DNA of 64,000 bases, from positions 1-64,000 of the IMG/VR virus record IMGVR_UViG_3300021964_000022; one strand, written 5' to 3'. Positions 1 to 64,000 of the stretch are shown here, piece by piece. The DNA is from a virus. The notes under the pieces are model-generated. The model had not been told where the DNA came from, searched no databases, and saw nothing but the letters and a program-made list of their open reading frames with translations. Both the position numbers and the translations under genes were made by a program. Every line of letters begins with the position of its first letter. Positions within the stretch are counted from its first letter, which is position 1.

Positions 1-852
1 TGTAACCGAATCTTCGCCACTTGCATCACACCATGCTATCCATTCTCCATTGGGTGCTATAACTCCTGACTTTACCTGTACTTGGTCTACTGGCTGAGGT
101 GCTACTCGTGGACCATTACACATTACGCCTGACGCTTGATGCACTTGAGGTTGTTGCATGGGCATACTCAAACTACTGTTGCTTACAACTATGTACACTT
201 GGTTCTGTTTGGCCAGTGTGCGTAGCATAACATCATGATAGTCGTATACCAATTGATCAAAGTCTCCTGTAGGTACATTACAGTTTGCACTTACGAAAAA
301 TAGTTTTACTCCGTGCTTCACAGCTAGGTCACTGATGAAATATGGATTGCCTCCTGGACTTACCATAGGAGTTGCCCAAGCATCATTACATATCAACGAG
401 CTGGCTACTACTGTGTTATCCTTGTCAGCATAGAACAGTGTGGGTTCAAATCCCTGTAGGTAATGTAATAGTTCGCCGCCACCTCCGGGTCTACGTGTTA
501 GTAATCTTTTTTGGTATGTACCAATTAGGTCGCCACTGTTAGCATATATCCTAGTTTGGTTATACGGAAAGCCATCTTGCTCTCTCCATCCTGTGCCTAG
601 TACTACTCCGGTACGTTGTGAAGCTGAAAAGTCTTCTAGTTGCTCTAAACAATCTCTAAGATTTTCTTCTTCATCTAAATCTTTTGATGCAAGTGTTGGA
701 GGCATGAAATAGCCACTCAATGCACATTCAGGAGTTAGTATCCACTCACTGTCTATGTTGGTAAGCATATGACGTTTGATTGTTTTCCAATTAGCCTTTA
801 CATCATCTGTTACAGGCATTTGTAAACTAGTAACCTTTATTGTAGTCGCCAT
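1..852 (-). CDS. Carbon-nitrogen hydrolase (nitrilase/amidase superfamily), 3' end runs off the window
   Basis: Not in the ORF track (no stop in window). Hand translation from ATG at 852 with AGGAG RBS: MATTIKVTSLQMPV...ILTPECALSGY...YQKRLL...LICNDAW, matching the Glu-Lys-Cys triad motifs of CN hydrolases. Confidence 0.85.
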   Translation of the reverse strand, partial: MATTIKVTSLQMPVTDDVKANWKTIKRHMLTNIDSEWILTPECALSGYFMPPTLASKDLDEEENLRDCLEQLEDFSASQRTGVVLGTGWREQDGFPYNQTRIYANSGDLIGTYQKRLLTRRPGGGGELLHYLQGFEPTLFYADKDNTVVASSLICNDAWATPMVSPGGNPYFISDLAVKHGVKLFFVSANCNVPTGDFDQLVYDYHDVMLRTLAKQNQVYIVVSNSSLSMPMQQPQVHQASGVMCNGPRVAPQPVDQVQVKSGVIAPNGEWIAWCDASGEDSVT

Positions 853-863
853 TGTGTCTCCTA

Positions 864-1559
864 TTAATTAAATTTCTTTTTAGAATGAAACATTCTTTTA
901 TACATGTTATGAAGATAAAATTTTAGTCCACTGTCTTCGCCCATGTTCTGATTAACTTTTACTTCCATATCCCAGTCATCTCTTTTGAAAGGTATAACTT
1001 GCAACAAAGGTTGTCCTGGTGCAATAGTTACCTCGGGTGCTAACACTACTCCGGGTAGGTTAAGATAGTTAGCATCATAAGTGTCAGTGTCTATTATTGA
1101 CGGTAGCATACTAAATCCTTGATCAAAATTATAGTAAGGTTGCATTAATAAACAACTATAACCTGCTGGAGTTTCGATCTTCCAAGGCAGTTCAATCTTA
1201 AAATAGTTTTTCTTCTTGCCGTCAATCTCTACAGGACACTGTTCGTGATGATGCCCGTTGTTTGGATCCATACCAGATCTGTGTGAGATGTTTCTATTGT
1301 ATGCTTCGTATCCTTCTTCATCCTTAAAGGTACTAAGTTCTTGTTCGTATGCGTTGGGTATAATATAACCTGCACTGATCATATCAAGCACTGGCATACA
1401 TTTTTTGATAGTCGGAAGTCCTTCATAACCCACAGGACAATTTCCCATTGTACGATTAGATTCAATATTTTTAAACCATTCGGGTACTGCTTTTTTTGCA
1501 GGCACTATAGGAAAGTGTTGTTCAACTAACGGATCGCTACAAGTAAATTTTATTTTCAT
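864..1559 (-). CDS. Conserved hypothetical protein of aquatic phages (possible dUTPase-like beta fold)
   Basis: 231 aa; motifs PEWFK, TIKKCMPVLD..SAGYIIP, PWKIETPAGYSCL, GQPLLQVIPFKR recur in marine T4-like phages. Confidence 0.55.
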   Translation of the reverse strand: MKIKFTCSDPLVEQHFPIVPAKKAVPEWFKNIESNRTMGNCPVGYEGLPTIKKCMPVLDMISAGYIIPNAYEQELSTFKDEEGYEAYNRNISHRSGMDPNNGHHHEQCPVEIDGKKKNYFKIELPWKIETPAGYSCLLMQPYYNFDQGFSMLPSIIDTDTYDANYLNLPGVVLAPEVTIAPGQPLLQVIPFKRDDWDMEVKVNQNMGEDSGLKFYLHNMYKRMFHSKKKFN

Positions 1560-1726
1560 TCGTCTTCTTTTATACCCTGTATTTGTTTAAGTCTATCTTC
1601 TAGCCATCCTATAGCAGTGTGTATGTGTCCTGTATCGTGTTCTTGTAATTGACTCTTAGCGTATTCTATTTCAGAACGTATAACATCTGCTTTTACTAGA
1701 TCGTGTATTAGTGTTTTATGGCTCAT
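1556..1726 (-). CDS. Small hypothetical protein (56 aa)
   Basis: C-terminal part of track ORF 1556..1870; ATG at 1726 (MSHKTLIH) lies 5 nt after an ATAACTA late-promoter-like motif; 4-nt overlap with next gene. Confidence 0.55.
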   Translation of the reverse strand: MSHKTLIHDLVKADVIRSEIEYAKSQLQEHDTGHIHTAIGWLEDRLKQIQGIKEDE

Positions 1727-1802
1727 ATAATTAGTTATTTTTCCTGTATGTACAATGTGTTCTTTCTGAATATCATGCCGCTGTATGACGCTTATATTGC
1801 GT

Positions 1803-2066
1803 CTAAGACACCACTTTAACGTGCGGATACTGTAGTTGAAACAGTAGTCCTTCGTTACTATCCGGAACATCTACACTTACATCACATGTACAATACATGT
1901 CGCTGGGCAAGGTCAAACTATCAGTGTGGTTATAGTGTAATTTAAAACCTTCCTGATTGCATTGCTTGTACAGTTCGTCTCCTAGTTCTCTTCGGACCCA
2001 AAGCTCCTCCATACGTGTTCCTGCATGGCTCCATTTAAAATCTAATGACCCGATGTAATACCTCAA
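1803..2066 (-). CDS. Hypothetical protein
   Basis: 87-aa ORF abutting the upstream gene. Confidence 0.55.
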   Translation of the reverse strand: MRYYIGSLDFKWSHAGTRMEELWVRRELGDELYKQCNQEGFKLHYNHTDSLTLPSDMYCTCDVSVDVPDSNEGLLFQLQYPHVKVVS

Positions 2067-2522
2067 TTATTTGTACTCAAAATTTTGGCAATATTTGCCT
2101 TTACGGAAGAGGGTGGCTCCATTGCGTAGATGAAATTTTTCAGCCATATCAGTTAATGGTGATAGGGTCATGTAACGTACAATATCATCTCTGGTTTCTT
2201 TAATATGTTTTGCAACTTGGGTTACTATTTCTCTACCAGCACCCTTATCATAACTCCATACAGTATAGAACATAGCAGTGTCAGGGTCTTCAGTATTGTT
2301 GAGGTCTTGTTCTATAAGACCAACACCCTTAGTATAGGCTACACAGATTACAGCTCTGGGTCCTTCAAACATAACAGGGGCCTCTTCTGCATATTGGTCT
2401 TCGTATAACACATACACTTCACGTCCATTATTAATTCTCCAATCAGCCGGTAGGTTAGGACGGACAGGGTCGTCTTTTGCTAAAGGGTATACTTGTTCAA
2501 TAGTTTCTAGCTTCGATATCAA
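2067..2522 (-). CDS. GNAT-fold protein resembling the malonyl-CoA decarboxylase catalytic domain
   Basis: TAMFYTVWS..KGAGREIV...RYMTLSP..AEKFHLRNGA; TTG start with AAGGAG RBS. Confidence 0.5.
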   Translation of the reverse strand: MISKLETIEQVYPLAKDDPVRPNLPADWRINNGREVYVLYEDQYAEEAPVMFEGPRAVICVAYTKGVGLIEQDLNNTEDPDTAMFYTVWSYDKGAGREIVTQVAKHIKETRDDIVRYMTLSPLTDMAEKFHLRNGATLFRKGKYCQNFEYK

Positions 2523-2533
2523 ATGATTCTCCT

Positions 2534-3982
2534 TTATTCGTCACCAAGGTTATTAAGAAATTGCTTTAGCTTAGTTGAGTCTACTTCTGCTTTTATCTTT
2601 CCTATGCCGCCGCCTTCTTGTGGGTCGCTTATAGTATCTTCATTTGTGCCTGTGCCTGCACCTCTTTTAATTTTATCAAATACTGTGTTACTACGTTGCG
2701 ATGAATAATTATTATTCTCATTTTCGTCTTCGTCAATATTTCTAATGCGTAGTGTGTCTAAGTCAAACTCTAAATCAATCTTTTGTCCAACACCGCCACT
2801 GTTACGTGTCTTCATCAACTGTAACTGATAGCGTCCACGTTCACGCATTGCTCTACTTGTAAAGATACCAAACACGTTATCAGCAGTTTGAATCTTACTA
2901 AGTCCGCCACTGATGTGCGAGTGATCAAATTCAATTTCTTCGACAGCACCTCTGTTCAACTGTGCCGCAGTTACAAACACTGTGTTCAATTCCATTGCTA
3001 GGTTACGTAGCTCTTCACTTACGTACTTGTCTTTGATAAACAAGTTCTCTGCACTTACTTTTGTGCTTGCTGGCATCAATAGATCCAAGTAGTCAATTAG
3101 TAATACGTCTACTCGCTTGCCTGTTTTAATTTCATATTCTTTAATGTACGAACGTACATCGTTTGCTGTCTTACCACTAGGCATATACTTGACTTGGAAT
3201 GCACCAGACTTCTTGCCAATCATCTTAACTTTCATTTCAACGTCATCAATGTTCTTAAACACATCACGACTTGGAATGCCTGTTACCATACTGTCAACAC
3301 GCATACTAACTAGTGCTTCACTAAGTTCTAGTGTTAAGTAAATTACATTCAATCCTGCTTCGGCCATGTTAACGCCAATGTTAGCAAGGAACAAACTCTT
3401 ACCTGCACCCGAACCACCTGCAAAGATATTCAGCTCGCCTCTGTTGAATCCGCCAAATAGTTTCTTATCAATTGCTCCCCAACCTGTGCTTACTTGTCCG
3501 TTTGTACTCTTGATGCCTTCTAGTCTAGCTCTTGGATCAGCATAGTAGTCTGTACCCAAGTCCTTTTGCAGTCCAATCTGTACAGCCTTCTTTACTATGT
3601 CTTCGCATTGTCCGTACTCACCTTTTTCAAGTAAGTCAGCACTCTTAAGGATTGCGGCTTCTAGTGCTTTGTGTTTACTAAACGTTTCAAACTCTGCTAG
3701 TAGCCAATCATAGTGACTTTCATTTAGATCACCTGGATGTCTTAATACATTATCACCTTGTAGTTCGCTTGCGGCGTTGATCATATCAAGTGTAGGCAAT
3801 GTATTATGTTCTGTAACATAGTTGCTAAGAAACTCTGCCGCTGGCTTTAAGCGTCTATCAAAACTATTTGGATCAAACACAGCCTGACAACGTACAAAAC
3901 TTTCTGCGTCTTGTAGCATCATTTCTAGATATACTTTTTGTATTTCATATCCGTAGTCTGTATTTTGTCTAGTGTCGCTCAT
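2534..3982 (-). CDS. Replicative DNA helicase (DnaB / T4 gp41-like)
   Basis: Walker A GGSGAGKS, LTLELSE, Walker B LLIDYLDL, TAAQLNR, KTRN. Confidence 0.93.
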   Translation of the reverse strand: MSDTRQNTDYGYEIQKVYLEMMLQDAESFVRCQAVFDPNSFDRRLKPAAEFLSNYVTEHNTLPTLDMINAASELQGDNVLRHPGDLNESHYDWLLAEFETFSKHKALEAAILKSADLLEKGEYGQCEDIVKKAVQIGLQKDLGTDYYADPRARLEGIKSTNGQVSTGWGAIDKKLFGGFNRGELNIFAGGSGAGKSLFLANIGVNMAEAGLNVIYLTLELSEALVSMRVDSMVTGIPSRDVFKNIDDVEMKVKMIGKKSGAFQVKYMPSGKTANDVRSYIKEYEIKTGKRVDVLLIDYLDLLMPASTKVSAENLFIKDKYVSEELRNLAMELNTVFVTAAQLNRGAVEEIEFDHSHISGGLSKIQTADNVFGIFTSRAMRERGRYQLQLMKTRNSGGVGQKIDLEFDLDTLRIRNIDEDENENNNYSSQRSNTVFDKIKRGAGTGTNEDTISDPQEGGGIGKIKAEVDSTKLKQFLNNLGDE

Positions 3983-4609
3983 TTATTGCATTCGCCCTTG
4001 TATCATATCATATTTAAATTCAGTTAAGTCACCAGCAGAACCAAAGCCTCCTAAAGGCACACTGTTCAAACTCATGCTATATCTTTTTGCATCTGTATTT
4101 ACAGATACCTCATGCTCTAACCAGCTAGGAAAGAGTATCAATCCGTACTTCATAGGAGTAATGTGATATTGGTTATACGGAGCAATTTCAGTATTACGTT
4201 TTACCATTAAAAAGTCGTTGTCTTCTTTTGTAAATGTAATTGCAGTATCGTTATCATCAAAATAAAATACACCACTAATTAAACTGTTTGGGTGTTTGTG
4301 TGCAATATGCTTTTGTGAATTGTCTTTAATACTAACCCAACTTTGTGTTATTGCCATACCAGCAATATCATATCCTAAAACATTTATTGCATATTCATCT
4401 AAACAATCTATAATCCAATTACGTAGTGTTGACGTTTCTTCATTGTTTAATACATAACTACTTGAACTACGAAAGCCATAGTTGTCTGTAACTTCATCAG
4501 ATGTCTCTGCAAGAGGAAGTCCTTTTAGAAATGTAACATCTCTTTCGATATCTGAGTCACAGATATTCATGTATATGTTTATTGGAAATAATTGTTCTAC
4601 TCTACTCAT
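3983..4609 (-). CDS. Putative 2OG-Fe(II) oxygenase (TIGR02466-like)
   Basis: SWVS...HKHPNSLISGVFYF...LILFPSWLEHEV...RYSMSLN; start reassigned to ATG 4609. Confidence 0.8.
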   Translation of the reverse strand: MSRVEQLFPINIYMNICDSDIERDVTFLKGLPLAETSDEVTDNYGFRSSSSYVLNNEETSTLRNWIIDCLDEYAINVLGYDIAGMAITQSWVSIKDNSQKHIAHKHPNSLISGVFYFDDNDTAITFTKEDNDFLMVKRNTEIAPYNQYHITPMKYGLILFPSWLEHEVSVNTDAKRYSMSLNSVPLGGFGSAGDLTEFKYDMIQGRMQ

Positions 4610-4615
4610 CCTACT

Positions 4616-4645
4616 ATTATACTTTCTTATACCACTGTTTGTCAA
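4616..4645 (-). promoter_or_regulatory. Sigma70-type promoter TTGACA-N18-TATAAT, -10 six nt before the ATG at 4609
   Basis: Minus strand aacacTTGACAaacagtggtataagaaagTATAATagtaggATG. Confidence 0.65.
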
Positions 4646-5594
4646 GTGTTATTTTGGTTTTTGTTTTGGCTAAAACTGCTCCTACACAGCTTCCAGGATC
4701 ACCAGGATTTGGCGGAACATGTATAGTACGCCATTGATTACGTATCTTATCTACCGCATCTTTGTTAAGAGCACCACCTCCTGCTAGTGCTACATTACTT
4801 GCACCTGTTTGTACTTTAGCCCAAATGCTCAGTATGTTGACTGCATACTCAAAGATGGACTGTGTGGCCGCCGCCAAGTCATACATGTCTTGTTGCGTCT
4901 TTAGTTCAGGCCTCCACCACATACAACCTCTGTGTAAATTCTCACGCATCTTAATATGATGGGGGTACTTGCCATTATGATCAACGTCTATAATTTCTTG
5001 ACGCATAGTATGTGATAACCTTTTAGGGTTACCTTTCTTTGCCCACTGGCTAACAAGATATTCATCACGCTGTGGTACTAGCCCCATACGTTGTGTCATA
5101 GCACTATAGAAAAGTCCTAGGCTATGTGGATACCCTTGACTGTATAACTTTGTAAGTTTGTCGTTCTTACCGTGCCATACTGTTAGGGTCTCGAACTCTC
5201 CAATACTATCTAAACAGATTACTGCACAATCATCATAGGGTTGAGTGTAGTAGGCATATGCCGCATGTGATAAATGGTGTTGGGTGTATTCTATTTTGCA
5301 AGATATATTCCATTGCGAGAGATATGATCTAATATTGTTTTCTTTATACAACCACCCTTGTCCAGCTCGCCATTGTCTAAATGTTTTAAGCAACGGACGC
5401 TCGTACCAAACTACTTTATTAGGCCTAGGTAACTTTTCTGTAATTGTAACATGCTGTAGCATCTCCCAATTAAAGTCGGGGTCATGAGGGACATTCGAAA
5501 AGTCTTTTGATTGTCCTGCCCACAACAGTTCGTTGTTATCAAATACAGCAAGACTTGCATCGTGGCTGTTTCCAACCATTCCCCAGTATATCAT
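4617..5594 (-). CDS. Carbamoyltransferase (NodU/CmcH family), N-terminal Kae1-like domain only
   Basis: HDASLA, HHLSHAAYAYY, DSIGE, SLGLFYSAMTQRMG, LAGGGALN, PNPGDPGSCVGA; stops at 325 aa with no EFGPRALG C-terminal domain. Confidence 0.85.
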   Translation of the reverse strand: MIYWGMVGNSHDASLAVFDNNELLWAGQSKDFSNVPHDPDFNWEMLQHVTITEKLPRPNKVVWYERPLLKTFRQWRAGQGWLYKENNIRSYLSQWNISCKIEYTQHHLSHAAYAYYTQPYDDCAVICLDSIGEFETLTVWHGKNDKLTKLYSQGYPHSLGLFYSAMTQRMGLVPQRDEYLVSQWAKKGNPKRLSHTMRQEIIDVDHNGKYPHHIKMRENLHRGCMWWRPELKTQQDMYDLAAATQSIFEYAVNILSIWAKVQTGASNVALAGGGALNKDAVDKIRNQWRTIHVPPNPGDPGSCVGAVLAKTKTKITLDKQWYKKV

Positions 5595-5603
5595 ACGTTG
5601 CTC

Positions 5604-5726
5604 CTATTTGTAAATAAACGGATCTTGTTTTTTAAGTTCTTCAATACGCTTCTTTATTTTTTGTTTACGTTTGTATTCAGCAATAGGCCAAGTAACCCAT
5701 TCCCAAAGTTTTTTTAAATAAACCAT
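5604..5726 (-). CDS. 40-aa basic peptide ending DPFIYK, upstream of carbamoyltransferase
   Basis: Hand translation MVYLKKLWEWVTWPIAEYKRKQKIKKRIEELKKQDPFIYK*; fills the primase-carbamoyltransferase gap; its stop overlaps the AGGAG RBS of the next gene. Confidence 0.7.
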   Translation of the reverse strand: MVYLKKLWEWVTWPIAEYKRKQKIKKRIEELKKQDPFIYK

Positions 5727-6700
5727 TTCTTTTGCCTCAATTTTATTTTTAATGCAGATTCTTCTGCGCCATTTACTATACTGTAAAGTGTATATAGTCT
5801 ACCGTACTTATTCACAGCTTCACTGACATCTTTAATATCCTGACTCCACTCAGGCATGCTTACACTCCAGCCATGATCAATAGCTGTTTGAATAAGTTTC
5901 GATCCTGCTGTGTCTCTATCAGGAACAATAATTATTTGCTTCTGCAATTTTTTTAACAACATTGCTTGCTGATCGCTAACTTCACTTCCGCCTAATGCAC
6001 AGCCTTCGATGTGTATTGCATCAATCTGTCCTTCACATACAATCGTAAATGCTTTATTATAACTTTGTTCGTCTAGTCCATATACAAAGCCAGGCTGTAC
6101 TTCTGTAAGATATTTAGGTTTCTTATCTGCTTGTACACTACGTCCTGTCCAACCTACTACTCTGCCTTCATAGTAGAAAGGTATAATTAATCTATCTCTG
6201 TATGCAAGCTCAGGAGTCCAATAGTATTCAGTGTCGTCCATATAAAGATTACGTTCTTTCATGTATTCAAAAATCTTCATTAAATTTTTGTCAACATCGC
6301 CACCTGCCCATTCCTGTAACTTACGTGCAGACTCAGGTAACGGAACTGTTTCAAATGTAGGCAGTAATGCTTTATGTTGTTGTACTATAACGCCTTCATT
6401 TTCACGCATGACATCTAGTGCTACCTTATTGATTATATCGTCAGGTGTACTCATCCATTGAAGTAACTTACGCATCTTGTGTGAAAAAGGTCTACCAGGC
6501 TTCCAACTTGCTTTGAATCCACAATTGAAACAATGATAACTTACGCCATTGTCGTTTTGAATGACGCCGCCACGTTGCCTCTTATCTGGTGTGTGGCCGT
6601 TATGATGACAACATGGAGCGTTGAATGAAGTCCAACCACTAGGAGTTGTTTTCCTCTTAGCAGGCAAATATGTCAGAACTGTTTCTACGACTACACTCAT
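5714..6700 (-). CDS. DNA primase (Zn-ribbon + TOPRIM, gp61/DnaG-like)
   Basis: APCCHH...YHCFNCG Zn finger; RLIIPFY..GRVVGWTGR; KPKY; VCEGQIDA; PDRDTAG; KDVSE. Confidence 0.92.
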   Translation of the reverse strand: MSVVVETVLTYLPAKRKTTPSGWTSFNAPCCHHNGHTPDKRQRGGVIQNDNGVSYHCFNCGFKASWKPGRPFSHKMRKLLQWMSTPDDIINKVALDVMRENEGVIVQQHKALLPTFETVPLPESARKLQEWAGGDVDKNLMKIFEYMKERNLYMDDTEYYWTPELAYRDRLIIPFYYEGRVVGWTGRSVQADKKPKYLTEVQPGFVYGLDEQSYNKAFTIVCEGQIDAIHIEGCALGGSEVSDQQAMLLKKLQKQIIIVPDRDTAGSKLIQTAIDHGWSVSMPEWSQDIKDVSEAVNKYGRLYTLYSIVNGAEESALKIKLRQKKWFI

Positions 6701-6707
6701 ACTATGT

Positions 6708-6736
6708 ATTATAGTATCAATACGATTGTTTGTCAA
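6708..6736 (-). promoter_or_regulatory. Perfect sigma70 promoter TTGACA-N17-TATAAT immediately before the primase ATG
   Basis: Minus strand TTGACAaacaatcgtattgatacTATAATacatagtATG. Confidence 0.8.
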
Positions 6737-6739
6737 CCT

Positions 6740-7147
6740 TTATTGTGAATAATAGCCTTGTTTTTTTAAATCTAGTTTGGATTTTTGCATCTGATTAAAG
6801 TCATGCATTAGTATAAAATTGTATTCAGTACCATTAAGAGTTTGTGTTTCGTCCACAAACATATATTTGTCTTGATTATATAATTCAGTTATTTCATAAT
6901 GCATATCAGTATATTCATCTCTAGTAACAGGAAAGTCTAGCAAAAATATAGCAACGTCTACATTCCAATTGCTGGCAGTGAAATCAATAGCACCTAATAG
7001 TTGTGGATAGTTTGGACAATATTGAAAGTTAATTTTATTTTGTCGAAGTGCTGGACCTGCAAAAGGACATCTTGCTATACCATTATGCTCAGGTAGTTTT
7101 ACGCTGAGGTAATTATTGATCCAGTCTTTTATATCTTGTTTAAACAC
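6740..7147 (-). CDS. Hypothetical protein (RCPFA motif)
   Basis: 135-aa ORF filling the gap in a co-oriented run. Confidence 0.55.
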   Translation of the reverse strand: MFKQDIKDWINNYLSVKLPEHNGIARCPFAGPALRQNKINFQYCPNYPQLLGAIDFTASNWNVDVAIFLLDFPVTRDEYTDMHYEITELYNQDKYMFVDETQTLNGTEYNFILMHDFNQMQKSKLDLKKQGYYSQ

Positions 7148-7154
7148 AAGCTAT

Positions 7155-7934
7155 TTAATTACGGATCAATACTTTATCAACAGTTCCGGCTGTAGGTTCG
7201 TGTTTGATACGTATCCAACTAAACACACCATTGAAGTTTATATACTTTGGCTCTGTTGGATTTGCTATTGAAGTTGTACTAACATCAACCCAGTTTGTGT
7301 TACTGTCTACTAAATTTTCAAGTGTTGCTTGTATTGTAACATCACCTGTATATCCTGTAGTGTATATTGCTGTAGTGTGTAATGCTTCATTGCCGTTAAG
7401 TGCAGGTTCTGCTTGTACTGCTTCACTGGCAAATACGTCTGTGCTTATTTCAGTAAACTGACTTATTTTGTAAGGATCTTTTGGTCCGGGTAATGTACCT
7501 GTATCTAATTCAATAGTTCCTTTAGCACCGAATTGTGCATCAGCATATGTAACAACATTGTTGTTATTGTTATCTACAAGGTGTACAAAATATGTAAGAT
7601 ACTGCCCGTCAAGGTTAAGTGTATCGTTGTCTGTAATATTTACTGTAAATTGACCTTTGTAGTTTGGTGTTGCTGTTTCTTTAATTGTTCCAGTTTTACT
7701 TAATACTAAAGTATTTTCTTGATCAAATGCTTGAAACTTTGCTGTGTAAGTATTTAAAATACTTACTGGCTTTTGGTTATTATTTTTTATTTCAAAAGTA
7801 AGAACATTGTCTATACCTTTAATAATTTTTAATTGTCTATTGTACACTTTTCTATACTCCGTAAGAGTCCCTGTCCATTCATCTAAGACTAGGACTGTTT
7901 TATTTGTTGCTAAATACCTTGACGTTAGTTGCAT
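7155..7934 (-). CDS. Hypothetical beta-rich protein, possibly virion-associated
   Basis: 259 aa, Thr/Asn-rich; ATAAATA late-promoter motif 4 nt before ATG. Confidence 0.6.
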   Translation of the reverse strand: MQLTSRYLATNKTVLVLDEWTGTLTEYRKVYNRQLKIIKGIDNVLTFEIKNNNQKPVSILNTYTAKFQAFDQENTLVLSKTGTIKETATPNYKGQFTVNITDNDTLNLDGQYLTYFVHLVDNNNNNVVTYADAQFGAKGTIELDTGTLPGPKDPYKISQFTEISTDVFASEAVQAEPALNGNEALHTTAIYTTGYTGDVTIQATLENLVDSNTNWVDVSTTSIANPTEPKYINFNGVFSWIRIKHEPTAGTVDKVLIRN

Positions 7935-7954
7935 ATTATATTTATCGGAAACCT

Positions 7955-8323
7955 ATGCTAAGAAAAGAATTAGAAGACAATTATCCATTTTTAAGTGTGA
8001 TTACTTATGGCGGTGTAGAATACATTGGCATTATAAATAATCAAGACAGTAGTATTACGAGTATGTACGTTTACACAGAATTACGTAGTGACATTGAAAA
8101 GAAAAACTTTGTTAAGTGCGGAGAAGACTGGTGGTGGGAATCAAATAGAATGATACCTATCAGCATATTCTTAAAGAATGACATGAATCCATTTAAGTAT
8201 ACTTTACAAACTATGAATACAAAAGATGTAAAAGTAACACATGGACCAACTGTAGATTTAAGTAATTTAGCTATTAAAAGAGTAAAACGTAAGAGTATTC
8301 AACTAATACGCAAACCTAGATAG
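7955..8323 (+). CDS. Conserved hypothetical phage protein
   Basis: 122 aa from ATG 7955; YPFLS...EYIGII.N...WWWESNRMIPISIFL; basic C-terminus. Confidence 0.65.
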   Translation: MLRKELEDNYPFLSVITYGGVEYIGIINNQDSSITSMYVYTELRSDIEKKNFVKCGEDWWWESNRMIPISIFLKNDMNPFKYTLQTMNTKDVKVTHGPTVDLSNLAIKRVKRKSIQLIRKPR

Positions 8324-8879
8324 ATTGTAAATTTTCACACAATAAATTCATGTGTACAACACATGCCATTGCATACGAAACTGCGTGTGCTTTCTTAAAA
8401 AAGTACTCACCATTAGTTGGCTTTGTCCACACTTCTTTCATTATTGTTTCCCAACTTTCGTTCGCTAGATATCTTTTTGCCGGACGTATTATCGCTAGTG
8501 TTGCGGCTAATTGTTGTACCGAGTTGGGCTTCAATAGTTTTAATAGACTGCTGTGTCCGTTTAGATGAAAGACCTTTTCGCTGAAGTCTTCGTGTTCCAA
8601 TAGTTCCCATAATGGCTCCTTGTTCATTAGGTTGACTAAATGTGTCTCGTCTTTTACATCTTTGTATATAGACACATTAAGAAAATCTAATTTAAAATAT
8701 CCTCGTTCTTCTGCTGTCTTATAATCTATTGTACTTAGATTGTCTACAGGATTATGCGGACACTCTGTAACATATACACCAGTGTTATGTTTTTTACTTG
8801 TATCTAATTTTGCCACACGGTGTTGTATCTTATTTAAGATAATTTCTCTATCTGCAAAATCTATATCAATATCAGGCAT
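8316..8879 (-). CDS. Miniature / split DNA polymerase III alpha (DnaE, family C) catalytic core
   Basis: DnaE motifs in order: MPDIDIDF, KHNTGVYV, GYFKLDFL, VFHL, LKPNSVQQLAATLAIIRP, FKKAHAVSYA, in only 187 aa. Confidence 0.85.
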   Translation of the reverse strand: MPDIDIDFADREIILNKIQHRVAKLDTSKKHNTGVYVTECPHNPVDNLSTIDYKTAEERGYFKLDFLNVSIYKDVKDETHLVNLMNKEPLWELLEHEDFSEKVFHLNGHSSLLKLLKPNSVQQLAATLAIIRPAKRYLANESWETIMKEVWTKPTNGEYFFKKAHAVSYAMACVVHMNLLCENLQSI

Positions 8880-9366
8880 ACTTATTATACTTTACTGCTT
8901 TCTTTTTAGCCATGTCCCATTTAAGTTTACTTACTCTATCTTTAAAAGTAATACCCTGTAAATGATCCCATTCGTGCAAGAAACATTTTGCACTATAGCC
9001 ATCAATTTTAACTTGTTGCTTTTTTAATTCATGATCGTAAAATTCAACTAATATCTCTTTAGGTCTTGATACTTTAACATACATATTTGGAAAACTTAAA
9101 CAGCCCTCTGTATCAACAACAGTATCTTGTGTATGCTGTAGTATCTGTGGATTAATACAAATAATTGTATTCTCTGGCTTGTCACCCATTATAAAAAGTT
9201 GTGCGTCTAATCCAACTTGACTTGCACTAAGTCCAATACCATTATTGTCTAACATAATTTTTGTCATGTCGTCTTTTACTTTTACAGGATCAAACCCTGG
9301 GTTATCTAAGTCAACTGCTTTTACTTGTTTTTCTAAGAACTTATCTGGATAGTATAATAATTCCAT
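8872..9366 (-). CDS. def: Peptide deformylase
   Basis: All three PDF motifs: GIGLSASQVG, EGCLS, HEWDHLQG. Confidence 0.95.
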   Translation of the reverse strand: MELLYYPDKFLEKQVKAVDLDNPGFDPVKVKDDMTKIMLDNNGIGLSASQVGLDAQLFIMGDKPENTIICINPQILQHTQDTVVDTEGCLSFPNMYVKVSRPKEILVEFYDHELKKQQVKIDGYSAKCFLHEWDHLQGITFKDRVSKLKWDMAKKKAVKYNKYA

Positions 9367-9379
9367 TGTTTCCTCTTTC

Positions 9380-10078
9380 TTATAATTTACTTTCTTTTGC
9401 TACATCTTTAACTAGCTCAACATCTTTAGGTGTACGTTTAAAACGCATTGCCCAATGTTCAGGATCAAGTACATGATATACCATTTCAAGTTGTTCGTTA
9501 TTAAATTTACTCAACATCTCTTTGCCGCTCTTACAATTTAATATTAACCACGGAGATATTTTTCCATCTTTAATATGCCACACTGCTCTGTTTAAACTTA
9601 CGTGTGCAAAGTAATGATTCCAAGGTGCAGGTTCATTTTCACTTGCCCATTCTAGCATAGTTTGTACACTACGTTCTAGTGCAGTCTCTACTCCTTCTTT
9701 ACGAATAAGTTCAACTGCATATTTTTCATACATTTCTTCTTTGCACCAATGATCTAATTTAACTCTACTTGTTACAACATGGTCTATATATTTTTCTGGA
9801 TATAATGGTCTTACATTATTTAAAAAACTTCCGAACTTAACAAATGCATTATAGTAAGGAGAATTACAGAACTCTTCATATGTTTTTTCTTTTTTAGATC
9901 CTGCACTTAATTTATAAAATCTTTGGAATGCATAGAATCCAAAACGTACATGTTTTTCTTCTTTTTGTAAATGTCTACGCTTTTTCTCGCACATATGTAC
10001 AGCAAGAGTTTTCTCTCTTGTGTATCCTGACCCGCAGTAATCGCACACATACGGTTTAGAGTTTGATGTCGATACCAT
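9380..10078 (-). CDS. Hypothetical protein with N-terminal C2H2/C2HC-like zinc finger
   Basis: KPYVCDYCGSGYTREKTLAVHMC; start reassigned to ATG 10078. Confidence 0.65.
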   Translation of the reverse strand: MVSTSNSKPYVCDYCGSGYTREKTLAVHMCEKKRRHLQKEEKHVRFGFYAFQRFYKLSAGSKKEKTYEEFCNSPYYNAFVKFGSFLNNVRPLYPEKYIDHVVTSRVKLDHWCKEEMYEKYAVELIRKEGVETALERSVQTMLEWASENEPAPWNHYFAHVSLNRAVWHIKDGKISPWLILNCKSGKEMLSKFNNEQLEMVYHVLDPEHWAMRFKRTPKDVELVKDVAKESKL

Positions 10079-10511
10079 GTTCTTCAGCCAATTGTTTGAG
10101 TTCTTTTTTTGTAGATGTTCCAGCAAGTAATTCTACCTCGTCTAATTTCATATTCGGATAAATCTGTTTGATAAGTTTAATGCCAGATGCAATGTTCTGA
10201 CCTTCTTTTTTCTTTACGCCTATCCAAGGATGGTACTCTATCTTGCCTGTGCCTCCCGACAAGCATAATAGTTGCCATTGTAGTTTTGGATGTTTACTAA
10301 CAACCATATAGTTTTTATTATAGTATTCGTTAGTTTTAAATATAGCAAGTTCTTGTTTGTCTCTATTGCCTGCTATACTTGCAACATATCTATTTAACAA
10401 CCAAAAACTAACTGACTTCTTTTCGTCATCATTAATTTCGTCCCATACATTCTTAGCACCCATATCAATGGCCGCTAGTATATCTTTTATTGGGAGTTTT
10501 GTTTGTGCCAT
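10056..10511 (-). CDS. Clamp-loader small subunit-like (T4 gp62-like)
   Basis: FWLLNRYVAS, HPKLQWQLL, YHPWI pattern; size and replication context. Confidence 0.55.
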   Translation of the reverse strand: MAQTKLPIKDILAAIDMGAKNVWDEINDDEKKSVSFWLLNRYVASIAGNRDKQELAIFKTNEYYNKNYMVVSKHPKLQWQLLCLSGGTGKIEYHPWIGVKKKEGQNIASGIKLIKQIYPNMKLDEVELLAGTSTKKELKQLAEEHGIDIKL

Positions 10512-11164
10512 TGTTTTAGATCCTCGGGTGTGTTAATTTCTGTTCCATTAAATTGAACTTCAACACAGCCAATTTCAATACCATTTTGTATCCAACGTAG
10601 TTGTTCAAGTTTTTCAATTTCTTCTTCTCTGCTTGGTTTTGATTCTTTTAGTATTTGTGCTAGACCTGACCTATAACCATAAATGCCTAAGTGCCAATCA
10701 CCGTATTCTAAACTTGCTCTACAAAACCAGTTAGCATAATCTCCTGTACGTATTAGTTTAACACAATTAGGATCTTTTTGCAACCTTTTTTCCATAGTTG
10801 TGTACGCTGTTGTTACATCATATAAGTCCAATTTATCTTTAACTGCACGTATAATTTTTCTATTGATGTCAGGCATATCACCTTGTACGTTTATTACTTT
10901 ATCATATGTGTTCGGCAGTTGTGATAATGCACCAAAGCATCTTTCAGTGCCACTTTGATAATCTCTGTCATCTACAATCGTTTGTCCTTCTGGAATAACA
11001 TCTGCTACACGTTGGTCATCAGTTAAAACAAATGTGTCAATATCAGCAGGACAATTATCGTATACTCTACGTACCATTGGCACGCCGTCAAGTAATGCAA
11101 GTGGTTTCTCTGGAAACCTTGTACTTGCCATTCTAGCGGGTATAAGAATAACGCACGATTTCAT
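10487..11164 (-). CDS. kdsB: 3-deoxy-manno-octulosonate cytidylyltransferase (CMP-Kdo synthetase)
   Basis: IPARMASTRFPEKPL, SGTER, INVQGDMP, HLGIYGY, EKLEQLRW, EINTPEDL. Confidence 0.93.
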   Translation of the reverse strand: MKSCVILIPARMASTRFPEKPLALLDGVPMVRRVYDNCPADIDTFVLTDDQRVADVIPEGQTIVDDRDYQSGTERCFGALSQLPNTYDKVINVQGDMPDINRKIIRAVKDKLDLYDVTTAYTTMEKRLQKDPNCVKLIRTGDYANWFCRASLEYGDWHLGIYGYRSGLAQILKESKPSREEEIEKLEQLRWIQNGIEIGCVEVQFNGTEINTPEDLKQWHKQNSQ

Positions 11165-11906
11165 CTACGACCCTTTCAAAGTTATCTAGTCTAAGCATAT
11201 TTGGACCATCGCTTGGCGAGTTATCAGGCACAGGGTGGACTTCGAGGAAGAAGGAAGTGATGCCAAGAGCAGACCCAGCACGAGACAGCCCAGGCACGTA
11301 ATCACGATTCCCGCCGCTACTGTTCCCCAGTCCTCCGGGTTTTTGGACAGAGTGCGTAACATCAAACACAATATCGTTATCATAATTATTGAGCATATAG
11401 ATAAGACCAGTATAGTCGACAACAAGACTATTGTAACCAAAACTTGTACCCCTTTCAGTTATCCAGACATCCTTTGCGCCTTCAGTTTTACTTAGTATTC
11501 CTTCTACGTCCCAAGGTGCTAGGAACTGTCCTTTTTTGATATTTACTATTTTATTTGTTTTGCATGCCGCTTGTATAAGATCTGTTTGTCTACACAAGAA
11601 TGCAGGAATCTGTAATACATCAACTGCATCATTAAAGTATGCGGCTATTTTTAAAATTTCATTTTGATTATGTACATCGGTTAATGTTTTAATTTTGTAT
11701 TTTTCTTTTATTAGAAGAAAGTCTTTCATTGTACTAGCAAGTCCTTGACCGCGAACTCCGTTCACACTTGTACGGTTTGCTTTATCGTAACTTGCTTTAA
11801 AATAATATTCGATATTATGTTTGTCACATACACGTTTGCATTCTTTTGCAATTTCTAAACTTTGCTCTAGTGTTTCATGTTGACATGGTCCTGCTATAAT
11901 TCTCAA
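11133..11906 (-). CDS. kdsA: Kdo-8-phosphate synthase
   Basis: IAGPC, KASYDKANRTS, QIPAFLCRQTDL, KKGQFLAP, ERGTSFGY, DVTHSVQ, EVHP..SPSDG. Confidence 0.96.
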   Translation of the reverse strand: MRIIAGPCQHETLEQSLEIAKECKRVCDKHNIEYYFKASYDKANRTSVNGVRGQGLASTMKDFLLIKEKYKIKTLTDVHNQNEILKIAAYFNDAVDVLQIPAFLCRQTDLIQAACKTNKIVNIKKGQFLAPWDVEGILSKTEGAKDVWITERGTSFGYNSLVVDYTGLIYMLNNYDNDIVFDVTHSVQKPGGLGNSSGGNRDYVPGLSRAGSALGITSFFLEVHPVPDNSPSDGPNMLRLDNFERVVDEIVRYSYTR

Positions 11907-12229
11907 TGTTTTCTCCTTCCGTCAAACACACATACAAAGTAACATCCATTTGGACCTGAGTGTACACGATGAAATACTCCATCTTCAATTAGTACTACAT
12001 CATTTTGTTTGACGCTTATTGTTTTATCGTCTAAATCCATTTTACCACTTCCTGATATAAAGTAATATACTTCTTCTTGACCTTCGTGCTTATGTCCACT
12101 AGTAGATTTATATGGTTGTAAATCTGTACTACTTAATACTAAGTTGTTTAAATGTGTATTATCCTTAACAACATACCTATCATCTTTTTTAGCAACTGTG
12201 CCGCCGACGTTTTGAATTTTAACTTTCAT
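11903..12229 (-). CDS. Cupin-domain protein
   Basis: GHKHEGQEEVYYFISGSG...IEDGVFHRV. Confidence 0.85.
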   Translation of the reverse strand: MKVKIQNVGGTVAKKDDRYVVKDNTHLNNLVLSSTDLQPYKSTSGHKHEGQEEVYYFISGSGKMDLDDKTISVKQNDVVLIEDGVFHRVHSGPNGCYFVCVFDGRRKH

Positions 12230-12485
12230 AGTTTCTATCCTTAATAATATAGTATATATTGACTAGTTTGTCAAGTTGTTTTTTTAAAGTTATGTTAGTT
12301 TGGGCAAGTTCACATAACTCTTTCCACGAACCATAGTCTAATAGCTCGCCTTGTGCCCTTGCAACAGCACCAGGGTCTCCGCCTATGATCCAACGTTCGA
12401 TCTCAGGCTTGTCGCGATAACGAGCATAGACAACACCGTCGCTACGCTCGTATATCAATTCTTCTCCGGGTAGTAAAGTACCCAA
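12219..12485 (-). CDS. Hypothetical protein
   Basis: 88 aa; LIYERSDGVVYAR; overlaps downstream gene. Confidence 0.6.
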   Translation of the reverse strand: MGTLLPGEELIYERSDGVVYARYRDKPEIERWIIGGDPGAVARAQGELLDYGSWKELCELAQTNITLKKQLDKLVNIYYIIKDRNYES

Positions 12486-12490
12486 ATCAT

Positions 12491-13183
12491 CTACGCCTTT
12501 TTCTTAGCTGTCTTTTTAGCCGGTGCTTTCTTTTTAGCTTTCGGCTTTACTTCGTCTTTAAGTACTAAAGCGTCTACACCAAACTTGTTTTTCAAATATG
12601 AAAGTAACAAGCCGTATGCTGGTAGGAACACAATTAAGCCTACAACAATTTTTGTTAATGTATTGTTGAATGCTACTGGTCCAACCCACGGTGCAGGATA
12701 AAATGCTGTGTAAAAGAATGCATATGTATCAATAATGTTTGCCGCAATAGTTGATACTGCTGGAGCAATCCACCATGCACTCATACGCTCACGAATATGT
12801 TGGAATACATATACGTCAAGCATTGTACCTACTGCATATGCAGTACCTGATGCAAGTCCTACTCTGTATGCATGTTCGTCACCTAGTGCTAGTAGTACTA
12901 GTACTGATGCAATAATAGCAGGAATAATTGCCATTGCTACAACGGCTCTACCTGCTTGCTTACCAACTAAACGCACTGTCAAGTCAGTTGCTACAACAAC
13001 GATCGGAAATGTAAACGCCGCCGCCGCTAGTGGAAATGATCCAAACAATGGCAGTTCTGCGCCTGGAAATAGATCAAATCTAATTGTCACTAAGTAATTA
13101 CTAACTGCAATTACTAGTGTGTGTAGAATCACAAGATTCCTTACAAGCGTCTTGTCTACACCTTCTAAAAGTTTTGTTAACAT
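12491..13183 (-). CDS. yhhQ: Queuosine-precursor (preQ0/preQ1) transporter, VUT/YhhQ family
   Basis: Multi-pass hydrophobic; VIAVSNYLV, FTFPIVVVATDLTVRLVG..AGR, RVGLASGTAY, LDVYVF, IDT..FF..AF, LPAYG; basic C-terminal tail. Confidence 0.85.
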   Translation of the reverse strand: MLTKLLEGVDKTLVRNLVILHTLVIAVSNYLVTIRFDLFPGAELPLFGSFPLAAAAFTFPIVVVATDLTVRLVGKQAGRAVVAMAIIPAIIASVLVLLALGDEHAYRVGLASGTAYAVGTMLDVYVFQHIRERMSAWWIAPAVSTIAANIIDTYAFFYTAFYPAPWVGPVAFNNTLTKIVVGLIVFLPAYGLLLSYLKNKFGVDALVLKDEVKPKAKKKAPAKKTAKKKA

Positions 13184-13194
13184 ATGTTCTCCTG

Positions 13195-13545
13195 TTATTT
13201 TACTTTTGTTCCGACAGTTCTACGCACAATATCATTGTGGTTGAATTCTGCCCAATAAAGTTCAAAGGCAACTCCGTCTTCGAGTCCTTCGAACTGATGG
13301 ATCTTACCAGGCTTAACCTGTGTAAAATCCCCTGCTTCAAGAATGGTTTCATCTACGAGACCATCTTGATCATCTTGCCAAACACGGACAATCATCTTGC
13401 CCGATTCAACAAAGAATCCGTTCCATTTAAATTGGTGTTCATGTTCCGAACACTTAAAACCTTTTTTATATTCAATACGATGAAACTCTAGTACACCGTT
13501 TGCGTGGATCAATTCTGTTTGACCCCATATCTTTCCTGCCTTCAT
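13195..13545 (-). CDS. Cupin-domain protein (sugar-isomerase-like)
   Basis: KIWG, CSEHEH..KWNGFFVESG, KPGKIHQF. Confidence 0.8.
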   Translation of the reverse strand: MKAGKIWGQTELIHANGVLEFHRIEYKKGFKCSEHEHQFKWNGFFVESGKMIVRVWQDDQDGLVDETILEAGDFTQVKPGKIHQFEGLEDGVAFELYWAEFNHNDIVRRTVGTKVK

Positions 13546-14111
13546 TTTGACTCTCCTATATCATATTCAAAATCACACACTAGTACTTTCCTATCAAATT
13601 GTGTAGGATAAGTTCCATGATATACCATGCCGTCCATTAGTACAACAGTACCTGGTACGGGGTTCCATTGTTCCATTTTAGTCTTTTGTCCGTCAGCAAC
13701 AATAGCAAATAATGTTCCTGGTTCTAGCATATGGTTACCTGATACGTGTCCTTCTAAAAATAATACAGTTGTGAATACGTTCGGACTTTCATGTCGATGT
13801 ACTCCGACAAATGTATTTTTAAATGCAGGATAATGTACCCACCATGTGCGTAATAGTTTTATATTTGTAATTGGAAATTGAGCTTGTACTGACTCTTGAA
13901 TAAATGTTGCATATGCTCCTTGATCAATATCATGCGGGTATGCAAATTCTTTATCACTATAACTATCAGCATCTAAACTACCTGTAGGCAGTTTATATTT
14001 GTAAGCTGGCCTTTTGTCAATATTAAATAAGTCTAAAAACTTTTCATAGCCAGGATACTGTGTATCAAAAAACCAATTTTGATGTATTTTATTATATTCT
14101 TCTATATTCAT
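13542..14111 (-). CDS. 2OG-Fe(II) oxygenase-like protein
   Basis: GVHRHE..FTTVLFL...VYHGTYP..RKVLV. Confidence 0.6.
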   Translation of the reverse strand: MNIEEYNKIHQNWFFDTQYPGYEKFLDLFNIDKRPAYKYKLPTGSLDADSYSDKEFAYPHDIDQGAYATFIQESVQAQFPITNIKLLRTWWVHYPAFKNTFVGVHRHESPNVFTTVLFLEGHVSGNHMLEPGTLFAIVADGQKTKMEQWNPVPGTVVLMDGMVYHGTYPTQFDRKVLVCDFEYDIGESK

Positions 14112-14692
14112 TGTTGGTCGTTAGTTCCTAATCTAAAATTAAGCATATCGCCATTGCCAACAATCCAACCTGTAAGAATATATTTTGTATTACTTATAGG
14201 AGGATTTCCTCTATGTAGATGTGTCCATCCTGCAGGCCAAATTACAACACGACCTTGTTTTGCTTCTACACGTTTACCTTGATATAAAAACTCTGTCTCG
14301 CCGCCTTCTGCAACGTCATTAAGATATATAGTCCAAGCAAGTACACGTTCAACAGTTGCTTCGCCAAAACGTTCAGCATGCCATAAATGGTATCCTTCGC
14401 CTGACTTTGGTTCGGTTCTTTGCATAACGCATAGGCTACTTAATAAATCTCTATTCTTCAAATAAGGAAAGTCTTTTGCATAATCTTCTAAGCATGGACC
14501 TAGACAATTATAAATGTTATCAACAAAATCTTTACGTGTGCCATCTAATGCAATTTGTGTATCGCTAATAGCACCACTATTCCTTTGGACCATTCTACCC
14601 GAAGTACTTGCTGATTGAAACCACTTAACTAGTTCTTCAACCAATTCTTTAGGTATTCTATTATCGTATATTCGAATAAAATCTTCTTCCAT
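14108..14692 (-). CDS. 2OG-Fe(II) oxygenase (prolyl-4-hydroxylase-like)
   Basis: GYHLWHAE, WTIYLNDVAEGGETEF, WPAGWTHLHRG, KYILTGW. Confidence 0.9.
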   Translation of the reverse strand: MEEDFIRIYDNRIPKELVEELVKWFQSASTSGRMVQRNSGAISDTQIALDGTRKDFVDNIYNCLGPCLEDYAKDFPYLKNRDLLSSLCVMQRTEPKSGEGYHLWHAERFGEATVERVLAWTIYLNDVAEGGETEFLYQGKRVEAKQGRVVIWPAGWTHLHRGNPPISNTKYILTGWIVGNGDMLNFRLGTNDQQ

Positions 14693-15198
14693 TAAAATAA
14701 TTCTCCGTATTGTATTAATTCAGTCTGGCGTGTTACGTCTCTAATAAAGTAAGCACACAACGGATCTTTATCCATTGTAATCGGAATCGTTAATAGTTGT
14801 CCGTTCTTTACTTTAGGAAAAAACCACTTGACATCGTTATAAAAATTAGTTACCTTAATGTCTCCAAAGTCTGGCTTAAAGCTGGTTAACGGATTATATA
14901 AAAATGCTTCGAACCCTCTATCTGCTATACTTGTTAATTGTAATACTTCTAAATCATTTCCGCTTTCACTACAACCTACTGCCATGTGCCAATCAATCGG
15001 CATCATTATTTCATTACCTGCTATCTCTAAAACAATCGCCGGACTACTAAAAGATTCTAGAAATATCAAAGGAACGTAAAAAAAGTCTGGCTCTTTTGGA
15101 TCTGAATTATCTAATATACTAAATCTTATATCTTCTTCTAACTCGTCGGGTAGTTGCTGTAGATCAAGCGGTTGGTTTTCTAATGTTAATATTCTCAT
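14692..15198 (-). CDS. Conserved hypothetical protein coupled to UvsW (possible degenerate Hint fold)
   Basis: MRILTLEN start overlaps the helicase stop; beta-rich pattern. Confidence 0.6.
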   Translation of the reverse strand: MRILTLENQPLDLQQLPDELEEDIRFSILDNSDPKEPDFFYVPLIFLESFSSPAIVLEIAGNEIMMPIDWHMAVGCSESGNDLEVLQLTSIADRGFEAFLYNPLTSFKPDFGDIKVTNFYNDVKWFFPKVKNGQLLTIPITMDKDPLCAYFIRDVTRQTELIQYGELF

Positions 15199-16658
15199 TT
15201 CCAATCCACCTTTTCTATTGTAAAGGGATACTCTGCTTCTTTGTAAAACTTTTTACGTTGAGTCAGATGTCGCTTCGCAAACTTACATGTTGATGTAAGA
15301 TCCCATATTTGCACGAAGTCTTTGTCCTTTGCCTTTCTTACGCCTCTACCTATAGATTGTATAACTCTTACAAAACTTTTCCCAGGTTCAATAAGAACAA
15401 GATTGAAAATACGAGGAATGTTAATCCCAACCGCGGCTACTCCATATGTAGCAATTACTACATGATTTGTACCTTGGTTAATATCATCATATGCTTCTTT
15501 TCTATCTTTTAATTTAACGTCTCCTTTAACAAAAACGCTTCCAGGTATCTGCTCAGCAAGCATTTCACCTGCTGATATTCTGTCTACTAGTATTAGTGTG
15601 TTGCCTGATTCTTTTACATTGTTTAATAGTTTGCCTATATATTCTAGTCTTTGTTGATTTGTTGTTAAGTATTTTAATTCTGATTGATAATCTGTATGTG
15701 CTACTGTGTCTATTAACTGCACTACGTTAACATGACATTGTGATAGTACTCCTTTATCTTGAAGTTCTTTTGCACTAATTTGTCCTATAACAGGGCCTAA
15801 GGATGCATGTATGGACTCAAATTCGAACTTTTCTCTTGGTATAGTACCAGTTAGTCCCCAACGTATTGGAGCATTTTTTAAGTTACGTGTGAGTAAATTT
15901 TTAAGAACTTCTGCTTTTGCTTGATGAACTTCATCAACAATAACAGTACTAACACCGTCTAAGAACTCTGCAAGTGATAACACTGCTGAGCCATCTTTAT
16001 GCTTCTTGTCAAGTATATTCAAACTCTGCCAAGTGCAAATAGTGTGCGTCTTTCCTAGTTCTTTTCTGTCTCCAAAGTATACACCTACATCAAGTCCACA
16101 GTTAATATAATCTTCTTCTGTTTGTGTAACAAGCGACTTGTTAGGTACAATAACAAGACTACGTCCATACGGTTCAGTTAAATGACTTAGTGTAGCAGTA
16201 GTGATAGTCTTACCTGCTCCGGTTGCGATCTGTTGCAAGCTCTGTGGATGTTTTAAAAAGTTATTAATTGACTCTACTTGATAGTCACGTAGAATAATAT
16301 CTTCGCCTTCTGCTGGATGTCCTTTGGGCCATACAACTCCTAAGTCTTTCCAATAGTTTTCTGTAACAGGCGTAAAGTTTAATGTAATAGGATGACGTCT
16401 ATCTTCAATGTCTACTATTTGTACATTATTTTTTTGTAGCACTTCACTAACAACATCAAGATGGTTGACATAGCCAGTACCACCAATACCAAAGAAAGCA
16501 ACCTTTCCATCCCAACGACCAAGTTTATACTGTGGCATGTATCTTGCATAAGGCACTTCAAACTTGAGAGCATTCGCCAATTTCCTTCGTACATCAACTT
16601 CTAGTCCTTCTAGTTTTATGTTTACTTCATCTTCGATTATTAATTTACATGATGCCAT
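15195..16658 (-). CDS. uvsW: UvsW-like superfamily 2 helicase
   Basis: LRDYQ, ATGAGKT, DEVH, GLTGT, ATYGVAAVGINIP, QSIGRGVR. Confidence 0.9.
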   Translation of the reverse strand: MASCKLIIEDEVNIKLEGLEVDVRRKLANALKFEVPYARYMPQYKLGRWDGKVAFFGIGGTGYVNHLDVVSEVLQKNNVQIVDIEDRRHPITLNFTPVTENYWKDLGVVWPKGHPAEGEDIILRDYQVESINNFLKHPQSLQQIATGAGKTITTATLSHLTEPYGRSLVIVPNKSLVTQTEEDYINCGLDVGVYFGDRKELGKTHTICTWQSLNILDKKHKDGSAVLSLAEFLDGVSTVIVDEVHQAKAEVLKNLLTRNLKNAPIRWGLTGTIPREKFEFESIHASLGPVIGQISAKELQDKGVLSQCHVNVVQLIDTVAHTDYQSELKYLTTNQQRLEYIGKLLNNVKESGNTLILVDRISAGEMLAEQIPGSVFVKGDVKLKDRKEAYDDINQGTNHVVIATYGVAAVGINIPRIFNLVLIEPGKSFVRVIQSIGRGVRKAKDKDFVQIWDLTSTCKFAKRHLTQRKKFYKEAEYPFTIEKVDWK

Positions 16659-17858
16659 TTATATTATCTCAAAATTCTTACTTGCATATCTGTCTATCAT
16701 TCCCATTTCATTATAATAGTGTATCAATAAATCATAATTTTCTACATATGCTTTACTTTTTGAAGCAGGCCCTAATCTAGCAAATGATATTGTCATTGCT
16801 GGTTTAAAGTCGCTTTGTACTAACGGTTTAGGAACTTTAGTATCTTTAATATACACTATTTTTGTATCGTTGTCAACTATATTATTAAGTTTTTTTGACT
16901 TAATATATTGATTAAAGTCTTTGCCAGGTTCGTCAATGTTATCTAATCTAAACAAAACACTTTGCTGTTTTGCTGGAATTATTCCATTTACTGCTTCATA
17001 GAATTCTTCTAACATATGTAAACTATCGTTGTCTAAAATTATTACAATCGGAAAACGTTTAATTTCGCTTATTGTATCAATAAGATTATATAAGTTATAT
17101 TTTCTAGAGCTAACAAAAACATTAGGTAATTCTCTTTTAATTATTTTTGTTGTAAGTGGAGTGTAATTAAAAAGTTTTTTCTCAACTTCGTCTTCGTCAA
17201 AAATATGTAACCCGTAAAGAAAACGTCTATCATAATACAAAGCAAGATTATCATATATATTTCCGCAATCTTTTTCTAAATAATTTATTGCTTTTTCTGG
17301 TAAATTTTTAATTTGATAATCATATACACCCGGAATATAATTGTCTTTCGATTCGTTTATTATACTTAATTGATTGTACATATCAAGAAGTTGTTCGTCT
17401 ACTGTAAACTTGTGTTCAAACTTTTTAACTACATTCATAAGTTTAAAAAGATATGTTTCGCTAAAAGGAAAGGTATGTACGTGTTCTTTATATCCATGAA
17501 CTTTAGGATCAATTCTACGGAGTTCTTCAATACGATCAATAATTTTTTTACTAAATGGAAATCTTATCTTTAATAAATCGTCCTCTTTAATAAGCCAATG
17601 GCTTCGATCTATTTCACGTAACGGCATACGTAATTCATCCAAGTACATGCTTAGGTCTATAGAATTTTGTGTAAACTGCTTTGTATATTCTATTAACTTT
17701 GTTCTTACTAAAGAATATTGTCTATCAGTTAGTGCAGTTTTCTTTTTTAACTGTCTAGCAATACTAGTAAGAATGTTTATATCAGACTTTTCTAATACGA
17801 ATTCAGGTGAATATACTAGTGTTTCGAGGCAATCTTCGATATTATTTACTTTAAACAT
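16659..17858 (-). CDS. Hypothetical protein
   Basis: 399-aa ORF directly upstream of uvsW with its own consensus promoter. Confidence 0.7.
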   Translation of the reverse strand: MFKVNNIEDCLETLVYSPEFVLEKSDINILTSIARQLKKKTALTDRQYSLVRTKLIEYTKQFTQNSIDLSMYLDELRMPLREIDRSHWLIKEDDLLKIRFPFSKKIIDRIEELRRIDPKVHGYKEHVHTFPFSETYLFKLMNVVKKFEHKFTVDEQLLDMYNQLSIINESKDNYIPGVYDYQIKNLPEKAINYLEKDCGNIYDNLALYYDRRFLYGLHIFDEDEVEKKLFNYTPLTTKIIKRELPNVFVSSRKYNLYNLIDTISEIKRFPIVIILDNDSLHMLEEFYEAVNGIIPAKQQSVLFRLDNIDEPGKDFNQYIKSKKLNNIVDNDTKIVYIKDTKVPKPLVQSDFKPAMTISFARLGPASKSKAYVENYDLLIHYYNEMGMIDRYASKNFEII

Positions 17859-17864
17859 GTAGCT

Positions 17865-17893
17865 ATTATACTATATTATAGCAATGATGTCAA
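17865..17893 (-). promoter_or_regulatory. Perfect sigma70 promoter TTGACA-N17-TATAAT, -10 six nt before ATG 17858
   Basis: Minus strand aaacacTTGACAtcattgctataatatagTATAATagctacATG. Confidence 0.8.
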
Positions 17894-18724
17894 GTGTTTA
17901 ATAGGTATTCCTTGAATTATTTCTTCAGTAGTCCATTCGGTGTGTGCGTAGTCATTAAGCCATTGTGTTCGATCTGGCATTAAAGGCTGTTCTATATCAT
18001 GTAAAAAGTCTATGTCATTGCCTACATCATAAGCAAGACTATTATTGCTAACAAAACTAGGAACACCGTTGATGACAGAATGAATCCCAGGATTGCTACT
18101 CCAAGAAATAGTAGCATGTATATTATCAAAAGCCATATCAAAATCATCATAAGTGCCATCTAATTGCCTTGGTTCCTGTCTTGTTACATGCCTAAGTCCA
18201 CGTTCGATATGTTCTAATCTACAACGTGGGTGTGGCCGAAATATAATTGGCCTATCTGTGTGTTTTCGAATCTCATCGTAAGTATTAAGAAACCAGTTGC
18301 TCATACGAGGCATGTTTTGCCATTGTAAACTCTTATCATGCTGTCCACATATAAGAATGTATTTGCCTTCAGTACGCCAGGGCTTTACTTCGAGTCCCAG
18401 TAAACGCTTACGGCTATCATCGTTATTGCCATCCCCAAAATAAGCATTTCTATTAATTCCATTTAGTCCTACCTTCCAAGTGGATCCTCGGCGTATTCCA
18501 CCAACTTCTAATACTATTGTTGGTTTACCTTCGGCTTGGTTTCGTTCCCATATAGCTTGGTTTCCAGCCATACGACCGTTCCAAAGTACGCTCCAAATAA
18601 CATCAATCCCGTCGCTACCATTAATAACAACATCATGTTTAAGAGCATTAGCACCAGCATGAAAGGCATCAAACACAGGCTTGCTATTGAGAGCACCAAA
18701 TCTTTCATGTAAATTAAACCTCAT
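17876..18724 (-). CDS. GT-B glycosyltransferase-like, KpsC/KpsS (capsule synthesis)-like
   Basis: ILICGQHDKS, IIFRPHPR, ISWSSNPGIHSVINGVPSF, RTQWLNDYAHTEW. Confidence 0.6.
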   Translation of the reverse strand: MRFNLHERFGALNSKPVFDAFHAGANALKHDVVINGSDGIDVIWSVLWNGRMAGNQAIWERNQAEGKPTIVLEVGGIRRGSTWKVGLNGINRNAYFGDGNNDDSRKRLLGLEVKPWRTEGKYILICGQHDKSLQWQNMPRMSNWFLNTYDEIRKHTDRPIIFRPHPRCRLEHIERGLRHVTRQEPRQLDGTYDDFDMAFDNIHATISWSSNPGIHSVINGVPSFVSNNSLAYDVGNDIDFLHDIEQPLMPDRTQWLNDYAHTEWTTEEIIQGIPIKHLTSLL

Positions 18725-19553
18725 TCCAATACGATTCTGGTCTATGTTGAACTAAATCTTTTGCTAGGCTTTTACCAGAATCTTTCCTCCCGCCTTTCAT
18801 ATGATCAAACCATGTGCCTAAAACACAGTTAATTAGCGGATGTCCTCCGCCACCTGTTTTAGCAGTTCTGTTAACAATGTTTGCTGTATAGTCTAATACA
18901 TTGTTGTCGATATCTCTTAATTGATTAAGTATGTGTCCAAACACATAACTGTCGTGCCATTCTTCCAATTCAAATATACCATTATTGGCATCTTCATAAA
19001 ACCTTTCAAACTCTTTTAAAAACTGTATGCACATTGGATGTCTTAAATTCATACCATAGAATCCACACTCCGGCCAACTACGAACATCTTTGCCTCTGCC
19101 AACAAATGTTAACCATTTATCATTAGGTAATAGTTCAGCAAACTCTGCATAACTTATATTGTTATGTACGTAAGTATCTGCATCCATCCAAATTAACCAA
19201 TCTGTTTCTTTATCTTCTGCGGCATGAAATACAGCGTAAACTTTATTAGCAAAGCGTACTGCGTCCCATTTAAATTCTTTATGATGATCTCTTGGACGTC
19301 TTTCAGGGAATGGACATTTACCATTTGCTTTAGGTACATCTTTCCAACGCTCTTTAAATGCATTTAGTTTTGGTAGATTATGTCTTGCATCATATATGTC
19401 AACATGGCCACCATTTGATTGTGGCAAACAGTCTTCGGCATATACCTTTAATTGTATTTTTGGATCTACACGTTCTGCATAGCTATCTATAAAACGCTGT
19501 CCATATTTAACTAGTCCTGGTTGATGGAATGTTGTTACTGCTGTTATTTTCAT
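18714..19553 (-). CDS. GT-A glycosyltransferase / nucleotide-diphospho-sugar transferase
   Basis: WDAVRFANKV, WMDAD (DxD), ECGF, HDSYVF, HMKG. Confidence 0.75.
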   Translation of the reverse strand: MKITAVTTFHQPGLVKYGQRFIDSYAERVDPKIQLKVYAEDCLPQSNGGHVDIYDARHNLPKLNAFKERWKDVPKANGKCPFPERRPRDHHKEFKWDAVRFANKVYAVFHAAEDKETDWLIWMDADTYVHNNISYAEFAELLPNDKWLTFVGRGKDVRSWPECGFYGMNLRHPMCIQFLKEFERFYEDANNGIFELEEWHDSYVFGHILNQLRDIDNNVLDYTANIVNRTAKTGGGGHPLINCVLGTWFDHMKGGRKDSGKSLAKDLVQHRPESYWNEV

Positions 19554-20491
19554 TTTAATATCGCCCAATTTTTCATATGTTGCCAACATGCTCCTGACTT
19601 TAGCTCATCTAATCGCCAATGACACATTGCTATTCGTTGTATCCAAGTTTCTCTGTCAAAGTGTCTTGGATTTTCTATTTCGTTTAAATCTGTATGTGAT
19701 ACAGGTCCTGCTTGTGCTTTCATAGGATCGGTTACAAATGTAGGTATACCTTCGATTGCGGCCGCTACTGTTGGACTACTATTATGATTAACTACACAAT
19801 GAGCGCCAGCAAAGTCTGCCATTAATGGCCTTGTTCGTTCACTAATAGTTACATTGTTATGACCAAGTCTACTTATTTTTAATGCATGATCTTTTGCTTT
19901 CTTATCTCCAGGATGTAATCTAATACGTATAGGTCTATCAGTTACTCGTTTAATTCTAAGTATCATAGGATGTAACCAAGGAACAACATGTTTCCCTTCC
20001 ATACTCCAACCACCGTCACGTTGACAACAAATTAAAATATGATTGCCATCTTTTCTATTTGGCTGAAGTTTTAATCCTAGATCTTTTTGTATTTGTTGCC
20101 ATCTACGTGGGTCCGGATGATCCCAACAATATTCGCCACTATCACAAAATACACCATCGTAACTATATCTTAAATAAGTTCTAGTGTTTGACGGGTCTGC
20201 ATATAAAAATAAATTTGCATCTGCAATAATAGTACGCTTGTTTTTATTTTTTTGATTCTCTAATACTTGTCTACGTAAATCTAAATGCGGAACATGTTTA
20301 CTTTGTGGATGCACAAATCCTTGTAGGATTGCTACATCACTAGGGTAGTGATGGAAGTTATCAATTACTTTACCATCGTCGCCGCTTTTACAAACACCTT
20401 CTATAAAATATTTTAATAATCTTGGTTTTTCTGAATTTGAATTGCCGGGCGGTATTCCCTTCATATATGCGTTTACAGTTAATCTACTCAT
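19550..20491 (-). CDS. GT-B glycosyltransferase-like, KpsC/KpsS-like
   Basis: ILICCQRD, IRIRLHPGD, VVNHNSSPTVAAAIEGIPTF. Confidence 0.6.
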   Translation of the reverse strand: MSRLTVNAYMKGIPPGNSNSEKPRLLKYFIEGVCKSGDDGKVIDNFHHYPSDVAILQGFVHPQSKHVPHLDLRRQVLENQKNKNKRTIIADANLFLYADPSNTRTYLRYSYDGVFCDSGEYCWDHPDPRRWQQIQKDLGLKLQPNRKDGNHILICCQRDGGWSMEGKHVVPWLHPMILRIKRVTDRPIRIRLHPGDKKAKDHALKISRLGHNNVTISERTRPLMADFAGAHCVVNHNSSPTVAAAIEGIPTFVTDPMKAQAGPVSHTDLNEIENPRHFDRETWIQRIAMCHWRLDELKSGACWQHMKNWAILK

Positions 20492-21294
20492 AGCTGATGT
20501 TCCTCTTGTAGCCTTAATGCAATTCCTTGCATTAATTCAATGGGTGAATATTGTTGATATGCTATCCAATTCCAAAACGATCTTACTAAGTCTTCGTCTG
20601 GGTACTTAGCATTATCAATAGTGGATAAATCTGTACTACATATAACATCACCTGCATGTGGGGCCATTGTAAATGCAGGTATACCATAATGTACTGCTTC
20701 CAATGCCGCAATACTATTATAGGTTACTACAGCATATATTCCTTCTCTTGCACACTGAGATCCTATACTATTATCTTTAATACGTTCTGAGCGTAGCCCT
20801 TTGTCTCTAATTTTTATTGGTCTATCTGTATACTTTCGAATCTTCTCAATAGTTTCTGTTACCCATGTATCTCTATCTATTCCGTAATACTGACACGGTT
20901 TGCCGCTTGGAGTAACTAGCAATATAGGTCCTGACTGTGTAACTTTTTTTCCGTGATAAACTAACCAAGGACATAAAGAAACTTGGCCGCGCCATCTGTC
21001 TCCGGGCAGTTCCTTAAAACGTCCGATATGCTGTATATCGTTCTTTACAACTCTATAAAAAAATTTCCTCTTCATACTATTGCCCATATAACCATTGTCA
21101 ATATAATAAAAATCTCGTTTACTATCTTTTAATAAACTATGCATAAGTTTGCGTTTAGTCATACTACGAAATGCAATAGGAATGCTTTCGTCATATTGGT
21201 TAAGGTTTTTCTTATCAATCCATGTTGAGTTTGCACCTGATGCCCATAACTTCATTATTTCGTCGTTTGGGTCTAAGCACAACATATTAGTCAT
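20488..21294 (-). CDS. GT-B glycosyltransferase-like, KpsC/KpsS-like paralog
   Basis: YYIDNGY, LLVTPS, IKIRDK, VVTYNSIAALEAVHYGIPAF. Confidence 0.55.
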   Translation of the reverse strand: MTNMLCLDPNDEIMKLWASGANSTWIDKKNLNQYDESIPIAFRSMTKRKLMHSLLKDSKRDFYYIDNGYMGNSMKRKFFYRVVKNDIQHIGRFKELPGDRWRGQVSLCPWLVYHGKKVTQSGPILLVTPSGKPCQYYGIDRDTWVTETIEKIRKYTDRPIKIRDKGLRSERIKDNSIGSQCAREGIYAVVTYNSIAALEAVHYGIPAFTMAPHAGDVICSTDLSTIDNAKYPDEDLVRSFWNWIAYQQYSPIELMQGIALRLQEEHQL

Positions 21295-21961
21295 TCATCA
21301 TATCCTGTAGTTCTTGTTTCCATAATTCATTAAATTCACAGTTCCTATAGTTTTCAAACCAAGGACCGCCTTCTGTATAATGTATTAGTTTTGGTTTTTC
21401 AATATCATCATATACACCTACTAGATAGTTCCATGTGTGATCAATGCTACCAATTTCTTCATCTTTTAACCAACTAAAGCGATGCATATATGCGCCGTTA
21501 AGTTCAATTTCGTTTACAAAGTCTTGATTAACAACTTTATTACTAGGGTGTCCGCAGTTCCAAAGTACCATACTACTCCAATTCTTACGTGGATAGATAG
21601 TTTGTTTTTGTCCGTCCATCTTTGTAGTTTCAGTTACTTTGTAATCATGTTGCACACACATTACAGCATACTTGTCATCTGCTTGATCAAATAGTTCTTT
21701 GATGTCTGTTGTAAGTATCATGTCACTGTCCATAAACACTGCCCAACCTTTAAAGTTGCATAATTCAGGAATAAGAAAACGTGTAAAAGTAAACTCAGTA
21801 CTTGCTAACTTATCAATAGGTCTATTATACCATCCTGCATCTCTTAATTCTTGTTGCTTGAGAGGACGTACATCAGCTTCTGGTGATTTGGTTAAGATAC
21901 TGTGCTTACATACTTGATATGCAATATCTTCTCTAGTATCGTATCCTACAAATACTTTCAT
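21287..21961 (-). CDS. GT-A glycosyltransferase (GT8-like)
   Basis: VFVGYD.RE, STEFTFTRF, FMDSDM, YPRKNWSS, WNYLV, HYTEGGPWF. Confidence 0.85.
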   Translation of the reverse strand: MKVFVGYDTREDIAYQVCKHSILTKSPEADVRPLKQQELRDAGWYNRPIDKLASTEFTFTRFLIPELCNFKGWAVFMDSDMILTTDIKELFDQADDKYAVMCVQHDYKVTETTKMDGQKQTIYPRKNWSSMVLWNCGHPSNKVVNQDFVNEIELNGAYMHRFSWLKDEEIGSIDHTWNYLVGVYDDIEKPKLIHYTEGGPWFENYRNCEFNELWKQELQDMMND

Positions 21962-22728
21962 TAATTTCTCCTTTCAATATCTTCTTCTATGCACTCACTA
22001 CCCCATTGTAATTCTAGTATGTGTGCATTTTCAGTGCCGGGGTTTGAAGCTTTGTGCCATACTTCGACTCCAATTTCATATGGGTTTGTATGAGGCTTTA
22101 GTAATAACGAGTCTTTATTATTGTTATACTCTGTATCCATTTGTACTTCACCTTCTAAAACAATCCATTGTTCTGAGCGTTTAAAATGTTTTTGATCACT
22201 TAGGCTCTTGCCTGGATATATTACTAGTTCTTTTACTTTATATCCTTTTTCTGGTTTGTGATCTAATACACGCCAGTAACCCCAATCACGCATTGTCTTA
22301 GGATTTTTAAATTCTTCTAGAATCCAACTACTTGAATTCTTTTTATCATCGCCGCCAACACCGTATACAAAAGTTAATTCACCAGTATTGTCGTCAAATA
22401 ATTCAGGAATATTATCTGCTTGTCTATCTCCGCCATTGGCAAAGATAATTTCGTTATCTGGATAAATCTCTCTAGTTTTAACAATAGCGCCTGTAGCACT
22501 ACCATCGTCATCGTTAAAATTAATAACTCTATCTACACATTCTAATGCTTCTATTATAGTGGCACGCTCGTTCCATGTCATAAATGCTTTACCTTTTTTA
22601 CGTGCTAACCATTCGTCGGAGTTTAATCCAACAACTAATTTTTTACCTAAAGCCTTTGCGGCTTTAAAGTATGATATATGTCCTGAGTGAAGTGGATCAA
22701 ATCCACCTGTAACTAATACTACATTCAT
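21961..22728 (-). CDS. Cytidylyltransferase-family nucleotidyltransferase fused to a ManC-type cupin
   Basis: TGGFDPLHSGH, GLNSDEWL, FANGGDR, SSS; C-terminal RDWG...LSDQKHFKRSEQW..WH. Confidence 0.88.
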   Translation of the reverse strand: MNVVLVTGGFDPLHSGHISYFKAAKALGKKLVVGLNSDEWLARKKGKAFMTWNERATIIEALECVDRVINFNDDDGSATGAIVKTREIYPDNEIIFANGGDRQADNIPELFDDNTGELTFVYGVGGDDKKNSSSWILEEFKNPKTMRDWGYWRVLDHKPEKGYKVKELVIYPGKSLSDQKHFKRSEQWIVLEGEVQMDTEYNNNKDSLLLKPHTNPYEIGVEVWHKASNPGTENAHILELQWGSECIEEDIERRN

Positions 22729-22733
22729 GTTAG

Positions 22734-22762
22734 TATTTATATACCTACATAACTACTAAATA
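22734..22762. promoter_or_regulatory. Divergent T4-type late promoters (TATAAATA on minus, CTAAATA on plus), each 5 nt from an ATG
   Basis: Minus TATAAATActaacATG (22728); plus cTAAATAtttttATG (22768). Confidence 0.65.
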
Positions 22763-22767
22763 TTTTT

Positions 22768-23547
22768 ATGGCAATAATAATACATAGAGACGATAAATCT
22801 AATGCAGGAGACTACTGGGCAAGGCCTAGCCATTATTTTCCTATTAAAGAAGACAAAATTTTAGATATTGAAAAACTAAAACCATTTCAAACAGAACAAA
22901 CAATAATCATCGGCGGCGGCGGATTATTAGGTAGACCTAAGTGGACTGAAGTTATAGAAGAAATAAGCAAAAATAATAAAGTTATCTTATGGGGGGCAGG
23001 ACATAATATGTATACTAATAAACGAATATCATATACAGTTTGTAGTCCAGTAAAATCTGAACTTCCATCTTTTATGAATAATTTTACAAAGATAGGATTA
23101 CGTGATTACAATATGGGATACAACTGGGTTCCTTGTCCGAGCTGTATGCACACTGCTTTTAACAAAGCGATGAAAGTAAAAAAAACAAAGGATACAATTG
23201 GTATTAGACATAAAAAATTAAAGATGAGGACTGATTTATTTAAAATAATATCTCATGTTCAGAAGCCTGAGGACCTAGAAGAATTTTTATGTAATATTGC
23301 ACAATATGAAAACGTAGTTACTAATACATACCACGGAGCATACTGGGCTATGTTATTAGGTTGCAAAGTTATATTACAACCTTGGTCTAGTAAGTTTAAT
23401 GACTTAGGATTTAATTACGGAACAATAAAAAATGATGTTTCTAATTATAGAGCAATATTAGACACTATTAAACCAAACAACAATGCATTAGATATTGCAA
23501 AAGATGCTAATAAAAAGTTTTTTACTTCCTGTGAATATTTGATATAA
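22768..23547 (+). CDS. Polysaccharide pyruvyltransferase-like protein
   Basis: NAGD, IIIGGGGLL, LWGAG, GLRD, CPS, VVTNTYHG. Confidence 0.7.
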   Translation: MAIIIHRDDKSNAGDYWARPSHYFPIKEDKILDIEKLKPFQTEQTIIIGGGGLLGRPKWTEVIEEISKNNKVILWGAGHNMYTNKRISYTVCSPVKSELPSFMNNFTKIGLRDYNMGYNWVPCPSCMHTAFNKAMKVKKTKDTIGIRHKKLKMRTDLFKIISHVQKPEDLEEFLCNIAQYENVVTNTYHGAYWAMLLGCKVILQPWSSKFNDLGFNYGTIKNDVSNYRAILDTIKPNNNALDIAKDANKKFFTSCEYLI

Positions 23548-24322
23548 AAGTCTTAGTATGAAGTTTTGCTTGTTGATTACGATCACGTTTCATAGCCTTT
23601 TGTATCATCCTGTCTTTATCGTCACCTTTAACATGAGTTAGATACTGGCCAATTTTAGAAGTTGCCATAGGATTTTTATCATCAGTTCTTGTAGAATTTA
23701 AATCAACAAATTGTATTGGTTGCCCAAACTTTTTACGTGCTATGTCAAACACATAACTGTCATGTGTTTGTTCTAATTTTTCTAGATTGTTAGCATGATA
23801 ATAACTTTCAAAAAGAGAAACAAAATCATATGTTCCTTTTTGCCAAGTATTATACCCTACAAACCCACACTCACTGTGTGTATCAAATCTTCCTATGTAA
23901 CTTACTAGTTTACCGTTAGGCATTAATCGATCTAATTCTAATACTGAAAACTCTGTTTGACAATAGACATCACAATCGATCCAATATACTTTTTGATTTG
24001 GATGTTCTTTAAGAAATCTAAACAAAGGAAATATTTTATTACTAAATTTTATAGCGTCCCATCTATAATTGTAGCTAGGTTTTTTACCATTATAATATTC
24101 ATTATTTTTGTGCTTTTTTTCAAACGCTAATACTTCTGGACACTCTCTATGCAAATTATGAAATTTAACTCTAGTACTAAATCCTCTTGGATTGCCTAAG
24201 TCTTCGCTGTACACATGTATTTCAACTTTGTTAGGAAATCTTTTATCCCAACTAGTTAACGTATAACAAGCACCTTCGTCAAAATATTTCTTATTCATAC
24301 TTGTAACTATTTTATGATACAT
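23522..24322 (-). CDS. GT-A glycosyltransferase, paralog of 18714..19553
   Basis: WDAIKFSNKI, WIDCD, SECGF, HDSYVF, HVKG. Confidence 0.75.
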   Translation of the reverse strand: MYHKIVTSMNKKYFDEGACYTLTSWDKRFPNKVEIHVYSEDLGNPRGFSTRVKFHNLHRECPEVLAFEKKHKNNEYYNGKKPSYNYRWDAIKFSNKIFPLFRFLKEHPNQKVYWIDCDVYCQTEFSVLELDRLMPNGKLVSYIGRFDTHSECGFVGYNTWQKGTYDFVSLFESYYHANNLEKLEQTHDSYVFDIARKKFGQPIQFVDLNSTRTDDKNPMATSKIGQYLTHVKGDDKDRMIQKAMKRDRNQQAKLHTKTFISNIHRK

Positions 24323-24999
24323 TATCTTTTTACCTTTGGATCAGCTGTCATAATTAAACTTTTCCTTACATTACTAGTCCATTCTAAAGGTCGATATCCT
24401 AGTTTAGCAAGTGTGCGAATTGGATCACCGTATTGTTGACCATATCGAGCACCGTGTCCTTTATTTTCAAATAAAATCAAAGGCTTAGTATTAGCAATAG
24501 TTTGTAAGCCACCTTCTAAGACTTTAGTTTCATACCCTTCGACATCTATTTTAATAAAATCAACATCAGTAATATTAAAACTATCTAATGTAGTTATAGG
24601 CAAGCTCCCTGGGCCAGATGCTACGTGTGTACTTAATGTTTTTGTTGTACGCACAAGCGATACAGATTCGTTAGTGTTGCCTAGACCTGTTTTATGTAAT
24701 TCGACATTACTTACATTTTGCGTTTTTAAGTTAGTTTCAAAGCAATGATATAAACTAGAATCAATTTCAAATGCATGTATTTTATTAAATTTTTTAGACA
24801 TTTGATAAGATAGCATACCAATATGTGCTCCAACGTCAAGAGCAGTGCGCCAAGATTTTAAATGTCGTAATGCTTTATTAAGTTCGTCTGATTGATATAA
24901 TGCAGGAGTTTCATAGTTTTTAATTGCTGTGCGTAATGACACATCACCGCTAGTTGTTATCCAACCTTGAGCTTCGATGTATTCATTGTGCTTTTGCAT
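24322..24999 (-). CDS. FkbM-family SAM methyltransferase
   Basis: LDVGAHIG, HAFE, FIKIDVEGYE..VLEG. Confidence 0.9.
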   Translation of the reverse strand: MQKHNEYIEAQGWITTSGDVSLRTAIKNYETPALYQSDELNKALRHLKSWRTALDVGAHIGMLSYQMSKKFNKIHAFEIDSSLYHCFETNLKTQNVSNVELHKTGLGNTNESVSLVRTTKTLSTHVASGPGSLPITTLDSFNITDVDFIKIDVEGYETKVLEGGLQTIANTKPLILFENKGHGARYGQQYGDPIRTLAKLGYRPLEWTSNVRKSLIMTADPKVKR

Positions 25000-25786
25000 G
25001 TAATTCTTCTATCAAGCGTATAGCTGTCCCATCACTCATTTCCTTAGGAGTATATTGGCAATACGCTAACCAATTTTGCCATGCTACAACTTTATCTTCA
25101 TCCGGATAAAAAGGTGACTCAATATCACTAATATTTTTTGTACATAATTTACTTGCTGATCCTGGAGCAGTTGCTATTGCAGGAACACCACAACTTAATG
25201 CTTCAACAGCCGCTATACTATTGTATGTAACTAAGCAATGTATTTTTTCATTTACTAATTGTACAGGTACGCTATTGTCGCCTACACGTAAGACTCGACC
25301 TACCTTGTCACGCACAATAATTTTCCTGTCAGTATACTTTTTTAATTCTGCAACTGTTTTTTCAACCCATTCATCTCTATCAATGCCGTAGAATATACAA
25401 GGTTTTGCAGAAGGTGTTACAACAAGTACTGGGCCGTCAAACTTTTTCCAACCTCTAAATCTTAGGTTTGATTCTGCATTTGGTAGTTTTAAAAATCGAT
25501 CCTCAGGCAAGTCATAATTAGGAATCATGTTTTGTACATTATTTTTAACTATACGATGCCACTCTTTACGCTTTTGTAGGTTTCCCAAATAACCTGTATC
25601 AATGTAATAATAATCTCTTTTTTGAGTGTCACACAAATGTATCAACTTACGTTGAGTTAACCCGCGTAATATAACTGGCGTGTTGTCTTCATTCTTTTTT
25701 AAACTAGGGAAGTTTGTAGACTCTACATTGTCAAAACACTTGGCGAAGTCTCCAAGTATAGCATCTTCGGTATCTGTTATATACAT
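24983..25786 (-). CDS. GT-B glycosyltransferase-like, paralog of 20488..21294
   Basis: YYIDTGY, LVVTPS, IIVRDK, LVTYNSIAAVEALSCGVPAI. Confidence 0.55.
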   Translation of the reverse strand: MYITDTEDAILGDFAKCFDNVESTNFPSLKKNEDNTPVILRGLTQRKLIHLCDTQKRDYYYIDTGYLGNLQKRKEWHRIVKNNVQNMIPNYDLPEDRFLKLPNAESNLRFRGWKKFDGPVLVVTPSAKPCIFYGIDRDEWVEKTVAELKKYTDRKIIVRDKVGRVLRVGDNSVPVQLVNEKIHCLVTYNSIAAVEALSCGVPAIATAPGSASKLCTKNISDIESPFYPDEDKVVAWQNWLAYCQYTPKEMSDGTAIRLIEELHAKAQ

Positions 25787-25787
25787 T

Positions 25788-26507
25788 TTAGGTAAAATCA
25801 TAATATAAGTCTTGTATAATTTGCTGTTTCTGTAAATAAGGATTGGCTCCAAAGTAATTAACACTAGGTGCATTAGGTCCTGACGTAGGAGCAAAAATCC
25901 AACATGTTTTACTTTTACAGTGTAAGGGGCTATAATCTAAACTCTTAAAATATCTTACCATATCATCTACATCTTGATTAGGCTCAAAGATTACCCAAGG
26001 TGTAAATTTTTCTATTGTTTTCTTTGCGCCTTGTATTACAGGCCATTCATAACCTTGGACATCAATTTTAATTAAATTACATTCTTGCAAGTGTTCGTCG
26101 TCTAATTTTCTTACTTCTATTTCGTAAGAGTGTTTCTTTTTCTTGTTAACAATATGTGCATTACCGCAGTTGTCTTCACTGTCAACAAACTGTAAAGTAG
26201 TACTGATATCACCAAGTCCTGCTTCGTGTATTTCAACATCCTGTACGTTATTGTAAAGGCATTCTAAATTACGTGGACTTGGTTCGTAAGCAATTACTTT
26301 ATTAAATTTTTTTGAAAGAGGATAGGACCAGATACCGATATTAGCACCAACATCAACAAATGTACCAAATTGAGGTAATGCTTCTAGTATTAATTTTCTT
26401 ACTCTGTATTCATATGTTGGGGCTTCTTTGTCTAGATTTTCAATTACGTGACTTGTAATTTTCTTTTCATTATCTGGTACATACCACCCGTTGGCTAATT
26501 GGTACAT
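25788..26507 (-). CDS. FkbM-family SAM methyltransferase
   Basis: VDVGANIG, AYEP, LIKIDVQGYE..VIQG. Confidence 0.9.
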   Translation of the reverse strand: MYQLANGWYVPDNEKKITSHVIENLDKEAPTYEYRVRKLILEALPQFGTFVDVGANIGIWSYPLSKKFNKVIAYEPSPRNLECLYNNVQDVEIHEAGLGDISTTLQFVDSEDNCGNAHIVNKKKKHSYEIEVRKLDDEHLQECNLIKIDVQGYEWPVIQGAKKTIEKFTPWVIFEPNQDVDDMVRYFKSLDYSPLHCKSKTCWIFAPTSGPNAPSVNYFGANPYLQKQQIIQDLYYDFT

Positions 26508-26573
26508 TAATTTGTCCTCATGTTAATAATACTATTTAACATTATACCTTAATGCTCTAAAATCGTTCTGATA

Positions 26574-27029
26574 TTATAATGTTGCGTCTTCCATCCCTGC
26601 AACTCTGAGCTTAACAACGTTTGTGATCTGCCATTGTTTTTGATCAAGTGCTTTAAGTACGCCCAGCCATTTGTTACGCATTAGTGCAAACTCGTTGATA
26701 ATCTTTTCGTAGTCAACAACGTCTGCCTCACCGTCAACGTATTTTTCAACGTCACGGCTTGACAGAGCTCGTTGATAATTTTCAAGATACTTCTTAAAGT
26801 ATGAACTACGCAATCTGCGTAGCTCAATATTTAGATAGTTTAGTATAGCTTCAATTTCTTGAAGTTGGTTAAACCGATGCTCTACAATGCCTGGCATTGA
26901 TGCTGATGAACGTTCAACATTACCTGTAAGTTTACATTCAACTCTTGCTTCAACTAATTCGTTTTCAAAGTGTGCAATAGCATCTGGTATCTTAGATACA
27001 TCACGTGAAACTTCGCTATACCAACCCAT
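26574..27029 (-). CDS. Recombination mediator (UvsY-like)
   Basis: Helical ~150 aa, D.EKYVDGE, KQWQITNVVKLRVAGME; adjacent to uvsX. Confidence 0.7.
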   Translation of the reverse strand: MGWYSEVSRDVSKIPDAIAHFENELVEARVECKLTGNVERSSASMPGIVEHRFNQLQEIEAILNYLNIELRRLRSSYFKKYLENYQRALSSRDVEKYVDGEADVVDYEKIINEFALMRNKWLGVLKALDQKQWQITNVVKLRVAGMEDATL

Positions 27030-27265
27030 TAGTCTTCCCAATCATTGTCTAGGTAATCATCATCATCTTCGTCTATGTCTAAATAATATCTTATTGCTGT
27101 GTCTAAATAATCACAGTTCCCCATGCATTCTCTAAGAAGCATATCTGAAGTTCCATAATCAGCAATAAGATCTACATACTTTTCCGCACATATTTCAATG
27201 TGCTTCTTATCAGCATGTTCTTTAAACAATAACCAAGTATCAACAATTTGTGATGTATTATCCAT
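27029..27265 (-). CDS. Small acidic hypothetical protein
   Basis: 78 aa between uvsX and uvsY, acidic tail. Confidence 0.7.
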   Translation of the reverse strand: MDNTSQIVDTWLLFKEHADKKHIEICAEKYVDLIADYGTSDMLLRECMGNCDYLDTAIRYYLDIDEDDDDYLDNDWED

Positions 27266-27268
27266 ATA

Positions 27269-28360
27269 TTATTCCTCTATAGTTGCAAGTTGCTCATCCT
27301 CGATATTTACCTCGGATTCGTCATTTACTTCTACAGAGTTTTCACGTGAAACAAAGTCCATCATAACTTTGTCAAGCACATCTCCACCTGCTTCCCAAAC
27401 TTTACGATATTCTTTCATTTCTTCACCGGTGTTACTTACATACTTTAAGCGGTTACCGTCTTTGACTAGCATACCTTTTTTCTCAAAAAGATCTACTAAT
27501 CCGCTGTAAGGATTCATACCTGTTTCATATGGAATCTTAACTTGTACGCCTTCGAACGGTTTTGCATAACGAGTTTTCATTACTTTACAACCTGCTCTAA
27601 TACCACGTACTTCGCTAATTTTATTACCATCTGCGTCTTCTTTCAGTTTCAATTTTTTCATTGCAACTACAATTGAAGATGCATAGATAAAGCCTTGTCC
27701 ACCACTGATCTTGTCATCTGGATCAAACATATCCTGTGATGCATAAGTGTGGTTAGTACATACTAAGCCTACATTATGTGAGCCAATCATGTTAACAGTA
27801 TTTCTAACAAGTGATGTTAGTGCTTTAGGCTTACGACCCATATCACCTTTCATATCACCTTTGTTAAACTGATCAACGTCGGTAGGTGTTAGCAACATGC
27901 CCAAACTATCAATTACAAATAATACCTTAGGACGGTCTTCTTCAGCCATATCTCTATAGTCTGACATAAATGTACTAATAGTTTTAGCAACATCATCAAT
28001 CATTGACATGTTAAGTTTAAGTAGTTTTTCAGCCGATGTATCTACATCAAGTGCTTGCAACCAACTTTCGTCAAGTGCGTTCTCCGAGTCAATTAATACT
28101 ACAAAGATACCTTGTTCTTGTGCGTGTTTTACAATGTTACCTGCACAGATATATGATTTACCTGCTCCAGATTCTCCTGCAAACACAGTTACCTTACCTA
28201 GCGGAACACCTTTATTAAAGTCACCACTTACAAGATAGTTGAGTGCATAGTTACCTGTACTAATCCAATCAGTAGGATCGTTAAATCCTGCACTCATGCC
28301 TGAAATAGATTTTGTTAATTGTGTCCGAAATTTACTCGGATCAAATGCTTTATTAGCCAT
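27269..28360 (-). CDS. uvsX: RecA-like recombinase (UvsX)
   Basis: GESGAGKS, IDSENALD, VIDSLGML, TNHTY, SGG.G..YASS, KTR. Confidence 0.95.
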   Translation of the reverse strand: MANKAFDPSKFRTQLTKSISGMSAGFNDPTDWISTGNYALNYLVSGDFNKGVPLGKVTVFAGESGAGKSYICAGNIVKHAQEQGIFVVLIDSENALDESWLQALDVDTSAEKLLKLNMSMIDDVAKTISTFMSDYRDMAEEDRPKVLFVIDSLGMLLTPTDVDQFNKGDMKGDMGRKPKALTSLVRNTVNMIGSHNVGLVCTNHTYASQDMFDPDDKISGGQGFIYASSIVVAMKKLKLKEDADGNKISEVRGIRAGCKVMKTRYAKPFEGVQVKIPYETGMNPYSGLVDLFEKKGMLVKDGNRLKYVSNTGEEMKEYRKVWEAGGDVLDKVMMDFVSRENSVEVNDESEVNIEDEQLATIEE

Positions 28361-28383
28361 ATTATCTCCTATTTAAAAAGCTA

Positions 28384-28453
28384 GTCTCTACTAGTGTTTG
28401 GAACGTTGACAGGTAAACCGTGAATCTCTGTTCTCGATTTTACTAGTAGAGAC
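28384..28453 (-). other. Structured intergenic element: 12-bp perfect inverted repeat enclosing 46 nt, upstream of uvsX
   Basis: GTCTCTACTAGT (28384-28395) / ACTAGTAGAGAC (28442-28453); inner GAAC/GTTC and ACAG/CTGT pairings possible. Confidence 0.7.
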
Positions 28454-28463
28454 AATTATTTTA

Positions 28464-29438
28464 TTAACTTTGGCGTGCTCTGATCATTGCTAAAATGTCA
28501 TTTGCATCACCACCACTTGCAGGTGCCGCTTCAGCCGCTGGTGCTGGAGTTGCCACTGGAGCAGTTTCTGCTACTGGAGCAGGAGCCGCTGGTGCTGTTG
28601 GAGCAGGTGTAGTCGCCGCAGGTGCTTTGTTTGGATCACCTGTACGCTGTGATACGCCTGCTGGGCGGAAGTATTGACCCCAACGATCCATGTCAAATGC
28701 TTCACCGTCTACTGACGCTTCAAACATTTCTTTCATGATCTTGATTTCAACTTCGCCTGGCTTCTTAGGTAAGAAGTCTGACATATTAAACAATCCATTA
28801 GTTTCAATAGCTTTCATTTCAACGTCTGTTAATGGACGCTCTCTACGAGCCCAATTTGATGTTGAATAGTCTGCATATCCACCTTTTGATGTTTTAGCAA
28901 GACGGAAGTCTACACCAGCAGTATAATCTGTTGGTAGTTCTTCCATGTCTGGATCCATAAGAGCCGCCTTAATAATTTGGAAAATCTGTGGCCCAATGAT
29001 AAAACGTCTAATTGGATTTTCAGGAGTTTTATCTTCTGAAAGTGGATTATCAGTTACAAAGCCTTGGAATACGTATGAACGTTTCTTCCAATACTTACGA
29101 CCCATATCTTCTAGAGTAGGATCTTTAAACCATCCACGTACTTCGTTTAGTATTTCACAAGTTTCACCGTACATTTCCATACATGGAATTTGTACCTGTG
29201 TTGGACGTGAACTTGTGTCACCTTTAATACCAGCAAAAGGTAGTTTGATCATCAAACGTTCTTGCCAGAAAAAAGTGTTATTTGAATCGCCATCTGGAAG
29301 GAATCGTAGAGTACTAGTCTCTCCTTCTTTCATATTCCAAAATGGGTAAATTGCGTTGTCGCCGCCGCCTGAAGAATTACTGCTTGTGCGTGATTCTTGT
29401 TCTTTTAGTTTAGCTCTAATATCTGCTAATGATGCCAT
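28464..29438 (-). CDS. Single-stranded DNA-binding protein (T4 gp32-like)
   Basis: LRFLPD, CxEMYGETC, KYWKKRSY, G.DF...KT.KGGYADYSTS, Ala/Pro linker, DILAMIRARQ. Confidence 0.9.
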   Translation of the reverse strand: MASLADIRAKLKEQESRTSSNSSGGGDNAIYPFWNMKEGETSTLRFLPDGDSNNTFFWQERLMIKLPFAGIKGDTSSRPTQVQIPCMEMYGETCEILNEVRGWFKDPTLEDMGRKYWKKRSYVFQGFVTDNPLSEDKTPENPIRRFIIGPQIFQIIKAALMDPDMEELPTDYTAGVDFRLAKTSKGGYADYSTSNWARRERPLTDVEMKAIETNGLFNMSDFLPKKPGEVEIKIMKEMFEASVDGEAFDMDRWGQYFRPAGVSQRTGDPNKAPAATTPAPTAPAAPAPVAETAPVATPAPAAEAAPASGGDANDILAMIRARQS

Positions 29439-29439
29439 A

Positions 29440-29495
29440 GTTATGCCTCCTATATGTTATGCCTATGTGCAGTAGCTACATTGCTACTTGTGCCT
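29440..29495 (-). promoter_or_regulatory. gp32 leader with three AGGCAYAA repeats and a hairpin (candidate translational operator)
   Basis: Plus-strand GTTATGCCT at 29440 and 29456, TTGTGCCT at 29488; AGTAGC/GCTACT stem 29471-29488. Confidence 0.5.
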
Positions 29496-29517
29496 AATTG
29501 TATATAGCACAGTTAGT

Positions 29518-29546
29518 ACTATACACTATTTTAAAGTGAAAGTCAA
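29518..29546 (-). promoter_or_regulatory. Sigma70-type promoter for the gp32-uvsX-uvsY operon
   Basis: Minus strand aaaaaaacacTTGACTttcactttaaaatagtgTATAGT, 17-nt spacer. Confidence 0.75.
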
Positions 29547-29568
29547 GTGTTTTTTTGACTTTTTTTTA

Positions 29569-32553
29569 CTAAAGACCTGCTAAGTCTCTAATTCTTTGTA
29601 GATCTGATGCTTCTTCTTGCTCAATTGGAGCTTCTGAAGTACCAAATGCTTCATATGTTTTGAATATACTTTCGATAAATTTACTAGCAGGAACAACATA
29701 TTCGTCACCATAATCTTTTTCAACCATAGTTAGTACTGCTGTTTCGCCTTTTGGAAACTGTCCAGTTTCTCTATCAAAGTAACTAAGGATGAACTCGCCT
29801 AATGGTGTCTTTTTGTCCTTTTCAAGTGTTATTTTATCACCGTCTGGACCGTCAATTTTGTCGCCTTTTTTCTTGCCGTTCATTTTTGCTTGGCGTACTT
29901 TTTGTGCGTATGCATTACCTTCATTTTGTTTTAAAATATTAATAGCCTTTTGAAATCCTTGTGCTTGTGCTTCTGGACTATCTGTAGGATCTAACTCTGC
30001 AAGTGCTTGTCCTTCTACAGAATTTTGCCATTCTTCTTCACCCATTTCCTCTATGCCTGATCTAATATAGTCACCTATTTCATCTGCTATAAAGTCTGCC
30101 ATATCGTTGCCTGCTTTTGCATCTTCCAAGCCACTTTGTAAATCACCAAGTAATTCAGCATTAATACCTTCTTCTACAGCGCCTGAGTATGCATTGCCTT
30201 CATTACTGTCACCGTCAAGATTTTTAGCGTTTGCATATGCTTTTTTCAGCATATCCATATCCACTTTGTAATCCTTTTTCTTGTCAATACCCATATGGAA
30301 CAGTTTTTCAATATCTGGATAATCACTGTTCATGTAACCTGCCATATCCATATCATGTAGAAGATTACCTAGTTGAAAATGCATTGGCTCACTTGTGTAA
30401 CCATCGTCCTTTTTAGCATCATTATGAATGTTGACTAGATGTTTCACCACATCTGCTTTTACTCTGCGTGGATCATATTCCTTATCTTCTTCGCCTTCTT
30501 TTACAGAGTCTATTACATCTGATATTCTATGACATTCATCTTCGTCTGGCATACCTTTATACATTTTAAATAAGTCATCTCTAAACTTTACAGTAATAGG
30601 AAAGTTTTCAGGTTCTTGATCCAATACATCCATACCGGGAAATTCTGTGTCTGGATTACGCTCAACCCATTTGTTCCATTCTTTTTCTTCAATGCTGTCC
30701 AATGGTACACCAGTGTCGGTCATGTATTCTATGTAACCACCTAATAATGAATCACCGTTGCCACCTTCGTACTGTTTGTATCTATCTGCTAAAGCCAATA
30801 TTTCTTCATCAGTAGGTTTTTCATCTTCATTAGCAATTTCTTCGCCTTCGTTAGCAACATCAAATCCTGTAATCTCACTTCCTAAAATCTTAATTGCATC
30901 TTCAACGTTGTCTTCGTCAATTGCAGGTACACCCATTATTTTTGTGTATTCTTTTTGCATAGCGTCTGTAATAGGTAACAATTCGCTGAATAGTTTAGAG
31001 TCTTTAAAAAGTTTTTCTTCTGCTTCGTTTCTGTCACCGCCAAGTTTTTCAATTGCGTCACTTAATTCATTATCTTCTACACCGTCTGTCAAAATACCTG
31101 TGTCTGTGTAGCCTCTGAACATTCCACCTGGTAAGTCATCGCCGTTACTGCCTTGATACTTGCTATATTTGTTCCACCAAGCCTCTAATGCTGACTTATC
31201 CACTTCTTCATTAATATCATCTTTAATCTTGACACAGTTATCTACAGTCTTGCCACCTTTTTTCTTAGTGCCCATACGCTTGTAGCCTTTCCAGCATACT
31301 TTGCCGTCAACGCCTTTTTGCTTTTCAGACTCTACAGCAACTTTCCAACTTGGATTGCCACATTCTTCACAAACATGATCACCGAACTGTCCCATCATTT
31401 GTTCAAATGCTAGATCAATATCATCAAGCTCTAGACTTTCTTTTGTAGTTTTATCATTGTAGCGTTTGTCACCAGCTTTCATTTTTTTGTATGCCGGTGT
31501 ATTTGCTTTTTTATCAGCATCAGTAACGTCCATTTTATCTGTTCCGTTATCTTGCTTGTTGTCATCTTCTGCTTCACCTAATAAATCTTCTGGTCCTAAT
31601 TCTTTCACAGCATTTGCCTCGCTTACAAGTTTATATATGTAAGGGAACACTCCTTTTAATTCTTCGTTGAATTGTTTAATAGTTAGCTGATCGATCCAGT
31701 CTGTTTGTATATCTTCTGGAACGTCTTCTGTTGTGTTGGGTGCGAAATTTTCAACAAAAGTTTTGTAGTAGTTTGGTCTTTGTAGTTTTGCTACAGTTTC
31801 CTTAACAGTGTCTATTCTTGTGTTTACTACATCTAAATATCCGCCTAAGCCTTCAGCCATTACATTTGAGCGATTCATGTATGTTTTAAACTTGCGTAAT
31901 TTTGATAATTCTTCACTTAGAGAAACAATATGCTTACCAATGTCATCATAAAGGTTTCCGCCTTCACTTACGTGTGTTGCGGCCGCTCTAGCACCATTCA
32001 TGTGTTTGAATGGATACTTAAATTTTTCACCTTGTCCACTTTCAATATAGATAGCATTTATTTTGCTGTTTCTATTTCCAGTTTCTCCAATTGGTTCACT
32101 ATGCTTGACAACTAGTCTTGCATTACCTACGTTTTGGTAACTAGTTTGACTAGTTCCATACATCTTAGATTCGCTCATTTGTTTATCTCCGGACTTTTCT
32201 TTTGATAGATATGCAAAGTCTCTTTTGTCTAAATTTGATTTAGTAATATCTCTTGTATCAAATGTTAACATTCTTTTTCTTGCAAACTGTCTTAATTCTT
32301 TCATGAAGCCAAACCAACCTTTTCTTTGTATTGATTCGTCCTCAGAAAATAAGTTATTATTGAATAGCATTGTTAATGCTTCTTCGTCGAGTGTAATATT
32401 AACTTTTCTATCTGGTGCAACTTCAAACTCAAAAAATCTTGCTGAGCTTGGGTCATTTACTATTGTGCTTTCAGAATCGCCAAGGGTGACTTTTGGATAT
32501 CTACCCCTGATCTTATTGAAAAGTTCATCTGCTATTATCTCTAACTTCTTCAT
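29569..32553 (-). CDS. Large acidic modular protein, probable internal head/prohead core protein
   Basis: 994 aa from ATG 32553 after an ATAAATA late promoter; follows terminase; D/E-rich modules, CWKGYK..GTKKKGGKTVDNCVK motif, internal repeats. Confidence 0.6.
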   Translation of the reverse strand: MKKLEIIADELFNKIRGRYPKVTLGDSESTIVNDPSSARFFEFEVAPDRKVNITLDEEALTMLFNNNLFSEDESIQRKGWFGFMKELRQFARKRMLTFDTRDITKSNLDKRDFAYLSKEKSGDKQMSESKMYGTSQTSYQNVGNARLVVKHSEPIGETGNRNSKINAIYIESGQGEKFKYPFKHMNGARAAATHVSEGGNLYDDIGKHIVSLSEELSKLRKFKTYMNRSNVMAEGLGGYLDVVNTRIDTVKETVAKLQRPNYYKTFVENFAPNTTEDVPEDIQTDWIDQLTIKQFNEELKGVFPYIYKLVSEANAVKELGPEDLLGEAEDDNKQDNGTDKMDVTDADKKANTPAYKKMKAGDKRYNDKTTKESLELDDIDLAFEQMMGQFGDHVCEECGNPSWKVAVESEKQKGVDGKVCWKGYKRMGTKKKGGKTVDNCVKIKDDINEEVDKSALEAWWNKYSKYQGSNGDDLPGGMFRGYTDTGILTDGVEDNELSDAIEKLGGDRNEAEEKLFKDSKLFSELLPITDAMQKEYTKIMGVPAIDEDNVEDAIKILGSEITGFDVANEGEEIANEDEKPTDEEILALADRYKQYEGGNGDSLLGGYIEYMTDTGVPLDSIEEKEWNKWVERNPDTEFPGMDVLDQEPENFPITVKFRDDLFKMYKGMPDEDECHRISDVIDSVKEGEEDKEYDPRRVKADVVKHLVNIHNDAKKDDGYTSEPMHFQLGNLLHDMDMAGYMNSDYPDIEKLFHMGIDKKKDYKVDMDMLKKAYANAKNLDGDSNEGNAYSGAVEEGINAELLGDLQSGLEDAKAGNDMADFIADEIGDYIRSGIEEMGEEEWQNSVEGQALAELDPTDSPEAQAQGFQKAINILKQNEGNAYAQKVRQAKMNGKKKGDKIDGPDGDKITLEKDKKTPLGEFILSYFDRETGQFPKGETAVLTMVEKDYGDEYVVPASKFIESIFKTYEAFGTSEAPIEQEEASDLQRIRDLAGL

Positions 32554-32564
32554 ATTAGTATTTA

Positions 32565-34142
32565 TCAATAACCGCTAATAAAAATAGGCATAGGCGGTTC
32601 GTAGTCCTCTTCGTCTGATGCTTGGTTGAATGTATTATATATACGTGGATCCCAGTCTTTAAGGACCGCCATCATTCTAATAGCAAGTAATGTTGCACTG
32701 ATAAGGTCATCAGTTTGTCCTGATTTGGCTTGATAACTACTACCACTTGCAACAAAGCCTTTAAGTTCGCCTATTAATACTTTACTGTTAATAGTCATTT
32801 TATCATTTTCAATCATTGTTTTCATTCTACTACATGCTGTAATTTTAGTACTGTGTGTAGTATTAAATCCTTTACGGAATTTGCGTACATGTCCTTTACG
32901 CATTGGTTCACTTACAAATAGTCCGGGTATATTTTCTTCACCAAAGTCCTGTATTACAAGTAAACATGCTTCGCCTATACCGTTATTTTCTACACTCCAA
33001 TATATATTATTAGTTGAATTAGTTTCGTTTTGTATGTACGTACATATATCTGTAAGAATTCGTATTTGTGCAGGAATAGCAGTAGTGTTATGTCTCCATT
33101 CTGCTACTTGTGTGTAACTAGGTAATTCATATACCTGTATTGCGGCATAGTCACCTCCTGTACCCATACTAGGATCAAGTGCAACTGCATATGTGTATTC
33201 TGCTGTTGGCTTTTTATACCATCGAGTTTGTCCCATATTGAGTATAGGATTACCACCATCCATAGTAGCAAGTTTAATACTATTAATAAGTGTTTCGTCG
33301 AATACTAGGAATTCACAACCGTATTCACGTCTAAATCTTTCTTCACCGATACGTCCAATTTCTGCATTTTTCCATTCTTCATCTCTATCTGGGTGTTCAT
33401 CCCAAGTAGCAATAAATGAATGAAATCCGTTTGAGCCTAGTTCTTGTTCATTACCGTTTGCATCAAACTTATCTTCTGCTTGTTTCCAAATAGTAGCAAA
33501 CGTATCTTCGTCTGAGTTTGGTGTGCTTGTAAGAATAGCACGACCACCTGTTGCAAGTGTAGGTGATATTGAAGTCCAAAATTCATCTGCTATATTAGGT
33601 TGCACAAATGCAAACTCGTCACAGTATAGTAAAGAAATACTCATACCACGTCCTGTATTGCCTGTAGTGGTTGCACTTACAATACGTGATCCGTTTTCAA
33701 ATTCAATTGAACCTTTGTTATAGTTTGTAACTCCTGCTCTAATATGATCAGCACACATTTCATAACCGTATCTAATACGTTGCATAATTTCTTGTGCGCC
33801 TGTGTATTTGTGTGCGGCAATTAGAATAGTTTGATCTGGAACAAACATAGCATACCATAATAAGTAAATTGCGGCACAGGTAGTCTTACCTGTTTGCCTT
33901 GGCATCATGTTGATATTAAATCTATAACTGTGGTAACTATCCATTAATCCTAATTGATATTCATAAGGATCAAATAATAATTTACCTTGTACTGGGTGTT
34001 GTATAAAAGCAAAGTGTTCTGCAAAATATAGATATCCTTTATCAGGATCCATGCATGACATGAGCTCTTGAACTTGTAGTTCACTGAACGATTCTTTTTT
34101 ATTTGCTTTTTTGGTTAATACACCGTCTAAACTTTTACTCAT
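32565..34142 (-). CDS. Terminase large subunit (gp17-like)
   Basis: PYEYQ, Walker A PRQTGKTT, Walker B LLYCDEFAF, TSTPN, RuvC-like LDPSMG.GGDY, VENN, DDL. Confidence 0.95.
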   Translation of the reverse strand: MSKSLDGVLTKKANKKESFSELQVQELMSCMDPDKGYLYFAEHFAFIQHPVQGKLLFDPYEYQLGLMDSYHSYRFNINMMPRQTGKTTCAAIYLLWYAMFVPDQTILIAAHKYTGAQEIMQRIRYGYEMCADHIRAGVTNYNKGSIEFENGSRIVSATTTGNTGRGMSISLLYCDEFAFVQPNIADEFWTSISPTLATGGRAILTSTPNSDEDTFATIWKQAEDKFDANGNEQELGSNGFHSFIATWDEHPDRDEEWKNAEIGRIGEERFRREYGCEFLVFDETLINSIKLATMDGGNPILNMGQTRWYKKPTAEYTYAVALDPSMGTGGDYAAIQVYELPSYTQVAEWRHNTTAIPAQIRILTDICTYIQNETNSTNNIYWSVENNGIGEACLLVIQDFGEENIPGLFVSEPMRKGHVRKFRKGFNTTHSTKITACSRMKTMIENDKMTINSKVLIGELKGFVASGSSYQAKSGQTDDLISATLLAIRMMAVLKDWDPRIYNTFNQASDEEDYEPPMPIFISGY

Positions 34143-34704
34143 ATTTCTCGAAGTCGAAAAAGAACGAAATTGTTGTACGTTTATCAAATGAAAAGTCATT
34201 ACTTGGACTATGTAACATTCTACCGCTATAACAAACCATTCTATTTGGAACTGCTCCTACTTCCATATCAGGTTCATTTTCCCATTGGGTTCTAAAAAAT
34301 GCTGTGCCGCCTGTTGACGTTTGATCAAAATACAATACGCCTGCGCCATCGGTATTATCAACATGTGGATGATGATATCTAGTATTCTTTTTTGATTTTA
34401 AAACTTCTTCTGTAATACTGTATCTAGCAAATGCATGGAAATTAATTAAAGGCTGTCCGATTACATTTTGTACATGTTGTTCTAACATTGTGCTAGTTTC
34501 TTTATCAAATTCGTGTATGTGCTTTGTTTCGTAGCAAGGAAACGCTTGTAATCTATTTCCGTAGTATACTCCATATGGTTGATATATAGCATCATACTCG
34601 TAAGATTCTACTTTCTCTTGTAGTGATTCAAAAACATCGGCGGGTAAGAAACTGTGGTTTATATAGACTCCACCTTCTTTTATCATATCTATTACTTTTA
34701 ACAT
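34135..34704 (-). CDS. 2OG-Fe(II) oxygenase-like protein
   Basis: PHVD, GVLY, GGTAFF, NRMVCYSG..LHS, R..ISFF. Confidence 0.75.
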   Translation of the reverse strand: MLKVIDMIKEGGVYINHSFLPADVFESLQEKVESYEYDAIYQPYGVYYGNRLQAFPCYETKHIHEFDKETSTMLEQHVQNVIGQPLINFHAFARYSITEEVLKSKKNTRYHHPHVDNTDGAGVLYFDQTSTGGTAFFRTQWENEPDMEVGAVPNRMVCYSGRMLHSPSNDFSFDKRTTISFFFDFEKYE

Positions 34705-34718
34705 AGTAATATTTATTG

Positions 34719-34746
34719 AAAAAAATAGGGCCCGGAGGCCCTATTG
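34719..34746 (-). terminator. Rho-independent terminator with cUCCGg tetraloop
   Basis: Minus strand AATAGGGCC-TCCG-GGCCCTATT-TTTTT. Confidence 0.85.
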
Positions 34747-34763
34747 AAACTTGTTAGGAAATG

Positions 34764-35627
34764 TTAGTGACTACCGCAACTACTTGCGTATAATTTTTCT
34801 AACTTATCTTTGTCACAGCCTTTGTATTTGTCCATTATTTCTTTTTTAGACATTCCGTCGTCTGCACATTTTTTCATTTCTTTACCTGTAGGTAATTGAA
34901 TTTCTTTTTCTTGGACTGATTCTTTTTTAGCTTTTTTATCTTTAATAGCTTTTTTCATAGGCTCTTTTTTGTCGCCATCTTTGTCCATGTCTAAGAAATC
35001 TGGTTTTGATTTCTTTTCTTTTAATGCTTTCCACAAACTTTCTTTAATAGATTCTAATGCTGGATCTTTAACTCTTAAAGCCTTACGAGGCTTTTGACCA
35101 TTTAGTCCACCTGAGATATCTTTAGTCATATACTTTGTATCTCTGTATTCTTCGTCTGGTGAGTTATCCCATTCTTCAGATGCTTTTTCATCTTCGTCGC
35201 TGTCGTCCATGTCTGGCATTTCATCTTCGTCGCCATCATCTGTAACTGCTTCGTCTTTTGGTCCGTCTACAATATCTCTAAATTTTTCAATATCCATACG
35301 CATTGGATTTGCATCCATATCCATACTTGGCATCTTGCTTACTTCTTGTGCGCCGCCTAAGCCTGCATTTTTCATCATATCTAATAAATCTTCTACGTGT
35401 TCTTTGCCGCTTGCATTCATGTTAACATTTACAGATACTGGATTACCTTTATCCATTTCTGGAGCAGGCATGCTTGGTGCCGATGTTGGCATTGGCATTC
35501 CACCTTCGTCTATTCTGTTTATTGATTCTAAAATAGTTTTCATTCCATTTGAATCTCCTGATGCTGTACTAGGCTTATTACCTGAAGCCGCATCATTCAT
35601 ATTTGTTAGTATTTTTTTCATATCCAT
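34764..35627 (-). CDS. Low-complexity Met/Asp/Lys-rich protein, probable internal head protein
   Basis: MKTILES, WDNSPDE, KPDFLDMDKDGDKKEPMKKA EF-hand-like motif. Confidence 0.6.
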   Translation of the reverse strand: MDMKKILTNMNDAASGNKPSTASGDSNGMKTILESINRIDEGGMPMPTSAPSMPAPEMDKGNPVSVNVNMNASGKEHVEDLLDMMKNAGLGGAQEVSKMPSMDMDANPMRMDIEKFRDIVDGPKDEAVTDDGDEDEMPDMDDSDEDEKASEEWDNSPDEEYRDTKYMTKDISGGLNGQKPRKALRVKDPALESIKESLWKALKEKKSKPDFLDMDKDGDKKEPMKKAIKDKKAKKESVQEKEIQLPTGKEMKKCADDGMSKKEIMDKYKGCDKDKLEKLYASSCGSH

Positions 35628-35629
35628 GA

Positions 35630-36193
35630 TTAACTCCCTATTGCACTCTTATTGTTGCCGTTTTCAGATATGTCACTCGACTCACCTTTGGGTGTGCCTG
35701 CTATTGGATCAATTTCACGCTCACTACGTGCTTTCTCCAATTCAGCTAAAAGAGACATTGTTCTGTTGCTTCCAACATGATCCTGTGCTTTGGGATCTGC
35801 GGATTCCAATTCTTCGGTTTCCAATTTACTTTGGTAAACTTTTTGACCGTCTAATTCTTCTTGATACATTTCTTGCATATCTGCTGTATTTCTAACAAGT
35901 ATCATACCCTCTACACAATCACAACATTGTGCAATGTAATCTTTTAATACTTGAGATGTTGTTGGGTATTCTAGCTCAGCTTCAAAATATGTTACTGATT
36001 GATTTTGTATGTTTGGAAAGTCTAATGGACGTTCCTGTATAGGTGTTTTTTTGCCTGGGCTTAAACTTTTAAGACCATATTTTTGCAAGCAAGATTCTAG
36101 CTGATCTGTAAAACCTTCAGATTGCTCTCCTGCAATACCTATTTTAAATTCGTATATTTTTTTACTTTGTTGTATGTATTGTTCTAGTAACAT
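35630..36193 (-). CDS. Hypothetical protein (late, head region)
   Basis: 187 aa; KTPIQERPLDFP; ATAAATA and AAGGA upstream. Confidence 0.65.
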   Translation of the reverse strand: MLLEQYIQQSKKIYEFKIGIAGEQSEGFTDQLESCLQKYGLKSLSPGKKTPIQERPLDFPNIQNQSVTYFEAELEYPTTSQVLKDYIAQCCDCVEGMILVRNTADMQEMYQEELDGQKVYQSKLETEELESADPKAQDHVGSNRTMSLLAELEKARSEREIDPIAGTPKGESSDISENGNNKSAIGS

Positions 36194-36215
36194 GATATAT
36201 TCCTTAGCACTTATG

Positions 36216-36713
36216 TTATTTATCTTTATCCAGACCTTTTAACTTCTCTAAGAGGCTGTTACGATCAGTGACAACATAGCCTTCTCCGTTAACTATTCCG
36301 CCCTCATCTACTTCATCTTTGTCTAGTTTTTGTTTTTTAAGTTGTAGTTCAATCATTTTGAGCTTTTTGTCCATCTTAGCAACTTTAGCATCTAAACTTG
36401 TTTTAAGCATGCCGCCAGCAACTTCAAATACACGCCCGCTATAACGACTTTCTACATTCATACCAAGATCCATTAAATCTTCATATGCACTCATTGCTTT
36501 GTCTGCAACTTCGTTAAGCTCTTTATCTGCCATTTCGCCTAAGCCTTTAACTGCTGGCAATGCGGCTTCAATTTTGTCAAATTCAGCAATATCTCTAAAA
36601 GTAGATTCTTGCGTTTCGACTACTTCATGCTTTATTTTATCTTCCTTCTGAGCGTCTTTTAGTATCTGTTTACTATCAGGCAAATCAAGAAGTTCTTCTA
36701 ATTTTTTAGTCAT
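36216..36713 (-). CDS. Coiled-coil protein, candidate terminase small subunit
   Basis: 165 aa helical; SGRVFEVA..ML, V.DRNSLL; position in packaging region. Confidence 0.45.
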   Translation of the reverse strand: MTKKLEELLDLPDSKQILKDAQKEDKIKHEVVETQESTFRDIAEFDKIEAALPAVKGLGEMADKELNEVADKAMSAYEDLMDLGMNVESRYSGRVFEVAGGMLKTSLDAKVAKMDKKLKMIELQLKKQKLDKDEVDEGGIVNGEGYVVTDRNSLLEKLKGLDKDK

Positions 36714-36750
36714 TATATGCTCACTTAATGTTATATGTATTTATCTAGCA

Positions 36751-37188
36751 TTACTTCCGCTTACCGTTATGGAAGATATCTTTCTCAGTAATAATACGAA
36801 AAAATATGCCTTTTTGTTTACACCATGCTCTAGCGGCTTCCCACTTTGCTTGGTTAAGTGCATAGTGAGCTTGATTAACCCTACTATTACCTAAACTTTC
36901 CTTTACTGCTTGATTGTCTGGTTTAACTTCAATAATTTCAACTTTGTTTTTACCTTTTTGATCTGTATATTGTATAAAAAAATCTGGAACATATATTGTA
37001 TGTTTGCCTGTGAATGGATTTCTGTAAGGTATACGTACTGCTTCACTAGCCCAACGTGCAATACTAGGACTTTCGTCACAAAATTTCATAAAGGCAAATT
37101 CCCAACTACTTCTATAAGTTGGTGTTTTTGTTCCTACATATTTTTCTGGATTTTTCGGGGCAAATTTTCCCTGTGCAAAACGGCCCAT
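36751..37188 (-). CDS. Head completion nuclease (T4 gp4-like)
   Basis: G.F.PKNPEKY.G, YRSSWE, WASE, Y.PDF, EVKP, NQAKWEAA, FRIITE. Confidence 0.9.
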   Translation of the reverse strand: MGRFAQGKFAPKNPEKYVGTKTPTYRSSWEFAFMKFCDESPSIARWASEAVRIPYRNPFTGKHTIYVPDFFIQYTDQKGKNKVEIIEVKPDNQAVKESLGNSRVNQAHYALNQAKWEAARAWCKQKGIFFRIITEKDIFHNGKRK

Positions 37189-37568
37189 TAGTAAAGGATA
37201 TTTCTTGCTTCGGTTCTATCAGCAACTTGATCAACTTTATAACCTATAGTACTGATTTTTTCTCTGTTGTAATTCATTATTTCTGTTACAACTGAACTTA
37301 ACTGTATTGAGTTTAATCCTTTTAGAGTGTCTAATAGTTCAAATACTTTTACACCATCTATTTTTGCTTGTTGCATTAATACTGCTGAAATACTTTGTGC
37401 CGCAGATTCTTCAAAGTCTCTCGCTTGAAAGAAACCAAGTACAGCATCTACTTCATTTGCTGGAAATGATAAAGGTGCTGAAAAATATTGATTGAAAAAT
37501 TGTTTTGTTTTTTCTGCATTATCAGTTGATGTACTTTTTGGTAAATTTAGTTTTAATGGTTCGGTCAT
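37188..37568 (-). CDS. Hypothetical protein (structural region)
   Basis: 126-aa ORF coupled to neighbours. Confidence 0.65.
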   Translation of the reverse strand: MTEPLKLNLPKSTSTDNAEKTKQFFNQYFSAPLSFPANEVDAVLGFFQARDFEESAAQSISAVLMQQAKIDGVKVFELLDTLKGLNSIQLSSVVTEIMNYNREKISTIGYKVDQVADRTEARNILY

Positions 37569-37572
37569 TTTA

Positions 37573-38937
37573 TTACCTTATATTTTTCAATGCATTTACA
37601 GCTGAATCATTTGCATTTTGTTTTGCGTTATCTGATAAATTATCATATGCACTTGATATGTCTTGAGGATCTGGAGATCCTCCATTTTGTAAATGTGTCT
37701 TCATAAATGTTGTTGCTTTGGCTAGTGAGCTTGTTGCATTAGGTGTTCCAGTTACACTAGTAGTTATATCTGATAGACTCTTTCCTTGTAGAAGTGCGGA
37801 TCCGCCTACTAATGCTCCTGCAATAGCAAGATCTTTTAGTCCACCATTGCCGCCGCTTTTAGAAAATACACTATTAGAAACTCCACTAACATCAATGCCT
37901 CCAACTGCTCCTATAGCATCTTTTAATATTCCAAATCCTTCTTGTCTTAGACCGCCTTTACCTATTGCTTTAGCATTTGTAACTGTATTTTTTGCTTTTA
38001 ATACAGTACCTAGTAATGCTCCAGGATTAGCAAATGCATCTCCGGATATAATATCGTTTAGTACATCAGATCCTCCTGCTAATACTCCGCCAGAACCAAA
38101 TACACTAGTACTACCTCCGCCTGCTAGTGAATTAGGACTAGGTGTAGTGTCGTAATGTTCTTGTGCAAATCCTCTAGGTGCAGATCCTTCAGCAACTGGA
38201 CCTCTTGTATAAAATACTGTTTCGTAATCAATTGACATAACACTTTGTACAAAATCACTTACAGATTGATCCATACTATCATGTTGCCATTTACTAATAA
38301 TAGGATTAATAAGTGTAAATGCTGTATAACGTTTTCTTGATAATTGGTATATTACAATACTTCTAAAAAACGGTTCAAAACTATCATTATCAAAACCATA
38401 TCTAAATTTATTATATTCTTCGCCGCCAAAGGCATTGCCTTTATTATATGGCGAAGCACTGTCGCTGGCTTGTTTGTAACCTTTTACGTTTGCAAGTGGA
38501 TTTCCTGCACTATCTACTTCAGCATAGTTACCATCTTTAAAATAGTATCTATAGTATGCTTCCCACATTGCTGTTGTAACACCAAAATTATCATCATGGA
38601 ATGTTACAGTTACTGGATCGTAGTCAATACGTTTTTGTACAACTTTCTTTTTATTGTATTGATGCTTAATATCAACATCGACACTAAACTTCGGAAGGTC
38701 AACTGCTTTTACAAGCATGTTTAATTCGTTCTGATGTTTTTCAGTAAGTTGTGGTATTACTGAACTTGCTTTTGGGTTTATATTAAACGTAACATGATAA
38801 AGAAACTTTTGTTTAGGTGCGAGTCTAAAACTGTCACCTACATACAATCTACTTGCATGTTGAAAGTCTGCTAAGTTACCCTTTGGGTTACTAGCGCCAC
38901 TAATTACGTTATCTAAAAATGATCTATTACTTGCCAT
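37573..38937 (-). CDS. Tail-tube-related baseplate protein (gp48/gp54-like) with Gly-rich C-terminus
   Basis: VKAVDLPKF..QYNKK..YDPVTVTFHDD..MSIDYE tube-fold pattern; adjacent to tail tube. Confidence 0.6.
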   Translation of the reverse strand: MASNRSFLDNVISGASNPKGNLADFQHASRLYVGDSFRLAPKQKFLYHVTFNINPKASSVIPQLTEKHQNELNMLVKAVDLPKFSVDVDIKHQYNKKKVVQKRIDYDPVTVTFHDDNFGVTTAMWEAYYRYYFKDGNYAEVDSAGNPLANVKGYKQASDSASPYNKGNAFGGEEYNKFRYGFDNDSFEPFFRSIVIYQLSRKRYTAFTLINPIISKWQHDSMDQSVSDFVQSVMSIDYETVFYTRGPVAEGSAPRGFAQEHYDTTPSPNSLAGGGSTSVFGSGGVLAGGSDVLNDIISGDAFANPGALLGTVLKAKNTVTNAKAIGKGGLRQEGFGILKDAIGAVGGIDVSGVSNSVFSKSGGNGGLKDLAIAGALVGGSALLQGKSLSDITTSVTGTPNATSSLAKATTFMKTHLQNGGSPDPQDISSAYDNLSDNAKQNANDSAVNALKNIR

Positions 38938-38975
38938 ACTAATATTTATCCTTTGATATTAAGTATGTAGATAAT

Positions 38976-39000
38976 AAAAAAGGGAGCCGTAGCTCCCTTA
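38976..39000 (-). terminator. Rho-independent terminator after the tail tube gene (cUACGg loop)
   Basis: Minus strand AAGGGAGC-TACG-GCTCCCTT-TTTT. Confidence 0.85.
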
Positions 39001-39025
39001 AATATTGTTAAACACTCTCTAATTT

Positions 39026-39655
39026 TTAAAGACCGCCAGCGCCAGTTGCTAGAGTATTAACTGTACGACCGATTGCTGTTCCAATTCCACTACCTTGTGG
39101 TGATTGTATTGCGTTATCGTATCTTATGCTCAACTGTACAGTTACTGGTTCTGATGAGCTGTATGCTAAAGTATTGTAGTTCGCACTTTCAATGAAACAT
39201 CCATATAGTTCAAATGTTTCTAGTACTGTTACAGCGTTAGCACCGTTACCACCATCGGTAACTTCTATTCTTGTAACAAACTTATAGTCTGTACCAGACG
39301 CCGCAGATGACTGTTCGAAAAAATCGAACTGTTTCTGTAGTTGTTCGCCAACTAGTTTTTGTACGTTGTTACTTACATCATCACGTAGTGTTAATGTAAT
39401 TGCTTCCCAAGTATGTTTACCTGCATAGTAAACTTTTGAGTTGTAAACGTCCAATGTCATATTTTCAAATGACAAGTTGGGTCTTGTTACATCTTGTACT
39501 TGCTTCGTTAGTTCTGTTGTCGGTGTAGAAACTCCAAATCCTTCTAGAAATACTCTAAAGCGGTATTGTAATTTCGGCATCAACAGGCCTTGATTGGATG
39601 CAGAAGCGTTGCTATCCAAAGGCACAGTTAGTTTTGAGAGTGTTGAAATTGCCAT
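39026..39655 (-). CDS. Tail tube protein (gp19-like)
   Basis: PKLQYRFRV, RPNLSFE, YYAGK.TWE.ITLT.RDD, L.IRYD; follows sheath. Confidence 0.85.
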   Translation of the reverse strand: MAISTLSKLTVPLDSNASASNQGLLMPKLQYRFRVFLEGFGVSTPTTELTKQVQDVTRPNLSFENMTLDVYNSKVYYAGKHTWEAITLTLRDDVSNNVQKLVGEQLQKQFDFFEQSSAASGTDYKFVTRIEVTDGGNGANAVTVLETFELYGCFIESANYNTLAYSSSEPVTVQLSIRYDNAIQSPQGSGIGTAIGRTVNTLATGAGGL

Positions 39656-39687
39656 GTTATATGCTCCTGTTATATATATTTATCAAC

Positions 39688-42600
39688 TTATAGACCTGCT
39701 ATTTCGCCAGTATTTTTCAAGCGTAGTGGTATGTAGATAAATTCAACTGCTTTCACAGGTTCTATTGCAATATCTACATGCAACTCATTACGATCAATTC
39801 TATTTGGTGTGTTGTTTGATTCATCACACACAACTAGGAAATCGTAAAGTGCTCTTTGACCGACTAATTCTAATAGTAGTGCATCTACTTGCTGTTTCAT
39901 TTCGTCTCTAGTGATTTTGTCATTAGGTTCAAAAATGAACGGCTTAGCAAGTTTGTTTAACTGTGAACGTAAGTAAATTACAAGTCTTGAAACGTTAATT
40001 CTATCTAATGAACTAGCATTTCTTGCACGAGTCTTTTGTCCAAAGTTAACAAGTCCTGCACCTGTTAAGAACGTAATTGGGTTAATGTTAAGTGAGTATA
40101 ATGTATCACGTTGACCTTCGTTCAACGCTACACTTACAAATTCGCCTTCTGCGTCAATGTAACCTGCCGCACTTGCGTTTGTAATTCCACCACGTCTTGT
40201 TCCTGCTGGAGCAAACCATGGAAACGATACTTGATCACTTAATGCAAACGTTCTTAGTATACCATGTGATGCTGGAACAACTACGTTGTTACCTGCGTTA
40301 TCACTTGTAAATAAGCTAGGATAAAATACACCTAAGTATTCATCTCTAGACACTAGTCCATTATCATTATCTTCAACTGCTAGAGCAACGTTGTTACCCC
40401 AGTCGTTAAGTGATGTTGCATCTGGTGTTAGTCTCATTGGACTGTCACCTACGATAAATGCTGTTAAACCTCTATCATTGTTAAGTGCAATCATTTCACC
40501 AATTAGTTCTGGATAGTTTGGAGTTGCCATTACGTTAAACAGTCTAGACTCATCGTCTCTAATGTCTTGGTTGCTGTTAACAAGAGCTTGTAGTGCTTGT
40601 ACAACAACTTTACGCTGTGCTTTACGTCCAAATGTACCTGAACCGTCTTCTTGGTTAGCTGATTCTGTTACCCAACGATGTGTGTAGTATGCGTCCATTG
40701 ACTCGTCGTTAAAACGTTCGTTGTCATTTGCAGTGTTAACATAGTTTCTTACAAATTTCTTAACGTTAAATCCGCTTCTACGTAAGTTCCATAACAACAT
40801 ACCTTTTGGATATAGTGCTGGATCCGGTGCATCAAAATCTAAGAAGTTACTTGCCATTAAGTCTGCAATACTTGCCGCTGTTGCACTATTAGCACCATTT
40901 GTGCCATAACGTGCGTCTGCAAAAAGAATTCCATCTTCTGTAGTTTGATCGCCTTCGTCTACCAAGTTCCATTTAGCAGTTGCCGCATTATACTTGTAGA
41001 TAGTTGGATAGTTTTCAATGTCTGCTGTATCAATCCAAAGATCGCCTGTTTTTAGTGCTGTACCATCTGACTGTTTAGTTGGTTCAGTTGCTGAAACAAG
41101 TGGTCCTGCTGGATCTGTTTTCTCAGCCGCATCTGAATTGTATACTGGGCTAGTTGCGTCTTGGTAACCTACCCAAGTACTACCATTGTGTATCATGATA
41201 TCTACTTCGTCAACAATTGAGTTGTACCATAGTGTACCATTTGCCGCTAGTGCATTTGGTGCATCTTCTGATGCTGTATAACTTAATACTTTCCAGTTAG
41301 TTGCTACAAAATCAAATGTACTATCACCTGATGGTGCTGAGTACAAATTAGGTGTACCTGTATTTGAATCAACAAATGCACTAAATCCTAAAGTTGTTAG
41401 GAAAGTTGCTGTGTTAATTAATCTAAAGTCACCTGCTTTTGAGTGTGCAATTACAACTCTGTTTTGTGCATCAACACTTGCTGTAACGTTAGTTAATCCA
41501 GCTCCGTTAATGCCCTCAGCGATTGTCTCTGCATCGCCTGATGTTCCATCTAATGTAAGTGTAACTGTTTTTGTTGCACTTAAAGTTGACGAACCTACAG
41601 TTGTTTCTGCGATTCCAAATTGATGTGGACCACTAGCAAACATACCTGTAGTTACTGCTGAACTTGTAATTGTTGTTGGACTTGCACTTATTCTTCTAAA
41701 GATTTTAAAATCAAACAAGCTAGTTGAACTTTCGCCTATGTTGGTTTGTGCGTACAATGTACCAACTGCTAGGTTTTGTCCACCACCTGTTTTATCAAGT
41801 GTATTAAGTGCAGTCATATTGTCAGCGTACATTGGTACTGGAGAATCTACCCAAAGTTTAGTAGTATCGTTCCATACCTTTGCACGAACCTTTGCACCTA
41901 AGTTTGGATCAGTTGTCTTAAACCAAATTGAACCAGTTGGGCGTGATTGAGTATCAGTTGTTTTGAACTCAGGCACACTTGTATGTGGTGCAATACTTAG
42001 TGCTGGTGCATAATATGAACCTGCTGTTAGTCCTAAAGTAGTAAGTGGAGTACCAGTATCATTTGATAGTGTTAGGTTTGCACCTGAACTGTCATCTGCT
42101 TCTGTTCCATTACTAAAAAGTGTAATCTTATTATCTTGTACTTTGGCTGTAATACCTGTAGTAGCTGTAACAACATTAATGTCTGCAACAACTTGTGTTA
42201 GCGTAGTACCTGTGAATGCAACTCTTGTTGAGTTAATATCAATTGCATCGCCTATTGTAAATGTTGCACTTGCTGAAGCAACGCTTCCTTGTATTGTTGG
42301 CCAGCTATTTGCCCAAGCACTTGAGCCAACTTTAACCCATGCATTATCTGCATTTTTGTAATACAGTCTATTCCAAGTTGTAGTTGCTACTAGTACATAA
42401 TCGCCTATTGCTCCTATACTTGGTTTTGGATTAGATGTTGCATCGCCGCCTACTAATTTTGATTTATCAGTAATTACTGTAGGTACTTTATTTGTAAAAG
42501 TTTGTCCGCCAGTTGTTGTAATGCCATTACCATTCCACTCAAAAATTCCATATCTTGAAATCTGTGTGTCTAGCCAGTAAGTGCCATCTGCTGGATTTGC

Positions 42601-42981
42601 ACTTGGTGCATTCGCTGATGGATTAAGTTGACCTGTGTCAACATCTGCTCTTACTACATATGCTCTGCTCGCTACGCCTAAGTATGAGTAAGCCGCTTGT
42701 AGTCCATATTCATTAAGCTCTCCGCCATGAACTGGATTGTTATTTGAATCAATTTGAAAGCTAGGGTCGCCAAATAAATCTGTTAGCTCACGCTGTGAAG
42801 TAACCAAGAAAGGTTTTCCAGCATTTGCTTTTGTAGTCGCTGTAGCAGTGCCTGTTCCTGCACCGTTTGTTTTGTCTTGTCCAGATACTACAAAGATCAT
42901 TGGAACTGTTCCCGGCTCTGCAGGGGTGTAGAAACTTTCGTCTATTACACTAACCTGTACACCTGGTGATACTAATGCCAT
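39688..42981 (-). CDS. Tail sheath protein (gp18-like) with large insertion
   Basis: MALVSPGVQVSVIDES start; PWFAPAG.RRG, LY..NINPI, GQKT, LDRINVSRL, FEPND..TR, P.KA.EFI. Confidence 0.95.
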   Translation of the reverse strand: MALVSPGVQVSVIDESFYTPAEPGTVPMIFVVSGQDKTNGAGTGTATATTKANAGKPFLVTSQRELTDLFGDPSFQIDSNNNPVHGGELNEYGLQAAYSYLGVASRAYVVRADVDTGQLNPSANAPSANPADGTYWLDTQISRYGIFEWNGNGITTTGGQTFTNKVPTVITDKSKLVGGDATSNPKPSIGAIGDYVLVATTTWNRLYYKNADNAWVKVGSSAWANSWPTIQGSVASASATFTIGDAIDINSTRVAFTGTTLTQVVADINVVTATTGITAKVQDNKITLFSNGTEADDSSGANLTLSNDTGTPLTTLGLTAGSYYAPALSIAPHTSVPEFKTTDTQSRPTGSIWFKTTDPNLGAKVRAKVWNDTTKLWVDSPVPMYADNMTALNTLDKTGGGQNLAVGTLYAQTNIGESSTSLFDFKIFRRISASPTTITSSAVTTGMFASGPHQFGIAETTVGSSTLSATKTVTLTLDGTSGDAETIAEGINGAGLTNVTASVDAQNRVVIAHSKAGDFRLINTATFLTTLGFSAFVDSNTGTPNLYSAPSGDSTFDFVATNWKVLSYTASEDAPNALAANGTLWYNSIVDEVDIMIHNGSTWVGYQDATSPVYNSDAAEKTDPAGPLVSATEPTKQSDGTALKTGDLWIDTADIENYPTIYKYNAATAKWNLVDEGDQTTEDGILFADARYGTNGANSATAASIADLMASNFLDFDAPDPALYPKGMLLWNLRRSGFNVKKFVRNYVNTANDNERFNDESMDAYYTHRWVTESANQEDGSGTFGRKAQRKVVVQALQALVNSNQDIRDDESRLFNVMATPNYPELIGEMIALNNDRGLTAFIVGDSPMRLTPDATSLNDWGNNVALAVEDNDNGLVSRDEYLGVFYPSLFTSDNAGNNVVVPASHGILRTFALSDQVSFPWFAPAGTRRGGITNASAAGYIDAEGEFVSVALNEGQRDTLYSLNINPITFLTGAGLVNFGQKTRARNASSLDRINVSRLVIYLRSQLNKLAKPFIFEPNDKITRDEMKQQVDALLLELVGQRALYDFLVVCDESNNTPNRIDRNELHVDIAIEPVKAVEFIYIPLRLKNTGEIAGL

Positions 42982-43098
42982 TATATTTCTCCTGTACGCA
43001 TTTTGTTATTACATGTATTTATACGTTGTATGATAAAAAGTCCTATAATACACCTAATAAAAGGGGCCAAAAAGGTTGCCTTTTGATTAAATACATGT

Positions 43099-43437
43099 AT
43101 GAGACCACTATGTCAATGCGGTTTTAGACCTGCCGCTGTAAACTATAAAAAAGGTAAGAAAACTTACTATCGTAGGCAATGCGAAGTGTGCCTACATCAC
43201 GGTAAAATAAAATACGGTATACCTAGATGGATACAAGCAGGTTATAAAAAACAATCAATATGCGAAAAATGTGGATTTAAGTCTACTAGTGAAAAACAAT
43301 TAGATGTATTCCATATAGATGGTGATATGAATAATTGTAGACACAATAATTTAAAAACAGTGTGTGCTAATTGCCAACGGGTGTTGTATCAAGAAGGCGT
43401 GAAGTGGAAGCAAGGTGACCTTGTACCAGACTTTTAA
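43099..43437 (+). CDS. Zn-binding HNH-like protein with degenerate catalytic motif
   Basis: CQC, CEVC, CEKC, LDVFHIDGDMNNC..NNLKTVCANCQR. Confidence 0.75.
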   Translation: MRPLCQCGFRPAAVNYKKGKKTYYRRQCEVCLHHGKIKYGIPRWIQAGYKKQSICEKCGFKSTSEKQLDVFHIDGDMNNCRHNNLKTVCANCQRVLYQEGVKWKQGDLVPDF

Positions 43438-43993
43438 GCTGATCTATAGTACCATTGTTATCAACAACATAATTAAAATCTACGTTTGCCCATTTCCATT
43501 CTGAAGGATGTGCTTCTTTAGGTTCAACACCAATGTCTTGATACATACGGAACCATACAGGATCTGGACCTCTGCGTATGCGCCAAACTTCGCCGTGTAT
43601 ACTTTTAATCATATTTGCTTCATTGTCAAACCGTACATCAGGTATTACAAAGTTTGTGTTAGGATTATCAACAATATGCTTCTTAACTAAACTAACCCAT
43701 ATTCCGTCATAGAATCCATTACGCATACATTCTGTACCGAATAATTGTAATATTGATCTAGGAGTAACAGTTGTACCTGTTTCAGAAGACCAAAACTCAT
43801 CTTTGCGTTCTCGCCAAACTCTACTACTATCTGTATCGCCTTCGAGCATTTCTCGATCCCAACCAAATACAGTAGCTACACCGTCTTTAAGTTTATCTGC
43901 AAAAGATAGTTTTTGATATCCGTATTGTTCTACAAGTATGTCTGCAACTGTTCCTTTACCGCTACCGATTAACCCACATATACCTATGATCAT
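43367..43993 (-). CDS. Deoxynucleoside monophosphate kinase (gp1-like)
   Basis: IIGICGLIGSGKGT, SFADKLK, PRSILQLFGTE, DVRF.NE, HPSE. Confidence 0.92.
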   Translation of the reverse strand: MIIGICGLIGSGKGTVADILVEQYGYQKLSFADKLKDGVATVFGWDREMLEGDTDSSRVWRERKDEFWSSETGTTVTPRSILQLFGTECMRNGFYDGIWVSLVKKHIVDNPNTNFVIPDVRFDNEANMIKSIHGEVWRIRRGPDPVWFRMYQDIGVEPKEAHPSEWKWANVDFNYVVDNNGTIDQLKSLVQGHLASTSRLLDTTPVGN

Positions 43994-44018
43994 AAAAATT
44001 CCTTATTGTTAAACTTAC

Positions 44019-44047
44019 ATTATACAATAGATTTATTCGAATGTCAA
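44019..44047 (-). promoter_or_regulatory. Perfect sigma70 promoter for dNMP kinase
   Basis: Minus strand aaaaaacacTTGACAttcgaataaatctattgTATAAT, 17-nt spacer. Confidence 0.85.
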
Positions 44048-44054
44048 GTGTTTT

Positions 44055-44813
44055 TTAACCGATTGTGAATCCGTAGCCAACGCCGCCGGCAACTTGTAGT
44101 GCCACATCAGCTTCAAGTTTTTCCATTTCAGCTTGTGCTTCAGCTTTGAGTGCGTCACCATTAAGTGCTGAACCGCCTTGTGGACCAGCAATAGTAGCAA
44201 ATTTGCTACGTGCTTCACCTAGCATAAACTTACATCCTGCAAGTGTATAATCTTTAATCCACTGTACAGCTAGGTAATCTTTTAATAATTCTTCATCTGG
44301 TCTGTAGTTATACGCATAAAGTAATAGTTCTTCTTCTGCTCTAGGTCTTTGAAGCATAGTAAGTTTCTTTGTTGTAGTATTCCAATTAAATTCAATAAAG
44401 CTACCAAACATTCTACCTACTAGTTCTTGATAACTTGCAAATTGATTATATGTAGCAAGTCCGCCTGTATTACTACTTGCTAACAAATATGTATTTGTGT
44501 ATGCTAAATTGAAAGGTTCAAACAGTGTGCCGCCATCGCCGCCGCCTGTACGTGAACCAACTGATCTTCGAAATATTTTTCGTACTTCAATAACTTCATT
44601 TGGTAAGGTGTATTCGTTTTGGTCAATTACTGTTGGAAGAAATAGATATGATTCTTCTACACTATTATCAGACTTTTGACGGAACTTTGTGAGTGCCTTT
44701 GTCAATGCTGTTTCATAATGTATAGGATCTAGTTCAACATCAACCATTCCTCCTCCGAGAAACGCCTCAACGTAGTCAAATACTTCTTTTTTTTGTGTTT
44801 TTAAGTCGGCCAT
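44055..44813 (-). CDS. Neck protein (gp13-like head-tail adaptor)
   Basis: LG...VDVEL, W.KDYTLA..K..LGEARSKF...GPQGG..LNG. Confidence 0.85.
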   Translation of the reverse strand: MADLKTQKKEVFDYVEAFLGGGMVDVELDPIHYETALTKALTKFRQKSDNSVEESYLFLPTVIDQNEYTLPNEVIEVRKIFRRSVGSRTGGGDGGTLFEPFNLAYTNTYLLASSNTGGLATYNQFASYQELVGRMFGSFIEFNWNTTTKKLTMLQRPRAEEELLLYAYNYRPDEELLKDYLAVQWIKDYTLAGCKFMLGEARSKFATIAGPQGGSALNGDALKAEAQAEMEKLEADVALQVAGGVGYGFTIG

Positions 44814-44833
44814 AGCTCTTCCTTTTGATATAG

Positions 44834-44854
44834 TATTTATCGTTACGATAAATA
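44834..44854. promoter_or_regulatory. Back-to-back late promoters forming a 9-bp palindrome between gp13 and gp14
   Basis: TATTTATCG-tta-CGATAAATA; plus copy 5 nt before ATG 44860. Confidence 0.7.
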
Positions 44855-44859
44855 TGTGT

Positions 44860-46023
44860 ATGCCAAGACTATCATTATATAAACCAGAAAAGGGCAAAGA
44901 TTACAACTTCCTAGACAAAACTATAACAGAAATGTTTACAGTTGGAGGAACAGACGTATTTTTGCACAAATATTTAGGACCTAAAAACCCTGATGAAGCA
45001 GATGCTACCGCAGGTACGCCTCGGTATGATGCTGTCAAAGAAACCAACATTCAGGATATGATATTTCTTGAAAACAGAGATCGAAAATACGACCCAGATG
45101 TGTATACACTTCGTGGTATTTACAATGTTCAAGATGTTGATTTCGATCTAAGTGCATTTGGATTATTTTTACAAAATGACACGTTGTTTATGACTGTACC
45201 AATTAATTACAGTGTAAGAGCAATTGGTAGAAAAATTATGCCAGGTGACGTTATAGAATTACCTCACATGAAAGACGAATATGCGGCGAACGATTACAAT
45301 GTTGCATTGAAAAGATTTTATGTTGTAGAAGATATAAACAGAGCAAGTGAAGGATTTTCACCTACATGGTACCCTCACTTGTATAGACTAAAATTAAAAC
45401 AGATTGTTGACAGTCAAGAATATAAAGAAATACTTGACTTACCTGCTGAAGAAGGTAGTAGTCAAAGTTTACGTGACGTGCTTAGTACATATGAAAAAGA
45501 AATGCAAATTAATAATGCTGTACTTGCTCAAGCAGAAGCTGATGCTCCAAAATCAGGTTACGATACATCACATTTATATACACTACAAGTCGACGATAGC
45601 GGGCGTCCGGAAGTAGTTACAACTGATATTACAGATGTTGATGCCAGCGTTGATACAACAAACTTCGATGCAAGTAGACTAGATCAAACTCCAGAACGTG
45701 AAGGATACACTGGTTACCTTATTGGTGACGGTATTGCACCTAACGGAGAAGCATTTGGACACGGAATTAGTTTTCCAACTTCAAGTGTTAAAGGCGATTA
45801 TTTTTTAAGAACTGACTATATGCCAAATAGATTATTTAGATACGACAGTCAAAGATGGGTTAAGATGGAAGATGCAGTACGTATGACAATGTCAAATACA
45901 GATACACGTAAAACACAAAAAACTGACTTTATCAATAATACCGCAACTAATACTATTAGCGGTGAGCAGGTTGAAGAAAGACAAAGTTTAAGTAAGGCGT
46001 TAAAGCCTAAGGCGGATAATTAA
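44860..46023 (+). CDS. Neck / head-closure protein (gp14-like) with C-terminal extension
   Basis: ENRDRKY, LSAFGLF, GRK.MPGDVIELPH; divergent from gp13. Confidence 0.7.
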   Translation: MPRLSLYKPEKGKDYNFLDKTITEMFTVGGTDVFLHKYLGPKNPDEADATAGTPRYDAVKETNIQDMIFLENRDRKYDPDVYTLRGIYNVQDVDFDLSAFGLFLQNDTLFMTVPINYSVRAIGRKIMPGDVIELPHMKDEYAANDYNVALKRFYVVEDINRASEGFSPTWYPHLYRLKLKQIVDSQEYKEILDLPAEEGSSQSLRDVLSTYEKEMQINNAVLAQAEADAPKSGYDTSHLYTLQVDDSGRPEVVTTDITDVDASVDTTNFDASRLDQTPEREGYTGYLIGDGIAPNGEAFGHGISFPTSSVKGDYFLRTDYMPNRLFRYDSQRWVKMEDAVRMTMSNTDTRKTQKTDFINNTATNTISGEQVEERQSLSKALKPKADN

Positions 46024-47471
46024 TGCAACATTTTTATGATGGACAAATAAGAAGGTATCTTACTCAAATAATTAGACTTATGAGTAATTTCTCATACAAA
46101 GACGGTGACGGTAAACTTACACAAGTTCCTACAATGTATGGAGATATTACAAGGCAAGTTGCAAGTATTATACGTGACAATAGTGAAAACAAAATTCCAA
46201 GTGCTCCACGTATTGGTGTGTACATTCAAGACCTTGCAATAGACAGAGATCGTACTGCTGATCCAACGTATACAAGTAAAGTACATATTAGAGAACGTGG
46301 TTATGATAGCAACAATAACGAATATTTAAATACGCAAGGCAAGAATTATACTGTTGAACGACTAATGCCTACACCATATAATCTAACAGTTAAAGCAGAT
46401 ATTTGGTCAACTAATACAGATCAAAAATTACAAATTATGGAACAGATTTTAATGCTGTTCAACCCAAGTTTAGAAATACAAACAACAGACAACTACATTG
46501 ACTGGACAAGTTTAACTGTTGTAAATTTAGATAGTGTTACATTTAGTAGTAGGAGTATTCCAGTTGGAACAGAGTCTGAAATTGATGTTGGGTCATTAGT
46601 ATTTTCAACTCCGATTTACTTGTCGCCACCTGTAAAAGTTAAAAAGATGGGTGTTATTACTAATATTGTGATGAGTATATTCGATGAAAGTAACGGAACA
46701 ATTAATTTAGGCAATTCAGGACCAAGCCTAAATGCATACAATGATAGTGCTAGTTTAGAATCAGGAAGTAAAATAGTTGAAAAAGCCGATGGTACAAAAG
46801 AACCTACTACAACTAAAAAATCTAACGAAGAAACTTTAGTATCAAATACATATCAAAACTATGATCTTATTGTATTAGGTAATATTGCAACACTTGGACG
46901 CAAAGGTCAGACTGGTGTTGAGGAATGGGCTAACTACTTCAAAGCAGTACCAGGAATGTATAATGCTGGAGTAACACAACTACAATTAAAACGCACAGAC
47001 ATTGCATCAAGTGTAAACGGTACAGTTGCTATTAACGCAAGTGACCCTACACAATTAATAGTTAATTGGGACGCAGATACAATTCCTAGTAATACAGTTA
47101 TTGAAGGACCAACAAAAACTTCTGGTACAATCGATTACATTATCGATCCTATGAAATTTAATCCGGCACAGTCTAAAGCAAACGGCATTAGATTATTAAT
47201 ACTAAGTGACATTGGTGCAAAAGATAATACTGATGGACCAGATGCATGGAAAAATGACAATAATACTGATTTTATTGCAGGTGCTAATGATATAATTGAA
47301 TGGAATGGCACTGCATGGGAAGTAATATTTGATGCTAGTGCTAACAAATCTGATAACGTTGTATATACGACAAACTTAAATACCGGTGTACAATACAAGT
47401 ACGCTAACGAAGAATGGGTACTGAGCTTCGAAGGTGAATACCAAAACGGAACCTGGCGTATAGTACTCTAA
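46023..47471 (+). CDS. Tail terminator / sheath stabilizer (gp15-like) with C-terminal extension
   Basis: MQHFYDGQIRRY, VP..YG, P.PYNL, QI.EQIL.LFNPS. Confidence 0.75.
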   Translation: MQHFYDGQIRRYLTQIIRLMSNFSYKDGDGKLTQVPTMYGDITRQVASIIRDNSENKIPSAPRIGVYIQDLAIDRDRTADPTYTSKVHIRERGYDSNNNEYLNTQGKNYTVERLMPTPYNLTVKADIWSTNTDQKLQIMEQILMLFNPSLEIQTTDNYIDWTSLTVVNLDSVTFSSRSIPVGTESEIDVGSLVFSTPIYLSPPVKVKKMGVITNIVMSIFDESNGTINLGNSGPSLNAYNDSASLESGSKIVEKADGTKEPTTTKKSNEETLVSNTYQNYDLIVLGNIATLGRKGQTGVEEWANYFKAVPGMYNAGVTQLQLKRTDIASSVNGTVAINASDPTQLIVNWDADTIPSNTVIEGPTKTSGTIDYIIDPMKFNPAQSKANGIRLLILSDIGAKDNTDGPDAWKNDNNTDFIAGANDIIEWNGTAWEVIFDASANKSDNVVYTTNLNTGVQYKYANEEWVLSFEGEYQNGTWRIVL

Positions 47472-47484
47472 AATAAGTACTAGC

Positions 47485-47925
47485 ATGCCAGATATATCAT
47501 GTAGTGGATCGTTAATTTATTCTTTAGAAACTAAACGTTTCTTAATGCTTCATAGAACAAAAACAAAACAAAACAATGTTTGGGGCCTTGTAGGCGGAAA
47601 AGGCAAAACAGCCGAAACCCCTTGGAAGACACTTGAACGTGAGATCAATGAAGAACTAGGATTCAATCCAGAGATTATAAAATCTATACCTTTAGAAACT
47701 TTTGTATCAAATGATGAAAGGTTTAATTTTCATACATATTTGTGTGTTGTTAAAAAAGAATTTATACCAATACTCAACGACGAACATGATGGTTATGCAT
47801 GGGTAAGTTTTGGCAAGTGGCCAAAGCCGTTGCATCTAGGCTTACGCAATACTTTGCAAAGCAAACAAAACATTACAAAATTACAAACAGTATTTGAATT
47901 AATAACGATATTAGAAAATGAATAA
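47485..47925 (+). CDS. NUDIX hydrolase
   Basis: WGLVGGK...ETPWKTLEREINEELG Nudix box; LN.EHDGYAW. Confidence 0.88.
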   Translation: MPDISCSGSLIYSLETKRFLMLHRTKTKQNNVWGLVGGKGKTAETPWKTLEREINEELGFNPEIIKSIPLETFVSNDERFNFHTYLCVVKKEFIPILNDEHDGYAWVSFGKWPKPLHLGLRNTLQSKQNITKLQTVFELITILENE

Positions 47926-49081
47926 AGTATTAGTGATCGGCGATGTCATTATTGACAAATATATTTACGGTACGTCTACACGTATCAGCCCAGAAGCACC
48001 TGTACCTGTAATAACTTACATTGATGAAAAAGAAACAAGAGGCGGTGCAGGACTTGTATATGAAAATTTAAAAAGTTTAGGTGTTGATGTTGATATGTTT
48101 GAAACACCTGGAGACATTAGTGTTAAAACTAGAATAATCTGTGACGGACATTATATTACACGTATCGACGATGATGCATCGGCAAAAGGAATGGAAGTAC
48201 TAAAACAAGTACAAGAAACTGATTTTTCACAGTACGACTATGTTGTACTAAGTGACTACAACAAAGGTGTGTTAGATGAAGCAAAAGATATTATTGCACA
48301 CATTAACAAGTATAATTGTAAAGTAATTGTTGATCCAAAAGAAAATGCTTGGTTCTACGAAAATGCTTGGTTAGTAAAACCTAACTACAACGAATTCCAT
48401 GATTTAGGATTTAATGAATGGCAGGGTAATATTATTACAACTAATGCCGGTGAAGAAGTTATTGCACACATTGATGGTAAAAACTATGAGATCCCAGTTG
48501 ACAATTTAGAAGTAGCAGACGTAACAGGAGCCGGTGATTGTTTTCTAGCTGGGTTTGTTTATGCACTTACACAAGGATATGATTACGAAACTTGTTTAAA
48601 AATTGCTGTAAAAGGATCGTCTGAAAGTGTAAAACATAGTGGTACATATATCCTTACAAAACATGATGTCGAACATACAACAGTGTTTACAAATGGTTGT
48701 TTTGACATAATACACAAAGGACATATTGAATTATTGAAATACGCTTCAACACTAGGACATGAATTAATTGTAGGTTTAAACAGTGATGCAAGTGTTAAAA
48801 AATTAAAAGGTGCAACTAGACCTTACAATGATGAAAAAACAAGATACGAAACTCTTTTTTCTTTACCATTTGTTAAAAAAGTGGTTGTATTTGATGACGA
48901 AACACCGTATAATATAATAAAACAAATTAAGCCTAAGTACATTGTAAAAGGCGGAGATTATACTATAGAAGAAGTTGTAGGACACGATTTAGCAGAAGTT
49001 AGACTATTTCCTACAGTTGAAGGCTACAGTTCAAGTTATACAATAGAGAGAATGAATGAAAATATTAGTAACAGGACATAA
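47918..49081 (+). CDS. hldE: Bifunctional heptose-7-phosphate kinase / heptose-1-phosphate adenylyltransferase
   Basis: GDVIIDKY..G...RISPEAPVPV, SDYNKG, DPK, KPN, DVTGAGD; FTNGCFDIIHKGH, GLNSDASV..LKG..RP, KGGDY. Confidence 0.93.
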   Translation: MNKVLVIGDVIIDKYIYGTSTRISPEAPVPVITYIDEKETRGGAGLVYENLKSLGVDVDMFETPGDISVKTRIICDGHYITRIDDDASAKGMEVLKQVQETDFSQYDYVVLSDYNKGVLDEAKDIIAHINKYNCKVIVDPKENAWFYENAWLVKPNYNEFHDLGFNEWQGNIITTNAGEEVIAHIDGKNYEIPVDNLEVADVTGAGDCFLAGFVYALTQGYDYETCLKIAVKGSSESVKHSGTYILTKHDVEHTTVFTNGCFDIIHKGHIELLKYASTLGHELIVGLNSDASVKKLKGATRPYNDEKTRYETLFSLPFVKKVVVFDDETPYNIIKQIKPKYIVKGGDYTIEEVVGHDLAEVRLFPTVEGYSSSYTIERMNENISNRT

Positions 49082-49892
49082 AGGATTTATAGGCCAAAAC
49101 TTAGTCTATTATTTTTTAGGTAAAGGTCATAAGGTTGACGGATTTGATTGGGTACCAAACATTATACCCGATGTTACTCGCTATGATTGGATAATACATC
49201 TAGGTGCTATAAGTGATACTACTGAAAAAGATGTAGATAAAGTTTGGGAACAAAATTTTGAATTTACAAGTAGACTAATACAAGTATGTGACCAATTTGG
49301 AGTTAATCTACAACTAGCAAGTACTAATGCAGTATACGGTCCTGGATTTGACGGCTTTAGAGAAGATTCAAAATGTTTGCCGCAGACACCTTATGCATGG
49401 AGCAAATACTTAATTGACAAGAGTATAAAAGATGTCGGAGTAGAAAATTTTTCAAATTTAGTGCAATCATTTAGATATACAAATGTATACGGTCCTGGTG
49501 AAGGACACAAGAAAAACCAAATGAGCATGATTAGTAAATGGCAAGACCAAGCCGCTCGCAACGGTAGTATTGTTGTGTTCGAAGATAGTGATACCTTTCA
49601 TAGAGATTTAATTTGCGTATACGATGTTTGTAAAATACATGAAGCAATGATGGAAAAAGATGTAAGCGGTGTATTTAACTGTGGAACTGGAAAAGCAGTT
49701 AATCTAGAAGAAACTGCTCAAATGCTTGCAAAGAAAATGAATGCTACAGTAATACACGAACCTATGCCAGTAACATTACGTCCCCAGTATCAACCATATA
49801 CAGAAGCAGATATGACACTAATACAAGAACATATTAAACTACCTAAATTTTGGTCAGTAGAGGAGTACTTAAATGATACAGGTGTTCGATGA
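49056..49892 (+). CDS. hldD: ADP-L-glycero-D-manno-heptose 6-epimerase
   Basis: VTGHKGFIG, HLGAISDTTE, YAWSK, RYTNVYGPGEGHK, RDLI.V.D, YQ.YT.AD; directly follows hldE. Confidence 0.88.
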   Translation: MKILVTGHKGFIGQNLVYYFLGKGHKVDGFDWVPNIIPDVTRYDWIIHLGAISDTTEKDVDKVWEQNFEFTSRLIQVCDQFGVNLQLASTNAVYGPGFDGFREDSKCLPQTPYAWSKYLIDKSIKDVGVENFSNLVQSFRYTNVYGPGEGHKKNQMSMISKWQDQAARNGSIVVFEDSDTFHRDLICVYDVCKIHEAMMEKDVSGVFNCGTGKAVNLEETAQMLAKKMNATVIHEPMPVTLRPQYQPYTEADMTLIQEHIKLPKFWSVEEYLNDTGVR

Positions 49893-50379
49893 TGTATTAG
49901 ATTATAATAGCTTTGAACATGCACAAGTTGCTGTTATGGAACAAACTCCATTTAAGTTTGGTTGGCGTGATAGACGTACTACCGACGAAGTTTATCTGCA
50001 CAGTAGACTAGATTTAGAAGCACTAAACGAACTTAACATATTGCCACATTTAACACATGAAAGGTATAAAAATTTTATAAAGCCTACATTATTTGACTTT
50101 GCTATTGTAAATTGTGACAATATAGGCAGTGTACATTATAGTCATACACACAAAGATACTAATGTATTTTTATTATATCTTAACGAAACATGGAATCAAG
50201 AATGGGGCGGAGAAACTTTATTCTTTGATCAGGAATCAGGTAAAGAAATTGAATTTGCGTGTACTCCTAAACCAAATAGAGCTATTTGGTTCGACGGTGA
50301 AATACCACATAGTATTAGAGCGCCAATAATAAACAAATGGAGATTTAGTATCTCATTATTTTTTAGGAAAGAACAATGA
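49873..50379 (+). CDS. 2OG-Fe(II) oxygenase
   Basis: HYSHTH, LYLN..W..EWGGETLF, PNR...FDG.IPH, R.S. Confidence 0.8.
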   Translation: MIQVFDDVLDYNSFEHAQVAVMEQTPFKFGWRDRRTTDEVYLHSRLDLEALNELNILPHLTHERYKNFIKPTLFDFAIVNCDNIGSVHYSHTHKDTNVFLLYLNETWNQEWGGETLFFDQESGKEIEFACTPKPNRAIWFDGEIPHSIRAPIINKWRFSISLFFRKEQ

Positions 50380-50786
50380 CACAGTTGACAGGTAAAGTAG
50401 ATAAAGGTTGGGGCTTTGAATTAATTTGGGCGACCAATGACAAATATTGTGGAAAAATTATGGTATTTGAAAAAGTTGGCAGTAAGTTTAGTTTACATTT
50501 TCATAAAGAAAAAGACGAAACTTGGTTTGTAAATAATGGAAGATTTTTATTAAAATGGATTGATACATCTAATGCACAACTAAATGAACTAGAACTAAAA
50601 GAAGGCGATACATGGCACAATCCTCCATTACAACCGCATCAATTAATTGCACTAGAAGCCGGAAGTAGTGTTACAGAAGTTAGTACTGCGGACAGTGTTG
50701 AAGATAATTATAGAATTGTTAGAGGAGATTCACAGTCAGTTGAAAACACTCCTACTCCAGAAGAACCAAAAAGCGAAACAGAATAA
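50376..50786 (+). CDS. Cupin (sugar-isomerase-like)
   Basis: KGWGFELIW, YCGK, FSLHFHKEKDETW, PH, EVST....DNYR. Confidence 0.85.
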   Translation: MTQLTGKVDKGWGFELIWATNDKYCGKIMVFEKVGSKFSLHFHKEKDETWFVNNGRFLLKWIDTSNAQLNELELKEGDTWHNPPLQPHQLIALEAGSSVTEVSTADSVEDNYRIVRGDSQSVENTPTPEEPKSETE

Positions 50787-50801
50787 TTAAAATTTAGATA
50801 T

Positions 50802-50832
50802 AAAAAAAGGAGCAATAAATGCTCCTTTTTTT
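50802..50832. terminator. Bidirectional rho-independent terminator between convergent operons
   Basis: A-tract-AGGAGCA-ataaa-TGCTCCT-T-tract. Confidence 0.88.
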
Positions 50833-50851
50833 GTGATTCTGTAAAGAAGTA

Positions 50852-53800
50852 TTAAGCCTGAGCTTCACCCCATTTAATAATAATATTAGCATTAACTGCC
50901 GCACCTGAAGTTTTATAAACATTCACTGCTAGTACATCTGGTCCATTCGGGAATGTACCTCTACCACCTAGTGTAGTGTTTGTTAATTCTTTTAACTGTC
51001 CTAGATCAAGATCTGATCTTTCACCTGGCGTAGCAATAAATGAAAATACTGTTTCACCTGGCTGTGCATACGGAGGTTGTCTAAACACAAAGTTAAATGC
51101 ATCACCTGGACTAACTGTACCTGTTGCGGCATTGTTAAACGATACTCTGTAGTAGTTAACAAATTCACCCGGTACATCCGGATCACCAAATAGTAACGGT
51201 CCTTCTACACCAGACACATATGTTGATGCTGGAAACGCAATATCACCTTGGTCAGTTGGTGGATCATTAAGTTCTGTACCAGATTTTGCGCCACTTGCTG
51301 TCCATGATGCTTCAGTAAACAACGCAAAGTTTCTGTTATCAGAATCTCCGCCAAAAGCAAATGTAATGTTTTGGTTATCTACTAGGTTACTTGTTGAAGT
51401 TGTACTAAATCTTACAAATACATATGATCCTTGGTTTGTTATCTGAGTAATTGTTGTACCGTTTGCAAATTTTGAATCGTCAACTTCACTACCTACTACT
51501 AAGTTTTTGTCTAAGAAACTTGGGTAGAAGTAAGCATAGTTTCTACGTCTATTAGACTGGAATGTATTCATCTGTGCGTTGACTTGTGTTCTTGGAATGA
51601 TTGTTGCTGTTGCAGTAGTTGATGTATCTCCTGAACTCCATACAACCGAACCACCTGATGCAACTTGTGCGAAACTTGGCTGTCCACCTTGTGCTAGTCC
51701 TGACAGTCCCTGCCAACCAACATCTGCTGGATTCAATGGATAGTTTTGTGGATTAAGAATACCTTCAACAACAATACCGCCTAAGATACTATTTCCACTA
51801 CCGTCTTCACCATCTGATGTAATCTCCATAGACTGCATAAGCAACTGAGCTCTGTTTAGTAGTTCTCTGTCACCTAAGTCGCCAACAATAGCGTTTGAAA
51901 CACTAGGTGCTAGTCGTAATAAGAATGCTGTTTGTCTTGTAGTACTAATAGCCAATCCTGTTTCTGTATATGAGAAGATATATCCTCTATCATCATCAAA
52001 ATTACCATCTGTAATAAACGCTGAACCCCAGTGTGATATAAGTGGTGTAATAGTATTACTTACAAGTACAACACCTGTTTTCTTATCGTGTGTTGTTGCT
52101 GGACCTGCTGTGTACTGTCTTTGGGCACCAGCTTGGAAGTTAAACATACTTACTGCTCTAGTCAATCCTGTTAATCTATTTTGTGCATAATCTACACTAC
52201 TAAATGCAATTAGTTCGTTATCAATATAAACTGTTCCACTAGTTGGGAAGAAACGTGCATCATCTAACGGAACATATGCAGTATTGTCTGACATATTTTC
52301 TGATAGTTTTCCTGGAGGTCCTTCGTTAGTAACTTCATAACGTACAGGTAAGTTACCTGAACGCATAAATGCTTCTGTGTTTACGTTTGAGTTACGCATT
52401 CTGTGTGCAAACACAAAGTTACCATCTGCACCACGTAGCATCCAATCAATAAAACCAGCACCATACCAACTGTACTGAATTCCAATCATCTGCATGTATG
52501 CAATGTCAATTTTATATCCGCTTGGTCCTGTACCATCTAATCTATCTAAGTTGAATTCATCTTGTTTAACTTTTTTATCAGTTACCAAACATACCTTTGC
52601 CGCTAATACAGCATTTACACCTCTGTAATCTGGTGTAACTGTACATTGAGTTTGACTGTTAACATGACTTACAACGTGTGTCATTCCTCTGATAACAATT
52701 CTATCACCTGCTTTTAGCTGATCTCTAAACTTAGTACCAGTTCCTGTAATAAGGTTTGCATCAGGAGCAATAGCAATAGTTCCTGCAATTTGTTTTGTAC
52801 TTGTACGCTGTGCTACTGTAATATTAGAACCATCGTATTCCCAATAAATTCCGTTTTGATCATCAAAGATACCTGAACGCACAGTTGCACCGTGCCAACC
52901 TGTTACAGCAACCTGAGCCGCAAATCCTAGTGTAGCTTCTATACTTCCTAAACGTCTTACACCTAGAACTTTAAATGTTCTTTCGTTTACAACTTGCGTA
53001 ACTGTGTAATTACCATTATAACCTTCTGTCTCTACACCTATAAGTCTAACTTTACCGCCAACCTGCATTCCGTGATCGTTATCATCACATGTTACAGTGA
53101 TTGTTGATCCAACTTCTGTTCCGTTTGAAGTAACACTTGCAATGTCATAACTTGGAGCAAATAGTGCACCAGTTGTGTACATAATACCTTTACCTGATTG
53201 GTATCTAATATATTTCTTACTTTGACGTATTGCTTGTGCGCCGTGTTGTGGTCCGCCTGTTCCTAACTGAACACCACCATCATATGGTCTGTGAATAAAG
53301 AAACTGTCTGGACGTAAGTAGATGTTAGCTAGAATACTATCGTTACCTGTAGTTGTTATAGCACCAGGTGCTCTTGCTGGGTATCTAATAGTATTAACTG
53401 TTGGAACTTGTGTTGCAATAAATGCGCCACTTGCTAATGAGTGATTGTTAGTTCCACCACCTTCTCCATCATCGGAGCTCACTGTTACAATAAATGTCGC
53501 GCCTGGAACAACTCCGTGTGCGTTAGTAAATGTTGCTTCTAATGTTGCTAATGCTTCGAATGGAATCTCTTCAGCCGCTGTAATTGGAGCAGTTGTAAAT
53601 TCTGACATTGTAACTGAGTTAACTAATGATAAACTATCACCTGCAATACTTGTACCTGTTACTGATCCAGTTGAAATTGCACCAGTTGACACACCGGTTA
53701 CAGTTACTACGGCATCATTTGCTGGACTTGCGCCACCTAAATCAGTACCTAAAATAGTAATAGTATTACCCACTCTATAGTTTGTACCGCCAGTTACATT

Positions 53801-56800
53801 AACTGCTACTGAAGCGTATGCGGAACCTGTTCTTGTAATATCTAAACTTGCGCCTGATCCGTTGTTTGCAACGTTTGTACCTGATACTCCCGTAAACACA
53901 CTAGCTAATGTGCTAGGTGTACCAACTGAACTTATTGCTTCAACTTCACCTAAGTTACCTGCTGTAGTTACAGTTATGGTTATATCATTAGCCGGAGTTG
54001 ATCCGCCTAATTGACTTCCTTCAATAACAAATGTTTGACCTAGGTGGTAATCTGTTCCAGCAGTAGCAATAGTTACTGTGTATGCCGCACCATCATTTTC
54101 AATATCAAATGTTGCACCTGAGCCTGCTAAGTCACTACCACTTTTACCAAAGAAGCCGCCTGAATCTGCCGCTGTTGCTTGTGATGATACATCAGCGCCT
54201 TCTATTCTAAATCCTATTACTTCACCACTTGCACCTACATCGTTAATTCTTAAAACTAAGTTATTTGTTGGCGCTGTACCACCTAAATCAGCACCTGAAC
54301 AAGTAATTGTGTCTGCTGTTGTATAACCTGTACCAGCCGCTGAAATATTTACACTGTAAATACCACTTGATGCTGTAACACCAAATTCAAAGCCCGAACC
54401 TGAACCACCAGTGTAACTTAATTCACTGCTGTTAAAGTTATATGATCTATCTTCTGGCGGTGGAGTACCTATTGACCAGTCGCCTGTATCAATAGCTGTA
54501 CCTGTAATATTTCCTGAGCCGTCTACACTTGTTACTTTAAATACTAAATCGTTACCGCCAGCACTTTGATTACCGTCTACACCAGTTCCTGGTAATATAC
54601 TGCTACCTAAGACTCTAATTCTATCATTAACAGCATAACCTGCACTGCCGTTCGGTGAATTTAGTGTAACAGTAGCATATGCACCGTCTGCATAAGTAAT
54701 GTCTATCTGTGGTAACGTACTACCGCCTGCGTTTGTATATGTTGTAGTTGGATTATTATATGTAATCGCACCGTCTAGTGCTGTACCTGAGATAGTTACT
54801 GCTGTAATACCTCCACTACCGTCAACTGTTGAAACTGTAATTGTTGCATCATTAGCAGGAGTTGTGCCGCCTGTGTTTGCTCCAGATACTAATATCTGAT
54901 CGCCTGTAACATATCCGCTACCTGCTTGATCAATACTGTCAACACTATAAACTGCGCCAGCCTTGCTTACCGTAAATTCTGCGTTAATACCTGCGGCCGC
55001 TGTTGTTGTTCCTGAAACTGCTGTATAAGTTTGTTGGCTTTGTGTTAGTGCCGCTGTAAATTCGCCACTCATAGTTACAGTATTTCCTGTAACGTCTGTT
55101 ACGAAAATACCATCACCTGTACCATTATTTGCCGCTAGTCCGACTACAATACCTGTAGTACTTGATACATCAAATGTAGTATCACCTATACTAATAGGTG
55201 CAGTAGTTATCGGTACTAATGCATTTCCGTTTGGAGTACTTGAAACACCAGTTACCTGTGCGCCTTCTGGAATATCAGCATAAACAATCGGTGCGCCAAT
55301 TTCTGGAACATCACCTGTAAATGCTAATCTATTTTCACCAGTCTGAGCCGCTAAACTAAGTGTCATAGTACCCGCAGTACCGTTACTTACAACAGTAACA
55401 GCTGGGTTACCAACTGCCGCTCCTGTATAAAAATCACCTTTACGTAATTGTGTATAAGTTGTTGAAAGAACATCACCGTTAGTTGTACCAACTTTTGCTT
55501 TTGCAAAAAATGTAAATGTATTATTTGTAGGAACAGTAGTAATAACAAAACTACCTTCTGCTCTACTTGCGCCGACTACACTGTCTTCAAGAGCTTTAAT
55601 TGTAATTGGAGTACCAGGAGTAAATCCGTGTGAACCCTGTGTAGTAACTGTAATTAAACTTGCACCAATTCCATCTGTGCCAGCTGAAGCGTCTGTAACA
55701 ACTGATTGTACTTCTGTATCAGTGCCTGGAATTTCGTATATACTCGGATAACCACGCTGTGTACCAATAGCTGACCATTTAGTAGGCTGTAGTCCATATT
55801 CAAAGTCAGCGTCAAGCATTGACAATGGAGGAGCAATACGCATACGCTCAATAGCATCAGTACCAAAATCGTATGGTCTTGTTCTAATTTCTGGAGTTTC
55901 TACATAAATTTGTACATCATCTGTAGTTTCATGTGCCGATGTATTGTACTTAAGATTAAGTGTAACAACACCGTCTGTCATCTGTAGATATTTTTTAAAG
56001 TCATCATCAGCATCTCTGTTTGCAGATGTAAAGTCGTATTTTAGTGTATAACCACTACTGTCTCGAGGTATGTCATCTGTTTTAAGTGCTAGTGTTGCTC
56101 CTTTAGCAGGGTCGCTAAAGTTATAAATTATTTCGTTACGTGTACTATTTGTAATTAAAAGTATATCACTTAAATCATAATTACCTTCAAATCTAATATG
56201 ACCTAAACCTTTGTTTTCTAAAGTAGGTAAACTACTTAGACCATTTGTAATAACATCAATTACTATTCCAGAAAGTGTACTAATTCTAGTTGCACCATTT
56301 CCTTCTGCTGTTTTAGAAACATCAATAGTTTGAGCTATTTCTGATTGATATGGCGTAGCTTGTGCAGTATTTGTTAAGATGTTGTTGTTAATTAAGTTTC
56401 TTGTAAATTCTTTTGCACGTATTTCTGGAAGTCTGTCGCCATCAACCTGAGCTACACTTCCTTCCCAATATGTGCTTGCTATTCTATATGTTTCTTCATT
56501 ACCATTATATCGTAAATCATGTAACCACGCTGTAAGGTTAAAGCCTGTATCACGTTCACACTTTTCTTGGTTATATGAGTATGCCGCTTCTGGAGTAACT
56601 TCAGAAATAATAGTTGTTTGGTTTGAATCAATAGCATTATAAGCAGTTGTTAAACTTGCACTTACCCAACCAATACTAGGTGTTGTTCTTGTTATACTAT
56701 CAATTGATCCTGCTGTTGTAATTTCGTTTGCTGTATATTGAATTAATGTATTCCAATTAATATTACCAATAGTAACAATATCAGAACCGCCATCTTCGTC

Positions 56801-57619
56801 TTGAGCAACGTTGTTACCTGTTTGCGGAGTTACTGTATTACCTTGAATAATTTCTAAACCAATTGTTTTAAGATGTGCTATTGCCGCAAGCATTGCTGTT
56901 TGGTATTCTTCTCTACCAACTTCACTGTATGTTACCATACCTTTTGCCGCGTCCCAACTTGCCGCAGTTCCGCCATATATAATATCGTAAGTAGCGGCCA
57001 TTGTTAAAATTTTAATATCGTTTTCAAATAAATCTTGATCGTAACCTAGTGTAGGATAGTTAACATTTACATATGCACTGACATCGTTTACAATAAAGTT
57101 TAAGTTAGCGTTAAGCTGATTTTTTGCTGATACATTGTCAACGTTTGCACTAGTTGGATCTGTCCATGTAACTGTATCTGCACTTAGATAACCGTTTTGT
57201 GCAACGTCAATTACTTCATTCCATGCCGCGTTTAATCTTGCTACGGCTGTTGCATCTGCTTTTACACCACTTAGGTCAGCAAATCTTGCTTTAGCATTAA
57301 CAAGAGTATTGACAACAGTATTACTAATGTCGATAGAATATTGCTCCATAGTACCTTGGAATATTGCATTATAATTTGTTCCGAACGCCATATCATATTG
57401 TGTAGCGTCTGTAATGTATCCTAAGTCTCTAATACACTTTGCTCGATTAAATAAGAAGTCTGTGTTTCCGTTATCAACTTGTGCTTGTATCCAAGCCGCT
57501 ACCTCTTTCTTTAAAAAGTTGTAGTTTTGATTAATTAAACTCCAAGCATTTGGATAAGCATTGTCGTCTATCCCTAGTCCAGGTCTAAACACATAATTTT
57601 CTATCTTTTTCTTTGCCAT
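50852..57619 (-). CDS. Very large virion structural / tail-fibre-like protein (2255 aa)
   Basis: Gly/Thr/Ser-rich; five repeats of Y..G..I...G...GG..P.ND..I.V; N-terminal KCxRD helical repeats; RYQSGKG and YSWYGAG blocks typical of aquatic myovirus structural proteins. Confidence 0.75.
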   Translation of the reverse strand: MAKKKIENYVFRPGLGIDDNAYPNAWSLINQNYNFLKKEVAAWIQAQVDNGNTDFLFNRAKCIRDLGYITDATQYDMAFGTNYNAIFQGTMEQYSIDISNTVVNTLVNAKARFADLSGVKADATAVARLNAAWNEVIDVAQNGYLSADTVTWTDPTSANVDNVSAKNQLNANLNFIVNDVSAYVNVNYPTLGYDQDLFENDIKILTMAATYDIIYGGTAASWDAAKGMVTYSEVGREEYQTAMLAAIAHLKTIGLEIIQGNTVTPQTGNNVAQDEDGGSDIVTIGNINWNTLIQYTANEITTAGSIDSITRTTPSIGWVSASLTTAYNAIDSNQTTIISEVTPEAAYSYNQEKCERDTGFNLTAWLHDLRYNGNEETYRIASTYWEGSVAQVDGDRLPEIRAKEFTRNLINNNILTNTAQATPYQSEIAQTIDVSKTAEGNGATRISTLSGIVIDVITNGLSSLPTLENKGLGHIRFEGNYDLSDILLITNSTRNEIIYNFSDPAKGATLALKTDDIPRDSSGYTLKYDFTSANRDADDDFKKYLQMTDGVVTLNLKYNTSAHETTDDVQIYVETPEIRTRPYDFGTDAIERMRIAPPLSMLDADFEYGLQPTKWSAIGTQRGYPSIYEIPGTDTEVQSVVTDASAGTDGIGASLITVTTQGSHGFTPGTPITIKALEDSVVGASRAEGSFVITTVPTNNTFTFFAKAKVGTTNGDVLSTTYTQLRKGDFYTGAAVGNPAVTVVSNGTAGTMTLSLAAQTGENRLAFTGDVPEIGAPIVYADIPEGAQVTGVSSTPNGNALVPITTAPISIGDTTFDVSSTTGIVVGLAANNGTGDGIFVTDVTGNTVTMSGEFTAALTQSQQTYTAVSGTTTAAAGINAEFTVSKAGAVYSVDSIDQAGSGYVTGDQILVSGANTGGTTPANDATITVSTVDGSGGITAVTISGTALDGAITYNNPTTTYTNAGGSTLPQIDITYADGAYATVTLNSPNGSAGYAVNDRIRVLGSSILPGTGVDGNQSAGGNDLVFKVTSVDGSGNITGTAIDTGDWSIGTPPPEDRSYNFNSSELSYTGGSGSGFEFGVTASSGIYSVNISAAGTGYTTADTITCSGADLGGTAPTNNLVLRINDVGASGEVIGFRIEGADVSSQATAADSGGFFGKSGSDLAGSGATFDIENDGAAYTVTIATAGTDYHLGQTFVIEGSQLGGSTPANDITITVTTAGNLGEVEAISSVGTPSTLASVFTGVSGTNVANNGSGASLDITRTGSAYASVAVNVTGGTNYRVGNTITILGTDLGGASPANDAVVTVTGVSTGAISTGSVTGTSIAGDSLSLVNSVTMSEFTTAPITAAEEIPFEALATLEATFTNAHGVVPGATFIVTVSSDDGEGGGTNNHSLASGAFIATQVPTVNTIRYPARAPGAITTTGNDSILANIYLRPDSFFIHRPYDGGVQLGTGGPQHGAQAIRQSKKYIRYQSGKGIMYTTGALFAPSYDIASVTSNGTEVGSTITVTCDDNDHGMQVGGKVRLIGVETEGYNGNYTVTQVVNERTFKVLGVRRLGSIEATLGFAAQVAVTGWHGATVRSGIFDDQNGIYWEYDGSNITVAQRTSTKQIAGTIAIAPDANLITGTGTKFRDQLKAGDRIVIRGMTHVVSHVNSQTQCTVTPDYRGVNAVLAAKVCLVTDKKVKQDEFNLDRLDGTGPSGYKIDIAYMQMIGIQYSWYGAGFIDWMLRGADGNFVFAHRMRNSNVNTEAFMRSGNLPVRYEVTNEGPPGKLSENMSDNTAYVPLDDARFFPTSGTVYIDNELIAFSSVDYAQNRLTGLTRAVSMFNFQAGAQRQYTAGPATTHDKKTGVVLVSNTITPLISHWGSAFITDGNFDDDRGYIFSYTETGLAISTTRQTAFLLRLAPSVSNAIVGDLGDRELLNRAQLLMQSMEITSDGEDGSGNSILGGIVVEGILNPQNYPLNPADVGWQGLSGLAQGGQPSFAQVASGGSVVWSSGDTSTTATATIIPRTQVNAQMNTFQSNRRRNYAYFYPSFLDKNLVVGSEVDDSKFANGTTITQITNQGSYVFVRFSTTSTSNLVDNQNITFAFGGDSDNRNFALFTEASWTASGAKSGTELNDPPTDQGDIAFPASTYVSGVEGPLLFGDPDVPGEFVNYYRVSFNNAATGTVSPGDAFNFVFRQPPYAQPGETVFSFIATPGERSDLDLGQLKELTNTTLGGRGTFPNGPDVLAVNVYKTSGAAVNANIIIKWGEAQA

Positions 57620-57625
57620 TCTTTT

Positions 57626-58186
57626 TTATACTCCAAGTGCTATTGATAAAGCTATAGCTTGACTGTCTACGTAACTTTTAGTAGTTACGTGATTGTTTAT
57701 TGTAGGTGCTACTGAAACTGAAGGAACGTTAGTAAATGTAATTCCTCCATTAAAAGTTGCTCCGTCTGCATTTAATACTGCCGCTGTACTGTCGCCTGCT
57801 GGAACAATATCAAGTTCATAAAACTTTGCTTGTCCAGGCGTAGTCTGACCAATATCCATATTATCTATAGATCCAGTATTTGTACTTGCTACAGTAACTA
57901 TACCGTTAGCAACACTTAAATTTGATACACTACTTTGTGTAACATTAAAGGATGTGTTTACAGATAAGTCTGCAATATTTTCAAAAGGATTAACAGCTTC
58001 GCCGCCACCGCCGCCATCATCATCGCCGCCATCGTCAACGGCTCCAACAAAAGGAACACCGTTTAGCAAAATTTGTTTGACGTTTAGTATTTCACTAGTA
58101 AGTCTTCCGTTAATGTCAACAGTAAACTTAGGACTTTCAAATCCTTGTTCTGACTTAAACTTTTTTGTATTTACTACTGCCGCCAT
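57626..58186 (-). CDS. Probable virion structural protein
   Basis: 186 aa; HVTTKSYVD fibre-type motif; between structural genes. Confidence 0.55.
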   Translation of the reverse strand: MAAVVNTKKFKSEQGFESPKFTVDINGRLTSEILNVKQILLNGVPFVGAVDDGGDDDGGGGGEAVNPFENIADLSVNTSFNVTQSSVSNLSVANGIVTVASTNTGSIDNMDIGQTTPGQAKFYELDIVPAGDSTAAVLNADGATFNGGITFTNVPSVSVAPTINNHVTTKSYVDSQAIALSIALGV

Positions 58187-58195
58187 TATCTATCC

Positions 58196-59692
58196 TTAAA
58201 TACTTGCTATGTCTTTGATCACAATATTTCCACGCATTGCTGAGTGTACTGTACACTGATAAGCATATGTTCCGGTTGTACTTGCTGGAATTTTCCAGTA
58301 AAGTGTGCCGTCTGTTTTTCCTTGTGCTGAACTTCCTGTAGTTATATTGCCACTACCGTCAACATGTACAAGTCCAGTATTGTATGCAATACCACCACTT
58401 GTTTCAATTTGGAATGGATGATTACCTAAAGAAGAATCATTCAAATCAAATGCAATAGTAGTTCCGCTTATTGCGTAAACACTAGGATCTTGATTTGCTC
58501 CGTATTGATCAAACAAGTAACCTGATGAGCCAGCCGCTGTAACTGTTAATCTAGTTATTGCAGGAAATGCTACTTGGTCAATTTTAATTTCGTTGTTATC
58601 TATTAAATTATCTGATCCGTCAAAATGTGCTAGTGCGCCTGTTGCAGGAGTTGTAATATTAGTATCACTTAGGCCAGCTAATGTTGGTGCCGCACCTGAA
58701 TACGCAATTTCAATTGTGTCTCCAGTAACAGTGGTTGTAATATTTGAGCCACCTTGTATTGTTAGTGTGTCAGTTGTTGTATCAGCTTCTGCAATACCGC
58801 TGTCACCTTGTACAAAACTAAATGCATTCTGGTTAGCTTCTCCGGAAAGTGCATCACCTGCATAGTTAATAGTAAGAGTATCTCCTACAACAGTTGTACT
58901 AATATTTGTACCGCCTGCTATAGTAAGTGAGTCTGTTGCACTATTTGCAGTTGTAGTTCCATTGTCGCCGTTAAATGTTTCGAATAAATTTTGTGTGCCG
59001 CCAGATGCTACTGTTGTAAAACTAAAGTTGCCTGCGCCATCTGTTTGTAATACTTGATTAGCTGTACCGTCAACAATTGATAAATCAGTTAACACTGCTG
59101 GAATAGTAGGCTTGTTTGAAAAGTTGTTCCAGTTTAAATAATATGAACCGTCTTGACCATCAAGTGTATCAGCGTCTGTTCCGCCTCCGCCAGTTGTTAC
59201 GTCAGTACCTGGTGCCCATTTTGCTCCATCCCATTTAAGAACTGCTCCAGTGAATGGCGTTACTGAAGTTGTGTCTACGTCTGTTAAAGAGTCAATGCCA
59301 CCATTATAAGCTACTGATGCTAATGGATCTGTATAGTTTGGAATTGCGCCGCCGCTTGTATCTAAAAGCAATTTTCTCCATTGATTACTATGTGCAACAA
59401 CAACATTACCTGTTTGGTGTACATGTAGTATTGCTCCATGATAATCTGCTGGATTAATTGCATTCAGTGCCGCTGTTGATTCACAAAGTAAACTTATTTT
59501 GTTAACTTTATTTGATACAGGAGGAACATCAAGTTCTAGAGTTGAATTGACCAAATCTTTTAAACTAGTTCCGTCACCTAGCGAATCGTATATTTCGTTT
59601 GTGTTTGCGTTTATTTTGGTAGCACCTGCTCTGATGTTATCTCCGGTTCCATCATTAGCGGCTGTACCTATATTAATTATGCTTTTTGCCAT
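58196..59692 (-). CDS. Baseplate wedge / fibre protein (gp9/gp10-like N-terminus) with C-terminal cupredoxin-like domain
   Basis: IINIGTAANDGTGDNIRAGATKINAN; LTDVD and VLKWDG..W fibre motifs; HPF...YQCTVHSAMRG. Confidence 0.78.
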   Translation of the reverse strand: MAKSIINIGTAANDGTGDNIRAGATKINANTNEIYDSLGDGTSLKDLVNSTLELDVPPVSNKVNKISLLCESTAALNAINPADYHGAILHVHQTGNVVVAHSNQWRKLLLDTSGGAIPNYTDPLASVAYNGGIDSLTDVDTTSVTPFTGAVLKWDGAKWAPGTDVTTGGGGTDADTLDGQDGSYYLNWNNFSNKPTIPAVLTDLSIVDGTANQVLQTDGAGNFSFTTVASGGTQNLFETFNGDNGTTTANSATDSLTIAGGTNISTTVVGDTLTINYAGDALSGEANQNAFSFVQGDSGIAEADTTTDTLTIQGGSNITTTVTGDTIEIAYSGAAPTLAGLSDTNITTPATGALAHFDGSDNLIDNNEIKIDQVAFPAITRLTVTAAGSSGYLFDQYGANQDPSVYAISGTTIAFDLNDSSLGNHPFQIETSGGIAYNTGLVHVDGSGNITTGSSAQGKTDGTLYWKIPASTTGTYAYQCTVHSAMRGNIVIKDIASI

Positions 59693-59695
59693 TTC

Positions 59696-60205
59696 TTATG
59701 TCCTATCAAATGTTACTGTTGAATTATCAAATGTTCCACCAGTCTCATCAAATGTATTTATGCTTCCTGAGTCAGTACTCACATCAGCAACGGCACTTGG
59801 TGATACCAGTTGATGTATAGTCTCTGCGTATGTAGCATGAAAGATTAACTTTGCCCCTGCGTAAATATTGCTTGCTGGATTAACAATAACTTTACATATA
59901 GTTTGATCTACTGTTACACTGATGTTAATTAAATCGTTTGTTAGTGAAGAACGTCCATAAACATTGTAACTTGCTAAGTCTGGTCTTGCAACAACTGAAA
60001 GTTGAAGTATTTCTTTATTATTACTATCAAACTCTACTGTTATTTGGTATATTGCACTACTTATTTGACCAACATGGAATTGATCCATGATAGTATTAGT
60101 GTGTACACCCAACCAGTTACCTCTATAAGAGAAGTTACTTCTCGAAGGAAGGCTTATGGATTCATTAACACCCTTTTTAAATAGATTTGTTACGGTCTTG
60201 TTCAT
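59696..60205 (-). CDS. Hypothetical virion-associated protein
   Basis: 169 aa; C-terminal TFD repeats; ATAAATA and AAGGAG upstream. Confidence 0.6.
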   Translation of the reverse strand: MNKTVTNLFKKGVNESISLPSRSNFSYRGNWLGVHTNTIMDQFHVGQISSAIYQITVEFDSNNKEILQLSVVARPDLASYNVYGRSSLTNDLINISVTVDQTICKVIVNPASNIYAGAKLIFHATYAETIHQLVSPSAVADVSTDSGSINTFDETGGTFDNSTVTFDRT

Positions 60206-60224
60206 ATGGAGCTCCTTACTGTAT

Positions 60225-60797
60225 TTATCCAGTAAGCGCCGTTAAGCTCTCTGCGAATTCATAAAGGTTTTCGTACACTTCAGTTTGTTTTTTAAGATCT
60301 TTGTTTGCAAAAGTGTTAAGTTTCTCTAGGGTTTCAAGGCCGTAACCTGTTTTAACAAGTACTGGCTTTGCTTTCGCCTTTACAGCCGCCTTTAAGTCCG
60401 ATATTTTATCTCCTACGTATAATCCGTTCTTCCAATTTACACCAATCTGTGTTTCAGCACGACGAAACATTCCTATATTAGGTTTAGCATATATGTCATC
60501 TTTTAAATTAGTTGTACTATAATACAATCCGTTAATACTGCTACAACCTACTTGTCCAAATAATCTTAGCATGTGTTCGTGAACTATATCAACATCCTCT
60601 GCCGTCATGTTTCCCTTAGTGATACCTGCTTGATTAGTCAATATTACTACATCGTAACCCTTATCCCTAATCATTTTAACTGCTTCTAAGCTACCTGGAA
60701 TAGGTTCAAATTGTTCTGGTTTTGTTACATACGTTCCGATATCTTTATTAATTGTTCCGTCTCTATCTAATCCAATTACTGGTGGTGTTTTAGTCAT
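60225..60797 (-). CDS. gmhB: D-glycero-D-manno-heptose-1,7-bisphosphate phosphatase (HAD IIIA)
   Basis: LDRDGTIN, TNQAGI, KPNIGM, VGDKISDL.AA, LVKTGYG. Confidence 0.88.
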   Translation of the reverse strand: MTKTPPVIGLDRDGTINKDIGTYVTKPEQFEPIPGSLEAVKMIRDKGYDVVILTNQAGITKGNMTAEDVDIVHEHMLRLFGQVGCSSINGLYYSTTNLKDDIYAKPNIGMFRRAETQIGVNWKNGLYVGDKISDLKAAVKAKAKPVLVKTGYGLETLEKLNTFANKDLKKQTEVYENLYEFAESLTALTG

Positions 60798-61665
60798 CTG
60801 ACCATCCTATCTTATCTGTGTTTAATTCTATCCATCCAAGTTTACTTAAAACTGGTAGGTAGTTCTCTGTTATTTTAGTTTGATAATGTTCTGCTAATTC
60901 TATTGCCTTTTCATTTAATTCAGTTTCACCTAGCAGAGGTAAAATATATTCTTCTAAGTATTTTAAATACTCAAACGGTAAAGGATGCATCTCGGCTCGA
61001 GCTTCTTCTAAAGTATCTCCCATATTTGCTAACGTCATTGGGCGACTGTCAACATATTTTTCCGGATCTTTAGGATTATATCCGTTCCAATCCATAATTG
61101 CAGGAGCATCAGAAGTTAAATAATTTTTATATTGATTAAGAACTCCGTTTACACTGCTCGGAGTAAGTGGCTCAGTGTAGTCGAGTTTACTATTTTTATC
61201 AGTTAAATTATTATAATGATCTGCATAAGCAAATTTTATATATTTACAACCTTTTTGTTTTAAAAATATTTCTATACTTGCAATCATAGCACAGTCTCTC
61301 ATTACACAATGTACTTGATCTGCCCATTGGTACTGATCTCTATAATCAAAATTATTTAATGTCATTGGTTCGTGTTTTAATTGGCCGTGATATAAATTTC
61401 CTGCATTATGCCAGCCCGTTCCTTCGATCCACCTATCATCTCGTAGCATACTTGTCCATTGTACTATAATGATATCGTCTTTTGTAAAATTATAAATCGA
61501 ATCTGCTTCAAATATTCTAGTAAAAATATATTGATTACCGGCACCTGACTTCCCCCAGTTCTCTGATTTTTCAAGTTTATCTCCAAAATGCCAAATTAAT
61601 AAGTCGGCCCATGTAGGATAAAAAAATTGTGTTAAACTACACCCGAAGGTAAAAAGTCTAGCCAT
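60790..61665 (-). CDS. Hypothetical protein, SGNH-hydrolase-like
   Basis: FGCSLT, GAGN, QWTS..R.D, HP near C-terminus. Confidence 0.55.
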   Translation of the reverse strand: MARLFTFGCSLTQFFYPTWADLLIWHFGDKLEKSENWGKSGAGNQYIFTRIFEADSIYNFTKDDIIIVQWTSMLRDDRWIEGTGWHNAGNLYHGQLKHEPMTLNNFDYRDQYQWADQVHCVMRDCAMIASIEIFLKQKGCKYIKFAYADHYNNLTDKNSKLDYTEPLTPSSVNGVLNQYKNYLTSDAPAIMDWNGYNPKDPEKYVDSRPMTLANMGDTLEEARAEMHPLPFEYLKYLEEYILPLLGETELNEKAIELAEHYQTKITENYLPVLSKLGWIELNTDKIGWSDD

Positions 61666-63130
61666 TTAAAAGCCTTACTAAACGTATAATTTCTTTGTGA
61701 GGTATTGTTCTATAGTTGCTTCGACTGTATTCTGAATCATTTACTACCCGTTGTGCAAGTTCTTTTTGGCTTTGTGGTAACATTTCATATTGTTCTTTAA
61801 TTTTTTCAATATTAAATAGTCCTAACCCGTGCATTACTAAAATATAATGCATCTTATCAAACAATTTGTAGTCACTTGTACTATCAAAGTCTCCGGTAGT
61901 TGGTAATCTATTTTTCCATTGCGTTAAATTTTCTTCTAGGTTAGGAGGAAGAGGAACATTTTTTTGGTCTTTCCAAAAATCACTGTCGTCTCTATCTGTA
62001 ATATAATGTAAAGCAATAAAATCTCTAATGTCATTGAGTATGCTTGTAACTTCTTTATTGTACTTGTTAACAGTAACTTCGTTATAGTTTAAAATTCTGT
62101 CAGTAAGTAAAAAACTTTGTTGAATGCTTGTTCCGATACTAGTTGCCTCGAGAGGTTCTACAAAACTTGCACTTAATCCAATGGCAACACAATTTTTAAT
62201 CCAAGGATTTTTAACTGCACCAGGATCAAAACTAATTTCTTTGCGGACATCAATACCTTCCCCAAGCATTTGCTCAACTTCACGTTGTGCTTCATCGGCA
62301 TTTATATAGTTACTGTCAAAAATATAACCGTTGCCTTTCCTTCCCCAGACAGGTATCCTAAACATCCAACCATATTTCATTGCTTGTGCCAATGTCCACA
62401 TAGGGTAAGTGTCTTCGTCTGGTGTTTGGAATACTATAGCCCGGTTCATTTTTAAATACTTGCTATAACTTTCCCACTCTGCACCTAACGTGTTTAATAA
62501 CATACGTTTGAACCCAGTACAGTCAATAAAAAAGTCTGCTTCGTATGTATTTTCTTTACTGCTTATACTTTTTATACCATTTTCATCAGTAACTACATCT
62601 TCTATTATATCATCTACAATCTTTATACCTATACTCTGTGCTTTTTCATGTAGGTATTCATTTAGCTTTGCGGTATTAAAATGGAATTGAGCAACAGGAA
62701 ACTCTGCAAGTATTTCTTCAACGTCATTTGTCCAAAAAATATTACCAGTCCAACTTTCATCTTCAACTAGATCCTTAGGAGCTCGACCATCGCCGATTAA
62801 TTTACCATAAAGTACAGGGTAATCATGTGCTAGTATATTATAGGCTCCTTCAACTGTTTGTAAATAGTCGTTCTTTGACCAGTCCTTAAACATTATGCCT
62901 GCTTTGAATGTTGCATCACTCTTTGTAAGCATCTCTGCTTTATTGAATCCCATATACTCCATAAATTCTTTCCAATGTTCAGTAGATCCTTCACCTACAC
63001 CTATTGTTCCTATTTTACTAGATTCAACAATTTGGATTGATATACTCGGATAGGCCTTTTTTAAAATAAGTGCGGCAACAAATCCAGCTGTCCCGCCTCC
63101 TACTACACATATATTTTTTGGTAATTTCAA
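61658..63130 (-). CDS. Flavin-dependent tryptophan halogenase family protein (PrnA-like)
   Basis: TTG start at 63130 with GGAG RBS; GGGTAG, IGVGEGS, TFKAGI, IDCTGF, GWMFRIP, FVEPLEATSI. Confidence 0.9.
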   Translation of the reverse strand: MKLPKNICVVGGGTAGFVAALILKKAYPSISIQIVESSKIGTIGVGEGSTEHWKEFMEYMGFNKAEMLTKSDATFKAGIMFKDWSKNDYLQTVEGAYNILAHDYPVLYGKLIGDGRAPKDLVEDESWTGNIFWTNDVEEILAEFPVAQFHFNTAKLNEYLHEKAQSIGIKIVDDIIEDVVTDENGIKSISSKENTYEADFFIDCTGFKRMLLNTLGAEWESYSKYLKMNRAIVFQTPDEDTYPMWTLAQAMKYGWMFRIPVWGRKGNGYIFDSNYINADEAQREVEQMLGEGIDVRKEISFDPGAVKNPWIKNCVAIGLSASFVEPLEATSIGTSIQQSFLLTDRILNYNEVTVNKYNKEVTSILNDIRDFIALHYITDRDDSDFWKDQKNVPLPPNLEENLTQWKNRLPTTGDFDSTSDYKLFDKMHYILVMHGLGLFNIEKIKEQYEMLPQSQKELAQRVVNDSEYSRSNYRTIPHKEIIRLVRLLNG

Positions 63131-63203
63131 GTTATTCTCCGTTGTGTAATATTTATTGGCCTCAGACCTAATAATTGTAGAGTCTGAATCTCGTAAATAC
63201 ATT

Positions 63204-63818
63204 ATGCACAATTTAACCATAGACAGTAGTCCAATAATAGAATGTAATGTTGACAAAATACAAGTACAGGATCATAGTGACATTAAAGATCAACTAATGC
63301 ACATTGTACACGACTTGTATAAGAGCAATGTCAACTATAACACAGCAAATCATAGCAGTGTTTGGTCAAGTCCTAACGGATTACAAAGTATACACAGTTT
63401 TAATCGTATTGCAAGCGGTCCTGAAATACAAACATATGCTAATCTTATGGTTGATCGATATAAAATTAAAAGTAATAGACAGATTGCTATTACAGACATG
63501 TGGATTACTATAATTCCGCCGGGAGGGATGACTGTTCCTAAGAATAGAATTAAAAGTTTAGTAACAGGTATCTATTTTCTTAATGCTCCGGCAGAGAATG
63601 CCAGTATAAATTTTAGAAAACCAATTGATACACACTGGTACGACAAAGTTTATGATCCTTTTAACCGTACTCACTATAATTGTCCTGAAGAATTATTACA
63701 AATGCAAGAAGGATATATGTACTTCTACCCTAGTTACATAGAATCTCATCAAACTACTAATGTGAGTGAGCACGAAAGGGTGTGTATTGAATTTATTTTA
63801 GATTCTGTAGACAAATGA
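63204..63818 (+). CDS. TIGR02466-like 2OG-Fe(II) oxygenase homolog lacking the Fe-binding histidines
   Basis: DMW.TI.PPGG...KNRIKSLVTGIYFL...YFYPSYIES...RVCI.F. Confidence 0.65.
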   Translation: MHNLTIDSSPIIECNVDKIQVQDHSDIKDQLMHIVHDLYKSNVNYNTANHSSVWSSPNGLQSIHSFNRIASGPEIQTYANLMVDRYKIKSNRQIAITDMWITIIPPGGMTVPKNRIKSLVTGIYFLNAPAENASINFRKPIDTHWYDKVYDPFNRTHYNCPEELLQMQEGYMYFYPSYIESHQTTNVSEHERVCIEFILDSVDK

Positions 63819-64000
63819 AACATATAGATAAATTATTTGACGATAATAATCAACATAAGTTTAGTTTTTTGCTATTAGCAAAGGATTTAGTTGATCACGA
63901 CACTATAATTTACTTAGAACATAAATTGAAAGACAAAATAAACGTAGTAAGTATCAAAAGTAGTAAATACAGTCACGATGAGCTACAGTATGCTATTAGT
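63815..64000 (+). CDS. Hypothetical protein, 5' portion (runs off the window)
   Basis: ATGA overlap with previous stop; 62 open codons MKHIDKLFDDNNQHKFSFLLLAKDLV... Confidence 0.55.
   Translation, partial: MKHIDKLFDDNNQHKFSFLLLAKDLVDHDTIIYLEHKLKDKINVVSIKSSKYSHDELQYAIS

Follow-up and report, generated by a model that had tools for sequence, protein, structure and literature searches.

The gene examined here belongs to an uncultured estuarine/marine giant phage and lies in a window that comprises the whole stretch of DNA analysed (64,000 nucleotides, positions 1 to 64,000 of the IMG/VR record IMGVR_UViG_3300021964_000022). Its open reading frame opens with an ATG, is closed by a TAG stop at 8316-8318 of the minus strand, and encodes a protein of 187 amino acids whose N-terminus reads MPDIDIDF. 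A preliminary description, which had not given the strand, had recognized in this frame a series of DnaE motifs arranged as in DnaE. All of them were found in that order: KHNTGV at residues 29-34, KLDFL at 63-67, VFHL at 103-106, LKP...LAIIRP at 116-133 and FKKAHAVSYA at 161-170. The coordinates of the gene, of the codons for its main motifs and of its neighbours are collected in Table 1. Contigs assembled from RNA libraries in three studies overlap parts of the gene, as exemplified by X16 (7828-8590); DNA carry-over is possible in such libraries and the contigs do not show the strand, for which reason they were not taken as proof of expression. Sequencing runs from estuaries contain 97-99% of the stretch.

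Table 1. Features of the window at the mini-polymerase gene and in its surroundings
Feature	Position	Strand	Evidence
C-terminal unit CDS, probable split minimal Pol III alpha	8316..8879	-	ORF, phrog_11778, fold, dN/dS
D3-I-D5-I-D7 codons, metal-binding DxD strand	8859..8873	-	Invariant D3, D5, D7; equivalent of MPDFDVDF of cellular DnaE
K63-L-D65 codons, third catalytic Asp, KxDFL motif	8685..8693	-	K63 and D65 invariant
R132-P133 codons, LAIIRP finger motif	8481..8486	-	Invariant in 74 diverse sequences
F161-KKAHAVSY-A170 codons, finger motif	8370..8399	-	Equivalent of DnaE FNKSHAxxY
Peptide deformylase, just upstream	8872..9366	-	phrog_2890, E 9.5e-39; intact, 164 aa
Convergent 139-aa gene, function unassigned	7904..8323	+	phrog_11637, E 2.8e-35
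DNA primase, conserved downstream neighbour	5714..6736	-	phrog_47, E 1.3e-41
DnaB/gp41-like replicative helicase, further downstream, same module	2534..3982	-	phrog_19, E 6.9e-72

The start of the mini-polymerase gene is overlapped by 8 nt by the peptide deformylase gene, whose intactness, asserted in the preliminary description, is borne out by its PHROG match and its length. Only 31 of 80 relatives carry a deformylase in this upstream position; it is a variable insertion that stands outside the polymerase unit. On the other side, the end of the gene overlaps the end of the phrog_11637 gene, which is found directly downstream on the opposite strand in every relative with enough flanking sequence (76/76), and likewise in the phages Phosso, Paride and PA5oct. 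Of the 55 relatives with enough flank, 54 have a primase gene in the same orientation at a distance of 1.0-3.9 kb downstream, and a DnaB helicase is encoded in the flanks of 52 relatives, the order of these genes being identical in Phosso and Paride. Of the T4-type replisome genes named beforehand (gp41/gp61/gp62/gp32), a DnaB/gp41-like helicase and a primase are confirmed in the window, which also carries T4-type terminase, tail sheath and baseplate genes.

Kinship with the Pol III alpha subunit

E. coli DnaE is 1,160 amino acids long, and matches to DnaE from the single 187-residue sequence are weak. Pfam yields one match only, to the finger domain and below threshold. Comparison with PHROG, in turn, assigns the protein to phrog_11778, annotated as 'DNA polymerase' (E 2.4e-60), and a profile built from 74 sequences of the family retrieves from the PDB only Pol III alpha chains (9/9, best E 6e-5). 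The same kinship emerges from the AlphaFold (AF2) model of the protein, which was obtained with a pLDDT of 96.3. When this model was used as a Foldseek query the top 15 matches were all C-family polymerases (Pol III alpha/DnaE-type chains and one 'DNA polymerase with inhibitor'). VIA-align superposed 181-185 of the 187 residues on Pol III alpha with Z scores of 9.2-10.1 (E. coli alpha 400..781, Z 9.2; Taq 461..841, Z 10.1), and its top 14 were again C-family polymerases, the next chain, an unrelated one, scoring Z 3.2. The resemblance of the protein to DnaE exceeds chance.

The three catalytic aspartates of the family-C core (D3, D5 and D65) are present and aligned to the DnaE motifs, the D3-I-D5-I-D7 strand corresponding to residues 413-424 of M. 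tuberculosis DnaE1, whereas large parts of the cellular enzyme are missing. The profile aligns the K63-L-D65 block with E. coli alpha from residue 539 onwards; R132-P133 falls on the ...AL(Y/F)RPGP block of DnaE, and the F161-A170 finger motif on residues 773-788 of M. tuberculosis DnaE1. In agreement with the claim that most of the intervening DnaE sequence has been deleted, the 187 residues are spread over E. coli alpha 400..781, with the thumb and a large part of the fingers cut out and the C-terminus falling before the distal fingers. The PHP, beta-binding and OB domains that had been reported as lacking were not detected in the protein, for which Pfam gives nothing beyond the sub-threshold finger match, and a search for a PHP domain across the Phosso and Paride genomes returned none. 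The 187-aa frame has no GRGS nucleotide-binding loop, nor did a six-frame scan reveal one in the 110-kb record to which the window belongs, and the lack of the GRGS...FERF segment, noted beforehand for the frame, holds for the whole of that record.

The gene is functionally constrained. Among 80 environmental relatives of the protein, hereafter the C-half, lengths range from 185 to 191 aa, and 72 of the proteins open with MPDIDIDF as it does; the variable or decayed lengths expected of a degenerating gene were not seen. The median dN/dS, a check proposed in the preliminary description, is about 0.12 over 63 pairs, which indicates purifying selection. Loss of the catalytic aspartates was not observed either: across 74 sequences, with identities reaching down to about 31%, residues D3, D5, D7, K63, D65, R132 and P133 never vary, and K162, H165 and A170 are conserved in at least 90% of them. 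Close relatives show no variation at K162, K163, H165 and Y169. Among 1.84 billion representatives 416 matches were obtained (the best 150 of the 416 being nearly all of 220 aa or less), and C-halves occur on at least 547 viral contigs. The copy in the window sits in a large uncultured estuarine/marine clade whose members are 71-87% identical to it, and the closest isolated phages show an identity of at most 52%.

A separately encoded partner and a family-B polymerase

The GRGS loop that is missing from the C-half is encoded elsewhere in the genomes of relatives. Phosso, Paride/PA5oct and the genomes G002 and G003, which are complete or nearly so, carry a separate N-half gene of 169-185 aa located 11-230 kb away from the C-half gene. 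The C-halves of G002 and G003 share 72-75% identity with that of the window, and in both genomes the N-half has 185 aa and lies more than 100 kb from its counterpart. The C-terminus of the N-half reads ...GVGRGSS(V/S)AS...(D/R/K)EFL(N/R/K)*, stopping exactly where the MPDIDIDF of the C-half starts, and the N-half profile maps on residues 271-392 of E. coli alpha. N-half proteins form at least 7,993 clusters, all with lengths of about 183-187 aa, and in isolates, counted by genus, the two halves co-occur at a ratio of about 1:1. In G002 and Paride a distance of 2-3 kb separates the N-half gene from that of the clamp loader.

On the 110-kb record itself, a search for an N-half with the Phosso N-half as query, with tblastn using two N-halves, with a six-frame GRGS scan and with the Pfam palm model gave none; this record represents about 30% of the genome, and the absence of the N-half from it is not evidence of absence from the phage. 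Both the N-half and a family-B polymerase (PolB) are also absent from the contigs G001, G004 and G005 (42-73% complete), whose incompleteness deprives these absences of weight. The proposal that the C-half is one of two chains, the other bearing the GRGS loop and coming from a gene elsewhere, is upheld by the partner gene of the relatives; because neither the partner nor PolB is found on that record, the two-chain claim for this very phage rests on its relatives.

Natural fusions provide a further link between the halves. Three fused clusters, independent of one another and 375-376 aa long, show the N-half, a linker of 8 residues and the C-half in collinear order, and the Pfam palm model spans the junction of the fused form. 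Single-chain fusions are rare, and no relatives of the fused form P0231 were found among viral contigs. A mixed alignment of fused forms and both half-families misplaced the N-halves and was kept out of folding. A model of the N-half/C-half complex reached a score of 0.92, compared with 0.00 for the best of 3 controls. Of 80 solved complexes 58 attain the mark applied to this score, as do 2 of 110 mismatched pairs; these counts apply here only roughly, since the model was built from alignments prepared for this analysis. At least 98% of the contacts agree between runs, the partner is modelled with a pLDDT of at least 87, and the predicted contacts join C-half residues 2-9 to N-half residues 146-159 and to the VWGVGRGSS segment of the partner. 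The pass of this model may nevertheless stem from likeness to solved full-length Pol III alpha rather than from binding by these particular copies. Folded alone, the N-half gave a pLDDT of 56, with low values at residues 1-77 and 148-185, from a shallow alignment; given that shallowness, the reading that the N-half folds only on binding was not adopted. The fusions, the roughly 1:1 co-occurrence and the complex model lend computational support to the idea that the two units form one enzyme.

The relatives are also equipped with a conventional replicative polymerase. A PolB of about 890-1010 aa accompanies the split pair in Phosso, Paride, G002 and G003, and Pfam PolB models found none on the 110-kb record, that is, in about 30% of the genome. 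As relatives carry a normal PolB too, the mini-enzyme would be an addition to the family-B polymerase that the preliminary description expected of a T4-type replisome, and not a substitute for it.

Proposed enzyme and alternative readings

The frame very probably encodes the C-terminal unit of a minimal Pol III alpha split over two chains, as found in T4-related group 2.2 jumbo phages, where it is present beside PolB. The C-half would supply the metal-binding residues D3, D5 and D65, together with K63 and a shortened finger subdomain (R132-P133 and K162/H165/Y169), while the GS nucleotide-binding loop would come from a second chain of about 185 aa encoded far off, in this phage beyond the 110-kb fragment. 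The chains would most likely assemble non-covalently, the DxD strand of the C-half pairing with the strand that runs into the GRGS loop of the partner, and both would rebuild an enzyme of about 370 residues with a single active site of the Pol-beta-like nucleotidyltransferase type, lacking PHP, thumb, clamp-binding, HhH and OB domains. The loss of thumb, clamp-binding motif and HhH/OB DNA-binding modules counts against a role as a polymerase on primer-template DNA. Such an enzyme would act beside the T4-like family-B replicase and not in its place, presumably as an accessory templated DNA polymerase at the replication fork. Candidate jobs would be to extend primers synthesised by the adjacent primase and then pass them on to PolB, or to fill gaps and repair DNA. 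A dedicated primer-extension or hand-off function, by analogy with DnaE beside PolC in Bacillus or with eukaryotic Pol alpha, can be put forward only tentatively and is on balance rather doubtful. If it held true, the replisomes of these jumbo phages would be obligate two-polymerase machines in which a family-C core of bacterial type is combined with a family-B replicase of archaeo-eukaryotic type, and the core of about 370 aa, or the fusion of 375 aa, would be the smallest active family-C polymerase.

Several other readings of the gene have to be weighed against a two-chain polymerase. The one that deserves most attention, an unlikely one in our estimation, had been raised as a second alternative in the preliminary description and accepts that the chains assemble, but as a repurposed minimal Pol-beta-fold nucleotidyltransferase instead of a templated DNA polymerase; examples would be a transferase that adds nucleotides terminally or without a template, an enzyme that modifies DNA or nucleotides, and the maker of a nucleotide signal. 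The stripped architecture speaks for it, with 187 residues spanning some 380 of E. coli alpha and no thumb, PHP, clamp-binding, HhH or OB parts, and so do the complete PolB replisome already present in relatives and the literature, in which no report of activity was found. Conservation, however, extends beyond the nucleotidyltransferase triad to the DnaE-specific finger motifs R132-P133 and K162/H165/Y169, the fold matches the palm and fingers of Pol III over its full length, and both halves reside in replication modules, one with primase and helicase and the other with the clamp loader. That the gene is instead a decaying fragment of a formerly full-length phage or host dnaE would suit its shortness relative to the cellular protein and the weakness of single-sequence matches, but it was refuted by the conserved lengths, the low dN/dS and the invariant catalytic residues; the prevalence of similarly short proteins among the best matches and the confident fold weigh against it as well, which makes such a pseudogene exceedingly improbable.

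The two remaining readings concern the way in which the halves work. A split intein could join them post-translationally, for which the cyanobacterial DnaE offers a precedent, but the N-half stops at its EFL(N/R/K) end and the C-half starts at MPDIDIDF, leaving no room for an intein. In addition, a linker of 8 residues suffices in the natural fusions, and the phage protein is split just before the DxD motif, unlike at the cyanobacterial site. As neither split end carries an N- or C-intein segment, the intein reading was rejected and can be regarded as practically nil in probability. A C-half that works alone, with no partner, would be in keeping with its very confident predicted fold and with the want of a partner gene on its own contig; that contig covers only about 30% of the genome, though, and the reading was rejected on the missing GS loop, the nearly 1:1 co-occurrence of the halves in isolates and the collinear fusions, so that hardly any likelihood is left to it. 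The two-chain, non-covalent polymerase is accordingly the reading retained here. Divided through its active site, a family-C polymerase of about 370 residues would mark the minimum that a catalytic core of the Pol III type requires, and would mean that a large, highly abundant clade of giant phages related to T4 runs two unrelated DNA polymerases.

Relation to known polymerases

Iyer, Anantharaman, Krishnan, Burroughs and Aravind already described such a split minimal Pol III alpha from the sequences of 'group 2.2' jumbo phages, in terms close to those of the preliminary description, and put the minimal enzyme forward as a model of the ancestral one (Iyer et al. 2021, Viruses 13:63, PMC7824862). 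The two-gene kind is not new, and the copy in the window is one more example of it. Examples of the group 2.2 C-unit (PHROG 11778) are EST35_0220 of PA5oct, Paride_0017, gp437 of Phosso and the homologues of RaK2/121Q; in PA5oct the other half of the pair is EST35_0288. Like these C-units, the window protein is a stand-alone unit of about 190 aa that begins at the DxD motif and comprises Mg2+- and template-binding subdomains. The group 2.2 neighbourhood is also matched in the window (convergent small gene, virion protein, primase and DnaB helicase), and in the group 2.2 relatives the N-unit gene is distant and a family-B polymerase is present. The window differs from the isolated phages in the low identity of its C-half (at most 52%) and in the deformylase inserted directly upstream. 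Among the papers searched there was no biochemical or genetic report for any split mini-Pol III member, a jumbo-phage review of 2026 does not mention the split enzyme, and the literature matches on split DnaE all concern trans-splicing inteins. What is new here is the quantitative support in terms of selection, invariant residues, fold and co-occurrence, the tie of each half to a different replication module (the C-half to primase-helicase and the N-half to the clamp loader), and the rare natural single-chain fusion.

With the bacterial Pol III alpha/DnaE chains (E. coli 2hnh, T. aquaticus 3e0d and M. tuberculosis DnaE1 5lew) the phage protein has the palm and finger fold in common, as well as the three aspartates, the lysine of KxD, the RP pair and the FxKxHAxxY motif in identical order. 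In contrast to them, about half of the 400..781 region, thumb included, is excised from the phage protein, the phage enzyme has neither a PHP domain nor distal fingers and is also devoid of the clamp-binding motif and of HhH, OB and tau-binding parts, and the active site appears to be shared out over two polypeptides. In cyanobacteria, DnaE is encoded by two genes whose products are trans-spliced by a split intein. The split DnaE of Synechocystis and Nostoc is likewise a family-C polymerase made from two distant genes, but its halves are full-size, split elsewhere and ligated by trans-splicing, whereas the phage halves are devoid of intein segments.

A functional parallel may be found in Bacillus subtilis, where DnaE extends RNA primers and then hands them off to PolC. 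As in that pair, the phages would possess a second, non-processive C-family polymerase beside the main replicase, and the linkage of the phage C-half gene to primase and helicase can be counted as a likeness to the PolC and DnaE replisome. Unlike in Bacillus, the main replicase of the phages would belong to family B, and the accessory enzyme would be reduced to a two-chain core of about 370 aa.

The C-half: family, fold and selection

Rereading the 187-aa ORF of the window (hereafter the C-half, a name that also covers its homologues) showed that the preliminary description was accurate. The MPDIDIDF start is followed by KHNTGV, KLDFL, VFHL, LKP...LAIIRP and FKKAHAVSYA in DnaE order, and the upstream def gene is intact, as had been said. 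This def, which overlaps the C-half by 8 nt, is a variable insertion: of 80 close relatives, only 31 have it at that site. On sequence grounds, the C-half can be firmly assigned to PHROG 11778 ('DNA polymerase'), a family of ~197-aa proteins (E 2.4e-60). From the single sequence, the resemblance to cellular DnaE is weak: Pfam returns a sub-threshold finger-domain match alone, and the match to M. tuberculosis DnaE1 (E 0.76) consists of three blocks in collinear order, at its residues 413-424, 566-664 and 763-788. The family profile matches Pol III alpha chains only in the PDB (9/9, best E 6e-5). A Foldseek comparison of the PDB with an AlphaFold2 model built from a 74-sequence alignment (pLDDT 96.3, pTM 0.88) ranked C-family polymerases in the first 15 places, all of them Pol III alpha/DnaE-type apart from one 'DNA polymerase with inhibitor' entry. 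By VIA-align, 185 of the 187 residues superpose on T. aquaticus alpha 461..841 (Z 10.1, rmsd 3.5) and 181 on E. coli alpha 400..781 (Z 9.2, rmsd 3.9), followed by PolC-type entries, with the first unrelated chain at Z 3.2. According to these alignments, the 187 residues cover a stretch for which the cellular enzyme needs ~380.

Homologues of similar length (34-52% identity, tblastn) occur in PA5oct-like, RaK2/K64-1/121Q-like and Vibrio jumbo phages and in Phosso, Atu_ph07 and SCTP-2. At least 547 IMG/VR contigs carry relatives, and the best 80 of them (71-87% identical) encode 185-191 aa, with the exact MPDIDIDF start in 72. When 1.84 billion representatives were searched exhaustively with HMMER, 416 matched; nearly all of the best 150 are of 220 aa or less, with the alignment beginning within the first ~10 residues. 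Besides length, the preliminary description had proposed examining dN/dS, whose median against the window gene is 0.12 (63 unsaturated pairs), and the catalytic aspartates D3, D5 and D65, which are invariant, together with D7, K63, R132 and P133, across 74 sequences reaching down to ~31% identity. In the same set, conservation reaches at least 90% at H31, G34, Y36, P41, W91, P118, K135, K162, H165 and A170. The conserved length and start, the dN/dS and the invariant residues rule out that the C-half is a remnant. The window's stretch is nearly complete in estuary and marine metagenome runs from many studies between 2018 and 2025; RNA-library contigs overlap the C-half gene, an overlap that is no proof of transcription.

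Partner presence and co-occurrence in relatives

CheckV puts the window's record, a fragment of 110 kb, at ~30% completeness. It has neither a palm N-segment nor a family-B polymerase (PolB), and a GRGS motif does not occur in any of its frames, so that the question of the partner must be answered by complete relatives. In the isolated jumbo phages Phosso (469 kb) and Paride (287 kb), Pfam DNA_pol3_alpha has a second match at a distant locus, limited to profile positions ~21-97. The final ~40 residues of both proteins read ...GVGRGSSVASYVLFLIG...EFL(N/K) before the stop. The short GRGS-bearing ORF that had been predicted was thus found in both phages, ending exactly where MPDIDIDF begins. The close environmental relatives G002 and G003 (each ~236 kb), whose C-halves are 72-75% identical to the window's, encode a 185-aa N-half ending in ...GVGRGSS...WREFLR and a stop, and over 100 kb separate it from the C-half. 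In E. coli alpha, the PHP domain spans residues 1-270, the palm 271-432 and 511-560, the thumb 433-510 and the fingers 561-911; residues 271-392, where the palm begins immediately behind PHP, are those matched by the N-half profile. No PHP domain was detectable across the Phosso or Paride genomes. The N-half family comprises at least 7,993 clusters at 90% identity, all of ~183-187 aa, many of which JGI calls 'DNA polymerase III alpha subunit'.

Among isolated phages, genus counts of the two halves are near 1:1 (Escherichia 34/34, Klebsiella 10/11, Erwinia 8/8, Salmonella 8/8, Xanthomonas 4/4, Yersinia 4/4), and 11 to ~230 kb separate the two genes. Alishewanella phage vB_AspM_Slickus01 (OQ508957.1, 141.6 kb) carries both halves only ~11 kb apart (68379-68924 and 79814-80056); as its genome lies below the 200-kb 'jumbo' limit, the split enzyme is not confined to genomes above 200 kb.

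Coordinates of the two halves and of other genes considered
Feature	Location	Strand	Size	Remarks
C-half ORF	window 8316..8879	-	187 aa	ATG start, N-terminus MPDIDIDF
Peptide deformylase (def)	window 8872..9366	-		phrog_2890, E 9.5e-39
DnaB/gp41-like helicase	window 2534..3982	-		
Nol-like carbamoyltransferase gene	window 4617..5594	-		between primase and helicase; unrelated to C-half
Primase	window 5714..6736	-		
Further DNA helicase	window 15195..16658			
Long ORF	window 50852..57619	-	2,255 aa	unrelated to C-half
Tryptophan-halogenase-like gene	window 61658..63256	-		phrog_2928, E 2.5e-104; unrelated to C-half
N-half of Phosso	gp138		177 aa	Pfam DNA_pol3_alpha, annotated small gene
N-half of Paride	Paride_0087		169 aa	Pfam DNA_pol3_alpha; equivalent to PA5oct EST35_0288
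N-half of G002	L094:1174-1728		185 aa	
DEDD 3'-5' exonuclease of G002	L099:8746-9306	+	187 aa	Pfam Rv2179c-like, E 2.9e-42; phrog_255
Clamp-loader gene of G002	L099:9306-10217	+		abuts DEDD exonuclease; downstream of N-half

Natural fusion and complex model

That the C-half is one part of a two-chain polymerase, the first of the two alternatives initially proposed, gains support, all of it computational, from this co-occurrence, from a natural fusion and from complex prediction. A metagenomic protein (P0231) and two further clusters 78-81% identical to it (P0273 and P0274), drawn from ENA and Logan assemblies, join both halves in 375-376 aa. They run from ...GVGRGSS...EFIK through an 8-residue linker into ADFDIDT...; within the fused chain, residues 15-180 correspond to the N-half and 189-368 to the window's C-half, and the Pfam palm model crosses the junction unbroken (residues 97-207). 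Such fusions are rare, and their nearest other relatives are split C-halves at 51-59% identity. Another metagenomic protein (P0254, 233 aa) has a C-half in its first ~110 residues (DFDVDID...KHNTGVY...KLDVL) and a pseudouridine synthase (PF00849, E 1e-8) in the rest; it probably comes from a chimera or a frameshift in the contig rather than from a real fusion.

The window's C-half paired with the G002 N-half gave a complex score of 0.92 against 0.00 for the best of three controls, a pass that may reflect likeness to solved Pol III alpha and is not proof of binding, since these are halves of a split gene with solved full-length relatives. Of 80 solved complexes, 58 reach the mark for this score, as do 2 of 110 mismatched pairs; these counts are rough because own alignments were used. 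Contacts agreed between runs to at least 98%, with partner pLDDT of at least 87, and the lowest-error predicted contacts join C-half residues 6-8, in the DxD strand, to N-half 150-151, just before GRGS. The first ~70 residues of the G002 N-half are highly conserved and match no DnaE (the profile match begins at residue 72); in the model they are predicted to contact the C-half. The pLDDT of this N-half is 56 alone and 87-88 in the complex, values from different predictors, with a shallow alignment. Trans-splicing by an intein is excluded, as neither end has room for intein segments.

Replication setting and possible role

The C-half lies in a module ordered phrog_11758, phrog_11058, def, C-half, phrog_11637, virion protein, primase and DnaB helicase, an order also kept in Phosso, Paride and PA5oct. 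All 80 relatives have phrog_11758 and phrog_11058 upstream, and phrog_11058 bears a C2H2-like zinc finger; among the relatives with enough flank, the convergent phrog_11637 gene follows in 76/76 and the primase lies 1.0-3.9 kb downstream in 54/55. In G002, a stand-alone DEDD exonuclease and a clamp loader lie 2-3 kb downstream of the N-half, with a GroES-like gene between; this exonuclease may act as a separate proofreader for the mini-polymerase, which lacks PHP, or may instead be a DexA-like nuclease. In Paride and PA5oct, the N-half is upstream of a chaperonin and of a gene annotated as clamp loader in Paride, and in Phosso it is near GroES and a putative AAA-ATPase. Each half is therefore tied to a different replication module, which supports a role at the fork without defining it. 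The T4-type replisome initially proposed was borne out in part, for the gp41-like helicase and the primase, and the window also encodes a T4-type large terminase, tail sheath and tube, and baseplate. PolB is encoded in all four of Phosso (1013 aa), Paride, G002 (892 aa) and G003 (899 aa), and the split mini-polymerase is no replacement for it. The Paride PolB (L003/L005/L007, record 88906-92683) apparently occupies two separate frames of 825 and 379 aa, ~2.5 kb apart, against a single frame in the other three. The split minimal Pol III alpha of 'group 2.2' jumbo phages was described by Iyer et al. (2021, Viruses 13:63, PMC7824862), who suggest that it may cooperate with PolB, in the synthesis of one strand or in repair. 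A literature search found no experimental work on the split enzyme after that study.

By its sequence, the window's C-half appears as a further case of this split enzyme, already described computationally. The two chains would assemble non-covalently into one Pol-beta-like active site, where the N-chain would provide GS-loop triphosphate binding and the C-half metal binding and finger contacts to template and incoming nucleotide. More tentatively, the assembled enzyme might be an accessory polymerase that synthesizes DNA on a template at the fork, either extending primers before a hand-off or filling gaps and taking part in repair. Since the thumb and the DNA-binding modules are lacking, some room is left for a nucleotidyltransferase that is no polymerase, a role we regard as improbable. 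Compared with E. coli alpha, on its published domain boundaries, the C-half is without the thumb and much of the fingers, and it ends before the distal fingers, the clamp-binding motif, the HhH and the OB.
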